Shown: in pieces, positions 1-64,000 of the stretch | How the letters are laid out: the number at the start of each line of letters is the position of its first letter | Numbering within the stretch: the first letter of the stretch is position 1 | Assembly (NCBI GenBank): GCA_965248055.1 | Contig: CBDFIJ010000004.1 | Span: 32,001 to 96,000, forward strand | Direction of reading: 5' to 3' | Length of the DNA stretch: 64,000 nucleotides | Origin: Candidatus Multivoradales bacterium | Lineage (GTDB): Bacteria; Acidobacteriota; Thermoanaerobaculia; Multivoradales; JAHEKO01 | Notes under the pieces: generated by a model | The model's input: the letters and a program-made list of their open reading frames with translations, nothing else | Told to the model about the DNA's origin: nothing | Databases searched by the model: none | Program-made: the position numbers and the translations under genes

Positions 1-46
1 TGAGCTACAGAGCTTGTGCTTAGACATCGAACTTATTAAGACATAG
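1..46 (+). CDS. rpoB: 3' end of RNA polymerase beta subunit (partial)
   Basis: Frame from position 2 reads [14 protein letters not shown], the RpoB C-terminal motif, directly upstream of rpoC. Confidence 0.9.
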
Positions 47-60
47 AGCGGAGGAATCAA

Positions 61-4245
<4,185 letters not shown>

Positions 4246-4336
4246 CGCGCAGGCCTAGCCAGTTGCGCCAGAGAGGCGCTGCATAGCTGGGCAAAATACA
4301 ATTCATTGCGACGGCGAGTCGAGCGTCGAGCTGTGC

Positions 4337-4365
4337 TTGACGCGGGGCTCGTCCGTTGCTAACCT
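4337..4365 (+). promoter_or_regulatory. Sigma70-type promoter of the str operon
   Basis: TTGACG, 17 bp spacer, TAACCT preceded by TG extended -10; leader hairpin at about 4443-4473. Confidence 0.55.
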
Positions 4366-4527
4366 GCGGGAGTTTTCGCCCCAAAAAATGGTCTATTGAC
4401 CGTTGGGCGATTTACCCCTCTAAGTAGAGGAACTCTCAGTACAGCCGCGGATCTTTTAGGAAGATCTGTGGCTAGGGGGATTCGTCGCTTTGGTGAATGG
4501 AGAAGACACGAAAAGAACGAGAAAAAG

Positions 4528-4902
4528 ATGCCGACGATTCAACAACTAGTCCGTAAAGGGCGCAAGCGCATGGTGTCCAAAACCAAGAGCCCTGCGCTGC
4601 AGAGTTCACCGCAACGGCGGGGGGTCTGCGTGCGTGTCTATACCCAAACTCCCAAGAAGCCGAACTCGGCTTTGCGCAAGGTTGCGCGTGTCCGGTTGAC
4701 CAACGGTATTGAGGTCACCACCTACATTCCAGGAGTGGGGCATAACCTCCAGGAGCATTCGATTGTGCTCATTCGGGGTGGTCGCGTGAAGGACCTCCCA
4801 GGTGTGCGCTATCACGTAATCCGTGGTGCCCTGGATGCGATTGGCGTGCAGGATCGCCGTCAGCGCCGTTCGAAGTATGGAACCAAGAGGCCAAAGTCTT
4901 AA
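4528..4902 (+). CDS. rpsL: 30S ribosomal protein S12
   Basis: [10 protein letters not shown]...[11 protein letters not shown]...[10 protein letters not shown]; start moved to the ATG at 4528. Confidence 0.98.
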
Positions 4903-4941
4903 TTGGCTGTGATTGAGATTCTAGGAGCACAAGAGAAAGCG

Positions 4942-5412
4942 ATGCCCAGACGGCGCGAAATTACGAAACGAGAGGTTCTTCCTGACCCGTTGTACAACTC
5001 TCAACTGGTGACCAAGTTTGTCAACTTGATCATGTTAGATGGTAAGAAGACGGTTGCAGAGCGAATTCTCTACGACGCCCTCATTTTGATAGAGGAGCGT
5101 ACTGAAACCGATCCAATGAAGGTGTTTACCCGTGCGGTAGATAACGTCAAGCCGACGGTCGAGGTGAAATCCCGTAGGGTCGGTGGCTCGACCTATCAGA
5201 TTCCGGTTGAAGTACGACCGAGCCGACGTCTTGCCTTGTCGTTTCGTTGGTTGTTGGCAAGTGCCCGCAGTCGAGGCGAGAAGACGATGCGTGAACGGTT
5301 GGCTGCGGAGCTTCTAGAAGCTTCGGAGAGCCGCGGTGGTGCAGTGAAGAAAAAGGAAGATACTCATCGGATGGCCGAAGCCAACAAGGCTTACGCTCAT
5401 TACCGATGGTAG
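4942..5412 (+). CDS. rpsG: 30S ribosomal protein S7
   Basis: MPRRREI...[12 protein letters not shown]...[15 protein letters not shown]. Confidence 0.98.
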
Positions 5413-5472
5413 GAACTCGGAGGAGGCTGTCGTAACTCGTGGATTTCCGCAAGGCGCAACGGCAGTTTTATT

Positions 5473-7548
5473 ATGTCCCGCAAGGTCTCATTAGACAGAA
5501 CTCGCAACCTCGGCATCATGGCCCATATCGATGCTGGGAAGACCACGACCACCGAGCGTGTTCTGTTTTACACCGGAGTCAATTACAAGATCGGTGAGGT
5601 CCACGAAGGCACTGCCACCATGGACTGGATGGTCCAGGAGCAGGAGCGCGGCATCACCATCACCTCCGCAGCAACCACTTGTTTTTGGAAGGACTATCGA
5701 ATCAACATTATTGACACCCCGGGTCACGTTGACTTCACGGCTGAAGTGGAACGCTCCCTGCGGGTCTTGGACGGTGCGGTCGCGGTATTCGACGCCGTGG
5801 CCGGGGTAGAGCCTCAGTCTGAGACCGTCTGGCGTCAGGCCGACAAGTATCACGTGCCTCGGTTGGCCTTCGTCAATAAGATGGACCGCGTAGGTGCTGA
5901 TTTTGATCGCTGCGTCTCAATGATGAAGTCACGACTCGGCGCCTCTCCGGTGGTGGTGCAACTTCCTTGGGGCGCGGAAGACAAGCTGCGCGGCGTGATT
6001 GATCTTTTTGAAATGCGTGGTTTCGCCTATGACGACGAGACCATGGGTGCGGACTACACCGTCGAGGATATTCCCGCAGAGCTAGCGGAGGTCGCCGCAG
6101 CAACTCGCGAAGAGATGGTTGAGGTGATCGCCGAAACCAGCGACGACCTGACCGAAAAATATCTGGTCGGGGAAGAGATCGCCGTTGCAGAGCTCAAGAG
6201 CGCCTTGCGGCAGGCTACGATCCACAACAAGTTACAGCCGGTTTTGTGCGGCTCGGCATTCAAGAATAAGGGTGTACAGCCATTGCTGGATGCGGTGATT
6301 GATTTCTTACCTTCGCCGTTGGATCTCCCTCCGGTGGAGGGGCACGCGGTGGATGGCGACATGCCGATCACCCGCAAGCCTGAGGATAGTGAGCCCTTTT
6401 CGGCCTTGATTTTTAAGATCATGACCGATCCTTTTGTCGGACAACTGGCGTACTTTCGGGTCTACTCCGGTCGCGTTTCGTCCGGCGACTCGGTGCTCAA
6501 TGTCGGCAAGAGGAAGAGTGAGCGGATCGGCCGTATCTTGAAGATGCATGCCAACAAGCGTGAGGAAGTCTCGGAGATTGGCGCTGGCGATATCGCTGCG
6601 GCGGTTGGTCTCAAGGGTGTAACTACTGGAGACACCATCTGTTCTGCGGACGCACCGTTGTTGCTGGAATCAATGACCTTTCCTGAGCCGGTGATCGCGG
6701 TTTCGATTGAGCCCAACAGTAAGACGGACCAAGACAAATTGGCGACTTCTCTGGCTAAGTTGATGCAAGAGGATCCAACCTTTCGCGTCCACACCGAGCC
6801 GGATACTGGCCAGACTCTGATTTCGGGAATGGGTGAACTGCACTTGGAGATCATCACCGATCGTCTGATTCGCGAGTTCAGCGTTGGCGCCACCGTGGGT
6901 CGTCCCCAGGTTGCCTACAAGGAGACGATTCAGATCGAGTCCGACGGCGAAGGTCGCTTTGTCCGCCAGAGTGGAGGCCGTGGACAGTTCGGACACTGCA
7001 AGATCCGGGTGCGTCCGACTGCCGAAGAGGGGCTGGTGTTTAACAATCAGATCTCCGGTGGTTCGATTCCCCGTGAGTTTATTAAGCCGGTCCAGCAGGG
7101 GATCACTGAGGCGATGGAGACCGGTCCTTTGGCTGGCTACCCAATTTCTAGCCTCGAAGTGGATCTCTACGACGGTAGCTTTCATGATGTGGACTCTTCC
7201 GAGGTGGCGTTTAAGATCGCCGGTTCGATGGCACTGCAGGACGCTTTGAAGCGTGCCAATCCGGTGCTTCTGGAGCCGGTGATGAGTGTAGAAGTTGTAA
7301 CTCCCGAAGAGTACATGGGGGATGTCATCGGCGACATCACCTCGCGTCGCGGTCGGGTGCAGAAGATGGAAGGACGCGGCAACGCGCAGGTCATTTCCTG
7401 CCGCGTGCCGTTGTCAGAGATGTTTGGATACGCGACTGACTTGCGGTCTCAGACCCAGGGTCGGGCGAATTACACAATGCAGTTTGCTGCCTACGAGCAC
7501 GCTCCCAAGAGCGTTGCCGAAGAGGTTATTTCCAAGGCGGCTGGATAG
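5473..7548 (+). CDS. fusA: Elongation factor G
   Basis: [26 protein letters not shown]; str operon position. Confidence 0.99.
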
Positions 7549-7559
7549 GAGAGTCGGAG

Positions 7560-8750
<1,191 letters not shown>

Positions 8751-8804
8751 CGGATATTTAAGGAAACGTCGACAACAACCTAGTTGCCACGGAAGGTTAA
8801 GAGT

Positions 8805-9122
<318 letters not shown>

Positions 9123-9149
9123 CGAGGACTGCGAAGGGTTTTAAGGACA

Positions 9150-9779
9150 ATGCAAGTAATACTAGGAACCAAACTGGGGATGACCCAGATTTTTGCTGAG
9201 GATGGCCGGGTAGAGCCGGTGACCGTGGTTAAGGCGGGTCCTTGCGTGGTTGTGCAACGCAAGACGGTTGACTCGGACGGCTACGAAGCAGTGCAGTTGG
9301 GTCTGGTTGATCAAATTGCCAAGCGCAAGGTTTCCAAGGCGATGCGCGGTCATTTCAAGGCCGCCGATGTTGCTCCTATGCGACGGCTGGTAGAAGTGCG
9401 GGTCGACGCCGAAGACAAGACCAAGGTTGGTGACGAGTTTGGCGCCACCGTTTTCGCAGCGAACGACTACGTCGATATTTGTGCGGTGAGTAAAGGAAAG
9501 GGTTTCCAGGGGGTCATCAAGCGGCACGGATTTGGTGGTGGTCGCGCGACCCATGGTTCGATGTTCCATCGTGCTCCCGGTTCGATTGGCCAGGCCTCCG
9601 ATCCGTCGCGCGTGTTTCCTGGGATCAAGCTGCCTGGGCGTATGGGTGGAAAGAAAATCACCACCAAAAACTTGCAGGTCGTCAAAGTAGACGAAGAGCG
9701 TGGACTGTTGTTTTTGCGCGGCGCGGTTCCGGGTCCGAGAACCGGGTTTGTCTCGATTGTTAAGGCTCGGCGTGGTTAA
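9150..9779 (+). CDS. rplC: 50S ribosomal protein L3
   Basis: GTKLGMTQIF, SKGKGFQGVIKRH, HRAPGSIG. Confidence 0.98.
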   Translation: MQVILGTKLGMTQIFAEDGRVEPVTVVKAGPCVVVQRKTVDSDGYEAVQLGLVDQIAKRKVSKAMRGHFKAADVAPMRRLVEVRVDAEDKTKVGDEFGATVFAANDYVDICAVSKGKGFQGVIKRHGFGGGRATHGSMFHRAPGSIGQASDPSRVFPGIKLPGRMGGKKITTKNLQVVKVDEERGLLFLRGAVPGPRTGFVSIVKARRG

Positions 9780-9815
9780 GGGACTGGTTCATAGGGTTCC
9801 GTCAAAAAGGTTCAA

Positions 9816-10445
9816 GTGAAGATGAAAGTTGAAATCAAGAGTCTGGCGAACAAGAAGGTAGGGACGGTCGAACTGTCCGAGGAGGTGTTCGGCCAGCCGT
9901 ACAAAGAGCACTTGATTCACACGGCGGTGGTCGCCTATTTGGCGGCGCAGCGCTCTGGAACGCACAAAGCTAAGGGGCGTTCTGAGGTGGATGGCAGTGG
10001 TCGCAAGCTTTACCGGCAAAAGGGCACAGGTCGTGCGCGCGCCGGATCGGCGAAGAGTCCTCTACGCCGCAAGGGCGGAGTCGTGCATGGTCCACAGCCA
10101 CGTAATTACACCAACAAGCTCAGCCGTCGTGAAAAACGAGGTGCATTGATTTCAGCGTTGTCTCAGAAGGTGCGTCAAGAAGAGCTATTAGTGGTTTCCA
10201 ACCTAGAGCTGGAAGGGCCCAAGACCGCCAAGTTCGCGAGTACGTTGCAGGGTCTGGGAGTGAGCGGCAAAGCTTTGCTGGTGGATCGTTTTGACAACCA
10301 GAATCTGACCTTGGCTGCGCGCAACAATCCGGCACTTAAGAATGTCGACGCCCTGGCGGTAAACGTCTACGACGTTGTGGATAGACAAATGTTGGTGATT
10401 TCTGAGGACGGACTCAACCGCCTCACGGAGATGTTGAGCTCATGA
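9816..10445 (+). CDS. rplD: 50S ribosomal protein L4
   Basis: RQKGTGRARAGS, GGVVHGPQPR; start may be the ATG at 9822. Confidence 0.97.
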   Translation: MKMKVEIKSLANKKVGTVELSEEVFGQPYKEHLIHTAVVAYLAAQRSGTHKAKGRSEVDGSGRKLYRQKGTGRARAGSAKSPLRRKGGVVHGPQPRNYTNKLSRREKRGALISALSQKVRQEELLVVSNLELEGPKTAKFASTLQGLGVSGKALLVDRFDNQNLTLAARNNPALKNVDALAVNVYDVVDRQMLVISEDGLNRLTEMLSS

Positions 10446-10732
10446 GACGCGAAGATATTTTGGTTCGTCCGCTGATCACCGAAAAATCAGCGCTACAGAA
10501 TGAAATGGGTCAAGCGGTCGCCTTTCAGGTACACCGGGACGCCAACAAGATTGAGATTCGCAAGGCGGTCGAGGCTCAGTTCAAGGTCAAAGTGGTAGAT
10601 GTGCGAGTGGCGCGGGTGCGCGGCAAATTGCGTCGGCAAGGTCGTCACGCGGGCTATAAGCCAAGTTGGAAGAAAGCATACGTACGATTGGCTGAGGGTG
10701 AGAAGCCGCTCGAATTTTTTGAGGGTGCGTAG
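10442..10732 (+). CDS. rplW: 50S ribosomal protein L23
   Basis: RPLITEKS, ANKIEIRKAVE, WKKAYVRL. Confidence 0.97.
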   Translation: MRREDILVRPLITEKSALQNEMGQAVAFQVHRDANKIEIRKAVEAQFKVKVVDVRVARVRGKLRRQGRHAGYKPSWKKAYVRLAEGEKPLEFFEGA

Positions 10733-10772
10733 GGCCGCAGCGTAGGGAATAGGGAATAGGAAAGGTTTAGTT

Positions 10773-11603
10773 ATGGGTATTCGTCAGTATCGACCGGTCA
10801 ATCCCTCGCGGCGTTTTCAGACTTCGTCGACTTTTGAGGAGGTCACGAGTTCGACTCCGCACAAGCCGCTTACCACCGGCAAGCGTCGGATCAGTGGTCG
10901 TGGCAACAAGGGGCGGGTGACGATTCGTTTTCGCGGAGGCGCTCATAAGCGCCGCTACCGGGAGATCGATTTCAAGCGCAACAAGCATGGAATTCCTGCG
11001 CGGGTTGCGACCATTGAGTACGACCCAAACCGTAGCGCTCGGATCGCTCTGTTGGTTTATGCCGACGGCGAAAAGCGCTACATCTTAGCGCCGCGCGGGC
11101 TGACCGTGGGTTCCACGCTGATATCTGGAGCTGATGCCACGCCGGACGTCGGCAATTCGCTGCCGATCAGTGCGATTCCCCAGGGAACGATGATCCACAA
11201 CGTGGAGTTGAAGATCGGCAAAGGCGGGCAATTGGCGCGTAGCGCCGGAGCCGGAGCTCAGTTGATGGCCAAGGAGGGCCGGTTGGCTCAGGTCAGGCTT
11301 CCTTCTGGGGAAGTTCGTCGGGTACACGTCAACTGCTACGCAACGATTGGTGAAGTTGGCAATGAAGAGCACGGCAATCTGTCCTTGGGCAAAGCCGGAC
11401 GCAAGCGCTGGTTAGGTCGTCGGCCACACAACCGTGGTGTAGTGATGAACCCGGTGGACCATCCGATGGGTGGTGGTGAAGGGCGTAGTTCGGGTGGTCG
11501 TCACCCTTGTACGCCGTGGGGTGTCCCAACTAAGGGCTACAAGACCCGTCGTAACAAGCGGACTAACTCGGCGATCGTTCGTCGTCGCAGCAAGCGTAGG
11601 TAA
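10773..11603 (+). CDS. rplB: 50S ribosomal protein L2
   Basis: [30 protein letters not shown]. Confidence 0.99.
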
Positions 11604-11615
11604 GGGGATTAAGAA

Positions 11616-11900
11616 ATGGCACGTTCGCTAAAAAAAGGCTTCTTCATCGACGATCACCTCTATCGCAAGGTGATGGCTCTGGACCCCAACTCTGGAGGCC
11701 AAGTGCTCAAAACTTGGTCCCGGCGCTCAACCATCATTCCGGAAATGGTGGGACACACGATTGCGGTTCACAACGGCACCAAGTTCATTCCGGTGTTTGT
11801 TTCGGAGAATTTGGTTGGACACAAACTGGGTGAATTCGCGATGACACGTACGTTTCGTGGTCACACCAGTGGCAAGAAGGAAAAGATGGCCCGCCGCTAA
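11616..11900 (+). CDS. rpsS: 30S ribosomal protein S19
   Basis: [25 protein letters not shown]. Confidence 0.98.
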
Positions 11901-11924
11901 GCGGGGCATTGGTAGGAGTCGAAA

Positions 11925-12272
11925 ATGGAATCGATCGCAAAACTTCGCTATTTGCAGGCCTCGCCGCAGAAGGTGCGCCTGGTAGCGGATTTGGTACGCG
12001 GGAAAGATGTCGAAGACGCTTCCGCGATCTTGAAGTTCAGTAAGAAATCCGCTGCACGCCCGCTCGGCAAACTGTTGCGCTCGGCGATCGCCAATGCCGA
12101 GAATCGCGACGATCAAATTGATTTGGATCGTCTGTTTGTCAAGGAAATTTTTGTCGACGGCGGGCCGACGCTGAAACGCTTTAAGGCTCAACCGATGGGA
12201 CGCGCATTTCGCATTCTCAAACGCCAGAGTCACGTCACCATCAAGCTCGCCACGCGCGACAACGAGGACTAA
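11925..12272 (+). CDS. rplV: 50S ribosomal protein L22
   Basis: SPQKVRLVADLVRG, GPTLKRF, SHVTI. Confidence 0.98.
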   Translation: MESIAKLRYLQASPQKVRLVADLVRGKDVEDASAILKFSKKSAARPLGKLLRSAIANAENRDDQIDLDRLFVKEIFVDGGPTLKRFKAQPMGRAFRILKRQSHVTIKLATRDNED

Positions 12273-12281
12273 GGAGCAACT

Positions 12282-12938
12282 GTGGGTCAGAAGACACATC
12301 CATACGGATTTCGGTTGGTATTCAACCGTAATTGGCGTTCCAAGTGGTATGCCGAGCGCGACTACGCAAAGACGCTGAAGGAGGACTTGCGGTTACGCAA
12401 TCACCTGAAACAACGGCTGTACCACGCGGGAATTAGTGAAATTCACATTGAGCGTGCCGCCGATACTCTGCGGGTTACCATTTTTACCGCCCGACCTGGG
12501 ATCATTATCGGTCGCAAGGGGGTTGAGGTGGACAAGCTGCGCGACGACCTAATGAAGATGGTCGGTCGCCCGGTTCACGTCAACATTCAAGAGATCCAGC
12601 GTCCCGAGCTGGACGCGCAACTGGTTGCTGAGAATATTGCCGGACAGCTGCTACGCAGGGTGATGTTTCGTCGGGCGATGAAGAAGGCGATGGAATCGGC
12701 GTTTCGCTTCGGTGCCAAGGGCGTCAAGGTGATGCTCTCCGGTCGTCTGGGCGGTCATGAAATCGCGCGTACCGAGTGGTATCAAGAGGGGCGCTTGCCT
12801 TTGCACACATTGAAGGCCGAAGTGGACTACGGCCTAGCCGAGGCGCAGACCACCTACGGAGTGATCGGAATCAAGGTTTGGATTTACAAGGGCGACCACC
12901 ATCAGGAAAAAGGTCGTCCGATGCAGGCAACGCTGTAG
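12282..12938 (+). CDS. rpsC: 30S ribosomal protein S3
   Basis: [30 protein letters not shown]. Confidence 0.98.
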
Positions 12939-12968
12939 GGATTCGGGCAAGTTAGAGGAGTTATTGCG

Positions 12969-13388
12969 ATGTTAATGCCCAAGAAGGTCAAGTACCGGAA
13001 GCGCCAAAGGGGTCGGCGTTCAGGCGGTGCCAAGAGAGGCACTCGGATTGCCTTTGGTGACTATGGAATTCAGACCTTGGACGCTGGTTGGATTACCGCT
13101 CGGCAGATCGAAGCCGGTCGTATTGCGATCACTCGTGCCATGAAGCGTGGCGGTAAAGTCTGGATCCGCATTTTCCCGGACAAGCCGATTAGCAAGAAGC
13201 CTTTGGAAACCAGAATGGGTAAGGGAAAAGGTAGTCCCGAAGAGTGGGTCGCGGTGGTCAAGCCGGGGCGCATCCTTTATGAAGTTGAGGGCGTGGATGA
13301 AGCAACGGCCAAAGAGGCGATCCGACTCGCTTCGCACAAGTTTGGCGTCAAGACGCGCTTTGTTTCGCGTCATGAAGAGTGGATCTAA
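12969..13388 (+). CDS. rplP: 50S ribosomal protein L16
   Basis: [25 protein letters not shown]. Confidence 0.98.
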
Positions 13389-13406
13389 GGATTTTAGAAG
13401 ACGATT

Positions 13407-13610
13407 ATGCTGGCACAAGAATTAAGAACGGATACCGCCGAGGGGCTGCGCGCGCGCGAAATAGAACTGGCTAACCAGTTGTTTGCTTTGCGCACCCAGA
13501 AAGTAACTGGCCAGATGGAAAATCCGGCGACGATTCGGCGGGTGAAACGGGATCTCGCTAGGGTTTTGACAGTGTTGCGGGAGAAGACCATGGAAGAGGA
13601 AAGCAAATGA
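13407..13610 (+). CDS. rpmC: 50S ribosomal protein L29
   Basis: LFALRTQKVTGQMENPATIRRVKRDLARVLT; position in the operon. Confidence 0.95.
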   Translation: MLAQELRTDTAEGLRAREIELANQLFALRTQKVTGQMENPATIRRVKRDLARVLTVLREKTMEEESK

Positions 13611-13888
13611 CCGAGCAAGTGTCTGAACGGGGCCGGACCCCAACCCTGACGGGGACCGTGGTCGGTAGCCCGCAAGAGAAAACAGCGATAGTCGCGGTTC
13701 AGCGGACGGTCTTGCATCCGCTGTATCGACGTTATGTGAAAAAGACTCGGAAGTTCTATGCCCACGACGAGACCAACGACTGTCGCGCCGGCGACCGGGT
13801 GGTGATCGTGGCCAGTCGACCGATGTCGAAGCTCAAGCGTTGGAGAGTGCGAGAAGTCCTTGAACGGTCCGAGGAGCACTCACAATGA
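13607..13888 (+). CDS. rpsQ: 30S ribosomal protein S17
   Basis: [21 protein letters not shown]. Confidence 0.97.
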
Positions 13889-14253
13889 TTCAAATGGGAA
13901 GCGTCCTCGACGTTGCCGATAATTCGGGTGCTCGCAAGATCGCTTGTATTCGTCTTCGGGGTGGCTCAGCGGGGCAATACGGTGGCTTGGGCGACGTGAT
14001 TACGGCGTCGGTCAAAGAGGCATCCCCCGATGGCACGGTGAAGAAGGGTGCGGTGGTGCGCGCGGTGATCGTGCGGGTGCGCAAAGCTACCCGACGTTCG
14101 GATGGTAGCTACATTCGCTTTGACACCAACTCGGCAGTGATCATCGGTGATACCCAGGAGCCGGTGGGCACGCGTGTCTTCGGGCCGGTTGCTCGTGAGC
14201 TGCGAGAGAAGCGATTCATGAAGATCGTGTCTCTGGCACCGGAAGTGATCTAA
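13885..14253 (+). CDS. rplN: 50S ribosomal protein L14
   Basis: [28 protein letters not shown]. Confidence 0.98.
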
Positions 14254-14267
14254 GGGATTCTGAGGCC

Positions 14268-14609
14268 ATGGCAAAATTACAAACCAAACAGAAATTGAAG
14301 ATTAAAAAAGGGGACCAGGTTCTGATTCTTACCGGTCGTAGTAAGGGCCAGCGTGGCAAGGTTTTGCGCGTGACCCCGGCCAAGAGCACGGCGATCGTCG
14401 AAGGCGCCAATTTGATTCGCAAGCACGAGCGGCCCAATCCTTCCAAGCAGGTGAAGGGTGGAATCTTGGAGACTGAAGGACCGATCCACATCTCCAACTT
14501 GATGCTGATCGACCCGGAAGGTGGCAAACCAACTCGGGTTGGCCGCAAGAGACTTGAGGATGGAAGTGGCGTTCGCGTAGCTCGTAAATCTGGCGCCACC
14601 TTCGACTAG
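14268..14609 (+). CDS. rplX: 50S ribosomal protein L24
   Basis: IKKGDQVLILTG KOW motif, PIHISNL. Confidence 0.97.
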   Translation: MAKLQTKQKLKIKKGDQVLILTGRSKGQRGKVLRVTPAKSTAIVEGANLIRKHERPNPSKQVKGGILETEGPIHISNLMLIDPEGGKPTRVGRKRLEDGSGVRVARKSGATFD

Positions 14610-14645
14610 GTAGTTCGACTGAGTATTTAAGAGAGAACAAGAGAA

Positions 14646-15275
14646 ATGGCTAAGAAAGATAACAATGGGACTGCTTCCGCTTTGGCGGGCATACCGCGGT
14701 TGAAAGAAAGGTACCGCGAGCAGGTGGTGCCTAAGTTGATGGCGGAGTTCGAGTTGGACAACATCATGGCAGTGCCGACCATCCGCAAGGTGGTCCTCAA
14801 TATGGGGGTTGGTGCCGCGACGCAGAACATTAAGGTGCTCGAGACCGCCAGTGAAGAGTTGGCGCAGATTGCCGGTCAACGGCCGGTGATCACGCGAGCT
14901 AAGAAATCGATTGCTGCGTTCAAGGTTCGCGAAGGAATGCCGATCGGTTGTCGGGTGACCCTGCGCGGCCCCAAAATGTGGGAATTCTTGGATCGCTTGA
15001 TTTCTACTGCGCTGCCCAGGGTTCGTGATTTCCGGGGTATTCCAGAGACCGCGTTTGACGGCCGAGGAAACTACACCCTGGGAATTGCCGATCACTTGGT
15101 CTTCCCTGATCTTGACTACGACCGAGTGGACACCCCCAAGGGATTGAATGTAACGTTGGTAACCACCGCTGACAACAACGAGCAGGCAGCGTTTCTGCTG
15201 CGCGAAATCGGCATGCCGTTTCGTCGTGGCCAGGCCGCAGAACAGCAAGACGACGCTGAGGGAGCAGAAGCATGA
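14646..15275 (+). CDS. rplE: 50S ribosomal protein L5 with short terminal extensions
   Basis: KVVLNMGVG, LPRVRDFRG, FDGRGNYTLG; acidic tail overlaps the rpsH start. Confidence 0.98.
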   Translation: MAKKDNNGTASALAGIPRLKERYREQVVPKLMAEFELDNIMAVPTIRKVVLNMGVGAATQNIKVLETASEELAQIAGQRPVITRAKKSIAAFKVREGMPIGCRVTLRGPKMWEFLDRLISTALPRVRDFRGIPETAFDGRGNYTLGIADHLVFPDLDYDRVDTPKGLNVTLVTTADNNEQAAFLLREIGMPFRRGQAAEQQDDAEGAEA

Positions 15276-15670
15276 CCATGACCGATCCGATTGCGGATCT
15301 ACTGACCCGGATACGCAACGCGCACCAGGTCAAGCATGACCGACTGATTGCGCCGGGTTCCAAGATCAAGGAAGAAATTTGTCGAATCCTGCAGGAAAAT
15401 CATTTTATCCACGGGTTTGAGGTTCGCAAAGCGGGCCCTGGAACCGAGATCGAAATCGAGCTCGCTTATACCGCTGATGGGGATCCGGCAATTCGTCGCT
15501 TGCGTCGAGTGAGTCGCTCCGGACGCAAGGTCTATAGCGGTACTGCCGCGCTCAAGCCGGTGCTAGCTGGACTGGGAATGAATATTGTTTCGACTTCACA
15601 AGGACTGATGACCGACAACGAAGCGCGTGATCGCGGCGTCGGCGGTGAAGTCCTTTGCGAGATTTGGTAG
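15272..15670 (+). CDS. rpsH: 30S ribosomal protein S8
   Basis: TDPIADLLTRIRNA, IVSTSQGLMT, VGGEVLC. Confidence 0.98.
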   Translation: MTMTDPIADLLTRIRNAHQVKHDRLIAPGSKIKEEICRILQENHFIHGFEVRKAGPGTEIEIELAYTADGDPAIRRLRRVSRSGRKVYSGTAALKPVLAGLGMNIVSTSQGLMTDNEARDRGVGGEVLCEIW

Positions 15671-15684
15671 GGAGTTAAGAGCGC

Positions 15685-16227
15685 ATGTCGAGAATTGGAA
15701 AACAGCCGATCGAGATTCCAGCCGCAGCCAAGGTCAAGTTTGACCAAGGGGTGCTGACCGCAGAAGGACCGAAAGGCAAAGTGGAGCAGGTGGTCAAAGG
15801 CGTCGATCTGGTGATCGAGGACGGCACCATTCGGGTTCAGGCGCTTGGCGAAAGCGGTAACGACCGAGCCATGCACGGTCTGATGCGTTCGCTGGTGGCC
15901 AACGCCGTGGCAGGGGTTAGCGAGGGTTTTGAAAAGGTTCTCGAGATTCACGGGGTTGGATATCGTGGCGAGGTTCAGGGCAGCAATTTGACCTTGTCTC
16001 TGGGCTACTCGCATCCGGTGGTGTTTGCCATTCCGGAAGGGATCGACGTTGAGATCGACAAGCAGAATCGGATCACCGTACGCGGAGCGGACCGGCAGAA
16101 AGTGGGGCAAGTGGCTGCAGAACTGAGAAATCTGAGAAAGCCTGATCCCTACAAGGCCAAGGGTATCCGGTACTCCGGTGAGGTTATCCGCCGTAAGGTT
16201 GGTAAGTCTGGCGTCGGCGCCGCTTAG
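15685..16227 (+). CDS. rplF: 50S ribosomal protein L6
   Basis: MSRIGKQPI, GVGYR, LGYSHPV, PDPYKAKGIRY. Confidence 0.98.
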   Translation: MSRIGKQPIEIPAAAKVKFDQGVLTAEGPKGKVEQVVKGVDLVIEDGTIRVQALGESGNDRAMHGLMRSLVANAVAGVSEGFEKVLEIHGVGYRGEVQGSNLTLSLGYSHPVVFAIPEGIDVEIDKQNRITVRGADRQKVGQVAAELRNLRKPDPYKAKGIRYSGEVIRRKVGKSGVGAA

Positions 16228-16268
16228 GATATTGAACGGTAAGAGTCACGAGAAGTAGGTAGACAACT

Positions 16269-16643
16269 ATGAACATCACGCAAAGAAAATCCAAACGCAG
16301 GATTCAAGCGCACTACAGAGTTCGGGCTCGAGTCGCTGGTACATCGAAACGCCCTCGGCTGGCGGTCTACAAGAGCGGACGCTTCATCTATGCGCAATTG
16401 ATTGATGATCGTGAAGGTGAGACTTTGGCGCAGGCAAACTCGCGAGAAGAGGCTGTCCAGACCGGTCTTGAGTCGAACGGTCCGAGCAGTAAGGCTGCGG
16501 CCAAGCTGGTGGGACACAACATCGCCGAGCGAGCCGCCGCAAAAGGTATTTCCATATGTGTCTTTGATCGCGGTGGGTATCGATACCACGGTCGAGTCAA
16601 GGAACTAGCCGAAGCAGCGCGCAACAACGGACTTGCCTTCTAG
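16269..16643 (+). CDS. rplR: 50S ribosomal protein L18
   Basis: RPRLAVYKS, FDRGGYRYHGRVKELAEAAR. Confidence 0.97.
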   Translation: MNITQRKSKRRIQAHYRVRARVAGTSKRPRLAVYKSGRFIYAQLIDDREGETLAQANSREEAVQTGLESNGPSSKAAAKLVGHNIAERAAAKGISICVFDRGGYRYHGRVKELAEAARNNGLAF

Positions 16644-16789
16644 GGGTTTGTTGAGAAAATCTCATGAGTTGCGCGACACGGTCTTTCGGTTCAGATTCAA
16701 GGCGCGAGGAGGAGTCGATGCCGGCTATCGCTGACGACGAGCAACGCAGAAGATGCGCCGCAACCTATGAGATTTTTCAGCAAGCCCCT
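16642..16789. mobile_element. MITE-like element (about 148 bp) in the rplR-rpsE spacer
   Basis: Imperfect terminal inverted repeats AGGGGTTTGTTGAGAAAATCTCAT ... ATGAGATTTTTCAGCAAGCCCCT, with further inner pairing GTTGCG/CGCAAC; non-coding. Confidence 0.75.
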
Positions 16790-16805
16790 CGGGCGGAGGA
16801 ACGAC

Positions 16806-17501
16806 GTGAATAGTCAGTTTGAGAGACAATCAGAATTCTACGAGAACGTAGTGAGTATCAACCGGGTCACCAAGGTGGTCAAGGGTGGTAAGAACTTCGC
16901 ATTCACCGCATTGGTTGTGGTTGGCGACGGCAATGGTCGTGTTGGCTACGCTCTAGGGCGCGCCAAAGAAGTACCTGTGGCTATCCGTAAGGGCATGGAA
17001 GTGGCGCGCAAACAATTGGTGTCGGTTGCGCTTTCCGGAACCACCATTCCCCACGAGGTGGTTGGCAAATACGTATCCAGTCGAGTGCTGTTGAAGCCGG
17101 CGTCGGACGGTACCGGTGTTATCGCTGGTGGACCGGTTCGTGCGGTACTTGAGAGCGTGGGGATTCAGAATATTCTGACCAAATCTCTGGGATCAAAAAA
17201 CCCCATCAACGTGGTAAAAGCGACGATTGAGGCACTTATGCAATTGCGCACCGAACGGATCCTTCCGGCGGGGGTGTATGTTGATGGGACCAATGGAAAC
17301 GGTACCGCGGATGCAGAAACAACGATGGTTGAGGAAGTTGCTGAAGCGATTTCGCAAGCCGCCGCCGAGGTGAGCGAGGCGGCTGAGACGGCTGGTGACA
17401 GCGTCTCCGAAGCCAGTACTGCTGGAGCCAGTACTGCCAAAGACACTGCTGCCAAAGACACGGTTTCCAAGGATGCTGCACCGACAACCGACGAGAGCTA
17501 G
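16806..17501 (+). CDS. rpsE: 30S ribosomal protein S5 with long Ala/acidic C-terminal extension
   Basis: [26 protein letters not shown]; GGAGG RBS before the GTG at 16806. Confidence 0.97.
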
Positions 17502-17511
17502 GGATTGATCA

Positions 17512-17712
17512 ATGACTGCCAAGAAAAAAGTTAGCACCGTCCGTGTGCGCCAAATGAAGAGCCTGATCGGTGGCAAGAAACAGCACCGCGACGCAATGAG
17601 CGGTCTGGGACTGCGTCGCATTCGGCACGAAGTGGAACGCGAAGATACCGCAGCTACCCGAGGTCTGATCCACAAGGTTAGACATCTGGTGGCAGTGGTC
17701 GAGGACTCATAA
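17512..17712 (+). CDS. rpmD: 50S ribosomal protein L30
   Basis: KSLIG...GLGLRRIRHEVERED...RGLIHKVRHLV. Confidence 0.96.
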   Translation: MTAKKKVSTVRVRQMKSLIGGKKQHRDAMSGLGLRRIRHEVEREDTAATRGLIHKVRHLVAVVEDS

Positions 17713-18150
17713 ATGAAACTGCAAGATCTTTCTCCCAATCCAGGAAGTCGCCCGACCAAGAAGCGGGTGGGACGAGGGCCTGGTTCGGGTACTGGTAAGA
17801 CCGCTGGCCGAGGTCATAACGGGCAGCGATCCCGTTCTGGTTTTAGTCGTCGCTACGGCTTCGAAGGTGGCCAGATGCCGTTGGTTCGGCGGGTTCCCAA
17901 GCGGGGGTTCTTTAACCGTTTTCGGGTCGAGTACACAGTGCTGAACGTGGGCCAAATTGGCGAAGACATCACCGAACTGAATCCAGAGATGCTGCGTGCG
18001 CGCGGTTGGTTGGGCAAGACCGAGTTGTTCAAAGTGTTGGGACAGGGAGACTTAGAGCACGCAGTGACCGTCAAGGCACATGGGTTCAGTGAGTCTGCCC
18101 GGACCAAGATCGAGAAGGCTGGTGGCAGCTGTGAGGTAATTGAATCGTGA
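17713..18150 (+). CDS. rplO: 50S ribosomal protein L15
   Basis: RVGRGPGSGTGKTAGRG, FEGGQMPL. Confidence 0.98.
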   Translation: MKLQDLSPNPGSRPTKKRVGRGPGSGTGKTAGRGHNGQRSRSGFSRRYGFEGGQMPLVRRVPKRGFFNRFRVEYTVLNVGQIGEDITELNPEMLRARGWLGKTELFKVLGQGDLEHAVTVKAHGFSESARTKIEKAGGSCEVIES

Positions 18151-19529
18151 TTGAGAGTTTCCGCAATATCTTCGCGATTAAGGACTTACGTAGACGACTG
18201 CTGTTTACCTTCGGCATGTTGGCGGTGTATCGGATCGGTTCTAACATCCCGATTCCGGGCGTCGACCCGATCGCACTGCTTGAGTTCATGGAGTCGGTTG
18301 CCAATACCTTCTTAGGATTCGTCAACACCTTTACCGGTGGCGCACTGGCGCGAGCGGCGGTTTTCGCCCTCGGCATCATGCCCTACATTACCGCGTCGAT
18401 CATTTTGCAGTTGATGACGGTGGTGGTTCCGCGACTGGAAAAACTCTCCAAAGAAGGAGAGATGGGGCGCAAGAAGATCACCCAGTACACCCGCTACGGA
18501 ACGATCCTGATTTCGGTCGTTCAGTCGATCGGCATCTCGATCTTCCTGGAGAGCGTGAGCACGCCGGGTGGCGCACCCTTGGTGCCCAATCCTGGTTGGG
18601 GTTTTCGTTTGATGACCATTCTCACCTTGACCACTGGCTGTGCGTTTGTCATGTGGCTGGGTGAGCAAATTACCGAGCGCGGCGTGGGCAATGGAATTTC
18701 TTTGATCATTTTCGCCGGGATCGTCATTGGGCTGCCGAGTGCCATCACTGGCACCATCGGCAAGCTGCAGAATGGGTCGCTCAACCTGATCACGGTGCTG
18801 TTGCTGATCGCCTTCATGCTTGCGGTTGTCGGCTTCGTGGTCTACATGGAGCGGGCGCAAAGACGGGTTCCGGTGCAGTACGCGAAACGGGTGGTTGGCC
18901 GTCGGGTTTATGGCGGGCAAAACACCTACTTGCCGCTGCGCCTGAATACTGCCGGAGTTATCCCGGTCATTTTTGCCAGTTCGGTGATCATGATCCCAAC
19001 CACCATTGCTGGCATGGTACCCAACGACTGGATTCAAAGAATGGCGGACTACGTCGCCTTTGGTCAGCCGATTTACTACTTGCTCTACATCGTGGCGATT
19101 ATCTTCTTCTGCTACTTCTACGTCTCGATCATTTTCAATCCGGTGGATACCGCTGAGAACATGCGTAAGTACGGAGGATTTGTTCCCGGGATTCGTTCGG
19201 GTAAGCGGACCTCTGAGTATCTGGATCGCATCTTGACCCGCTTGACCTTTGTCGGTGCGCTCTATCTGGCCGCAGTTTCGGTTCTGCCGGAATTGTTGCT
19301 GCGTGGCATTAAGCTCGGTGGTCTGCCGATTATTGGTCCCAAGCTAGAGGCGATGGTGCCGACGGCCATTACCAACGGGTTGGGGATTGAGTTCTTCTTC
19401 GGCGGTACCTCGCTGTTGATTGTGGTCGGCGTGGCGATGGACTTTGTACAACAGGTTGAATCACAGCTGGTGATGCGCAACTACGACGGCTTTTTGAAGT
19501 CCGGGAGGATCCGTGGTCGACGCGGGTAG
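18147..19529 (+). CDS. secY: Preprotein translocase SecY
   Basis: FALGIMPYITASII, GNGISLIIF, GGTSLLIVVGV; multiple TM segments. Confidence 0.99.
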   Translation: MIESFRNIFAIKDLRRRLLFTFGMLAVYRIGSNIPIPGVDPIALLEFMESVANTFLGFVNTFTGGALARAAVFALGIMPYITASIILQLMTVVVPRLEKLSKEGEMGRKKITQYTRYGTILISVVQSIGISIFLESVSTPGGAPLVPNPGWGFRLMTILTLTTGCAFVMWLGEQITERGVGNGISLIIFAGIVIGLPSAITGTIGKLQNGSLNLITVLLLIAFMLAVVGFVVYMERAQRRVPVQYAKRVVGRRVYGGQNTYLPLRLNTAGVIPVIFASSVIMIPTTIAGMVPNDWIQRMADYVAFGQPIYYLLYIVAIIFFCYFYVSIIFNPVDTAENMRKYGGFVPGIRSGKRTSEYLDRILTRLTFVGALYLAAVSVLPELLLRGIKLGGLPIIGPKLEAMVPTAITNGLGIEFFFGGTSLLIVVGVAMDFVQQVESQLVMRNYDGFLKSGRIRGRRG

Positions 19530-20094
19530 CCGACCCTGGCGACTGCTGATCGTGGGTGCTCCTGGTTCCGGCAAAGGAACTCAGGCGGCGCGCTTGTGCG
19601 ATCGGTTGGGAATCCCGGCGATTTCCACCGGCGAGATGCTGCGCGATGCCATGGCATCCGAGAGTGAGCTGGGCAAGCATGTGGAATCGATTGTTCAGTC
19701 GGGGGCCTTGGTCAGCGACGAAGTGATGGAAGAGGTTCTGGCCGAGCGTTTGGCAGAGAGCGACGCTCGGCGAGGATTCTTGCTCGACGGCTATCCCCGC
19801 ACTGAAGCGCAAGTGGCGGCTTTGGACCGTATCTTGGAAGCTCAGGACACCGCGGTCGATTTGGTGATCTATCTCGATGTTGCGGAAGAAGAGTTGATGG
19901 GAAGAGCCCTGGGAAGGGGTCGCGCAGACGACACCGAAGAAGTCATCCGTCACCGGATTCAGGTCTACCGCGCCCAAACCGAGCCGATCATGGCGATCTA
20001 TCGGGAGCGTGGACTGTTGAGCGCAGTGGACGGACGCCAAGACATCGATGCGGTGGCTGAGGCCGCTTGGTCGGCGCTCGAGGAAGCAACCTAG
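19513..20094 (+). CDS. adk: Adenylate kinase, short-LID type
   Basis: GAPGSGKGTQA, LLDGYPRT; LID reduced to GRGRADD. Confidence 0.97.
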   Translation: MVDAGSRPWRLLIVGAPGSGKGTQAARLCDRLGIPAISTGEMLRDAMASESELGKHVESIVQSGALVSDEVMEEVLAERLAESDARRGFLLDGYPRTEAQVAALDRILEAQDTAVDLVIYLDVAEEELMGRALGRGRADDTEEVIRHRIQVYRAQTEPIMAIYRERGLLSAVDGRQDIDAVAEAAWSALEEAT

Positions 20095-20850
20095 ATGGTC
20101 TTAAAGACTGCCCCTGAAATTGAACTGATGGACGTTGCCAACCGCATCGTGCATCAAGTCTTGGCCGGGATCGCCGAACGCGTTGCACCGGGTGTCACCA
20201 CGCTGGAGTTGGATGAGTTTGCCGAACAGACGATTCGCGACGCCGGTGGAGTTCCGGCGTTTTTGAACTACAAGGGATTCCCGGCAACGCTATGCACTTC
20301 GGTCAACGACGTCATCGTTCACGGCATCCCCAATCGAGTGGCTCTGGAAGAGGGCGACATCATTGGGGTCGACTGCGGAGTGCTTTATCAGGGATACTAT
20401 GGGGACGCGGCGCGGACCTTTTCGGTTGGTGCCGTCGATGGTGAAACACAACGGCTGCTGGACGCGACTCGGGAGGCACTCGACATCGCAGTGCAGCGTG
20501 CCCAAGTGGGTGCTCGCCTTTCGGATATCGGTCACGCGGTAGAACACCGGGTGACTCAAGAAGGCTTCACAGTGGTGCGGGATTTTGTCGGTCATGGGAT
20601 CGGTGTCTCGCTGCACGAAGAGCCGCAGGTTCCCAACTACGGGCCGAGCGGTATGGGGCCAACGCTCCGACCTGGCTTGGTTCTTGCGATTGAACCGATG
20701 GTGAATGCCGGTAGTGCTGGTGTGAAGACAGACGCGGACGGTTGGACCGCCCGCACAGATGATGGTTCGCGTTCGGCGCATTTTGAATATTCAGTGGCGA
20801 TCACAGAGGATGGCCCACGAATTCTTGGCGTTGATCAGGTCGCAGCGTAG
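20095..20850 (+). CDS. map: Methionine aminopeptidase type I
   Basis: [33 protein letters not shown]. Confidence 0.98.
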
Positions 20851-20870
20851 GCGGTCAAGAGAGGTTTAGT

Positions 20871-21092
20871 TTGGCGAAAGAAGAAGCAATAGAAGTCACG
20901 GCAACTGTGGTCGAGCCCTTACCCAACGCGATGTTTCGTGTTGAGTTGGAGAACGGGCACAAAATCCTGGCACATATTTCCGGCAAGATGCGCAAGCATT
21001 TCATCCGTATTTTGCCCGGTGACCAGGTCAAAGTTGAGTTGTCGCCGTACGATCTGGAGCGCGGTCGCATTGTCTACCGCCTGAGGAATTAG
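20871..21092 (+). CDS. infA: Translation initiation factor IF-1
   Basis: [27 protein letters not shown]; TTG start. Confidence 0.98.
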
Positions 21093-21094
21093 CG

Positions 21095-21208
21095 ATGAAG
21101 GTTCGAACGTCAGTCAAAAGAATGTGTCCAAAGTGCAAAGTGGTTCGTCGCAAGGGCGTAGTACGCGTGATTTGCGAAAACCCGAAGCACAAGCAGAGAC
21201 AGGGATAG
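21095..21208 (+). CDS. rpmJ: 50S ribosomal protein L36, Zn-ribbon form (below the ORF-track cutoff)
   Basis: Hand translation [37 protein letters not shown]. Confidence 0.97.
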
Positions 21209-21220
21209 GAGTAGCAAAGA

Positions 21221-21601
21221 ATGGCGCGTATTGCCGGGATCGATCTTCCACCTCAGAAACAGGTCTGGGTCGGTCTCACTTATATTCACGGTATCGGTCG
21301 GACTCGTGCTTACCAGGTCCTCGAGACCGCAGGGGTTGACCCCACGACCGCGGTCAAGGATCTGACCGAAGAACAGGCACTGGGTATCCGACAAGCGATT
21401 CAAGAAAGTATTCGGGTAGAGGGCGATCTTCGTAAAGAGGTCACTCAGAACATCAAGAGGCTGATGGAAATTGGCTCTTATCGCGGGGTCCGGCATAGTC
21501 GCGGACTACCGGTTCGTGGTCAACGAACGTCCACCAATGCTCGTTCACGCAAGGGACCGCGTCGGATGGCGGTCGCGGGCAAGAAGAAGGTCACCAAGTA
21601 G
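21221..21601 (+). CDS. rpsM: 30S ribosomal protein S13
   Basis: [24 protein letters not shown]. Confidence 0.98.
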
Positions 21602-21619
21602 GCCGCGGAGTAATACGAT

Positions 21620-22018
21620 ATGGCAAAGCAGGGTAAGGACGGAAAAGCGCGTAAGCGCAAAGAAAAGCGCATCGTTCCGCACGGAGTGGTGAGCATCCAC
21701 GCAACCTTTAACAACACGGTGGTTTCGATCTCCGATCCTGAAGGAAATGTGGTGACTTGGTCATCGGCCGGTCGCAGCGGCTTCAAAGGTTCGCGTAAGG
21801 GAACACCGTTTGCTGCGCAGGTGGCAGCGCGACAGGCTGGTCAACAAGCGATGAGTTTGGGCATGCACACCGTTGATGTCAAGGTGAAAGGTCCTGGAGC
21901 TGGTAGAGAAGGGGCGGTACGGGCGCTTTCGGCGGCCGGGTTGACCGTCAAATCGATCAGAGACATCACTCCGATTCCGCACAATGGTTGTCGACCACGT
22001 AAGCGTCGTCGGGTATAG
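21620..22018 (+). CDS. rpsK: 30S ribosomal protein S11
   Basis: [32 protein letters not shown]. Confidence 0.98.
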
Positions 22019-22071
22019 AGAGAAAACGATCGCCCGTTTAACGCGGGCAAGAAATACGAAGGAGTCTGGCA

Positions 22072-23043
22072 ATGTATTGGAAGGGATTTCAACGCCCCAA
22101 TGTTTTGGAGGTAGACGGCGAAACGCTGACGCCAACATACGGGCAGTTCACCGCGCAGCCTTTTGAGCGCGGCTTTGCAACCACTGTTGGTAACGCACTC
22201 CGGCGTTGCTTGCTGTCGTCGATCGAAGGCGCAGCGGTGACCGCGGTAGAGATCGAGGGCGCTCTGCACGAGTTCTCTTCGGTGCCGGGTGTTTTGGAAG
22301 ACGTCACCCACTTGATCTTGAACCTCAAACGGGTGCCTTTGGTGCTGCACGGCGACGAGGCGAGAGTGGTCGAGGTTAAGGCTAAGGGCCCAGGAGTGGT
22401 GACCGCCGCAGCTTTGGCGATCGACTCCCAGATTGAGGTAGTGGATCCCGATGTCGAGATCGCCCACTTGAACGCCGACGGTGAGCTCAACATGCGGGTT
22501 CGTATTGCCAATGGTCGCGGATACGTCAGCGCCGAGAGCAACATGGACGAGAGCATGGGGATCGGTTGGATTCCTGTGGACTCGCTGCATAGTCCGGTGC
22601 ATAAGGTGAATTACCACGTTGAGGACGCCCGTCTAGGTCGTTCGACCGATTACGAGCGGCTGCTGATGGACGTTTGGACCAACGGTGCGATCGAGCCGCG
22701 CGAAGCGGTTTCGTTGGCTTCGAACCTTCTGCAGGCGCATTTGGCAATCTTTATTGAGTCCGAAGTCCAAGTGGGCGAGCCGGAGGAAGAGGTGTCTACT
22801 GCGGGGTCGGATCTGTCGGACCTTCTTTCCCGAAGTGTCGACGATTTGGATTTGTCCTCTCGTTCGGCGAACTCTCTGAAGAACGCCGACATCAAGACTT
22901 TGAGTGATCTGGTCTCTCGCTCTGAGCGCCAGATGCTGGAGACCAAGAACTTCGGTCAGAAGTCCTTGGAAGAGGTCCAAGAAGTGTTGGGCCGTCTCGG
23001 CTTGTCGTTTGGCATGGCCAGTGGCGATCAGGCAGCGGTCTAG
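22072..23043 (+). CDS. rpoA: RNA polymerase alpha subunit
   Basis: PFERGFATTVGNALRR, alpha-CTD LSSRSANSL...NFGQKSL. Confidence 0.98.
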   Translation: MYWKGFQRPNVLEVDGETLTPTYGQFTAQPFERGFATTVGNALRRCLLSSIEGAAVTAVEIEGALHEFSSVPGVLEDVTHLILNLKRVPLVLHGDEARVVEVKAKGPGVVTAAALAIDSQIEVVDPDVEIAHLNADGELNMRVRIANGRGYVSAESNMDESMGIGWIPVDSLHSPVHKVNYHVEDARLGRSTDYERLLMDVWTNGAIEPREAVSLASNLLQAHLAIFIESEVQVGEPEEEVSTAGSDLSDLLSRSVDDLDLSSRSANSLKNADIKTLSDLVSRSERQMLETKNFGQKSLEEVQEVLGRLGLSFGMASGDQAAV

Positions 23044-23081
23044 AAAACGGCAGAGGCTTTCGAAGGTAGAGGACAGCAAAG

Positions 23082-23462
23082 ATGCGACACAACAAAAAAG
23101 GCCGGAAGCTAGGGCGCACTACCGCGCACCGCACGGCTATGTTCCGCAACCAATTGGCTTCGCTGGTCGAACACGGCCGGATCGTGACCACGATTTCTAA
23201 GGCCAAAGAGATGCGCTCGGTTGCCGAACGGGTGATTACTCGGGGTCGTCAAGACACCGTCCCGGCGCGCCGTTGGGTACGCCGTTGGCTGCCCAATCGC
23301 GATCACGTGAGCAAGGTGTTCGACGAGATCTCACCGCGCTACGCCAATCGCCCAGGTGGATACACACGGGTGACCAAGCTTGGCCCGCGCAAGGGCGACG
23401 GAGCCGAGATGGCGGTTTTGGAGTTCGTCGATGGTGAGGCAGAGAGTGACGAGTCGGCATAA
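23082..23462 (+). CDS. rplQ: 50S ribosomal protein L17
   Basis: MRH...KLGRTTAHR, RPGGYTR, RKGDGAEMA. Confidence 0.98.
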   Translation: MRHNKKGRKLGRTTAHRTAMFRNQLASLVEHGRIVTTISKAKEMRSVAERVITRGRQDTVPARRWVRRWLPNRDHVSKVFDEISPRYANRPGGYTRVTKLGPRKGDGAEMAVLEFVDGEAESDESA

Positions 23463-23485
23463 AGTCTGCTACCGGTAAGAAAACC

Positions 23486-23520
23486 AGCCCACCGCGGATG
23501 CGTTCCCGGTGGGCTTTTTT
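23486..23520 (+). terminator. Rho-independent terminator of the alpha operon
   Basis: AGCCCACCG / CGGTGGGCT stem followed by a T-run. Confidence 0.85.
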
Positions 23521-23627
23521 CTGGACACTGCTTTCTAGAGGACGGTTTCTAGAAAACAGTTTCTAAACGCGGGTCTCTGGGCGCCAGATTCTGGGAGCCA
23601 ACTCTGACAGCCAGTTCTGGAGAGGAG
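23519..23627. repeat. Degenerate 13-14 bp tandem repeat, 8 units
   Basis: Units begin YTCTR at 23519, 23533, 23547, 23561, 23575, 23589, 23602 and 23615. Confidence 0.6.
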
Positions 23628-23832
23628 GAATTTCTTGGCGACGTTACCTCGGTAGATATGCGCGCTCTGGGGTCGTCTTGAGACCAGCAAAGCTGCGCAT
23701 AGCCCCACGACAGCCGACGGGGCTCTGCTCGGCCGAATGGCGAGCGTAGCATTATACCAACTGAGTCTCTGGGATCGACTAGGTCTCTAACTCGACGATA
23801 CGTAAAAAAACTGTATTTGGAGCGACCGGGAC

Positions 23833-25917
23833 CTACTCGTCCTCGTCGGGCTTTTTCGAGGCAGCGATGATCTTGTCGCGAATCATCTTGGGCACTTCTT
23901 CGTAGTGTGAGTACTCCATGTGGAAGCTCGCACGACCTTGGGTCATCGCTCGCAACGCCGAGGCATAGTTAAGCATCTCAGACATCGGCACTGTCGCTTT
24001 GACAATCTGACGGCTGCCCTGAGTCTCCATCCCGTGCGGTCGTCCTCGCCGCTGCGAAAGATCGCCGATGATGTCGCCCATGGCTTCTTCGGTGGTGGTG
24101 ATATCAACCTCCATCACCGGCTCGATCAAAGTGATCCCAGCTTTGGTAATGGCGTCTTTGAGCGCCAGCGACCCGGCGATCTTAAAAGCCATCTCAGAGG
24201 AGTCGACGTCATGGTACTGGCCATCGAGCAAGCGAACGCGGATGTCGACCAACGGGTACCCGGCTAGGAATCCCTTCTGGCGCACCTCTTGAATCCCTTT
24301 CTCGACCGCCGGTCTGAATCCCTGAGGGATCGATCCGCCAAAAATCTGATCGACGAATTCGAAGTCCCCACCTCTGGGAAGTGGTTCAATCTCGATCTTA
24401 CAATCGGCAAACTGACCGCGACCGCCACTCTGCTTTTTGTGACGTCCATGCCCCGGAGCTTTGCGGCTGATGGTCTCCCGATAGGGGACCTTGGGTGGAT
24501 GGACCACCACTTCGACGCCGAAGCGCGACTTGAGCTTGGCGACGGTAATGTCGATGTGTAAATGCCCCGCGCCAGAGAGCAAGTGCTCGTGGGTTTCCGC
24601 GTCTCGGGTCTCGCTCAGGGTTGGGTCTTCCTCCATCAACCGATGCAGGGCTTCGCCGATTTTCTCCTCGTCACCCTTGGACTTGGGTTCAATCGCGAAT
24701 GACATCGCGGGCTCGGGGATCGGTACCCAGCCCAGTTTGAGAGGGCTCTGCTGATGGCAAAAGGTGTGGCCGGTCTCCGCAGTTTTCAACTTGGCGACGC
24801 CGCCAATATCTCCGGCGATCAAAGATGGCGTGGCAGTGCCTTGCTTGCCCTGCATCTGGAGCAGAGATCCCATGCGGTCAGATTGCTCGGCTGAGGCGTT
24901 CCAAACCTGCGAGTCCGACTCTGCGGTGCCGCGTACCACCCGGAAAAGCGACAGTTTGCCACTGTAGGGGTCGTTCAACGTCTTGAAGACCAGGAGCGCC
25001 ATTGAGCCGTCGGGGCTGGTCTCCACCTCAATCCCTTCCTCGCCACCAATATCGGTCGCCGGGAACGGGCGCTCATTGGGTGCGGGCGCCATGTCAACCA
25101 GCAAGTCCATCAGGCCCTCGGTTCCCAACATATGAACCGGGGCACCCACGGTGACCGGGAAGATCTTGCGCTTGCGCACTGCGGAATGGAGACCCGCTAC
25201 CAATCGTTCGTCGTCGAGAGTCCCTGAGTCAAAATACTCTTCCATCAAGGCGTCAGAGGTTTCCGCCACCGCTTCGATCAATTGGGCGCGCGCTGCCTTG
25301 GCTGCGTCCGCCAGCTCCTCAGGAATCTCGATCTCCGATGCCTTGCCGGTTCCGTCGAGTTGGTATTCGTAGGCCTTCTTGTGCAACAGGTCCACCGAGC
25401 CGCAAAAATCATGTTCTGCGCCCAGCGGCAGTTGGGTGGCCACCACCGCGCGCCCGAACCGTTCCCGCAACTCTTCCATCCTGGCGCCGTAATCAGCCCG
25501 CTCCCGATCCATCATCGTCAGATGAAACGCCAGCGGGATGTCGTTCCTGCGGGCGAAGTTCCAAACCTTGTCGGTGTTGACCTCGATCCCAGCCACCGCG
25601 TTGACACACAACAGAGTCAGATCGGTTACCCGCATCGCGGCTGAGGTGTCGGTAAAGAAAATTCCGTACCCTGGGCAATCCAGCAAGTTGATCTTGTATT
25701 TACGCCAGGGAATGAAACAGGGAGCCACGCCGATCGAAATCTTGCGTTCGATCTCTTCAGGATCGAAGTCGGTCACCGTGTTGCCGTCGTCCACCTTGGT
25801 CAACCGGTTGACCGCTCCAGAGGTGTAGAGCATGGCACTCACCAGCGACGTTTTGCCGGTGTCGCTGTGGCCGACAACCGCAATGTTACGGATCTGTTCG
25901 GGGGATTCGACCTTCAT
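23833..25917 (-). CDS. fusA2: Elongation factor G paralog (EF-G2 / FusA2-like)
   Basis: [38 protein letters not shown]; GGAGGT RBS before MKVES. Confidence 0.93.
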   Translation of the reverse strand: MKVESPEQIRNIAVVGHSDTGKTSLVSAMLYTSGAVNRLTKVDDGNTVTDFDPEEIERKISIGVAPCFIPWRKYKINLLDCPGYGIFFTDTSAAMRVTDLTLLCVNAVAGIEVNTDKVWNFARRNDIPLAFHLTMMDRERADYGARMEELRERFGRAVVATQLPLGAEHDFCGSVDLLHKKAYEYQLDGTGKASEIEIPEELADAAKAARAQLIEAVAETSDALMEEYFDSGTLDDERLVAGLHSAVRKRKIFPVTVGAPVHMLGTEGLMDLLVDMAPAPNERPFPATDIGGEEGIEVETSPDGSMALLVFKTLNDPYSGKLSLFRVVRGTAESDSQVWNASAEQSDRMGSLLQMQGKQGTATPSLIAGDIGGVAKLKTAETGHTFCHQQSPLKLGWVPIPEPAMSFAIEPKSKGDEEKIGEALHRLMEEDPTLSETRDAETHEHLLSGAGHLHIDITVAKLKSRFGVEVVVHPPKVPYRETISRKAPGHGRHKKQSGGRGQFADCKIEIEPLPRGGDFEFVDQIFGGSIPQGFRPAVEKGIQEVRQKGFLAGYPLVDIRVRLLDGQYHDVDSSEMAFKIAGSLALKDAITKAGITLIEPVMEVDITTTEEAMGDIIGDLSQRRGRPHGMETQGSRQIVKATVPMSEMLNYASALRAMTQGRASFHMEYSHYEEVPKMIRDKIIAASKKPDEDE

Positions 25918-26195
25918 CCATACCTCCATGCGTGCTGGCCGGAGATCACAGGACGAGTCCGAAGAAGGCCTTGATTTGGGCCTACTTTACCGGCCAAAAG
26001 GGTCGCCAATATAACACAGCGGAAATGGCTGATTTCAGCTGTTTAGTCGATCGCTGCCTAGCGGCCACTATTTGCTTCTCGCTATGCTTGGGCGACTATT
26101 CAACATCGGCCGATGTTACTGAATTCGAACGTTACTGGCGTCCACACTCGAGAGAGACTGCTAATGTATGGAGGTGTTTTAGTCATTGGCGCAGC

Positions 26196-26296
26196 AGGGC
26201 CAACAGCCGTCGGATCAAGAAGGCCTTGACTCCACTGCTGGGCAGGGAACAACTATCCAAAAGCGCTGTGTCTGGGGTGGTATCTCGGCTGAAAGT
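26196..26296 (+). pseudogene. IS256-family transposase internal fragment
   Basis: ANSRRIKKALTPLLGREQLSKSAVSGVVSRLK parallels the GISTGD...LSSSTVSRLK segment of the intact IS256 transposase in this window; limits approximate. Confidence 0.7.
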
Positions 26297-26340
26297 GAAG
26301 CGGCTCCGTTTTGAGGCATTGCCATCAAGTCGAGTTTTGA

Positions 26341-26364
26341 GGCCCTTCGACTACGCTCAGGGCC
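26341..26364. repeat. REP-like hairpin (CCTTCGACTACGCTCAGG type)
   Basis: GGCCCT-TCGACTACGCTC-AGGGCC palindromic unit. Confidence 0.6.
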
Positions 26365-26525
26365 GCCTGCGGCCGGATGAGTGACCCGCACCCTACTAGC
26401 AAGCTAGGAGGGCGATGTCCCAGAATTTAGTTGGGTGCCCACACGCCTTTGGCGCGATGGTGCCCCCAAGCGGTACGAACCCCTTGCACGTTGAGGTGGA
26501 TCCCGGCGAGCGGGTCTAAGGCCGC

Positions 26526-26768
26526 CTAACAGCGGTTGGCTAAAGTCTCGTTGTAGGCAAGGGCGCCAACGTCGCGCGCAAGATCCTCCAGGTCGACCCA
26601 GGCGTCCAGAAGCCAGCCCTCCGCGCTTACGCGGTAGAACCATCCGGTGCCCCGACCGAAGCTCCGAGCCTTTCGTAAGCGTTCACCCTTGGGCCGCAGT
26701 TTTCGATTGACGCGCTTTATCAGCGCCCATTCCGAAACGTAGTTTGTGGTGATTTGTTTTCCTGACAC
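26526..26768 (-). CDS. Hypothetical protein, phage-like
   Basis: 80 aa ORF with AGGAGG RBS before GTG and an upstream TGnTACCAT extended -10. Confidence 0.65.
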   Translation of the reverse strand: MSGKQITTNYVSEWALIKRVNRKLRPKGERLRKARSFGRGTGWFYRVSAEGWLLDAWVDLEDLARDVGALAYNETLANRC

Positions 26769-27069
26769 TTTGACCTCCTAGTGACGCGTTCGCGCCGGTT
26801 GAAAGGTCCGGGAGTGCCAATCCGTGTCAGGTTGAGGAAGCCGTTTCCGCACCCGGCTGCGGGCTACCTCGTAGTCCAGATGGTATCACAACGACGATCC
26901 CCGCCCCTCCCAACCAACTCACCAACCAAGCGCGTCCCGCATCGCCTCCAGTGTTCAATCAACAGGCTAGCAGGGTGTCTGTGGTGGTCGCTGTAAACTT
27001 GCTGTAATCGACCTCCGTTCAGAATGGACGCCTAAGCGACGATCTCAAACCGTCTATGGCAGGTCGTCC

Positions 27070-27420
27070 CTATTTCCATGGACGGCGCAGTTTTCCGATT
27101 CCGACAAAGCCAGCGATGGGGTCGTCGGGCGCGTCATCTTGTTGCTCCGACTGCGCGCGCTTCTTGTCCGAGTCGAAGACCCCGTCTGGAAGATCGAAGT
27201 AGTCGATGATTTGTTTCAAATAAACCTTTTTCACTTCACTTTTTTTGCCGTTTGGGAGCGGTACTGGGTAGGAAATGTCACCCTCCGTCGTATCGTAGCG
27301 AACGAGGCTCCAATGGGAACCACCACGCCTATGCGATTCGAAGTCAAAGACTCCATGGCCCTTTAGGGCCTTTAGGATTTTCTTGGCGGCAAGCTGTCTA
27401 GGAAGTCGCTGCTGCGCCAT
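27070..27420 (-). CDS. hicA: HicA-like mRNA interferase toxin
   Basis: RRGGSHWSL (GSH motif), PVP...SEVKKVYLKQII. Confidence 0.7.
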   Translation of the reverse strand: MAQQRLPRQLAAKKILKALKGHGVFDFESHRRGGSHWSLVRYDTTEGDISYPVPLPNGKKSEVKKVYLKQIIDYFDLPDGVFDSDKKRAQSEQQDDAPDDPIAGFVGIGKLRRPWK

Positions 27421-27769
27421 ACGAAGTTAAGCAGTCGACGGAGATGGACCTAATTGCCATCTCTTCCGAGGAATCGACAACCGTAGCCTTATGGGCCGCT
27501 TGGAGTTGCTGCAACACGCTCGCTTGCTTTACGGCTCTCCATTGCTCCCACCTCTCATTTGAAGCTTGACGCCAGATGGTGTCTAGGTTTCCCCTTGACT
27601 GAGCGAACGACAATTGAGATTCGATCGCTTCAATCAGTTCAACTGCAGCGGCATCGGCTGTGGTTCCAGTTCCGATTACGTTCAGCTCAAGCGCAAGCGC
27701 TACCCACATTCCGTCTTCTCGATAGAGAAGAACCTCGAAATCCAGTCCACTAGTTGTTTTGGGTGACAT
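27398..27769 (-). CDS. hicB: HicB-like antitoxin (RNase H-like fold)
   Basis: FEVLLYREDGMWVALALELNVIGTGTTADAAAVELIEAI; overlaps the hicA start. Confidence 0.75.
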   Translation of the reverse strand: MSPKTTSGLDFEVLLYREDGMWVALALELNVIGTGTTADAAAVELIEAIESQLSFAQSRGNLDTIWRQASNERWEQWRAVKQASVLQQLQAAHKATVVDSSEEMAIRSISVDCLTSYGAAATS

Positions 27770-28005
27770 ATTGCTTGCCCTTCTGCGCGCTACGATGGTA
27801 GCACCCTCTCATCCTCTAGCTCCCATGACTACGCAAGAACCCTACCAAAAGATGACACATTTTGTTGCATATTTGGCACACATGTTTCACCGAACGCCCA
27901 AAGAAAGCCTGCTACTGTCTACGTAATTGAGGTCAAATTTCAACTCACACTGAAACCCAAATAGGCACTGTTTCGCGGCCACCTTGGTGACCACACCAGC
28001 ATGGT

Positions 28006-28152
28006 TCACCACCCGTACTCATCCCGCCGGTCAATGTAAGGCCAATCCGTCTGATTCAGCTCTTCCTCTACCTCTTTGGCCTTATCGTCCGCCAACTCAC
28101 CCACTGCCTCGATCATCTCAACCCGCAACCGTCGCCACTCGATCTTGTCCAT
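28006..28152 (-). CDS. Small acidic hypothetical protein
   Basis: MDKIEWRRLRVEMIEAVGE...; co-oriented with the prophage remnant. Confidence 0.35.
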   Translation of the reverse strand: MDKIEWRRLRVEMIEAVGELADDKAKEVEEELNQTDWPYIDRRDEYGW

Positions 28153-28163
28153 CTCAGGGTGAC

Positions 28164-28408
28164 GGACTAGGCGAAATGTTTCCAAGGGGCAGCAGGCTAT
28201 GGCAGTAGCGAAGCTGTTCCCAGATGGAGGAAGGAGTATATCGAATATACCTGGAGCCGAAATTTCAAAGCAGTACATCAGTCAAGCCCGCACCGTTCTA
28301 CGTGAAGCGGTCGATCTAGCGGATGCTGTTTCTGTTGGTACTTCGACGCTAAGCTCAGCCTACAAAACGGTTCAAGACCGCAAGCGAGTGCTCCTTCAAC
28401 AACCGTAG
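28164..28408 (+). pseudogene. Fragment of a phage ParB-associated / HTH protein
   Basis: RRNVSKGQQAMAVAKLFP...ISKQYISQARTVLREAVDLADAVSVG...SAY resembles the C-terminal half of phage ParB-domain proteins; N-terminus absent. Confidence 0.5.
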
Positions 28409-28505
28409 TGGTTGCTCGGTCTCGGCATTTCACCGTCACCACTCCGTCGGACCGCCTACGACCAAGCAAGCGGCGGCAATCAGGACAACGGACATCTTCA
28501 ATCAT
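28278..28505 (-). CDS. Mu Com-like zinc-ribbon protein, possibly truncated
   Basis: MIEDVRCPDCRRLLG...VTVKCR. Confidence 0.6.
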   Translation of the reverse strand: MIEDVRCPDCRRLLGRRRSDGVVTVKCRDRATTTVVEGALACGLEPFCRLSLASKYQQKQHPLDRPLHVERCGLD

Positions 28506-28567
28506 CGCTAGTTGGCAGGTTGCACCGAGGTACTACGACGCCTGCCGTCGCCGGACGGAGGCACGCC

Positions 28568-29077
28568 TCAACTCTGGGCGAGCGAGCGCTCTGCCTTTTC
28601 TTCCTCTTTCTTGAGCTGACGCTCAGCCTCGGAAATCTGAGGTCCGAGGAAGCAAAGTGGCCTCGCTCGCGGCGCAACGGGGCCGAGTTCCGCCTCAAGC
28701 TCGGCTGGCATTCGTGGGGCGACCACCGAAGAGATGTGGCTTGGCCAACCCGATTCGATCCATTCCAAGGACAGCTCGATTCCGCTGTAGTCGTGGCCGG
28801 TTGCAGACGGTAGGCGCTTCGTCAGCACCTTTTTTGCGGCCAAAAGAGCGCTCTCCGTTTCGCGCAGGGGCACTAGCTCAAATTGAGCTCGTTCCAAGGC
28901 TTGGAGCGTACTCCCCACCGAGCCACTAACGGCCCGCAATAAGAAAAGCTCCTCTGTCAGCTCGCGGCGCTTTCTTGGGATCGGTTCGTCGTCGATCACA
29001 TCGGGCAAAGCGGCGATTCTTTCCCTGCTGCGGGTGTACAAAACACGCAGCTGTTCTGATAATGATCCGGCACTCAT
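28568..29077 (-). CDS. Hypothetical coiled-coil protein, prophage remnant
   Basis: 169 aa ORF translationally coupled to the upstream ORF. Confidence 0.55.
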   Translation of the reverse strand: MSAGSLSEQLRVLYTRSRERIAALPDVIDDEPIPRKRRELTEELFLLRAVSGSVGSTLQALERAQFELVPLRETESALLAAKKVLTKRLPSATGHDYSGIELSLEWIESGWPSHISSVVAPRMPAELEAELGPVAPRARPLCFLGPQISEAERQLKKEEEKAERSLAQS

Positions 29078-29421
29078 GCGAATAACCCATAGGTGTCTGG
29101 GGCTTGCCCTGGAGCCGTTCTTGCCTTTTTGCCCAGCTGTTTCTTCTCGTCGGTTTTTCCGTGCAAGTTGTAAGTGTCTAGCGACGGGGCAACCTCAGCC
29201 TTTGCTGCAGTGGTAGTCCGCTGCTTGCCGATGCAGGTCGGCCCGACGTTTAAGCCCCACGGGTCTAACGGCGCGACTGCCGGTCGCAAGGCCCGTGACT
29301 GCTTTGCATCGGACCGCCCCAAGGCGGCCAGCAGACTAAGGAACAGCGTTTGTTCGCGCTCCAATACTTTGATTCGCGCCGCGTGTGGGCACGGTGATTT
29401 TGAATGTTCACTTCTTGGCAT
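29074..29421 (-). CDS. Hypothetical protein, prophage remnant
   Basis: 115 aa ORF with GGAGG RBS; stop overlaps the next start. Confidence 0.5.
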   Translation of the reverse strand: MPRSEHSKSPCPHAARIKVLEREQTLFLSLLAALGRSDAKQSRALRPAVAPLDPWGLNVGPTCIGKQRTTTAAKAEVAPSLDTYNLHGKTDEKKQLGKKARTAPGQAPDTYGLFA

Positions 29422-29450
29422 CTGATATTCCTCCGTCGATTTCTGTTGGC

Positions 29451-29832
29451 TCAGTGAGGTAAATAATCCCCACCAAGATTGTCAATAATTTGACTTGCGA
29501 AAGCTCGTCGCGATCGCATGATTTCGCTTTGTCGTTCTGGACTGAGACCAGGATTTTCCATCCGGACTGGCGGACTAAGGTTGCTACTACCCCAAGTTCC
29601 TGCAATTCGTTCAGGCTCCCGCCCGGCAAGCGTCAGCGCGCCAGCCATTGCCACCGCGCGGTCATCGTGGCCACCTGGCCGGTGATCGACCCGATCTCGT
29701 CCCTGACTTCCGCGCCTTCGCTCCAAGCCCCGAAGCTCTCGCAGGAGTGCTGCGTGGTCCAGGATCAAAGCTGCACCAGCGTTCACAAGCGGCAACAATT
29801 CCAAGTACGTTGCGCTAGTCGTGAGCTTTGCA
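29451..29832 (-). pseudogene. Phage terminase large subunit C-terminal fragment, cut by IS3
   Basis: LLRELRGLERRRGSQGRDRVDHRPGGHDDRAVAMAGAL (nuclease-domain HDD motif); the 5' part is replaced by the IS end at 29833. Confidence 0.7.
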
Positions 29833-30216
29833 CGGAACCTGTCAACAACTTTGAGACAGTTGGCAGAATTAATTAGTGAATCGGGACAACCTCCTTGGTG
29901 CGCTGATGTTTGGGTGGGTTGATCCAGACGGCCCTCGGTAATAGCTGAATGGTCGGTTTTCCTCGGACAAAACGCTGCGGGTTGTTTCGCCAGGCTTCAT
30001 CGAGGGCCAGTTGACGGATCTTGAGCTTGTGGTCGGCCTTGCCGTAGTGGACATCTTCGGGTGTCAGCATGGCGATGCCGGCGTGACGGTGCTGGGTGTT
30101 GTACCAGATAAAGAACGACCTGCAGAAGGCGATAGCGTCCTCGATCGAGCCAAACCGATCGGGAAAGCTCGGGTGATACTTGAGGGTCTTGAATTGGGCT
30201 TCGGAGAAGGGATTAT

Positions 30217-31585
30217 GAGTTATTGTCAAAAGTTGTGTATTGAGCCATCAGGCGGCGATCTGTTTTTGTTTTTCTCCGTCCACGAACTGGAGACCTTCAA
30301 CGACTTCGGCAATGCGCCTGTAGCCCTGTAGCCTCCGCCATCGTTTTTCTGCGCTTTGGCACAGCTTGAAGACCATCGAGAGCATGGTTTCTCGCGACAG
30401 ACAGCCCCGGGTTTTGGAGGTTCTCAAGCGTACGGTAGCAAAAGTTGATTCGATTGGGTTGGTGGTCCTCAAATGCACCCAGTGCTCAGCCGGGAAATCG
30501 TAGAAAGCGAGTAGCTGGACGCGATCTTTGACCAAGCACTGGACTGCTTTCGGATATTTAGCTTGGTAGATTGCCTGGAATGCATCAAAAGCCCTCTCGG
30601 CATCGTGACGTGTCTGCGCCATCCAGATTTGGTGGATTGCCTGCTTGGCCTTGGGCTGGATCGCCTTGGGGAGCTTATTCAAGACGTTGGCCGTCTTGTG
30701 GACCCAGCAGCGCTGGGTCTTGGTATTTCCCCACACCTGAGCCAGAGCCTTCCAGAAACCCAGATTGCCGTCACCGATTGCGATCTTAGGCTCGAATGTA
30801 AGGCCTCTTGCTTCCAGGCCTCGCAACAGCTCCAGCCATGACGCCTCACTCTCCCGGTAACCGTCTTCAACAGCGATCAGTTCTTTGTTGCCGTCCGCAG
30901 TGGCACCAATTAACACCAGCAAGCAGAGCTTGGCGTTATCCAGGCGAGCCTTGCAGTAAATGCCGTCAGCCCATACATAGACGTAGCGCTTGGACGAAAG
31001 ATCGCGCTGCCGCCATTCGCTGTACTCCTGGCCCCAGACGCGTTTGAGGCGGCTCACCGTCGAAGACGAAAGACCTGGCGCTTCAGGGCCCACCAAAGCT
31101 TCCAGAGCTCGTGAGAAGTCCCCGGTAGAAATCCCCCGTAAGTATAGCCAGGGCAAGAGATCCGCGATGCTCTTGGACCGGCGCAGATACGGTGGCACTA
31201 GATTGGAGCGAAAATGAAGCTCACCCTGGCGATCCCGCACCCGTGGCACTTTGACCGAAATGCCGCCGATTCCGGTCTGGATCTCCCGCTCTGGCATGTA
31301 GCCGTTTCTCACCAACCGCCGGTGACCGACCGCCGTACGTTGATCTTGGTACTCAACCAAAAAACTCTCCACCTCTGCCTCGATTGCTTCGCAAAGAAGC
31401 AACCGTGAACCTCGGCGCAAGACCTCGGTCAGAGCGTCCTCAGGACGCTCTACTTGATCGATTGAAACTACATTACTCTTGCTCAACGGCGTGTCCTCCT
31501 TTTGGGATGATTGAACCCAGCTTTGAAAACCGGGCTCAGGATACGCCGCCTTCAAACTCTCATACACAACTTTCGGTTATATCTC
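30217..31585 (-). mobile_element. IS256-family element, intact
   Basis: Terminal IRs GAGTTATTGTCAAAAGTTGTGTAT / GAGATATAACCGAAAGTTGTGTAT; 9-bp TSD AGGGATTAT at 30208-30216 and 31586-31594. Confidence 0.95.
30248..31567 (-). CDS. IS256-family transposase
   Basis: RNGY, YVWADG, IGDG, QRCWVHK, RTTNPIES; true start may lie downstream. Confidence 0.95.
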   Translation of the reverse strand: MYESLKAAYPEPGFQSWVQSSQKEDTPLSKSNVVSIDQVERPEDALTEVLRRGSRLLLCEAIEAEVESFLVEYQDQRTAVGHRRLVRNGYMPEREIQTGIGGISVKVPRVRDRQGELHFRSNLVPPYLRRSKSIADLLPWLYLRGISTGDFSRALEALVGPEAPGLSSSTVSRLKRVWGQEYSEWRQRDLSSKRYVYVWADGIYCKARLDNAKLCLLVLIGATADGNKELIAVEDGYRESEASWLELLRGLEARGLTFEPKIAIGDGNLGFWKALAQVWGNTKTQRCWVHKTANVLNKLPKAIQPKAKQAIHQIWMAQTRHDAERAFDAFQAIYQAKYPKAVQCLVKDRVQLLAFYDFPAEHWVHLRTTNPIESTFATVRLRTSKTRGCLSRETMLSMVFKLCQSAEKRWRRLQGYRRIAEVVEGLQFVDGEKQKQIAA

Positions 31586-32808
31586 AGGGATTATCGTTGG
31601 AGATGCGAGGCCGCGAGAATGACTGAGAGATACCAAGCCTTACGAGGAGTCGTCCGGTGTCCTTGGCGGTCATCGGCGAGCCCCGATCACTGTGTAGGGT
31701 TAGCTGATTCTTGGGAATGCCTTGCTTGGTTGAGGTCTCCTCGAGAAGCCTTTGGGCTAAGGCCTCGCGTTCGTGCTCGGCGAGCATCCAGCCGACCACA
31801 TAGCGGCTGAAGATATCGAGGACAACGTAGAGATAGAACCACCATCCCGGCTGAGGCCCTCTCAGCCGGGTGATATCCCAGCTCCAGACTTGGTTTGCCG
31901 CTGTGGCGAGTAGCTCTGGCTTGGTATAGACCGGATGGCGGCGTTGGCGCCGTCTCTCTTGCAGCGTCTTCTCAGCTGCCAGGAGTCGGTACATGGTGCG
32001 CTCTGAGCACAGATAGCGTTCTTCGTCGAGAAGGGTGGCCACCACGGCCGCCGGTGCAGCGTCGACAAAGCGCGGCCCGTTGAGTAGGTCAAGGACCTGT
32101 TGTTTTTCGCTGACTGTCAGTGCCCGAGCTGGAGTCGGTCGAGGCTGCTGAGGCTCGGTTGATCTCGGCCGAAGCCGACGATAGAACGTTGCACGACTGA
32201 CGCTCAGGCTCCGGCAGGCCGGTGCGATACCGACCCACGGAGCCAGCGTCCTGGCCGCTTTCACGAGTTCTTCTCGCCCTCTGAGGGGATACCCAGCAGC
32301 CCGGCTACTTTTCTTTGCACATCGATGATTAGCTGTGCCCTGTGCAATTCGTTCTCAAGCCGAGTCTTCTCCCGCTCTAGTCGAGCAACCTTGCTTTCTA
32401 ACGGGTGCCTTTTGGGTTTGCGTCCACGGCTTTTGCCGAGCGCGGCAAGCGATCCCCGTCGCCGAGCTAGGCGCCAGTTAGATAGATGAGATGAGTAGAG
32501 ACCCTCCCCGGCGCAACAGGGACCCGACCTCCTCTCGGCTGGAGCAAGCGTCGGCCTGCTCCAAGATCGCCAGCTTGTACTTTGCTGTAAACCGCCGTCT
32601 GGCGGGTCGAGCCTCGATCTCAGGGTCGGGTACCGATTCGGGGGTCGAGGACAACTGCGCCGTCTCCCCTCCGGCTCCCTCGTCGCTACGCTCCTCGGTC
32701 GCCTTCGGCGAGACGGGCAATATGGGCTGATTCTGAAACATACTGAAACCTCCTTCCGCCCTCTAATTATCAGGGGGCCAAGTGTCTCAGCTACGTTGGC
32801 AGATAGGG

Positions 32809-33523
32809 GGTGCTGGCTGCTCTGGGGGTAAGAAAAGATGGCACCAAAGTCCTGGTAGCTCTACGGTTAGCAGCCAGTGAGGCAGGCAGTCACTGGAAGT
32901 GGTTGATTGAAGATCTTAAACGCAGGGGCTTGAAAGCACCGCATCTCTTGGTCTCAGACGGCCACAAGGGTTTGGCGGTGGGAGTCAGGGCTTGGCCAGA
33001 GGCCAAAGTCCAGCGTTGTATCCAGCACAAGTGGGAAAACCTGAAGAAGCACTGCCCTAAGCATGCTCATGGTGAGCTCAAGCGAGACTGGGATCAAGTG
33101 GTGCGAGCCCAAGATGCCCTGGAGGCCCGAGAGAGCTATTCAATCTTTGTTGCCAAGTGGTCCAAGCTGGTGCCCGCAGTAGCCAGGAGTCTTCAAGAGG
33201 CTGGGATGGAACTGATCACTTTCTACGATCTACCGAGATCGTTGTGGCGATCCACAAGGACCACCAACGCGCTGGAGAATCTCAACCGTGAGTTTCGGCG
33301 CCGTACCAAGACCCAAGGCTCATTCTCGACTGAGGCAGCGGGTGTTACCTTGCTCTGGGGACTCGTCGCTTTCGGTCAGATCAGGATGCACCGCATCAAC
33401 GGCTACCAAGACTTGCACCGGATGCTTGACCGTCAAGCAGCCGCGTAGCACTAGAATCAACTAAACCTGACCGCGGGAGACGCTACGCCAAATACCAATT
33501 TCCACAAGATTCGGGACACATCC
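32809..33523 (+). mobile_element. IS256-family element, 5'-truncated
   Basis: ORF 32810-33448 with VSDGHKG, QRCIQHK, RTTNALENLNREFRRR; right end ...TTCCACAAGATTCGGGACACATCC. Confidence 0.85.
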
Positions 33524-34158
33524 GGGCTGCCGAAGCGTTTTGGTAATTGGCATACCGTCTATACGCGTATGAACCGTTGGGCAAAGAAAGGCGTGCTGGA
33601 TCGAGTGTTTAGTGAACTGCAACGCCAGCAAGTCATTCAGGTCCGTGTTGAGGCGGTTTCACTCGATAGCACAGCGGTTAAGGTACACCCTGATGGAACG
33701 GGCGCTCTAAAAAAAACGGTCCACAGGCGATCGGCAAGTCGCGGGGAGGATGGACTACAAAGATTCATATGGTTGCCGCAGATGCTCGGACCGCAGTGAA
33801 TTTTTCTCTGTCTCCTGGCAATGCTGCTGACGCGCCAGAGGGGCGTAAACTATTGAGAGAAACAACCCTATCGGCCAAATACATGATTATGGACCGAGCG
33901 TATGAAGGTAATGAAACACGCCAACTCGTGCTCGATCTTGGTCTTACACCTGTTGTGGCGCCGAAAAGCAATCGATTACAACCTTGGCTATACGACCGAG
34001 AAATGTACAAGAAGCGCAATGAAGTCGAGCGCTTGTTTCGTCGCTTGAAGGGGTTTCGTCGGATATTCTCACGCTTCGACAAATTGGACATAATCTTCAC
34101 ATTCTTTATACACTTCGCACTCATTGTCGATGCTATATCTAGTGTTAACACGCCCTAG
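33524..34158 (+). mobile_element. IS5-family (IS427-like) element, 5'-truncated, two-ORF frameshift type
   Basis: LPKRFGNWHTVY, SLDST, A-run slippery site near 33710, MDRAYE, YKKRNEVERLF; ends GTTAACACGCCCTAG. Confidence 0.88.
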
Positions 34159-34301
34159 TACTGTTTGCCTCCGTTCTTTCTCTGGGAGTGTTTGTCTTGT
34201 CCAGGGGGTTTGGGCCGAGAATAAGGTGGCCCTTGCAGATTGCTGTGATTGTCCTATTGGCTCCTTTCTTGTGGACTATTGCAGCCGTGCTGACTGAATA
34301 A
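34158..34301 (+). pseudogene. 3' remnant of a membrane-protein gene cut by IS5
   Basis: Open hydrophobic frame VLFASVLSLGVFVL...LQIAVIVLLAPFLWTIAAVLTE* begins at the CTAG IS end. Confidence 0.5.
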
Positions 34302-34330
34302 GAAATGGATTGGATTGGTGGTGGTGGTGG

Positions 34331-34500
34331 GGTGACAGGCGATTATTGAGAGAATCTAGAATTCCTTGATTGGGCTGATCACGGATATATTGAACACGTC
34401 AAGTTCGTGATCTCATTGACGCCGAAACGGAACTTTCACTCAGCGGTTTAGCTCTTGGACGAGGAGAAGCTCGGGCTGGATATACCAATCTCTAAGCGCC
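34331..34500. repeat. Direct repeat C, copy 1 (duplicate of the region downstream of the gspB-like gene)
   Basis: CAGGCGATTATTGA...GATCACGGATATATTGAACACGTCAAGTTCGTGATCTCATT...GAGGAGA shared with 36785-36957. Confidence 0.9.
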
Positions 34501-34671
34501 GACAAAACCCAAACGGAACGGAGTCAACTAATCAGGAACGAATGGTCTGGGCGGTGGAAACTGGTACCGCCGACTTCGCGTTTGAAGAAGGCCTTGCTGA
34601 TACTCTGGAATGGGTTCGGGAACTTGTTGGACTAGGGATCTCCCGATTTTCCCCTTGTGACGGCGGACTCG

Positions 34672-35190
34672 ATGACGAAGAGAGGCAATCTCCTGAAAGT
34701 CTTGTGGCACCCTCTAACGCGCCCTTATGGGGGCGTCGAGAAGGTCGTTGAGCGCACGCTTGTGGCGCTGCCGAAAAAGTACACACGGGGTCTTGGGAGT
34801 GTCATTTTGCGAGATGTGCCATCCCTATCAAGAAAGGAGCGGGCCCGTTACCGCGTGCATGGACGGATGCACCTGCGAGAAAACACTCTTGGATCGTATT
34901 TTGCTCCGCGACACCACAAACTCGCTCACATTGAAATACTTGTAGACAATCTGTTCGCCTCATACCCTCGATTGCTCTATTGGACCAGAGTACTCCGCCC
35001 GCTAATGATTCGAGATACGCTATTTCACGAGATCGGCCACCATGTGGCACTACTTAACGGCCGTGCCGAGGGAGGTTCTGAGGCAGATGCCGAGAAATAC
35101 AAAAACGAGCTCGAAAAAGCCTACTATCGCGCTCGGTTTCCACGGTTCAAGTCGTTCCTTGCTCTAATTCGTCGAATGCTCCAAAAATGA
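34672..35190 (+). CDS. Zincin-like metalloprotein
   Basis: TLFHEIGHH (HExxH) with a downstream E-x-x-A (EADAE). Confidence 0.65.
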   Translation: MTKRGNLLKVLWHPLTRPYGGVEKVVERTLVALPKKYTRGLGSVILRDVPSLSRKERARYRVHGRMHLRENTLGSYFAPRHHKLAHIEILVDNLFASYPRLLYWTRVLRPLMIRDTLFHEIGHHVALLNGRAEGGSEADAEKYKNELEKAYYRARFPRFKSFLALIRRMLQK

Positions 35191-35279
35191 GTTCCTCAAT
35201 AAGGTGCTCACGTGATTTTCTGGAGAAGTCAAGGCCTGTGGCGAGGTCAAGAATCAGGCCACTCGTTGCGAGCTGGCTT

Positions 35280-36531
35280 TGACCTAGATCAAACACCTGT
35301 GAGACAGAGTCGTTAGTCGCCGAGGCTGTGGGGGATGTGGGAATCTCGTGAGAGATTTCCAAGGGCTGTGGGAAGGCAAGCGTAGCTGGCTTTGCACCAG
35401 CCCATCATCATCCACAGCCTTGACAAGTAAAAAGGGGGCCAAGATCCTTCGGGTCTATCGAATAACCCAAAACGAAGGGAGGCCCCCAGATGCAAATCGT
35501 CGCACTCGATCGCAGTATCTACAAGTACTACCGTGAAGACATCGTTGTCTTAAGCTCTCAGGCTCGTGATCGGCTGCGCTTGGTTGCGAGCTTCGAGCAA
35601 CTACGCGACAAGGGGATCTCGGGTGAAGAAGCAGCTCAGATCTTGGGCAAGAGTCGAGCTACCCTTTACCGCTGGCGCAAACGCCTTGAGCGTGGCCCCC
35701 GACATCTAGAACCGATATCAAGCCGACCCAAGCGGGTGCGTAAGGCTGACTGGTCACCTGAATTGGTACAGAGAGTCGAAAGTCTCCGTCGAGACTTTCC
35801 TGCCTGGGGCAAGGAAACCCTAGCGCCGCTGATCCAGGGCGAGGGCTTTGAGGTATCAGAAGCCACTGTCGGGCGTATCTTGCGCAAATTGATGGATCGA
35901 GGGGTAATCCACCGGGTACGCTACCGGCGCCAGAAGTACAAAAACTCCCGGCGTATGCGCCGGCTCCACGCTCAGCGACTGCCGAAATGGTGTCCCCGAC
36001 CAACGCGCCCTGGCGAGCGACTGCAGATCGACACGCTGCATCTGGTCCCTGCTCCAGGCAAGTGGCTCAAACACTTTTCAGCCTCCTGTCCGGTCAGCCG
36101 GTGGACAGTGGGAGAGATCTATCAACGTGCCACTTCTCGCTGTGCAGCACGCTTTCTAGACAAAGTCATTGCCGAGTGTCCGTTTGACATCACCTCGATC
36201 CAAGTGGACGGTGGTAGTGAATTTATGGATGAATTTGAGAAAGCCTGCCGAGATAGAGGCATCACCCTCTATGTGCTGCCGCCAAAGAGTCCGAAGCTCA
36301 ACGGCACCGTCGAACGAATGCAGGAAACCTGGAGAGGAGAGTTTTATGAAATGTATGAGCTACCCGATACTGTCTCGGCTTTGAGACCTTACATCCAGAG
36401 ATTCCAGGACCTCTACAACACCTACAGGCCGCACAAGAGCTTGAAAAGAAAACCCCCGGCAAGGTACCTTCTAAAGCTCGACCCAGGGGTCGTGCTCCCG
36501 CCGACTGTCTCAAAGGTACTGATCTAGGACA
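35280..36531 (+). mobile_element. IS481-family element
   Basis: Terminal IRs TGACCTAGATCAAACACCTGTGAGACA / TGTCCTAGATCAGTACCTTTGAGACA; single transposase ORF. Confidence 0.88.
35490..36527 (+). CDS. IS481-family transposase (HTH + rve)
   Basis: SRATLYRW, PGERLQID, IQVDGGSEF, NGTVER, YNTYRPH. Confidence 0.92.
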   Translation: MQIVALDRSIYKYYREDIVVLSSQARDRLRLVASFEQLRDKGISGEEAAQILGKSRATLYRWRKRLERGPRHLEPISSRPKRVRKADWSPELVQRVESLRRDFPAWGKETLAPLIQGEGFEVSEATVGRILRKLMDRGVIHRVRYRRQKYKNSRRMRRLHAQRLPKWCPRPTRPGERLQIDTLHLVPAPGKWLKHFSASCPVSRWTVGEIYQRATSRCAARFLDKVIAECPFDITSIQVDGGSEFMDEFEKACRDRGITLYVLPPKSPKLNGTVERMQETWRGEFYEMYELPDTVSALRPYIQRFQDLYNTYRPHKSLKRKPPARYLLKLDPGVVLPPTVSKVLI

Positions 36532-36535
36532 GCTT

Positions 36536-36587
36536 CCCTATCTGCCAACGTAGCTGAGACACTTGGCCCCCTGATAATTAGAGGGCG
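36536..36587 (+). mobile_element. Isolated 52-bp left end of the same IS3 element, inverted
   Basis: Exact reverse complement of 32757-32808. Confidence 0.88.
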
Positions 36588-36784
36588 CTACAGCCGACAA
36601 GAGTTAGTGGTTCGTTTCCAAACGAAGTCTTCAGTTGAGGCAGGAGGCGGTCCAGTGGCTTCGAAGACCAATACAGTCGAGCTGGTCTTGTCGGATTCTA
36701 AGAAATAGATTGCCGTCGGCCAGAGGTGACTGAGGTCCCAGATGAGATGAGTCGGGTCTCCGAGCCACATAAATCCCTGACTGA

Positions 36785-36957
36785 GGTTCCAGGCGATTAT
36801 TGAAAGAATCTAGAATTCCTTGATTGGGCTGATCACGGATATATTGAACACGTCAAGTTCGTGATCTCATTCACGCCGAAACGATACTTTCGCTCTGCGG
36901 GATCTAGCCCTTACACGAGGAGAGGCTCAAACTGGTCGCACCTATACCTGAAAACGC
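36785..36957. repeat. Direct repeat C, copy 2 (native position after the gspB-like stop codon)
   Basis: Matches 34331-34500; central 60 bp or so are identical. Confidence 0.9.
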
Positions 36958-37758
36958 CTAGCGCAGGGCTAGATAGACTGTGACGCCGCGCCCTTGTAGC
37001 TGCACCCGTTCTCGCTCGATAGCAATCACCTGAAATCCGCCCACCATGTCTTCGGCGCTGAGCATGATGCCGTTGATGATGGCTACCGAGGTGCCGCTAC
37101 GAAAAGCGATCCCTTGTAGTTCCAATCTCTGATCGCCAGTATCTAGGGTCTGGACAAAGCTGGCTCCGTCTTGAAGCTGCGCTGATGGTTGTGCGGATGG
37201 CCCGGTCGGAGTTTGAACCGCACTTTCGCTATCGACCTCGCCGGGAAGTACGGAGCGATTCCGGTCCTCGGTCGGCGGTTGCTGACTTGCACTCGCTGCT
37301 TGGGATCTGCCGCCGATTGATGCGCCACGATTTTCGGTGGATGACGGAGGCACAGCTTCCTGCCGTTGGGAGGTCTGTTGGCGGTCTTGCCCGTTTGCCT
37401 GGGTGTCAGGAGAGAGGCCGTTGCCGGTCGTCTCACCAGCACCGGTAGTCTCGGTGGCGCCGTCTGGTTCTGGGGCTTGCGTGGCCGCAGGACTGCCGAC
37501 CGCCGACCGGGTCGATGAGGACGAAACCTCCGCCGTTTGGCCGGGATTCAAGGTAGAGCGGGCTACCATCCAACCGATACCGGCCCCGATCAAGGCCAGT
37601 ACCACCACACCGATGACAACCCCTGCCAATAGAAGTAGCCAGCGAGCTCTCTTGGCTCGCTCGGGCACCGTCGGTAGTCCGTACTCTCCCTTGCTCGCGG
37701 CTTCCCGCTCCAAGGCTTCGATTTTGGCCCGCTTGAGTGCGTCGTTGAGCAAACTCAT
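36958..37758 (-). CDS. GspB/ExeB-like membrane protein
   Basis: MSLLNDALKRA start, one TM segment, disordered linker, C-terminal LELQGI...AIING...GFQVIAIERERVQL; coupled to an ExeA-like gene. Confidence 0.75.
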   Translation of the reverse strand: MSLLNDALKRAKIEALEREAASKGEYGLPTVPERAKRARWLLLLAGVVIGVVVLALIGAGIGWMVARSTLNPGQTAEVSSSSTRSAVGSPAATQAPEPDGATETTGAGETTGNGLSPDTQANGQDRQQTSQRQEAVPPSSTENRGASIGGRSQAASASQQPPTEDRNRSVLPGEVDSESAVQTPTGPSAQPSAQLQDGASFVQTLDTGDQRLELQGIAFRSGTSVAIINGIMLSAEDMVGGFQVIAIERERVQLQGRGVTVYLALR

Positions 37759-38573
37759 GCTGCCTTGCCCTCTAACTCGGCGACTGCCCGGCGCACGTGA
37801 TGAACGCTGATTTCACGCTCTCCGTCGGCGTATCCGGCCAACAGGCTCTTATCGCACACCGCATTGATCAACCTCGGCACACCGCGAGAGTAACGGTAAA
37901 TGCGATGGAACGCCCAGCGAGAGAAGGTCGGCGGTTCGGCGGCTCCAGCAACTTGCAAGCGGTGGGCTATGTAGCGTTCGGTTTCACTGCGATTCAAGGG
38001 CGGCAAGTGAAAGCGCACGGTGATCCGTTGGCGCAACTGACGGAGATCCTTGCGCTCGAGGCGATCTCGCAGCTCGGGTTGACCAATCAACAAGATCTGC
38101 AACAGTTTGACTTGATCGGTCTCGAGGTTGGAGAGCAAACGGACCTGTTCCAGCAATTCCGGCGTCAGATCCTGCGCTTCATCGATAATCAAGGCGACAT
38201 CGCGTCCTGCCGACAGTTCGCTGAGCAGAAAGTCGTTCAATCGTTTGAGCGCTTGCGCCCGATTGTTGTACGGAACCGGAATACCGAATTCGACCAGAAT
38301 CGCAGCGAGTAACTGGGTAGCAGTCAATGTCGGATTGAGCACCAGAGCGGTGGTGTATTCATCTCCCAGACGCTCTAGAAAGGCCCGACACAGCGTGGTC
38401 TTTCCGGCTCCCACCTCGCCGGTAATCTGAATAAATCCTTTGCGTTCTTGAACACCATAGAGCATATGGTTGAGCGCCTCGCGGTGACGCTCGCTGTAGT
38501 AGAGAAAACGAGGGTCTGGCGTGATGTTAAACGGCGCTTCGCGGAATTGGTAGAAGTCGAGATACATGGTCAA
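37755..38573 (-). CDS. ExeA/GspA-family AAA ATPase (no peptidoglycan-binding domain)
   Basis: PFNITPDPRF, GEVGAGKTT, IIDEAQ, LIGQPEL, GVPRLIN. Confidence 0.92.
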   Translation of the reverse strand: MTMYLDFYQFREAPFNITPDPRFLYYSERHREALNHMLYGVQERKGFIQITGEVGAGKTTLCRAFLERLGDEYTTALVLNPTLTATQLLAAILVEFGIPVPYNNRAQALKRLNDFLLSELSAGRDVALIIDEAQDLTPELLEQVRLLSNLETDQVKLLQILLIGQPELRDRLERKDLRQLRQRITVRFHLPPLNRSETERYIAHRLQVAGAAEPPTFSRWAFHRIYRYSRGVPRLINAVCDKSLLAGYADGEREISVHHVRRAVAELEGKAA

Positions 38574-38742
38574 TCAGTAATTCTAGGGCTGCGGAGTGCC
38601 ATCTTGCATCGTCATTCAGTGTAGCCTAGCCGACGCCAGTTTGGCGTGAATCCTGCAGCCTATTGTCTAGCGTGCAAGGTTGGTGCAACCAGTGTTTCTC
38701 GAAAGCCTTTTTGAGCAATTGTCATCCTCCGGGAGGTCCCCA

Positions 38743-39285
38743 ATGAATCGCCGTTCATTCAAGTTGGTCATGGTCTTTGCGCTCTTGGGTTTAGCCATGG
38801 CGTTGCCCGGAGCGCTGCAAGCGGGTGAGAGAACCGTTGGCGGTGGCATTCACTACTGGAAGAGCTTCGACAACATTCTGGGGCTCAATGACATTGAAGA
38901 CGATGGCTATTCTTTGATGGCCTCATACCAGATTCGACCCGAGGGGTTGTTTTCGTTCGAATTCGATTTGGAGTATTTCGACAACGGTTTTGGCGGCGCT
39001 AGTAACTCCGCTCTGTCACCGCAAGCTCTGGTTTTGTTTGGCCATGGACTGTACGGCGGGGTCGGGATTGGTGTCACCATTGCCAATGATCTGAGCGACA
39101 ATATTTCTGACCCGTTCTACATCGCGCGCGGGGGCTATGAGTTTTCGGTCTTGCCGCACTTAAGTATCGATCTACACGCCAGCTATCGCAGCGACGCGTT
39201 TTCCGATCTGAGCGATATCGATAGCGATGCGATCACGCTGGGAGCCATGGCCCGTTTTCGCCTGGGTCAACGCAACAAACCCTAG
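38743..39285 (+). CDS. Small outer-membrane beta-barrel protein
   Basis: Signal peptide, alternating amphipathic strands, C-terminal ARFRL; GGAGG RBS. Confidence 0.75.
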   Translation: MNRRSFKLVMVFALLGLAMALPGALQAGERTVGGGIHYWKSFDNILGLNDIEDDGYSLMASYQIRPEGLFSFEFDLEYFDNGFGGASNSALSPQALVLFGHGLYGGVGIGVTIANDLSDNISDPFYIARGGYEFSVLPHLSIDLHASYRSDAFSDLSDIDSDAITLGAMARFRLGQRNKP

Positions 39286-39391
39286 TTTTCGACAGGCGCT
39301 AAACCGCCCCACAAAGGACCTATTTGGGGCCCCGGATTATGGGCTATGATCGGCGACCCAGAACTCTCTCCAGAACTGCCGCTCCAGAATC

Positions 39392-40747
39392 ATGGCTCAA
39401 CCGTTCGCTGCACCCACCACCAATCCGTTTTCCAATGAGTCCGAAAGGGCGGTTTTGGGAGCGGTGTTGTTGGCGCCCGAGGAGTTGCCGATGGTCAGCG
39501 GGCGACTGCACGCAGAAGATTTCTACTCGGAGCGCCACAGCAACATCTATGCGGCGATGTTGCAGATCCAAGAGCAGGGCATGGAGATCGATATCAGAAC
39601 CCTGCAGGCCAAATTAGAACAATTGGGCCAGTTTCAAGCGGTCGGCGGACTGGCCTACCTCACAGGATTGGACGTTGACCTGCCCGATGTCGCTCGGGTT
39701 GAAGAATACGTCGAGATCGTCAAAGAGCGTTCGCTGCGCCGAAGGTTGATTGCCGCCTGCGTCAGCATTACCCGCGATTGCCAAGACGGCGGGTTGGAAG
39801 CAGAGGAAGCACTAGGAAAAGCTGAGCAGGCGATTTTGTCGATCGGCGAGGAAGCGATTCAGCGCGGCTTCATTTCCTTGGGAACCTTGATCGATACCCA
39901 CTTACCGGAGATTGAAGACCACGATGGCAGTGATCTGGCGGGACTGGGAACCGGCTTCGTTCAAGTTGATGAAACCATTGGCGGCCTCCAAGCGGGCAAC
40001 CTGATCATCATCGCCGGTCGGCCGGGCATGGGAAAGACCAGTATTGCGCTCAACATGGCCCAGCACGTGGCGATTCGTGAGCAAAAGGCGGTGGCGATTT
40101 TTTCGCTGGAGATGAGTGGCAAAGACTTGATGACGCGGATTTTGTCTTCCGAGGCCAATCTTTCTGGAAAGGGGGTGCGTTCCGGACATCTCTCGCATGG
40201 CGACTGGCAAACCTTGCATCTACACGCCGATCAACTGCGGCCAGCTCCAATCCACATTGATGACACGGCGAGCCTCTCGCTACTGGAACTGGCTTCAAAA
40301 GCCAGACGAGCTAAAGCGGAGAAGGGGGTCGAGCTGGTGATCCTCGACTACTTGCAGTTGATGAGCGCCGGGGGTCGATACGAGAATCGAAACACCGAGA
40401 TTGCCGCGATTACCCGACATTTGAAGCAACTGGCCAAGGAGCTGGAGATCCCGGTAATGGCACTGTCTCAACTCTCCAGGCAACCCGAGCGTCGTGGCGG
40501 AGATCATCGCCCCCAACTTGCCGACCTGCGGGAGTCGGGATCCATCGAACAGGACGCCGACATCGTCGCTTTCGTATTTCGGGAAGAGATCTACAAACCG
40601 GACGATCCGTCTCTACGCGGATTGGCTGAGCTCATCTTGGCCAAGAACCGGCACGGAGAGACTAAGAATCTACCTTTGGTGTTCCTGGGCAAGAACACCA
40701 CCTTCAAGTCCCGCGCTCACCAAGATCACGAGCCGCCGCCTTTCTGA
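39392..40747 (+). CDS. dnaB: Replicative DNA helicase
   Basis: AGRPGMGKT, FSLEMS, ILDYLQLM, LSQLSR, DLRESGSIEQDAD. Confidence 0.98.
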   Translation: MAQPFAAPTTNPFSNESERAVLGAVLLAPEELPMVSGRLHAEDFYSERHSNIYAAMLQIQEQGMEIDIRTLQAKLEQLGQFQAVGGLAYLTGLDVDLPDVARVEEYVEIVKERSLRRRLIAACVSITRDCQDGGLEAEEALGKAEQAILSIGEEAIQRGFISLGTLIDTHLPEIEDHDGSDLAGLGTGFVQVDETIGGLQAGNLIIIAGRPGMGKTSIALNMAQHVAIREQKAVAIFSLEMSGKDLMTRILSSEANLSGKGVRSGHLSHGDWQTLHLHADQLRPAPIHIDDTASLSLLELASKARRAKAEKGVELVILDYLQLMSAGGRYENRNTEIAAITRHLKQLAKELEIPVMALSQLSRQPERRGGDHRPQLADLRESGSIEQDADIVAFVFREEIYKPDDPSLRGLAELILAKNRHGETKNLPLVFLGKNTTFKSRAHQDHEPPPF

Positions 40748-40770
40748 TCCGACCTAGTGAGAGCAAGCTA

Positions 40771-41886
40771 TTGAGCGCCCCCTTGCCGGAAGCGAGTTAC
40801 GCCGCCTGGGTCGAGATTGATTTAGCCGCGCTGAGCAATAATCTGGAGCAACTGCGCACTCGGACATCCGGTGAAAAAATCGCAGCGGTGCTCAAGGCGG
40901 ATGGCTACGGGCATGGAGCGGTCGAAGTCGCGAACTCACTGAGTCAACAGGGCGTCGACCTGATGATCGTGGCGCGAGCCAGTGAGGCGATCGAACTGCG
41001 CAACGCGGGGGTGACCGGTCGCCTACTGGTGCTCTCTCCTCCCGACACTGCGACCTGGGACGTTTGTGTCGAGCACAACCTGGAAGTGACTTGCTCGACC
41101 CCCGAAAGCTTGGCGTTTGTCTGTGGGGTTGAGTCTGCGGCGCTGCAGATGCCGGTTCACGTCAAGATCAACACGGGGATGAATCGCTTGGGTTTACATC
41201 CCGGCTCGGTGCATTCGGCTCTTGAGCGACTGAATCAAGCGTCAGCGGTGCGGCCGGTTGCCTTGTGCAGCCATTTGGCGGACGCCGACCTTGCTGCCAG
41301 TGCCAGGACCGAGGAACAAACCGCCAAGTTTCAAGCAGTGCTCGACGGCTTAGCTTCAAAGTTTGCCGGACTAGAGACCCATCTCGCCAACTCGGCTGGC
41401 TTACTGCATCACCGCTCGGCGTCTTGCTCCTATGTGCGATTGGGGATTTCGCTATACGGCTATGACCCTTGTGCTTTGCTTGAACTGTCGCCGGTGATGT
41501 CGATTCATGCGCGAGTTCTCCAGGTGCATCGCTTGGAAGCCGGCGACCGGGTTGGCTATGGCGGTAGATGGAGTGCAAAGGAGCCAACTCAGGTAGCAAT
41601 CGTCGGCGTGGGCTATGGCGATGGCTACCCCTATCACCAGAATGGCAACGCCCGGGTTCTCACCGAACGAGGTGCGCGACCTGTGGTCGGCTCTGTGAGC
41701 ATGGACTCGTTGGCATTCGCTTGCCCACTCGGAGAAGCGGTGAGAGTCGGAGATCTGGTTACCGTGTTGGGCGAACGGGCCGGGGAGCGGATTATCGCGC
41801 ACGAACTCGGCTGCAACGCCGAAACCATGGCCTACGAGGTTCTGTTGCGGCTTGGACGGCGTTTGCCACGGGTGTTTGTGAACTAG
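40771..41886 (+). CDS. alr: Alanine racemase
   Basis: AVLKADGYGHG, KINTGMNRLG, HLANSA, GYGDGY, VSMD. Confidence 0.96.
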   Translation: MSAPLPEASYAAWVEIDLAALSNNLEQLRTRTSGEKIAAVLKADGYGHGAVEVANSLSQQGVDLMIVARASEAIELRNAGVTGRLLVLSPPDTATWDVCVEHNLEVTCSTPESLAFVCGVESAALQMPVHVKINTGMNRLGLHPGSVHSALERLNQASAVRPVALCSHLADADLAASARTEEQTAKFQAVLDGLASKFAGLETHLANSAGLLHHRSASCSYVRLGISLYGYDPCALLELSPVMSIHARVLQVHRLEAGDRVGYGGRWSAKEPTQVAIVGVGYGDGYPYHQNGNARVLTERGARPVVGSVSMDSLAFACPLGEAVRVGDLVTVLGERAGERIIAHELGCNAETMAYEVLLRLGRRLPRVFVN

Positions 41887-41910
41887 CACTTCTGACTAGA
41901 AGTGCCCGAG

Positions 41911-42804
41911 CTAGAGCTTCGGTTCACCTCCAGTCAATCGACGGAAGGCCTCCAGGTAACGCTCTCGGGTTTCTCCAACCACTTCGTCAGGCAGCTTGGG
42001 CGGAGGAGGTTCATGATCCCAACCACTGGAGTCGAGCCAGTTGCGGACAAACTGCTTGTCCACCGAGACCGGCTCGGCGCCCATCTGCCACTGGCTGGCT
42101 TCCCAATAGCGCGAGGAATCCGGGGTTAGTACTTCGTCAATCAGGTGGATTTTGCCGTCGATCCAACCGAACTCGAACTTGGTGTCGGCGAGAATCAGTC
42201 CAGCCTCCCGGGCAGCCTCTGCACCCTGACGATAGAGCTCCATGGTCAAGGTCCGCAGTTTGGCGCTGACTTCGCTACCCAGTGCTTGTTCCATCACCGC
42301 GTAGCTGATGTTCTCGTCGTGCCCGGTTTCGGCCTTGGTGGCCGGGGTGAAAATCGGCTCCGGTAGCGGTGCCGCCAACTCAAGACCCGCGGGGAGTGAG
42401 ATACCGCAGACTGTCTGATTTGACCGATACTCACGATAGCCGCTGCCAGCCAAGTAGCCTCGGGCGACACATTCAAAGGGAATCACTTCCGCTCGACGGA
42501 CCCAGGCAGAGCGGCCAGCCAGTTGGTCACGCACCGCGTGGAATCGATCGGGGAAGTCTTCCACTTCGGTGGCCACCAGATGATTGGGCACCACCTCGGC
42601 TACTTTGGCAAACCAGAAGTTAGTGAGTTGGTGAAGGATCTTCCCTTTGTCAGGAATCGGCGGATCCAAAACGCTGTCGTAGGCGGAAATCCGGTCGCTG
42701 GCGACCAACAAAAGGTGGTCTTCAAAGTCGTAGATATCCCGTACTTTTCCCTGCCGTGGAGTGGGGAAATCAGCGCCGAGTCCGGTCGAGTTGGGGTGAT
42801 GCAT
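41911..42804 (-). CDS. purC: SAICAR synthetase
   Basis: GKVRDIY, SDRISAYD, ILADTKFEFG, DEVLTPDSSRYW, DKQFVR. Confidence 0.97.
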   Translation of the reverse strand: MHHPNSTGLGADFPTPRQGKVRDIYDFEDHLLLVASDRISAYDSVLDPPIPDKGKILHQLTNFWFAKVAEVVPNHLVATEVEDFPDRFHAVRDQLAGRSAWVRRAEVIPFECVARGYLAGSGYREYRSNQTVCGISLPAGLELAAPLPEPIFTPATKAETGHDENISYAVMEQALGSEVSAKLRTLTMELYRQGAEAAREAGLILADTKFEFGWIDGKIHLIDEVLTPDSSRYWEASQWQMGAEPVSVDKQFVRNWLDSSGWDHEPPPPKLPDEVVGETRERYLEAFRRLTGGEPKL

Positions 42805-42836
42805 CGGCGAATTCTAGCCGAGTCCAGAGGAAAAAA

Positions 42837-44687
42837 TTAGTGCCAAATCGGTTCTGGCAGCCAGGGAAATTGGGCTTGATCAACTGCCTCAAAAACTGTG
42901 TCTTCTCCCCAGTCTTGGCGGTCCACCACTTCGAAGACCTCGATTGGCGCCAATCCCTTAAATTCTGCAAAACCGCGGTGTGAAACTCCAACTTCGAGCT
43001 GGCTTTCAGTATCTCTAGATAGGTCCATGACCAAGAACTCGCGGCTGGAGTCCTGAAACCGACCAACGCCTCCACGGTGTAAAGCGATCAGACGGGCAAG
43101 AAACTGGGCGGTGATGACGATGCCCTCGTTGACCAGGGTTCCATTGGGATTGACATAGGCCCAGAAGCGTCGGGTTTCGGTCGCTTCGTCCACCAAATTG
43201 ATTTGTCGCTGCTCGAAGCGGGAAAAAAAGCGATTGACTTCGCGCCGTTGGTATCCGGCACCTACCAGCAATTTCTTGACCTCCTGCAGGTTGCGGCTGA
43301 CCTTGCCAGAGACCAGTCGGGATATCTCGACAATGCCTGGACCAAACAATTGCCCGTCGAGTTCCCGCCCTGCGGGTGCTGAGGCGACCAAACGGTAGGC
43401 ACCCCAGTTGGCGGCCAACCGCATTCCCCCTGAAAACACCATGCCTTGATCCACTGCGTGACGGTAGGCGCGCTGGATCTCGACGGCAACAGCAAGCACC
43501 GTCCGCGCCGATCGATTAGAGGAAAAGAGCACTCCGTCGCCGAAGTGTTTTTCCATCACCATGCCATTGCGCCGCGCCGCAGCTTGTACTCGTCGTTGAA
43601 AAAAGAAGAACTTGCGCAACGCAGTTTCTCGATCGGCGGTCGGCAGCACCTCGAGCGATGCCATGATCGAAGAGAAGTTGGTGATGTCGTAGCGCAAACC
43701 AAAACGCTGCACGGTGAGTCCTGCTGATTCGCCCGAGAAGATCGACATCGGTCTTTGTTCTGCGGCAAAATGTACCGGTTTTGCCCCTGGTCGTGGCGCA
43801 GTATCCACCCAACCCTGCTGATCGCGTTCGACGACGAATACCTGCCGTCGGTTTTCGTCCAGGATGTCGAACTGGCGCAGGCGGCGATGCAGCTCTTCCC
43901 ACACCGCCGCTTCTTGGAGACTGGGAGCACCTTCACCTCCGTTGTCGGCGAAACGCGCCAAGACACCCGGCCAGTCGGCCTCAAGCGATCCCTCTCCGGC
44001 CAGCTCCAAGTGGTCTCGCAACCACTCTGGAGTGGTCAACACCATGGAACGCAAGGCATTTTCAGCACTTCGCATGCGTTCAAGGAATTGCTCTCCAGGA
44101 AGGCCCCAGAGAGACTCGGCGTAGCCACCGAGTTGCCAGATGGTTGGTTTTTCGGCGTGGGCGAAGATCAATACATTGTCACGAAGCAGGGTTAGCAGAT
44201 GGGGAAAGACCTCGACCTCTGCTTCAAAGCTATGCATCGCGACTTCTGCTGCCGCGCTCGCGGTCCAGTGCCAGATACTCCCGGCGTAGCTGCGCACGGA
44301 GCTATAGATCACGGCCGGGTCCACCGCATCACGATCGGTTACGCCGAGCACTTCGGCAATGAGCTCAGGTAGCAAGGTCGCGACCGACAGTGAGTTGTGT
44401 AGGCAAAACACCGCAGGTAGGGAGTCGTTGCCAGCTAGCAGCAACCCTCGAATGGTGTTGCGGTACATATTCTCGAAGTGCTTCTGCCGCTTTTCGCTCT
44501 GATCCGGGAACACATCCACGAGACCTGCGGTGTTGCGCACTGTGACTTCAAGAAATCCCCGCAATGCGGCCTGAAACGCCATCCGCCGGGGAGTGCTCTC
44601 CACTGTGAACCCGTGTACAGAGGAGCCGCTCGGTTCGGCAAATTCCAAGATACGCGGTTGAGGAAGGGCGATCGATGGCGCGATCAT
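42837..44687 (-). CDS. Protein with a divergent class III nucleotidyl cyclase domain
   Basis: RYDITNFS, EKHFGDG, MRLAANWG, FGPGIVEISRL, EFKGLAPIEVFEV; start uncertain (ORF is open to 44906). Confidence 0.65.
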   Translation of the reverse strand: MIAPSIALPQPRILEFAEPSGSSVHGFTVESTPRRMAFQAALRGFLEVTVRNTAGLVDVFPDQSEKRQKHFENMYRNTIRGLLLAGNDSLPAVFCLHNSLSVATLLPELIAEVLGVTDRDAVDPAVIYSSVRSYAGSIWHWTASAAAEVAMHSFEAEVEVFPHLLTLLRDNVLIFAHAEKPTIWQLGGYAESLWGLPGEQFLERMRSAENALRSMVLTTPEWLRDHLELAGEGSLEADWPGVLARFADNGGEGAPSLQEAAVWEELHRRLRQFDILDENRRQVFVVERDQQGWVDTAPRPGAKPVHFAAEQRPMSIFSGESAGLTVQRFGLRYDITNFSSIMASLEVLPTADRETALRKFFFFQRRVQAAARRNGMVMEKHFGDGVLFSSNRSARTVLAVAVEIQRAYRHAVDQGMVFSGGMRLAANWGAYRLVASAPAGRELDGQLFGPGIVEISRLVSGKVSRNLQEVKKLLVGAGYQRREVNRFFSRFEQRQINLVDEATETRRFWAYVNPNGTLVNEGIVITAQFLARLIALHRGGVGRFQDSSREFLVMDLSRDTESQLEVGVSHRGFAEFKGLAPIEVFEVVDRQDWGEDTVFEAVDQAQFPWLPEPIWH

Positions 44688-45019
44688 AGGAGCCAGGTGG
44701 CCGGGGACGGCCTCTCTCCGGCTCGAGGAAGTCGTCAGATTGTCTGCGGATAATCTTTGCCTGCGCATAGGGTGCCAACTTAACGCTGTGCCGAAGGATA
44801 CCGTTTTCACCCGTCTGGAGACCGACTCTGGGCAAAATGGCGGCCTCTGGAGAGAGGTTGCTAGACTGCACTCACAAGTTGGGGTCTGGGCTAATCTTGG
44901 GTTCAATGCCCAGATTGGCGAACCGACTATCGGCTCTGGGAGTCCTGTCAGATCTGGGAGTCGCTATTATGCCTGGGCAACCTCAGGGGCCCGAGCAGAA
45001 CCTAGGGAGCGTTTGGCAC

Positions 45020-46468
45020 ATGCAAGTTGTTTTTCCTCGCAGCAAGGTGGTCAAGGCCGACTGCTACCTGATCTCGGGGGGGCCGGATGGGTTGCCTCCC
45101 CTGAACCGACTTCCAACTGGGGTCGCGACTGCCGCCAAGAGCCTCTGGCAGCAATTGGCGGTCGACTCTGGGAGTCGGCGCTATCAGCGAGGGCACAGCT
45201 CCCAAGGCCAGGCGGTGGTGGTCCACAAGCTCAAATCGGGAGAAGCGTTGATCCACGAACGGCTCGATGGATGGAGTCGCAAAGTCAACCTCTTGGCGCA
45301 GGACCTAGGGTGTGACGTGGCGGTGGTCTTGGCGCGCTCCGCGGCGCAGGATTCAGGACACGCGCAGCGCGTGCTGACCGCGCTGGCTCTAGTTGATTAC
45401 AAGTTCGATCGTTTTCGTTCGGATTCGAAGAAAAGCGCTGCGCGCCGCGCTTTGTTGGTGCCTCCGAGAGCCGACGCCAAAGTCTTCTCGGAGAATCGAA
45501 AACTTTCGATAGCTTTGGCCGACGGAATCACCTGGACCCGGGATCTAGCCAATGCCCCACCCAATGTCGCCACCCCGGTGTGGATGGCAGAGCAAGCCAG
45601 AAGTCATTTTCGCTCGCTCGGTGCCCGGGTCGAGGTACTGAGTCCCAAAGCGATGGCGCAGCGAGGCATGGGTGGTTTACTGGCAGTCGGGGCCGGTTCC
45701 AGCAACCCACCACGATGCGTGCGCATTCGCATCGGTACTCGCGGCACGAAGATCGCCTTGGTCGGCAAGGGCGTTACCTTCGATACCGGCGGAATTTCCA
45801 TCAAACCCGCAGCGGCGATGGATGAAATGAAGTACGACAAATCGGGTGCCTGTGCGGTGCTCGGTGTGGGGCGTACCGTGGCGCAGCTGAAGTTGCCGAT
45901 TCGCTTGGAAATCTATGTCCCATTGGCGGAAAACATGCTTGATGGGTCGTCCTACCGTCCCGGCGATATCGTCGAGTGTATGAACGGCAAAACCGTGGAG
46001 ATTCTCAACACCGATGCTGAAGGTCGGATGATTTTGGCTGACGCCCTGACCTGGGCGGTGCGCGGCAAACCGGAGCACATTGTTGACTACGCAACTTTGA
46101 CTGGCGCGTGCGTAGTGGCTCTGGGCGAAAAGACCGCCGGGCTGTTTAGCGATGACGACCAAACCGCGGAAGCCTTGCTGGATGCCGCCTCGACGAGTGG
46201 CGAATATCTATGGCGACTGCCGCTGTTTGAGCACTTCAGCCAGCAGATCAAGGGCCACCACGGGGATCTCAAGAACGTCGGACCAAGGTGGGGCGGAGCT
46301 TCGACCGCGGCCGCCTTTCTCAAGGAGTTTGGCGGCGATGCCAAGAGTTGGACTCACATTGATTTGGCCGGACCGGCCTGTTTGCCTTCCGCCGGCAATG
46401 GACGCAAAGAGGCCACCGGTTACGGAGTCGCGCTAACCGTCCAGTGGTTGCGAAGCCTCAGCGGATGA
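45020..46468 (+). CDS. pepA: Leucyl aminopeptidase (M17)
   Basis: VGKGVTFDTGG, MKYDKSG, NTDAEGR, ATLTGA; start estimated from the RBS. Confidence 0.95.
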   Translation: MQVVFPRSKVVKADCYLISGGPDGLPPLNRLPTGVATAAKSLWQQLAVDSGSRRYQRGHSSQGQAVVVHKLKSGEALIHERLDGWSRKVNLLAQDLGCDVAVVLARSAAQDSGHAQRVLTALALVDYKFDRFRSDSKKSAARRALLVPPRADAKVFSENRKLSIALADGITWTRDLANAPPNVATPVWMAEQARSHFRSLGARVEVLSPKAMAQRGMGGLLAVGAGSSNPPRCVRIRIGTRGTKIALVGKGVTFDTGGISIKPAAAMDEMKYDKSGACAVLGVGRTVAQLKLPIRLEIYVPLAENMLDGSSYRPGDIVECMNGKTVEILNTDAEGRMILADALTWAVRGKPEHIVDYATLTGACVVALGEKTAGLFSDDDQTAEALLDAASTSGEYLWRLPLFEHFSQQIKGHHGDLKNVGPRWGGASTAAAFLKEFGGDAKSWTHIDLAGPACLPSAGNGRKEATGYGVALTVQWLRSLSG

Positions 46469-47520
46469 GCGAAGCGTTTCAACTCGAAGTCCAAGGCCTG
46501 AGCGTTGAGTTCCCGGGGCACGAAGGCGCTCTGCGCGCGGTACGCGATGTTGATTTCTCGCTGTCAAGTGGAGAGTTCGTCGGCTTGGTGGGGGAGTCGG
46601 GGTCGGGCAAATCCGTCACCGCGTTGACTTGCCTGGGGTTGACCCCGGCGCCAGGTCGCATCGCCAGCGGCTCGATCAAGATCCAAGGGCAAGAGTTGCA
46701 GCAAATGTCTGCCGAGGAGCTGCGTCGAGTGCGGGGCGGCCAGATCGGTTTTGTGTTTCAAGAGCCGATGACGGCACTTAATCCGGTCCTGACTGTTGGC
46801 TTTCAGATTCGCGAGGCGATCCGCGCCCACAAATCGGTGACCAAGAAGGAAGCGCAAGGGATTGCCATTGACCTACTGCGCGAGGTCGCCCTGCCCAATC
46901 CGGAGCAAAGAGTTCGCAGCTATCCGCACGAACTTTCCGGCGGGCAGCGTCAGCGGGTCATAGTGGCGATGGCCCTGGCCGCCGAACCCAGGCTCTTGCT
47001 CGCCGATGAGCCCACCACCGCTCTCGACGTAACCATCCAGGCACAGATCTTGGAGTTGTTTCAACGCCTGCGCGAAGAGCGGGGCTTGGGCATTCTGTTG
47101 ATCACCCACGATCTCGGCGTAGTCGCCGAAACTTGCCAGCGGGTGGTGGTGATGTACGCCGGCGAAGTGGTGGAGAAGGCCCCGGTTGAAGAGCTATTTC
47201 GGCACCCGCGTCACCCTTATACCCAAGCGCTGATGGCTGCCCTGCCACGCCTTGATCACCGGCAACAGCGGATGGCAGCGATTGAAGGCATGATCCCCAA
47301 TCCAGCGGCTTTGCCTCCCGGATGCGCCTTCGAGCCGCGCTGCCCCCATGCCTTTGCGCTCTGCGCCGAGAGCACTCCCCCGATCTACTCGATCGCGGCC
47401 GACCGAAGTTCACGTTGCTATCTAGAAGACCCGGAGTTAAGCCCATCCAGTGCCGCCAGCGCCACTGGCGCTGCCATTACCCTTGAAGCAAACACCAACC
47501 CCGAGAGTCCTCAGCCGTGA
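46465..47520 (+). CDS. oppD: Oligo/dipeptide ABC transporter ATPase (OppD/DppD-like)
   Basis: [30 protein letters not shown]-terminal GCAFEPRC. Confidence 0.9.
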   Translation: MSEAFQLEVQGLSVEFPGHEGALRAVRDVDFSLSSGEFVGLVGESGSGKSVTALTCLGLTPAPGRIASGSIKIQGQELQQMSAEELRRVRGGQIGFVFQEPMTALNPVLTVGFQIREAIRAHKSVTKKEAQGIAIDLLREVALPNPEQRVRSYPHELSGGQRQRVIVAMALAAEPRLLLADEPTTALDVTIQAQILELFQRLREERGLGILLITHDLGVVAETCQRVVVMYAGEVVEKAPVEELFRHPRHPYTQALMAALPRLDHRQQRMAAIEGMIPNPAALPPGCAFEPRCPHAFALCAESTPPIYSIAADRSSRCYLEDPELSPSSAASATGAAITLEANTNPESPQP

Positions 47521-48596
47521 CTTTGGGTTCTTCCTCGGAGCAGCGATCACCGGTGTTGTTGCGGACGCGGGGGTTGTCCAAGTCGTTCACCGCCGGTTCA
47601 GGATGGAGTTGGGGCCGCGACCAAGCTCCGGTTCGAGCGCTGGTCGACATCGACCTTGAGCTCCACCATGGAGAGTGCTTGGCAGTGGTAGGTGAGTCGG
47701 GCAGCGGTAAGACCACCTTGGCCCGCTTGCTAATGCGTTTGGATGCTGCCGACTCGGGCACCTTGGAGTTCGATGGCACCGACCTGTTGTCGCTCACTGG
47801 GGGGGCGCTGCGGCGCCAGCGTCGACGATTTCAAATGGTCTTCCAGGATCCCTTTGGCTCGCTCAATCCGAGAATGAAAGTGGGCACTGCGATCGCCGAA
47901 CCGCTCAAAATCCACCACATCGTTCCACCGTCCGGGGTCAAGAAGAGAGTCCTGGAGTTACTCAAAATGGTGGGTTTGGAGAGCGATGTCGCCGAACGTT
48001 ACCCACATCAATTTTCAGGTGGGCAGCGACAACGGATCGGAATCGCTCGTGCGTTGGCCACCGAGCCGGATCTCCTGATTGCCGACGAGCCGGTTTCGGC
48101 GCTCGACGTGTCGGTCCAGGCTCAGGTGCTCAACCTGCTGATGGATCTGCGCCAAGAACTAGGGCTGACCATGCTGTTTATCACCCACGACATGGCGGTG
48201 GTACGACAGGTGGCCGATCGAGTGGCAGTGCTCTATTTGGGGAGAATCGTCGAACAAGGCCCTGCAGATGCGGTGCTCGAGGACGCAGCACACCCCTATA
48301 CCCAATGCTTGCTCGACAGCGTGCCCTATCCCGATCCCAGTCGGGCAAGACTGCGAACCGCGGCCCAAGGCGAGCCCCCTGACCCGGCCCATCCGCCGAC
48401 CGGTTGCGCCTTCCATCCTCGGTGTCCTCGCGCCGAGCAACAGTGTAGGGAAAGGATTCCCGAGCTGGTCGCATCCAACGAAATAATGGGTGGTGATTCG
48501 GACCCAAACGCGAGCTTGATGAGCGCGTGTTTTCTACCCGGTAGGCGGACAGAAATCGCCCGCACAACGGCCACCGAGAAATCCGCACCGGAATAG
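47517..48596 (+). CDS. oppF: Oligo/dipeptide ABC transporter ATPase (OppF/DppF-like)
   Basis: GESGSGKT, YPHQFSGGQRQR, DEPVSALDVS, HPYT, GCAFHPRC. Confidence 0.9.
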   Translation: MTLGSSSEQRSPVLLRTRGLSKSFTAGSGWSWGRDQAPVRALVDIDLELHHGECLAVVGESGSGKTTLARLLMRLDAADSGTLEFDGTDLLSLTGGALRRQRRRFQMVFQDPFGSLNPRMKVGTAIAEPLKIHHIVPPSGVKKRVLELLKMVGLESDVAERYPHQFSGGQRQRIGIARALATEPDLLIADEPVSALDVSVQAQVLNLLMDLRQELGLTMLFITHDMAVVRQVADRVAVLYLGRIVEQGPADAVLEDAAHPYTQCLLDSVPYPDPSRARLRTAAQGEPPDPAHPPTGCAFHPRCPRAEQQCRERIPELVASNEIMGGDSDPNASLMSACFLPGRRTEIARTTATEKSAPE

Positions 48597-48677
48597 CAGG
48601 CCGAGCTGGAACTTTTCCGTTCTCGGTGCGTAGTGTGAAGAGTTGAGCTGCTGATCTGCACAAGGAGGATTCCCAAT

Positions 48678-50246
48678 TTGAGTACGTTTCCATTTTTATC
48701 CATTCGCGCCGCGCTGCTGGCGGTAGTGTTGTTTTTTATTGCCGGAACGATGTCGGCACAATCCGTGACCGTCGAGGACGGGGCGGTCCACCTGTCGTTG
48801 GAAGAGGCGGTCGCACTTTCCCTCGAACGCAACTTAGGGCTCAAAGTTGAACGCTTTCGTTTGCAGGAATCTGAGTGGGCCCTTTCTGGCAGCCAGGGGA
48901 TCTACGACCTCAACTTGACGGGTCGACTGTCTGCGTTTGACGAAGCATCCCCCTCGGCCTCCAATTTGGATGGTGCGGATATTCAGATCTCAGAGCAACA
49001 GGGATGGGTCCTGGGTTTGGAGCAGCTGGTGACAACCGGCGGTAGGCTCAACTTGGATTGGAACAATTCTCGATTTGAATCCAACTCAAGATTCGCCAGC
49101 TTGAATCCTCGCTACCGTTCCGACTTGGACCTGACCTTTACCCAGCCGCTGCTGCGAGACCTGGGAAAGGACAGCACGGACTACCGGATCAAGGTAGCGC
49201 GTAACAATCTTGAGATCTCCAAGGAGACTTTTGAACGCCAGGTCACCACCACGGTGAGCACCGCAAAGCAGCTCTACTGGAATTTAGTCGACGCCAAGCG
49301 CCAGCTTGAAGTCGACACCGATTCTTTGGGGCTCGCGCAGCGTTTGCACCAACAAAACGACATCAAGGTTGAAGTCGGCACGATGGCACCCCTGGAGCTG
49401 GTGCAAAGCAAAGTCGGTGTCGCAGAGCGGGACGAAGCGGTAATCCGTTCTGAAGCGGCGGTTTTCAATGCCGAAGACGCGTTACGCCAGTTTCTGAGCA
49501 TGGAGAGCGAGTACTGGGCGATGGCCATTGAACCGACCACCCCAGCGGAGACCGAGACCATGTCGATTGATGTCGATGCTGGCATCGCCGCAGCGCTGGA
49601 GTACCGTCCCGATCTGCGAACCCAGAGACTCTCGATCGACAATCTAATGCTAGATGAAGAATTCTATCTCAACCAGAGATTGCCGCGCCTCGATCTGTCA
49701 GCGACCTACGGCTACAACGGCCTGGGGGGTGACGTCACTAATCGTGATTTCTTTACCGGGGAGATCTTGGACCAGTCGTCCGGTAGTTACAGCGACGCTC
49801 TGAATCAAGTCACCGGCGGTGACTTCGATGGCTGGAATGTCGCCCTGAATTTGGTGATGCCAATTCAGAACCGATCTGCCGAAGCGCAATCCGCGATCTC
49901 CTCGATCGCCCGGGAGCGTGGTGAAGCAGAGTTGGCAGATCTGGAAGCGACGATCTCCGCTGAGGTACGACGAATCGCTCGTACCGTACAAACCGCCGCT
50001 GCCCTGATTGAGAGTACAACTGCCTCGCGAGGTCTGGCGGAAGAGAACCTGAGCGCTGAGGAAAAACGATTCGAGAACGGGCTCTCCACCAGCTACCAAG
50101 TCCTGGAGATTCAAGAGAATCTGACCCAGGCGCGCACCCGTGAAGTTCTCGCCATTACCGGTTATCGCAAAGCCTACGTCGAGTATCTAAGGGTCACCGG
50201 ACAGTTGCTGGAAGACGCCGGGATCGACGTGGGAACCGATCAGTAG
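48678..50246 (+). CDS. TolC-family outer-membrane efflux protein
   Basis: Signal peptide, LSLEEAVALSLERN, TQPLLR, LPRLDL, EKRFENGLST. Confidence 0.9.
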   Translation: MSTFPFLSIRAALLAVVLFFIAGTMSAQSVTVEDGAVHLSLEEAVALSLERNLGLKVERFRLQESEWALSGSQGIYDLNLTGRLSAFDEASPSASNLDGADIQISEQQGWVLGLEQLVTTGGRLNLDWNNSRFESNSRFASLNPRYRSDLDLTFTQPLLRDLGKDSTDYRIKVARNNLEISKETFERQVTTTVSTAKQLYWNLVDAKRQLEVDTDSLGLAQRLHQQNDIKVEVGTMAPLELVQSKVGVAERDEAVIRSEAAVFNAEDALRQFLSMESEYWAMAIEPTTPAETETMSIDVDAGIAAALEYRPDLRTQRLSIDNLMLDEEFYLNQRLPRLDLSATYGYNGLGGDVTNRDFFTGEILDQSSGSYSDALNQVTGGDFDGWNVALNLVMPIQNRSAEAQSAISSIARERGEAELADLEATISAEVRRIARTVQTAAALIESTTASRGLAEENLSAEEKRFENGLSTSYQVLEIQENLTQARTREVLAITGYRKAYVEYLRVTGQLLEDAGIDVGTDQ

Positions 50247-50309
50247 GCTCGACGATCCGGAGCCGGTAAACTGTGAAGTGTCCCGCTGAAATCGGGATCT
50301 AAGGAGGTT

Positions 50310-51008
50310 GTGATGACAGCGATTCAAAACTTTATCGGAGTGTTGAGTTCCCCCAGTAAGACTTTTGAGGCGATTCGCGCTAACCCCAAATGGGTCGTGG
50401 CCGCAGTGATCCTGATTGCGGTTGCGCTGGCGGGCCAGTTGATCGCTTTTCCCAAGATCGATTGGGAGGAGATCGCTAGAGTCCAAATTGAGGCGTCCAA
50501 TCGCCCAATGACCGAAGCGCAGATTGAGCAGGGCGTGGAAATGGGAGCCAAATTTGGATCATGGGCTGCACTCGGTACCGCGGTTCTGGGTTTCCCAATC
50601 GTGTGGCTGATTACCGCGTTACTGATGTGGGTGCTGATCCGGATGCTCGGCGGCCTGGACCTGAGTTACCCCCAGAGCCTCGCGACCACTATCTATTCCA
50701 TGGCTCCCTGGATCATCCACACTATTCTGTCCATCCCCTTGCTGTTGATGCGCAAGGAGATTTCCGCTGAGGAACTACAATCCGGTGGGGTACTCAAACA
50801 CGGCCTGGCTTCGTTTATTGACGCCGAAGGACCGATGCTGCAATTTCTCACCTCGTTCAATGTCTTCACCATTTGGACCGTGATCTTGATGGGGATAGGT
50901 TTTGCAATCGTCGGCAAGGTATCCAAGGGAAAAGCGTTTGGTGCCGTCCTCGCTGTCTGGGTGATCGGAATTCTGCTCAAGGTTGGAAGCGCCAGCTTGG
51001 GTGGCTAG
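50310..51008 (+). CDS. Yip1-family (YknW-like) membrane protein
   Basis: VLSSPSKTFEAI start, about 5 TM segments, inside a MacAB-like operon. Confidence 0.8.
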   Translation: MMTAIQNFIGVLSSPSKTFEAIRANPKWVVAAVILIAVALAGQLIAFPKIDWEEIARVQIEASNRPMTEAQIEQGVEMGAKFGSWAALGTAVLGFPIVWLITALLMWVLIRMLGGLDLSYPQSLATTIYSMAPWIIHTILSIPLLLMRKEISAEELQSGGVLKHGLASFIDAEGPMLQFLTSFNVFTIWTVILMGIGFAIVGKVSKGKAFGAVLAVWVIGILLKVGSASLGG

Positions 51009-51041
51009 TCGGCTGATCGACTGCAGCAGGAGCGCACGAAA

Positions 51042-52232
51042 ATGAAACGCACTTGGATCATCATTGGTGTGGTCGCGCTGTTAGCCGCGATCGTTGCCGC
51101 CAGCTTTTTTGGCAGCAATCGTAAGCCGAAAGGGGAGCGCGCCTATTTAGAGACGGTTGAGCGGCAGACCATCCAACGGGTGGTCAAGGCTCGGGGCGAA
51201 GTCGACCCTCGGGTCAAGGTCGATCTGTCTGCTCACGTAATTGCCAAGATCGAAACCCTGCATGTCAAGGAGGGCGATGACGTAGTCGCCGGTCGGCCGG
51301 TGGTCGATCTTGAGAAAGAAAACTTCGCCGCCAACCGCAAGCGAGCGGCTGCCGATCTACAGATTCAGCAGTCACGGTGGCGCCAGGCAGAAATCGAGGT
51401 CGAGGACCAGCAATTGAAGCTGGCCCGTGTTGAACGCCTATTTGCCGAGCAGATCTTTTCCCAAGGCGATCTGGAGGCGGCACAATTGGCGACTCGCTCG
51501 GCTGAACTACGGCGCGAACAGGCGCGCAGTGGAATCCTCCAGGCTCGCGCGACCCTCGACAAAGCCACCGACGACCTGGAGAAAACCACGATCTACGCGC
51601 CGATCTCTGGCCGGGTGATTCAGCTCAACGCCGAAGAGGGCGAGGTGGTGGTTTCCGGCACCATGAATAACCCTGCCTCGGTGATCGGCACTATCGCCGA
51701 TCTTTCCGAACTGCTGGCAGTGGTCGATGTTGATGAGACCGAAATCATCCATGTGCAACTCGACCAAGAGGCGGTTCTCCATGTCGACGCCAACCGAGAG
51801 GTTCGTTATCAGGGGCGAGTGGTGGAAATCGGCAATGCAGGTTTTGAACGCGCCGGCCAGCGCGATGTGACTTTCTTCGAGGTCAAGGTCCTGTTCACCA
51901 ATCCCGACGATGCTTTGAAAGCAGGCATGTCGGTGCGCGCGGAGATTGAGACCGCCGAAGTGGAGGACGCCTTGGTGGTTCCAGTGCAAGCGGTGATTCA
52001 GCGCAGTCTCGATGACTCTGACCAAGAGCAGTCGGTTGTTCTTACCGTGGTCTACGGCACCGTCAGCGAGGCCCCCATCACCACCGGAATTTCCAACATC
52101 ACCCACATCCAGGTTCTCAGTGGCGTGGAGGAAGGAGCCCAAGTGGTCACCGGACCGCACCGGGTGCAACGAGACCTCGAGGCGGGCGATTCGGTGCGAG
52201 AACGTCGTGGTGACGACGACGAGGACGAATAG
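51042..52232 (+). CDS. MacA-like periplasmic adaptor (MFP)
   Basis: N-terminal anchor, [27 protein letters not shown]. Confidence 0.92.
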
Positions 52233-52915
52233 TGTCGCTGATCGAACTCCGGGGAGTTCGCAAGACCTACCAGATGGGGCAGGAGACGATTCACGCCTTG
52301 GATGGAATCGACTTAGATATTGAAAACGGCGAGTACCTTGCCATCATGGGAGCTTCGGGATCCGGCAAGTCGACGATGATGAACGTGGTCGGTTGCCTGG
52401 ATCCACCGACTGAGGGCACCTACGTCCTCGATGGGGAGTCGGTAGACCAACTGTCCGATGAGGAGCTGGCCGGGATTCGCAACCGAAAGATCGGCTTTGT
52501 CTTCCAGACCTTTAACTTGTTGGCGCGCACCGACGCCCTGCGCAACGTCGAGTTGCCGTTGATCTATGCCGGACGCAAACGCTCCGAGCGGCGCGCGGCG
52601 GCGCGTAGAGCCCTAGAACAGGTCGGGCTGGGGGATCGTGTCGACCATCGTCCCAGTGAACTCTCTGGCGGCCAACGCCAACGGGTGGCTTTGGCGCGAG
52701 CCCTGGTCAACAATCCTTCGATCCTTCTCGCCGACGAACCCACCGGTAATCTCGACAGCGCTACCTCGGAAGAAATCATGGAGCTGTTTAGCAGCCTCCA
52801 CCAGCAAGGCAACACCGTGATCTTGGTGACCCATGAACACGACATCGCCGCCCACTGCCATCGAATCATCAGCTTGAAAGACGGCAAGGTTTTGAGTGAC
52901 GTGAGGAAGAGCTAG
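52232..52915 (+). CDS. MacB/LolD-like ABC ATPase
   Basis: [36 protein letters not shown]. Confidence 0.95.
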
Positions 52916-54135
52916 TGTTTCTCGAAGCCATCCGTTTGGCGCTCAGCGCTCTCTGGGCCAACAAGACTCGCGCGATCTTGACCATGCTCGGGATCTCGAT
53001 CGGCATCGCAGCGGTGATCGCAGTGGTTTCGGTGGTGCAGGGTCTGCAGTACTTCCTGGTCGGCCAAATTGAATCCCTGGGGGCCAACTTCATCATCATT
53101 CAGCCTAAGTTGGAGCAATTTCAAGGTCCGGGCATGGTCACCAAGCAGGTCAAGCTGACTTGGGAAGACGGGCAAATCATCCGTGACGAAGTTCCGGGAG
53201 TGGACGTCATCACGCCACAGATGTTTGGCAACCAACAAGCCAAGTACCGAGATCGCCAGCACTCAATGTTTGTCGTAGGCGTAAATCCAGAGTGGTCGGA
53301 GATGCACGACTTCAGTGTTGAGGTCGGCCGTTTCTTTACCAATACAGATCTCGCCGAGCGCCACAAAGTCGTTGTGGTGGGGCAGAAAGTGGCTGACGAG
53401 CTACGCCTAGGAGACGACCCAGTCGGCAAAGAAATCTACGTCGGCAACCTGTCGGCCACTGTAATCGGGGTGATGGAAGAAAAGGGCCAATCGCTCGGCA
53501 CAGACATGGACGACTTCGTATTCGCTCCCTTCGACACCGCCTTGCTAATCTTCGGCAAGGAAGCTGCCGACCAAGTGCAGTTGAGATTGCGCACCACCAG
53601 CGCCGAAAACGTTGAACAGGTCCGGGAAGACATAACCCGAGTGCTGCGCCGATTACACGGCCTGCAGGGAGATGCTGAGGACGACTTCACGATCCAACTA
53701 CAAGACGAAATCGTAGACCTCTTTTCCGGGGTGCTCAATGCGGTCACCGCGGTCGCTGCCGCCATTGTTGCGGTATCGCTGATTGTTGCCGGCGTCGGCA
53801 TCATGAACATCATGCTGGTGTCGGTCACTGAACGCACTCGCGAGATCGGTATTCGTAAGGCGGTGGGCGCGCGACGCGGCAACATCCTGTCGCAGTTTCT
53901 GGTCGAGGCGGTGGTGTTATCCCTGGTCGGGGGCGCGATTGGTATCGCCGTTGGCTACGGCCTTGGCGCATTGGTCATCGCCCTATTGCCGGTTAGCTTA
54001 CCGTCGGCTCACGTACCTTTGTGGGCGATCCTGACTGCTTTTGGTTTTTGCGCCCTGGTGGGTGTCTTCTTCGGTATTTATCCTGCTAGCAAGGCAGCCC
54101 GTCTGCACCCGATCGACGCTCTGCGCTACGAATAG
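52915..54135 (+). CDS. MacB/FtsX-like ABC permease
   Basis: LTMLGISIG, GIMNIMLVSVTERTREIGIRKAVGA, YPASKAARLHPIDALRYE. Confidence 0.95.
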   Translation: MFLEAIRLALSALWANKTRAILTMLGISIGIAAVIAVVSVVQGLQYFLVGQIESLGANFIIIQPKLEQFQGPGMVTKQVKLTWEDGQIIRDEVPGVDVITPQMFGNQQAKYRDRQHSMFVVGVNPEWSEMHDFSVEVGRFFTNTDLAERHKVVVVGQKVADELRLGDDPVGKEIYVGNLSATVIGVMEEKGQSLGTDMDDFVFAPFDTALLIFGKEAADQVQLRLRTTSAENVEQVREDITRVLRRLHGLQGDAEDDFTIQLQDEIVDLFSGVLNAVTAVAAAIVAVSLIVAGVGIMNIMLVSVTERTREIGIRKAVGARRGNILSQFLVEAVVLSLVGGAIGIAVGYGLGALVIALLPVSLPSAHVPLWAILTAFGFCALVGVFFGIYPASKAARLHPIDALRYE

Positions 54136-54252
54136 ACGGAAGCAACCCCTGGCGCTCGCCTGCTTGTGTCATTAGCAGGTCAGCGTTACCCTGACGTTAA
54201 CGATCCGCACTCAGCCGCTGCCACCGGCTTGAGTCAAAACAGGGAGCTGAGA

Positions 54253-55962
54253 ATGAAGAACTACAAATGGAGTCTTGGTCGTTTTGCGATCGGCGCACTG
54301 GTTTTGTCGCTGCTGTTGGCTGGGGCGCCAGCCGAAGGCCAGATCCATGACCCGAGGGCGATTGATTCCGATCCAGCTACCGCTCAGGAACCCATCGCCC
54401 CGAAACTGGGGGGTTTGAGTGATTACCACTTCGAGGTCACCACCTCGAACCCGGAGTCACAAGCTTTCTTTGACCAAGGTTTGCGTCTGACCTATGGCTT
54501 CAATCATTCCGAAGCTCTGCGAGCGTTCAAAGAAGCGATTCGGCTTGACCCCAACAACGCCATGGCCCACTGGGGTTGGGCGCTGGCTTTAGGACCCAAC
54601 CTCAACTTGCCGATGATGCCGGACGTCGTGCCCCAAGCGCTGGACGCGATGCAACGGGCTCAGAACTTGGCGTCTGGAGTGAGTGATCAAGAACGCGACT
54701 TCATCGCCGCTTTGGCGACTCGCTATACCGACGACCCCGAAGCCGACCGATCGAGTTTCGATCAGGCCTACGCATCGGCGATGGAGAAGTTGTTCGCAAA
54801 GTATCCAGACAGTGCTGACGCCGGAACCCTTTACGGGGCCGCAATCATGAATACCACTCCGTGGAACTACTGGAATCGAGACGGCAGCCCTAAGCCCGCT
54901 GCCGAGCGCATGTTGCAGGTATTTGAACAGGTACTTCAACTCAACCCCGATCATCCCGGAGCTTTGCACTATTGGATCCACGCGGTCGAGGCGGTGCATC
55001 CGAAACGGGCGGTGGAAGCCGCCGACCGCCTTCTTCCTTTGATGCCGGGTATCGGTCACATGGTGCACATGCCCTCGCACATCTACATGCGGGTCGGCCG
55101 CTATGCAGACGCCTACGACGCCAACTTTGCCGCAGTCGAGGCCGACGAGGACTACATCACCCAGTGCCGAGCCCAGGGCATGTATCCACTTAACTACTAC
55201 CCGCACAACCAGCACTTCCTAGCTTGGGCGGCGATGTTCCAAGGTCGCAAGGAGGAAGCGATGAAAGCCTCCAGAGCGGTCGCCAACGGCATCCCCAACG
55301 CGTCGACGAATGAGGGGCGCGGTGCAGTTTGGAACCTCTATGAGACCTTCCGCAGCCAACCGATGTACACCATGGGCCGCTTCGGTATGTGGCAGGAAGC
55401 TCTTCGTGAGCCCGCCCCCGAAGCTAGCGCCCTGTTCATGAATGGCGTTTGGCGATACGTGCGTTCGTTGGCGCATACTCACACTGGCAACCTGCGCAAA
55501 GCGCGCAAAGAACTCAAATACTTGCGCCAACTGCAGTCCCAGGTAGCAGCGCACCCGGATTACACCATCGGCTTTGGTTCCGCCACCACCATGCTCACCA
55601 TCGCCTCCGAAATCGCCGCTGGCGAGATTGCCGCGGCCAAAGGCGACTACACCGAAGCCTTGGCCCACCTGGAAACCGGCGTTCGTCTGGAAGACAGTTT
55701 GCTCTACAACGAACCCCCCGACTGGTATTTCCCGGTGCGCCACATCCTCGGCGCCGTACTTCTCGAAGCCGGCCGAGCCACCGAAGCCGAAGTCATCTAC
55801 TGGGCCGATCTGGCCAAGAATCCTGAGAACGGCTTCGCACTGTTTGGACTGGAAAGGGCCCTCAGAGCGCAGGGGAAAACCGATCTTGCTGACCAGACAG
55901 CAGAACGCTTCACGATAGCTTGGGCAAGCGCGGATGGAGCACTCAAGTCTTCGCGCTATTGA
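54253..55962 (+). CDS. Exported TPR-repeat protein
   Basis: Signal peptide; FDQGLRLTYGFNHSEA, HPGALHYWIH, HMVHMPSHIY, YNEPPDW; helical repeats. Confidence 0.85.
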   Translation: MKNYKWSLGRFAIGALVLSLLLAGAPAEGQIHDPRAIDSDPATAQEPIAPKLGGLSDYHFEVTTSNPESQAFFDQGLRLTYGFNHSEALRAFKEAIRLDPNNAMAHWGWALALGPNLNLPMMPDVVPQALDAMQRAQNLASGVSDQERDFIAALATRYTDDPEADRSSFDQAYASAMEKLFAKYPDSADAGTLYGAAIMNTTPWNYWNRDGSPKPAAERMLQVFEQVLQLNPDHPGALHYWIHAVEAVHPKRAVEAADRLLPLMPGIGHMVHMPSHIYMRVGRYADAYDANFAAVEADEDYITQCRAQGMYPLNYYPHNQHFLAWAAMFQGRKEEAMKASRAVANGIPNASTNEGRGAVWNLYETFRSQPMYTMGRFGMWQEALREPAPEASALFMNGVWRYVRSLAHTHTGNLRKARKELKYLRQLQSQVAAHPDYTIGFGSATTMLTIASEIAAGEIAAAKGDYTEALAHLETGVRLEDSLLYNEPPDWYFPVRHILGAVLLEAGRATEAEVIYWADLAKNPENGFALFGLERALRAQGKTDLADQTAERFTIAWASADGALKSSRY

Positions 55963-56094
55963 CCGCCTGTCGGTATCCGCACGAACGGTAATCTCTTTCC
56001 TCGGATCTTCGTAGGAGGGGCTTGTCCCCTCCCGAATTCGTAGGGACTAGAGTTCGCCTGTTGGAAATTCGTATCCTGTCACCGTATTTTTTCC
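55719..56094 (+). repeat. Repeat A, copy 1 (native TPR 3' end + REP hairpin + CCTGTCACC end motif)
   Basis: Matches 57712-58089 and 59902-60175; hairpin GTAG-GAGGGG-CTTGT-CCCCTC at 56011-56033. Confidence 0.95.
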
Positions 56095-56237
56095 TCTTCT
56101 CGAAGCTATTCACGGAAAACTCTTCGACTGGGTGCTCTGGCTTAACGCCGAAAGGCCCCACTGGAGCCACGGACAAAAATCACCACTACAGTACGTAGAT
56201 GACATACCGATCAGTGCATATGTCCTGGACGCATATA
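56095..56237 (+). pseudogene. 3' tail of an IS481-like transposase with terminal remnant
   Basis: KLFDWVLWLNAERPHWSHGQKSPLQY resembles the YN-x-x-RPH tail of rve integrases; followed by GTGCATATGTCCTGGACGCATA. Confidence 0.55.
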
Positions 56238-56334
56238 TTGAGTTGACAGGTTTAACGCCAACACATAGCCTTATTTTGGCAGAAACTATGACGACCAACA
56301 TGACCATCTTAAGCGTAGTGCTTTGAGGCGAGCC

Positions 56335-57483
56335 GTGACGAACCAATACCCGCACATAAGTTTTCGACGCACCTGGGGCTTGCCAGCAGGCGTTCACTAC
56401 CAGCTGGGAGAGTGCAGAGGGATCAACCGCGCGATCTCTGGAATGCCGATTCCCCCTCTTTATCACAGAGAACTTCTTCGGGTGTCCTTGCGAAAAGGTG
56501 CCATAGCCACAACAGCGATTGAGGGTAATAGCCTCACCGAGGGCGAGGTCAAGCGAATCGAAAGAGGTGAATCGCTCCCTCCAAGCAAGGCTTATCAGGA
56601 AAAGGAAGTAAAAAATGTTCTCGGTGCAATGAACATATTGTTCAATGAAGTGGTCGGCGAGAGACTAGGAGCCCCAATCACAGCCGACGTCATTCGCCGG
56701 TTCCACCACCTGTTAGGAAAAGACCTTGGTAAGCACTTTGACGCCATTCCAGGGAGATGGCGAGAAGATGCTCGGGTGGTGGGCTCATATCGATGTCCTG
56801 ACCATCGCATGGTGCCCAACTTAATCGATCAACTTTGTCAATGGCTACCAGAGTTTGGATACGGGTCCGAACAGCAGTCCTTCGAAGACGCTGTTATTCA
56901 AGCCGTCGTAACCCATGTATACATTGAATGGATACATCCATTTGGCGACGGAAACGGGAGAACTGGTCGCCTCCTTGAGTTTTACATTCTTTTGCGTGCT
57001 GGCAACCCCGACATCTCGTCCCATATTCTTTCAAATTTCTATAACGAAACCCGACCAGAATACTACCGACAAATAGGGCATGCATCGAGGAATGGAGGAG
57101 ACCTCACTGACTTCATTACCTATGCAGTCCAAGGCTTTAGAGACGGCCTGCTGGAAACGCTAGCGACAATTCAAGCCAGTGTCTTTGCAACGTCCTGGAA
57201 GAGCTATATCTATGACATGTTTGCAGGTGAGAAATACCGCAAAGATATATTCAAGAGGCGACGAGAACTTGCTTTGAATATGCCTCTCAATGGAGAACTT
57301 GCTGCTGAACAACTGGCTATTCTCACATCAAACCTCGCGCGCCGATACGCGAGGGTGACGGAGCGAACTCTAAAGCGAGATCTGTCTGCACTTGTTTCGC
57401 TTGGCCTAGTAGTAAAGTCCAAGGGTAAATATCGCGCAAATATTGCCGCACTGGAACCGAACCTACCGAAACAGCTCGACTAG
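56335..57483 (+). CDS. Fic-family protein with C-terminal HTH
   Basis: HPFGDGNGRTGR canonical Fic motif; TTAIEGN inhibitory-helix-like motif; TERTLKRDLSALV HTH; putative promoter TTGACA-17 bp-TAGCCT at 56243-56271. Confidence 0.93.
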   Translation: MTNQYPHISFRRTWGLPAGVHYQLGECRGINRAISGMPIPPLYHRELLRVSLRKGAIATTAIEGNSLTEGEVKRIERGESLPPSKAYQEKEVKNVLGAMNILFNEVVGERLGAPITADVIRRFHHLLGKDLGKHFDAIPGRWREDARVVGSYRCPDHRMVPNLIDQLCQWLPEFGYGSEQQSFEDAVIQAVVTHVYIEWIHPFGDGNGRTGRLLEFYILLRAGNPDISSHILSNFYNETRPEYYRQIGHASRNGGDLTDFITYAVQGFRDGLLETLATIQASVFATSWKSYIYDMFAGEKYRKDIFKRRRELALNMPLNGELAAEQLAILTSNLARRYARVTERTLKRDLSALVSLGLVVKSKGKYRANIAALEPNLPKQLD

Positions 57484-57674
57484 CTGACGCGAAGAATGAC
57501 TTATCAGATTCCTCTTGCCCTGTCGTGAGGGTGACTGAGCATCACTACGCTAATAAGCGGGTGCAGCATTAGCTCCTTGGTTTCAATTGCGAAGTAAACG
57601 CTGTTTTGGGGAGTCGCTCGAAAGTTGATGACGTGCAACCTGCCACCCCCGGCTCCCCACACAACCTCTAAGGG

Positions 57675-57706
57675 ATGGGGACACAATAAAAGGATTGTGT
57701 CCCCAT
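57675..57706. repeat. Perfect 13-bp inverted repeat at a cassette junction
   Basis: ATGGGGACACAAT-AAAAGG-ATTGTGTCCCCAT followed by TTTC, then repeat A copy 2. Confidence 0.9.
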
Positions 57707-57711
57707 TTTCT

Positions 57712-58089
57712 CGACTGGTACTTCCCGGTGCGCCACATTCTCGGCGCGGTGCTATGTGAAGCCGGCCGAGCCATCGAAGCCGAAGTCATCTACTGGGCCG
57801 ACCTAGCCAAGAATCCGGGGAATGGTTTCGCGTTGTCTTGACTAGAAAAGGCTCTCAGAGCGCAGTGGAAAACCGATCTTGCTGACCAGACGGCAGAACG
57901 CTTCGCGGATGCCTGGGCGGATGCCGATGGTGCCCTCAAGTCTTCGCGCTATTGACCGCCTGTCGGTAACCACACGAGCGGTAATCTCTTTCCTCGGATC
58001 TTCATAAGGGAGGGGCTTGTTCCCTCCCGAATTCATAGGGACTAGAGTTCGCCTGTTTGAAATCCGTATCCTGTCACCGCATTTTTTCC
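57712..58089 (+). repeat. Repeat A, copy 2 (orphan TPR 3' end, pseudogenic)
   Basis: About 80 codons colinear with the TPR end, internal TGA at 57839; same hairpin and end motif. Confidence 0.95.
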
Positions 58090-58301
58090 AGGCGCGTCGA
58101 TTTGGCGCTATGGAACTCCTACCATCAGAAGCTAGGCTATACTTACCTGAACCAGCAGTAGCGACTAGCTTTTTGGTGGCGAGCGAGGGATCGAGCGTCG
58201 GGGCTACCAACGGGTAAGGGCAATAAGGAGAATCGACCATGCCAAGCGCACCGAGTGACCTAAGAGCAGATTTGCCGAGCCGAGCAAGAGGTGGTGTCGA
58301 C

Positions 58302-59807
58302 ATGTCCGCTTGGACGCCGTCGTACGCAGGCTATCCTGGCGCGGTCATTAAGCAGTTCTTTGTCAACAAGGATGGTGAAACCAAGACGCGCACCATCAAG
58401 CACCTCATCTGGGGCGACTGGATGTTAGTCGGGACTAAGAAAAAGGGTGGTCTGGTTGAAGCCTACTCGCGCGGCAAACGCGGTTTTGTAGATCCCGCCA
58501 GCGTCACCAATGAACGTGTGCTTGAAGTGGTTTTCGTAGATATCGGCCAAGGGGATGGCTGCCTCGTCGTAACCCCGAACGACGAACACCTGGTTATCGA
58601 CGCCGGCGAGCACGACAACATGTACCGTTTCCTAAATTGGCGCTACGGACGTTTCAAGAACGATTTCGAATTCGACGCGCTCTTTGTCACACACCCAGAT
58701 CAGGACCACTACAAGGGCTTTAAGGAATTCTTCGATCTAACGGCGCACCCAGATGCCAAGCGAATTAAGTTCACGAATGTGTATCACAACGGAATCGTCG
58801 AACGAAAAGCCAAGCACTCGCTCGGTCCGAGGGTCAAGATTGACGGTAAGTCACACATCAAGGGGCTGGTTCAGACTGACGGCGATCTCGACGACTTCCT
58901 TTCCGTTGAATCGCGTTGGAAGGGCAAGAACTATCCGACATTGCTTAACAGCATGGTGCAGAGCGACAGGGTCGGCAACATCCGCTCGCTCTCCGCTGAA
59001 GACGGTTTCGTCCCTGGTTTTGAAGGCGGAAAAGACCTCTCGATTGAGGTTCTCGGTCCAGTTCTCACTCGGCACAATGGTGAGCCTTCGCTCCGATGGC
59101 TGTCGAGCGTCGGCAAGACCAAGAACGGCCATTCGGTGGTACTCAAACTCCAGTACAAGAACATCAGCATGATGCTGGGCGGGGACCTCAACATCCCGGC
59201 CGAACATCTGCTGCTTGCACATCACACCGGCCTAGAATCTCCTCCCAAGAGTGAAGAACACAAGACTCTAGTAGCAGCAGCGCGTAAGGTCTTCCAAGTT
59301 GATATCGCCAAAGCCTGCCACCACGGCAGCGCTGACTTCACCAGTATCTTTCTCGAAGCCCTCAACCCGATCGCAACGGTTATTTCTAGCGGGGACGACG
59401 AGTCCCACGCACATCCAAGGGCGGAGACGCTGGGGACAATCGGTCTCTTCTCGCGCGGCTCCCGCCCACTCATCTTCAGCACCGAGCTTGCCCGCTCGAC
59501 CAAAGAGCGCATCAAACATCCCTCAGTCGTTCGCGGCAAATTCACCGCAGCCAAGGACAGGCTCCTTGAGCTGCACGCCGACCCGAACGCCAAACAAAAA
59601 GACATCGACAAGGCCGAGCAACAGTTCAAAAAACTGGTCACGGAAATCGAACGTAGCGTCGCCGTCTACGGCGCAATCAACGTGCGCACAGATGGGCACA
59701 AAGTCCTCTTTGCGCAAAAAATCGAGCGAGGCTCTGGATGGGACACCTACCGGCTAGAGCCGCAGGGTAGCAATGAGGTTCTTGAGTACGTCGCCAAGCA
59801 CCACTAG
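58302..59807 (+). CDS. ComEC/Rec2-like metallo-beta-lactamase-fold hydrolase (soluble)
   Basis: DIGQGDG, IDAG, THPDQDHY, GGDL, HHGS, HAHP. Confidence 0.85.
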   Translation: MSAWTPSYAGYPGAVIKQFFVNKDGETKTRTIKHLIWGDWMLVGTKKKGGLVEAYSRGKRGFVDPASVTNERVLEVVFVDIGQGDGCLVVTPNDEHLVIDAGEHDNMYRFLNWRYGRFKNDFEFDALFVTHPDQDHYKGFKEFFDLTAHPDAKRIKFTNVYHNGIVERKAKHSLGPRVKIDGKSHIKGLVQTDGDLDDFLSVESRWKGKNYPTLLNSMVQSDRVGNIRSLSAEDGFVPGFEGGKDLSIEVLGPVLTRHNGEPSLRWLSSVGKTKNGHSVVLKLQYKNISMMLGGDLNIPAEHLLLAHHTGLESPPKSEEHKTLVAAARKVFQVDIAKACHHGSADFTSIFLEALNPIATVISSGDDESHAHPRAETLGTIGLFSRGSRPLIFSTELARSTKERIKHPSVVRGKFTAAKDRLLELHADPNAKQKDIDKAEQQFKKLVTEIERSVAVYGAINVRTDGHKVLFAQKIERGSGWDTYRLEPQGSNEVLEYVAKHH

Positions 59808-59901
59808 GCAAAAAGCCTAGCGGTGGTTGTGAACGTGGGACTTGCACCGCGCTCAAATTAGCAACCAATGGAGGCAAAAGAAAAATGAGAGCAGTATCGA
59901 C

Positions 59902-60175
59902 AATCCTCACAATCGCTTCGCACCGTTTGGACTGGAACAGGCCTCAGAGCGCAGAGGGAAAACCGATCTTGCTGACCAGACAGCAGAACGCTTCGCGGTA
60001 GCTTGGGCCGACGCCGATAGAGCCCTGCATTCTTCGCGCTATTGACCGCCTGTCGGTCACCACACGAACGGTAATCTCTTTCCTCGAATTTTCGTAGGAG
60101 GGGCTTGTCCCCTCCCAGATCCATAGTGACTAGATTCCGCCTGTTTGAAATTCGTATCCTGTCACCGTATTTTTC
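59902..60175 (+). repeat. Repeat A, copy 3 (shorter orphan TPR 3' end)
   Basis: NPHNRFAPFGLE...GKTDLADQTAERFAVAWADADRALHSSRY*; same hairpin (60094-60116) and end motif. Confidence 0.95.
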
Positions 60176-60274
60176 TCTCACTGACCGATTTTCCGCTTCG
60201 GTGGCACACGCAGATCAAGAGAGATCGAACGATCAACTCTACCTGTAGACTACTGATCCGCAGGGAGGTATTAC

Positions 60275-61564
60275 ATGCAGCTAGAACAGTTCTCGATTAG
60301 CGGACTTTTTGGAGGCAAGAATCATGAAATTGCATTTCCAATTCCGAATGAAGCTGACGCGGAACCCTCGCTTCTGATTATCCACGGTAAGAATGGGGTC
60401 GGAAAAACCACAATCCTACGGATGATTGCCGGATTAATGCGGCTGGATTTCGACTCGTTCCGTGATGTTCCGTTCGAGTCGGCCTCCCTAAGGTTCACCT
60501 CAGGTCAGACGATCTCTGTCAAGTTGCGCGAAAGAGGGAGGGGGAGAAAGCGTGCATTAAGTGTTGCATTTGACGAAATGAGTGTAGACCTTCATTCGAA
60601 GCACCATGGAGCGGCTGATGAAGGTGATACGGATCTGGTTAACACATTCCGAAAACAGTTCTTCGAAGCTACAAGCGCTATCAGTTTCGAATTTATCAAT
60701 ACACGCCGAGTTCGCGAACGATTCGAACGGAGTCAAGACTCCACTGATGTCTTGCGGGACGGCGTCGATCCCCGACTGTTGACTAGTCGGCACGGGCTTC
60801 GACTCCGAGCGCGTGGTTTAGTACACAGAGAGGAGGCAGCGCCGGAAAAGAAACTTGCTCTTCGCGTGAAGCGCTTCGTGCGAGATGCTCAAGTCGACTA
60901 CCGAGAATATTTTTCGACCACAGCCCCCGACCTTTTTCCGCGAATCCTGGAGCGCCTCGCTTCAACCGAAGAAGCGAATATCCAGCCACAGGATTTGCGC
61001 GAGCGGCTCGACCATATCCGTCGGCAAGACGAGGAGACATCACGGCTCGGACTTGGTCCTGACAAATGGGACTATGATCAACTCATTAGTCAACTAAACG
61101 ACTTGAGTAAGTCGCGACGTAAAGGACGGCTACAGGCGCTTGCAGCCCTCGACACCTACTCAGAATTCTTGGAATCGAGAGCTGCAGAAAGAAAACTGGT
61201 TGCGGATCGACTCCTTACGTTCGAGAAGCTAGTGTCGGAATTTTTTGTCGATAAGAGCGTGACCGTTGATCCAGCCGAAGGTTTGGTGATCACCGCAGAC
61301 TCAGGGGCACCCCTCACCGAACACCAACTCAGTTCTGGCGAGTTTCACTTGCTCTTCTTGATGGTGGCTGCCCTCAAGACCCGACGGCTTGGCACGGTGG
61401 TAGCTATCGACGAGCCTGAGATGTCGATGCACGTGGCTTGGCAGACGAAACTTGTACCTGCGCTCATAGAGTGTGCGTCAGGAGCTGAACCTTTGTTTAT
61501 CTTCGCCACACACTCACCAGATCTTGCGGCAGAATTTCCCGACGCAATGATCGATTTGAATTGA
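60275..61564 (+). CDS. ariA: ABC-type (AAA_15/AAA_21) ATPase, AriA-like sensor of PARIS
   Basis: GKNGVGKTT, LSSGE, IDEPEMSMH, ATHSP with a helical insert; GGAGGT RBS; adjacent to a DUF4435-like gene. Confidence 0.75.
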   Translation: MQLEQFSISGLFGGKNHEIAFPIPNEADAEPSLLIIHGKNGVGKTTILRMIAGLMRLDFDSFRDVPFESASLRFTSGQTISVKLRERGRGRKRALSVAFDEMSVDLHSKHHGAADEGDTDLVNTFRKQFFEATSAISFEFINTRRVRERFERSQDSTDVLRDGVDPRLLTSRHGLRLRARGLVHREEAAPEKKLALRVKRFVRDAQVDYREYFSTTAPDLFPRILERLASTEEANIQPQDLRERLDHIRRQDEETSRLGLGPDKWDYDQLISQLNDLSKSRRKGRLQALAALDTYSEFLESRAAERKLVADRLLTFEKLVSEFFVDKSVTVDPAEGLVITADSGAPLTEHQLSSGEFHLLFLMVAALKTRRLGTVVAIDEPEMSMHVAWQTKLVPALIECASGAEPLFIFATHSPDLAAEFPDAMIDLN

Positions 61565-61577
61565 AGAGTTCTCTCGC

Positions 61578-62411
61578 ATGATCAGACGAGCGCCGCAAGC
61601 GATTATCATGGCGCATCGTATGGATTCGGATAGAAGAGTTGTTTACGTGGAAGGCTCTCACGATGCCGCTTTCCTCAAGTGGCTAGTTGGGGCTCGGAAA
61701 CACCCTGACGCGCAGATTCGCGAGATTGGAACTGTGAAACTCGACGACGTGGGCGATGGCGGAGAACGCGGACGGCTTATTGGATTCGCTACTCTCTTGT
61801 CGGTGGCGAATTGCGCCAGAATTAGGTGTTTTGCGGATGCGGACTTTGATCGTTTGCTGAAACGAGAATGTCCGAAGTCTGTGTGGCTGACGGATGGACG
61901 AGATCTCGAAGGCTACGTGCTCAGAAACGAGTGCGTCGAAAAAGTGCTACTACTAGGTATTGGCCAGCATGCGGTTTCCGCCCGAGACATATTGAACGAT
62001 GTCCTCACGGTCGGCCGTCGGGTCGGAATCCTCCGAGTGGTCTCTGAGGTGGATGAACTCGCGCTACCCTTCGCGCGAACCAAACTCCAGCGTCACCTCA
62101 CTATGTCGCAAGGGCGAGTCAACTTCGCGCTGGAACCCTTTCTGCAAGCCCTACTTCAAAACGCTGGGACGAGCCTAGCAATGAAGAATAGAGTCCTGAA
62201 GAGAGTCGCAGAAGTCGCTGACGATTTAGTTGACGTGCCGGATATCCAGATTATCCACGGCAAAGATGCATTCTGCCTCATTGAAAAAGCGCTATCTCAA
62301 TTTGGGATAAGAAGGGGGGCAGAGGTGGGCAAGATGCTGTGGAGTAGCTTCGAGTCGCGATTTGTTGAGCGGGGATCGAATCTCGACCAAGTGCAAAGTT
62401 TCTTGGGCTGA
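61578..62411 (+). CDS. ariB: DUF4435 TOPRIM-fold protein, AriB-like effector of PARIS
   Basis: VYVEGSHD, DADFD, RDLEGY and HGKD motifs typical of DUF4435. Confidence 0.75.
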   Translation: MIRRAPQAIIMAHRMDSDRRVVYVEGSHDAAFLKWLVGARKHPDAQIREIGTVKLDDVGDGGERGRLIGFATLLSVANCARIRCFADADFDRLLKRECPKSVWLTDGRDLEGYVLRNECVEKVLLLGIGQHAVSARDILNDVLTVGRRVGILRVVSEVDELALPFARTKLQRHLTMSQGRVNFALEPFLQALLQNAGTSLAMKNRVLKRVAEVADDLVDVPDIQIIHGKDAFCLIEKALSQFGIRRGAEVGKMLWSSFESRFVERGSNLDQVQSFLG

Positions 62412-62489
62412 CCGCTCTGAACGGCAGGTCAAGACGATCCCTGGTAGCGAGAAGTCGAACGACTTCCACAGCCCATGTGGAACACCCAG

Positions 62490-62660
62490 CCCACTGCGAC
62501 TCGTTTGACTTTTGGGGAGTCGCTCTAGAGCAGTCGGCTAGCCTACTCGACGGCCCAATAGCTGTGTTGATTGATGTTTTAGGGGAGCCGGGGCAGGCTA
62601 CCGAGGCCCCCCCCTCCCAATAGCGGAGCAAATGATGTTTTTGGGGGAGTCGCTCCAACG
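62490..62660. repeat. Three degenerate direct repeats with a TTTT(N)GGGGAGYCG core, spaced about 62-68 bp
   Basis: Cores at about 62510, 62577 and 62638; related copies at 57604 and (inverted) about 57647. Confidence 0.6.
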
Positions 62661-62709
62661 CCGATGGCTATGCCATCGGCATCGACCGACGACCTCATTC
62701 GGCACCGAA

Positions 62710-62795
62710 TGGTGCCGGAGGGGGGAGTCGAACCCCCACACCCTTGCGGATAACGGATTTTGAGTCCGTCGCGTCTACCGTTCCGCCACTCCGGC
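62710..62795 (-). tRNA. tRNA-Leu(CAA)
   Basis: Reverse complement GCCGGAGTGGCGGAACGGTAGACGCG...CTCAAAA...long variable arm...GGTTCGACTCC...CGGCACCA. Confidence 0.96.
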
Positions 62796-62806
62796 AACCG
62801 AGCGGA

Positions 62807-62835
62807 ATCCTAGAAGCGGGGAGGGGGAGTGTCAA
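62807..62835 (-). promoter_or_regulatory. Sigma70 promoter of tRNA-Leu
   Basis: TTGACA, 17 bp spacer, TAGGAT on the minus strand. Confidence 0.75.
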
Positions 62836-62897
62836 ACCCGATTTTTGCCGAAGCTGAGGAAGTTGACGAGAGTGCATCTGCCAGAGCCAGGGTGGAG

Positions 62898-62926
62898 TTG
62901 ACATTTGTTGTTTTTTGAGTTATAAT
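62898..62926 (+). promoter_or_regulatory. Perfect-consensus sigma70 promoter upstream of carD
   Basis: TTGACA, 17 bp spacer, TATAAT. Confidence 0.85.
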
Positions 62927-63044
62927 GACCCCCTTAAACGTAAGAAAGCAAAAGACTTACGTTCTGACTAGAGATATTCCTCTACCGGTCGTTGGGGTCA
63001 AGTTTCCCAACTGGTCGGATCAGCGCAATCAAGGGAGTCGGTAG

Positions 63045-63638
63045 ATGGCAACATACAAAGTAGGGCAGAAAGTGGTGTACCCAAGCCACGGCGTGGGAGT
63101 GATCGACAAGGTGGAGAAAACGACGTTTGATGGGGTTGATGAAACGTTTTATTTCCTGCGTCTGTTTTCCAATGAGACGATGGTGATGATTCCGAAGCAG
63201 AATCTGGAATTGGTGGGGCTGCGCAAGCTGTGCTCGCGCAAGGATATTCGGGATCTGTTGAGTCTGCTTGAGGACGGCAACATCGACACTTACAAAGACT
63301 GGAAGGGTCGCTACAAGCAGAACCTGGACAAGATGAAGACCGGCGAGTTGGGTGAGGTGGCCCGGGTGCTCAAGAATCTACGTTTGGTGAGTACCAAGAA
63401 GAGCCTGTCGTTTCGGGAAAAGAAGATGTACGAACGGGCCAAGTACTTCATCGTCAGTGAAATCTCTCACGTCAACCGGATCGCTGAGGCGACGGCGGAG
63501 GCCAAGGTGGAAGAAGCACTGGAAACGACCATTACCAAACGCGAGCGTAAGCTGAAGAGAGCGGAAGCGAGAGCGGAAGCGAAAGCAGCCAAAGAGGAAG
63601 CAGCAAAAGCGGAAGCCAAAGCAGCGAAGGCGAAGTAG
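63045..63638 (+). CDS. carD: CarD/CdnL-family transcription factor with Ala/Lys-rich tail
   Basis: KVGQKVVYPSHGVG, VGLR, DWKGRYK (conserved Trp), LSFREKKM. Confidence 0.92.
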   Translation: MATYKVGQKVVYPSHGVGVIDKVEKTTFDGVDETFYFLRLFSNETMVMIPKQNLELVGLRKLCSRKDIRDLLSLLEDGNIDTYKDWKGRYKQNLDKMKTGELGEVARVLKNLRLVSTKKSLSFREKKMYERAKYFIVSEISHVNRIAEATAEAKVEEALETTITKRERKLKRAEARAEAKAAKEEAAKAEAKAAKAK

Positions 63639-63643
63639 TACCC

Positions 63644-63970
63644 TTGCCGAGAATCGTCGTTTGGATAGCGCTGCTGACAATCGCTTGGTGGTGGTTGCGG
63701 GCTAAGGCGCCTGCGAGCACCGCTCGAAGAGGTCGTTTCGGCGGCGCAACCGGACAGCGGGGCATGGGCCCGAGAGGGTCTGGCGAAGACTTGATTGCCT
63801 GTGCGACCTGTGGCGTCTACTTGCCACGTCAGCGAGCCCTGACGGAGCTCAGTGGGGCGTTCTGTTCTGCCGAGTGCCGAGATCATGTGCCGGAGAAGCC
63901 AAGCAACGACCCAGACCGCACCACCGATGCTCATCGCCCAGAGTCGAATCGGGAAACCGGAACCCAGTAA
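63644..63970 (+). CDS. Small membrane-anchored zinc-binding protein (PP0621-like)
   Basis: N-terminal TM segment; LIACATCGVYLP...FCSAEC. Confidence 0.7.
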   Translation: MPRIVVWIALLTIAWWWLRAKAPASTARRGRFGGATGQRGMGPRGSGEDLIACATCGVYLPRQRALTELSGAFCSAECRDHVPEKPSNDPDRTTDAHRPESNRETGTQ

Positions 63971-64000
63971 GCTGCTTCGGCATGCCTTCTTCGGAACCGC

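Follow-up and report, generated by a model that had tools for sequence, protein, structure and literature searches.

The interval between a TPR-repeat gene and a tRNA-Leu gene in the DNA that we analyzed (the window, 64,000 nucleotides of a Candidatus Multivoradales genome) is tentatively best explained as an additive acquisition hotspot, in which imports were stacked and the terminus of a REP/TIR repeat would have been the joining point. The 6.7-kb array runs from the TPR gene through arm 1, a Fic gene, arm 2, an MBL-fold gene, arm 3 and an ATPase gene with its partner to tRNA-Leu (Table 1). Repeat search, alignment and profile searches agreed with the initial annotation that units of homology arm plus cargo are stacked additively, and without an integrase, between the two core genes.

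Table 1. Features of the array between the TPR gene and tRNA-Leu (window coordinates).
Feature	Position	Strand	Details
TPR-repeat gene, core	54166..55962	+	598 aa; Pfam TPR_2/TPR_11
Arm copy 1	55719..56094	+	live TPR tail (last 244 nt of CDS) and 130-nt mosaic of palindromic units
REP/TIR motif, copy 1	56071..56091	+	GTATCCTGTCACCGTATTTTT; fixed arm end
IS481-family remnant	56098..56249	+	last ~140 nt, sense; internal break 4 nt past arm 1 end
Cargo 1, Fic-domain protein, SoFic-like	56323..57483	+	Pfam Fic 4.7e-17; PADLOC SoFic 2.6e-58
Flank motif, right end of unit 1	57604..57634	+	TTTTGGGGAGTCGCTC; copy of tRNA-Leu-proximal flank
Hairpin, second palindromic repeat family	57674..57706	+	GGGGACACAAT-AAAAGG-ATTGTGTCCCC, then T-run
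Arm copy 2	57712..58089	+	displaced TPR tail, 80 codons, 1 stop, and 130-nt mosaic
Cargo 2, MBL-fold hydrolase	58239..59807	+	522 aa; Pfam Lactamase_B 8.4e-8
Arm copy 3	~59902..60177	+	displaced, more decayed TPR tail, 48 codons, 1-nt indels, and 130-nt mosaic
Cargo 3a, ABC-type ATPase, AriA/PtuA-like	60275..61564	+	Pfam AAA_21/AAA_15; PADLOC AriA 3e-21, also PtuA
Cargo 3b, partner	61578..62411	+	277 aa; distant DUF4435 (AriB-type) relative
Reiterated right-boundary module	62510..62670	+	flank motif at 62510, degenerate at ~62578, native at 62640
tRNA-Leu(caa), right-hand core boundary	62710..62795	-	ARAGORN; Rfam tRNA 60.8 bits

Repeat search and three-way alignment bore out the description of a TPR 3' end that is present three times together with about 130 bp of downstream DNA, the copies differing in their starts and sharing their end. 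Copy 1 is the TPR gene's own 3' end, and its mosaic contains a long hairpin around GGAGGGGCTTGTCCCCTCC, of a type found 16 times in the genome. In the alignment, copy 2 was 86% identical across its first 300 nt; across the last 81 nt, identity was 94% for copy 2 and 88% for copy 3. The mosaics finish in the REP/TIR motif, and all three arms end within 2 nt of one another at GTATCCTGTCACCG(T/C)ATTTTT (17-mer at 56071-56087, 58066-58082 and 60154-60170 in arms 1, 2 and 3, respectively), beyond which the sequences become unrelated within 2-6 nt. Tandem 130-230-bp modules that contain gene tails were also seen at other places in the genome.

Comparison of copy 2 with copy 1 gave a dS of 0.56 and a dN of 0.078 (dN/dS 0.14). 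Neutrality was rejected (P = 3e-7), as was a model in which one copy is live and the other a pseudogene (P = 8e-4). Because the differences are mostly synonymous, copy 2 derives from a TPR gene that was functional in another lineage, and the array therefore grew by serial import and not by local duplication. The corresponding values for copy 3 versus copy 1 were 0.19 and 0.13 (dN/dS 0.69). The sequence shows at least two successive imports from related lineages that added cargo, each of them leaving a displaced TPR tail and a 130-nt repeat mosaic. Variant sites were interleaved along the three arms and thus favored neither a crossover nor a site-specific model.

Searches with the 17-mer at up to 3 mismatches revealed 22 matches in the 3.4-Mb genome, 18 of them within three loci, and shuffled 17-mer controls (n = 5) gave 4-11 matches each. 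At up to 1 mismatch, 14 copies of the motif were present. The motif was found in 25 of 45 family genomes, across which the pattern read backwards gave no match, and paired copies occurred in Thermoanaerobaculia, Ca. Multivoradales and Bryobacterales records. The arm end is the consensus terminus of other repeat copies, the sequence extending to ...CACCGTATTT(TT)CTCT in arm 3, in copy 1 of locus C and at site 1 of locus B. Locus C of the source genome (G000) carries a frameshifted RAYT gene flanked by the motif and 60-63% identical to an intact 219-aa gene in another genome, G011 (Pfam Y1_Tnp 1.3e-8; NCBIfam REP-associated tyrosine transposase 5.1e-19). An inverted motif lay upstream of the RAYT start in 9 of 18 orthologue loci (at -57/-58 in seven, at -76 and -87 in two), and seven of these nine also had a direct copy 3' of the gene. 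These data show that the constant end of the arms is the outer terminus of a REP/TIR repeat whose predicted cognate is a RAYT-like Y1 HUH single-strand DNA transposase. The proposal that cargo is joined at a defined motif stood in that the junctions lie at one motif, but this motif is not anonymous.

A 151-bp duplication of RAYT tail plus repeat at locus C (99% identical, with 3.7 kb between source and copy) stops at the terminus that also ends the arms, and its copies bracket a 415-aa gene of no known function, a HigBA-like pair and the RAYT gene. A C-terminal remnant of an IS30-type transposase gene lies directly against the outward side of the inverted repeat that precedes RAYT. The IS481 remnant behind arm 1 has about 12 genomic copies (85-89% identity by blastn); the full element measures 1.09 kb and encodes a 352-aa transposase (NCBIfam IS481 6e-52). 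On the right-hand side of the array, units 1 and 3 end in a short copy of the tRNA-Leu flank. The flank motif copies have a common start point, the mirror image of the fixed end of the arms; the copy at 57604 is identical to 62510-62525 at 16 of 16 nt, the native copy is also conserved in G001, a genome of the same genus, and three of the four genomic occurrences of the 12-mer GGGGAGTCGCTC fall in the array. The hairpin 7 nt upstream of arm copy 2 belongs to a family with 19 other matches in G000 (143 hairpin-arm matches in the genome) and no match in 44 other family genomes.

Pfam, PADLOC and homologue searches supported three unrelated, co-oriented cargos, one per arm: a SoFic-like protein (HPFGDGNGR motif at residue 205), an MBL-fold protein whose N-terminal MBL part matched LmuA, DRT and Avs1a models, and an ABC-type ATPase (Walker A, GKNGVGKT) with a DUF4435-like partner. 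The partner had no direct match in Pfam, PADLOC, NCBIfam or PDB; PF14491 (DUF4435) was identified in 10 of its 93 homologues, and two were named DUF4435. GC content was 50-55% in the cargo versus 57-59% in the flanks. The suggestion of an undescribed, dedicated defence-cassette system was not upheld: PADLOC matched 1 of 24 ORFs in arrays of this repeat in other genomes, the rest being mostly unannotated, and published analogues exist in sequential displacement arrays and in REP clusters that reiterate flanking DNA.

Whole-genome searches with PF00589, PF00239, PF01797 and PF00078 placed no match within the array, in line with the reported absence of an integrase, recombinase or reverse transcriptase. 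Genome-wide, 7 PF00589 and 8 PF00239 matches were found, and no recombinase gene lay at any of the three motif loci. The arm termini lack GTTRRRY, and attC R-boxes are absent, as first described; with no intI nearby, an integron was rejected. A tRNA-targeting integrase does not account for the junctions either, as the array holds no tRNA-Leu fragment of at least 11 nt. Among candidate causes of the junctions, no integrase, resolvase, reverse transcriptase or tRNA-fragment repeat was found to fit. The idea of a recombinase-free system thus holds for what the array encodes, but because the motif is the REP/TIR of a RAYT-like transposase with a gene elsewhere in the genome, the system is not free of a recombinase connection.

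In the explanation that we favor, we infer that the RAYT-type repeat end itself would direct joining. At the ancestral site, still empty, ...CACCGTATTTTT as the terminus would probably have lain directly next to GGGGAGTCGCTCC. A nick specific to the REP end, with strand transfer, would have opened this site, through a RAYT-like enzyme in trans or another activity on the REP end, and unrelated cargo would have joined the opened terminus in different lineages. Occupied loci may then have moved between relatives and become stacked by integration via the shared TPR-tail arm (Campbell-type or homology-facilitated illegitimate recombination) or, alternatively, by recombination between two REP termini, old cargo being kept behind new. 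Joining at the terminus is supported by the arbitrary DNA that adjoins repeat termini, namely the IS481 remnant at arm 1 and the IS30-type remnant at locus C. Several observations count against it. The arms hold one half of the inverted pair only, so that the usual hairpin substrate is missing; the junctions between cargo end and TPR-tail start are not at a REP/TIR repeat; the 156 distinct repeat termini in other genomes included few that abut IS sequences, and these had no common pattern; and at locus B, where the repeats lie within otherwise syntenic core DNA, the G000-specific insertion starts away from any repeat terminus. The frameshift in the G000 RAYT gene and the fact that no circle or empty site was seen also weigh against this mechanism.

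Plain homology-anchored displacement, with the repeat a bystander whose terminus merely marks the end of the DNA common to the lineages, is possible but in our view unlikely. DNA from relatives would pair with the TPR tail at one end and be joined illegitimately at the other, or a circularized fragment would undergo Campbell integration. T6SS effector-immunity arrays and Rhs orphans have been explained in this way (Kirchberger et al. 2017, PMC5361080), and the model is consistent with the foreign dN/dS signature of copy 2, the varying arm starts, the retained pieces of both core flanks, the lack of a recombinase in the array and gene-tail duplications elsewhere in the same genome. It leaves unexplained why three different cargos start no more than 2 nt from a single point that doubles as the consensus terminus of a mobile repeat family, the independent locus C duplication with the same terminus, and the truncated IS interiors that abut two such termini. 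We regard as improbable that the arms were the mobile unit, copied from the TPR locus and placed among the genes of an island contiguous beforehand, as aberrant one-ended RAYT products with a fixed repeat end and variable upstream extent, much like IS91/ISCR elements or REP clusters reiterating flanking DNA. The distance of the locus C copy from its source and short gene-tail modules in other repeat clusters would fit, but copy 2 diverged under purifying selection (dN/dS 0.14; P = 8e-4 for rejection of an in-genome copy), barring a later replacement of the live TPR allele. In addition, the three insertion points have no target sequence in common, and the model accounts neither for the flank-motif copies nor for the IS remnant that directly follows the native arm.

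CIME-like integrase-less accretion, mobilized by a tyrosine or serine recombinase encoded elsewhere and acting in trans on an att site in the arm or the tRNA-Leu flank motif, appears very improbable. The genome does hold PF00589 and PF00239 matches, and a perfect 16-nt direct repeat, TTTTGGGGAGTCGCTC, brackets 57604-62525 beside the tRNA gene; yet the motif loci carry no recombinase, the array has no tRNA-Leu fragment, and the arm starts differ, unlike a fixed crossover core. By inspection, the motif is no imperfect palindrome of the 11-6-11 type. Slightly less probable is local tandem duplication of tail plus repeat, followed by cargo insertions and replacement of the live TPR allele by homologous recombination. 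Copy 3 does resemble in-place decay relative to copy 1 (dN/dS 0.69), and tandem 130-230-bp gene-tail modules exist elsewhere in the genome, but an extra allele replacement is required for copy 2 and three separate insertions at the repeat terminus would still be needed. An assembly artefact joining strain variants, or a classical integron or CALIN, has negligible probability. The genome probably derives from a community sample, and the four runs that hold it represent one sample; however, independent contigs from these runs, made with a different assembler, span every arm/cargo junction at even depth (57711/57712 and 59901/59902 included; depth ~45/44/40 in run X1) and break only within identical arm stretches. 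The integron or CALIN is opposed by the missing intI and R-box sequence.

Among published systems, homology-facilitated illegitimate recombination was proposed for the sequential displacement arrays of T6SS effector-immunity, Rhs and CDI modules (Kirchberger et al. 2017, PMC5361080). These arrays similarly have a conserved upstream anchor with new modules beside it and old ones shifted downstream, leftover gene 3' pieces, foreign modules and no integrase. Here, in contrast, the variable part stands apart from the anchor gene, beginning 130 nt past its stop codon, at the terminus of a transposase-associated repeat; the cargo is of defence type rather than toxin tips with immunity genes; and bits of the right-hand flank are reiterated too. 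RAYT/REP systems were reportedly treated by Nunvar in 2010 and by Bertels and Rainey in 2011. In REPtron/TIRtron systems, RAYT or TIRYT genes occur with REP/REPIN or TIR repeats (Di Nocera 2013, PMC3733652). The likeness extends to a Y1 HUH gene between inverted copies of its own repeat, dispersed copies that are either single or in pairs with a spacing of 28-70 nt, the presence of a GTAG/GTAT tag, patchy occurrence across relatives and clusters that reiterate flanking DNA. Our case differs in its low copy number (14 at up to 1 mismatch) and in RAYT loci without synteny between genomes; the 14-17-mer also lacks palindromic structure of its own and is in this sense TIR-like. A further difference is that the repeat terminus coincides with kb-scale cargo junctions, of which no description was found in the literature searched.

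Integron arrays and CALINs resemble the array in their co-oriented, promoter-proximal cassettes, additions at the front and a recurring recombination-site-like sequence between cassettes. Unlike them, it has no IntI and no attC R''/R' box, its recurring unit holds a gene tail, and the candidate enzyme is an HUH single-strand nuclease rather than a tyrosine recombinase. Core defence hotspots (cDHS) are additive islands formed by multiple discrete integrations (Johnson et al. 2023, PMC10250203). Variable defence cargo, fixed core flanks (one of them a tRNA) and no single mobile-element type accountable are shared, whereas the present interval is far smaller, at 6.7 kb, and its arm scars show order and joining point. 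Streptococcal CIME/ICE accretion at the fda 3' end also involves integrase-less units, gene-3'-end repeats and tandem stacking. There, however, the repeats serve as attachment sites for a known integrase whose crossover is fixed, and neither an integrase of that kind nor such a core was found in our case.

Content differs in the closest relative, as had been expected of such a site. In G001, whose TPR orthologue shares 77% amino acid identity, the interval is 1.7 kb and holds other genes, DNA homology with G000 extends no further than the TPR stop codon, and the motif and RAYT are both absent. No motif or spare tail was identified at 85 other TPR loci examined, and the case is therefore so far unique to the source lineage. 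Since RAYT is frameshifted in G000, the array is probably frozen now, and by sequence matches the repeat and its RAYT-like family are spread across Acidobacteriota.

A repeat search and a three-way alignment confirmed the initial claim that the tail of the TPR gene, with ~130 nt of downstream DNA, occurs three times with a variable start and a fixed end. The start points of the three copies (arms) differ within the TPR reading frame. The common end, GTATCCTGTCACCG(T/C)ATTTTT, was found in 3/3 copies, with unrelated sequence beginning 2-6 nt beyond it, and the conserved terminus reads CACCGYATTTTT. Measured against copy 1, identity in copy 2 was 86% across the initial 300 nt and 94% in the final 81 nt, a stretch in which copy 3 reached 88%. 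The arm ends match the consensus terminus of a repeat family, ...CACCGTATTT(TT)CTCT (locus B site 1, locus C copy 1, arm 3), and each arm holds a single half of an inverted pair. The joints between a cargo end and the next tail start are not located at this REP/TIR repeat; the first lies 7 nt past the hairpin of a second repeat family. The array structure is real and well resolved.

Coordinates of the array and of the two other motif-bearing loci (C4, contig of the source genome; positions without prefix refer to the window)
Feature	Position	Strand	Description	Basis
TPR gene	54166-55962		598 aa; source of copy 1 tail	
Arm copy 1	55719-56094		true TPR 3' end and ~130 nt downstream	repeat search, three-way alignment
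Arm copy 2	57712-58089		direct copy	repeat search, three-way alignment
Arm copy 3	~59902-60177		direct copy	repeat search, three-way alignment
tRNA-Leu(caa)	62710-62795	minus	closes interval on right	
Locus B	C4:1,102,649-1,109,973 (L005:4649-11973)		17-mer copies	
Locus C	C4:2,167,076-2,171,031		17-mer copies, Y1 HUH gene	

All cargo genes are in the same orientation, and their GC content is 50-55% compared with 57-59% for the flanks. The Fic protein behind arm 1 carries HPFGDGNGR, a motif of the HPFx(D/E)GNGR type, at residue 205. It matched the PADLOC SoFic model over residues 26-375 (2.6e-58) and scored 49.7 against the NCBIfam equivalog, below the cut-off of 550. By fold, motif and full-length model match it would be assigned to SoFic, with a putative role in defence. 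Cargo 2 is a 522-aa MBL-fold protein. Behind arm 3, the ABC-type ATPase matched PADLOC AriA models (3e-21 and 6e-20) and also PtuA and further ABC-ATPase models. Its 277-aa partner gave no direct family match in Pfam (including E ≤ 10), PADLOC, NCBIfam or a PDB sequence search, and DUF4435 (PF14491) was present in 10 of 93 partner homologues. AriB of PARIS is a DUF4435/TOPRIM partner. The earlier description of these two genes as an AriA/AriB-like pair is thus a fair but unproven label.

The right boundary of the array mirrors the left. Copies of the flank motif TTTTGGGGAGTCGCTC were found at 57604, 62510 and ~62578 (degenerate), besides the native one at 62640, with an identical start point in all. 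On the strength of this mirrored boundary, the ancestral empty site may have read ...CACCGTATTTTT/GGGGAGTCGCTCC, the two sequences being directly joined. An Rfam scan of 55000-64000 returned nothing besides the tRNA above gathering score. Upstream of the TPR gene (48678-54135) lies an efflux-type operon encoding an outer-membrane factor, a Yip1-domain protein, an HlyD-type adaptor, an ABC ATPase and a MacB/FtsX permease; the permease gene, the sole part compared, is conserved in the same-genus relative G001.

Comparison with G001 revealed a distance of 1.7 kb from the TPR orthologue (77% aa identity) to tRNA-Leu(caa), versus 6.7 kb in the source genome, and a different gene content. DNA similarity ends at the TPR stop codon (55965) and restarts at 62645, within the tRNA-proximal flank, which opens with GGGAGTCGCTCC. 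Because the interval is shorter and holds other genes in G001, the TPR-to-tRNA-Leu interval is variable, as had been predicted; the tail-proximal 130-nt mosaic and the motif, however, are specific to the source lineage. Neither the motif nor a RAYT gene (REP-associated tyrosine transposase) was found in G001. A metagenome scan with the TPR protein recovered 80 loci, the best at 63% identity, and no closer relative. Among 85 TPR loci (80 metagenome and 5 relatives) none had the motif beside the TPR gene or a second TPR tail; one locus (L106) carried a one-mismatch motif distant from the TPR gene and another (L032) was a split match. On the far side of the tRNA, ~1.85 kb separates tRNA-Leu and carD in G001 (L019, reverse-complemented, 5077-6948) compared with 250 nt in the source genome, and this stretch is a second variable spot.

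The 17-mer motif was confined to three loci of the 3.4-Mb source genome, namely the TPR array, locus B and locus C. When 3 mismatches or fewer were allowed, 18 of 22 genome matches fell in these loci, and shuffled 17-mers gave 4-11 matches. Loci B and C contain mostly inverted pairs, CGGTGACAGGATAC-N28-70-GTATCCTGTCACCG, and each such pair forms a long hairpin. The repeat unit is not self-complementary, the hairpin arising from inverted pairs only, and is in this respect closer to the TIR class as outlined by Di Nocera than to classical palindromic REPs. Locus C also holds a Pfam Y1_Tnp gene broken by a one-base frameshift. Read across the frameshift, it shows the HUH motif MPNHVHII and the catalytic Tyr region RYVLLNPVRAGLV, and 60-63% identity to an intact 219-aa gene of a family genome (G011). 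The intact gene matched Pfam Y1_Tnp (1.3e-8, 35.5 bits, cut-off 23) and NCBIfam NF047646, 'REP-associated tyrosine transposase' (5.1e-19, 68.6 bits, under the 80-bit equivalog cut-off). By the latter score, the intact gene is a relative, not an equivalog.

RAYT orthologues were present in 14 of 45 family genomes. The motif lay inverted upstream of the start in 9 of 18 orthologue loci (at -57/-58 in seven, at -76 and -87 in two), with a direct copy after the gene in seven of these nine; the remaining nine, which lacked the upstream motif, are more distant paralogues (≤58% identity). The motif itself occurred in 25/45 family genomes, often as GTAGCCTGTCACCG, and a reversed-motif control gave 0 matches in any of the 45 (G002 enters these tallies as a non-matching row only). 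A GTAG variant of the tag is present in relatives, and GTAT in the source genome. RAYT loci of 7 genomes had the gene in common and not the flanks. In a scan of 185,579 species genomes (596 Gb), paired copies among the matches listed came from Thermoanaerobaculia, Ca. Multivoradales and Bryobacterales records; isolated single matches in unrelated phyla fit the few hundred chance matches that we roughly estimate for 596 Gb. REPtrons/TIRtrons are outlined by Di Nocera et al. (2013, PMC3733652) as a RAYT-like gene between inverted repeat copies, the repeat also being dispersed as a family of moderate abundance, and Acidobacteria making up a distinct group. Here too, a Y1 HUH gene is flanked by inverted copies of a dispersed repeat.

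Locus C contains a 151-bp duplication, 99% identical, that combines the final ~46 nt of the RAYT reading frame with the hairpin and ends at the same terminus as the arms. The genes enclosed by it are an unknown one of 415 aa, an HTH_37/Gp49 (HigBA-like) pair and the RAYT gene itself. The region beside the RAYT gene (C4:2165980-2170559; L006:5980-10559) encodes 122-aa, 245-aa and 415-aa proteins together with this pair. In the pair's toxin ORF, which is 228 aa long, residues 129-220 make up the Gp49 domain. None of the three proteins matched Pfam or PADLOC, nor did the 245- and 415-aa proteins match NCBIfam. At locus B, the repeats are embedded in otherwise syntenic core DNA, as four hairpin pairs among mostly core genes. 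Paralogous starts of a small glycine-rich membrane-protein gene separate two pairs, and the third adjoins an insert specific to the source genome (PQQ-propeller gene, 138-aa ORF, IS256). PADLOC returned 0 matches for 9 ORFs of loci B and C.

Two IS remnants adjoin repeat termini. Arm 1 is followed, after 4 nt, by the terminal ~140 nt of an IS481-family element (about ten intact copies of 1.09 kb are in the genome). The other remnant, the C-terminal part of an IS30-type transposase, directly abuts the outward end of the inverted repeat that lies upstream of the RAYT gene. A blastx comparison of 156 repeat termini with five transposases revealed no general rule of IS remnants past the terminus. 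REPs are known IS insertion hotspots (Tobes & Pareja 2006). In another genome (L027; G024:C13:297001-310000), IS110-family elements with copies 99.6% identical directly adjoin pairs of the REP/TIR repeat, which fits REP-targeting by IS110. The right end of unit 1 (57484-57711) had no match in 44 other family genomes. A second palindromic family, GGGGACACAAT...ATTGTGTCCCC plus a T-run, lies at 57674-57706 and forms ~70 hairpins in the source genome, with 0 in the 44 others. A third, GGAGGGG-N3-7-CCCCTCC, has 16 genome sites (scrambled stems, 0-3), including 56014-56032, 60097-60115, and C4:1,041,361 and 1,044,457 in repeat clusters with reiterated gene tails.

Among 231 loci (1.17 Mb), one cargo homologue lay beside the repeat, a Fic gene at 25.6% identity. 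This gene belongs to an Acidobacteriaceae record (L144:1278-3393), where it starts 255 nt past the terminus of a repeat that lies upstream of a RAYT orthologue, the two genes standing back-to-back. The resemblance to arm 1 and its Fic gene is loose, an anecdote rather than a pattern. Outside the source genome, repeat arrays were mostly plain hairpin copies between unannotated genes, and the single PADLOC match among 24 of their ORFs was a TIR-domain protein.

Divergence between the arms was examined at the codon level. Copies 1 and 2 (80 codons) differed by 22.5 synonymous and 13.5 non-synonymous changes (dS 0.56, dN 0.078, dN/dS 0.14). Neutral decay of this pair was rejected (P = 3e-7), as was a scenario of local duplication with one copy decaying as a pseudogene from then on (P = 8e-4). 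Given this divergence and the cargo GC content, at least one arm was imported, along with cargo, from a TPR gene that was functional in another lineage. Copies 1 and 3 (48 codons; dS 0.19, dN 0.13, dN/dS 0.69) are consistent with a closely related allele that decayed in place. A mosaic test found no clean crossover point along the arms, variant sites being interleaved without block structure.

Local duplication followed by allele replacement, the latter an extra step needed to fit copy 2, we hold to be highly improbable. An integrase acting in trans is marginally less so. Whole-genome profile searches gave 7 tyrosine-recombinase, 8 resolvase, 14 Y1-transposase and 2 reverse-transcriptase matches, all outside the array, as the initial annotation had stated, and the nearest PF00589 match (C4:19218-19724) is ~68 kb off, with 0/7 inside the window. 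An integron or CALIN was rejected, there being no IntI-type tyrosine recombinase beside the array. The attC consensus boxes are R'' = RYYYAAC and R' = GTTRRRY; attC sites were likewise rejected, both boxes being absent from the terminus CACCGYATTTTT and the hairpin arms CGGTGACAGGATAC and GTATCCTGTCACCG, in line with the initial reading. A dif/Xer-type site was rejected by inspection. The initial annotation had named a tRNA-targeting integrase and an assembly artefact as explanations that would undo its proposal. No tRNA-Leu word of ≥11 nt recurs in 55001-62700, so such an integrase fails to explain the junctions, and a tRNA-targeting island was rejected, since the far boundary carries no directly repeated tRNA 3' end. 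Contigs from another assembler (4 runs on a single sample that is probably the source one and hence not independent) span every arm-cargo and cargo-arm junction, including 57711|57712 and 59901|59902, at even depth (~45/44/40 in run X1). Contig breaks are confined to inter-arm identical stretches, and loose contig ends at 58082 and 60176 are locus B contigs with the common motif. These data rule against an assembly artefact, and we give artefact or integron next to no credence. No joints, circles or deletions were seen among these contigs, which are blind to rare forms and silent on excision. Three further contigs of the source genome (C1-C3; 14.8-28.4 kb, GC 39-43%, the main contig having 57%) may be of foreign or plasmid origin or the result of mis-binning; C3 has a reverse-transcriptase match.

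The array records additive, ordered import with displaced tails, and its joining point coincides with the RAYT-type repeat terminus. Displaced foreign anchor copies, a variable start and no site-specific recombinase place it with homology-anchored displacement arrays (HFIR type). We tentatively favour, at a little under an even chance, a mechanism in which a repeat-end-specific nick or strand transfer would have joined cargo at the repeat terminus, occupied loci then stacking through the common arm. The fixed arm ends, the locus C duplication, the two IS remnants and the mirrored right boundary may be signs of an active repeat end. Against a causal role stand the arms with only half of the inverted pair, the joints away from the repeat, the locus B repeats in syntenic core DNA, the plain hairpins elsewhere with 1/24 ORFs matching PADLOC, the lack of a general IS pattern at 156 termini, and the broken RAYT gene. 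In the main rival, the repeat is a bystander and homology-facilitated illegitimate recombination or Campbell recombination acted by itself, as has been proposed for Rhs orphans and for effector-immunity arrays of T6SS (Kirchberger 2017, PMC5361080); we rate it unlikely, yet above the other alternatives. One-ended copying of the arms themselves is distinctly improbable. The broader proposal, that the outer terminus of RAYT-type repeats is an attachment point at which an HUH single-strand DNA enzyme would join arbitrary cargo, is doubtful. If true, it would describe an integron-like, integrase-free gene-capture platform with cassettes bounded by 'gene tail plus repeat' arms, and the REP/RAYT class, its function a matter of debate, would gain its first part in gene acquisition.

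Additive defence hotspots next to tRNA genes have been described (Johnson 2023, PMC10250203). Pseudomonas REPs, in the account of Loper (2012), mark old, stable DNA, with mobile elements falling in REP deserts, the opposite of the situation in the present array. In the non-subscription literature searched, we found no published report that connects gene-cargo junctions with a RAYT/REP terminus. Taken together, the array is an accretion of the displacement type whose link to a REP/RAYT-type repeat end is unexpected and can be tested, and it bears on how integrase-less defence hotspots are built. Its legible scars show additive, ordered import from related lineages, with a joining point of single-nucleotide scale that coincides with the repeat end. 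If that end is causal, a concrete function in the genome could be assigned to RAYT-like enzymes, along with a joining reaction on single-strand DNA that can be tested; if not, the array would be a clean non-toxin case of displacement-type accretion, showing such arrays beyond Rhs, CDI and T6SS loci.
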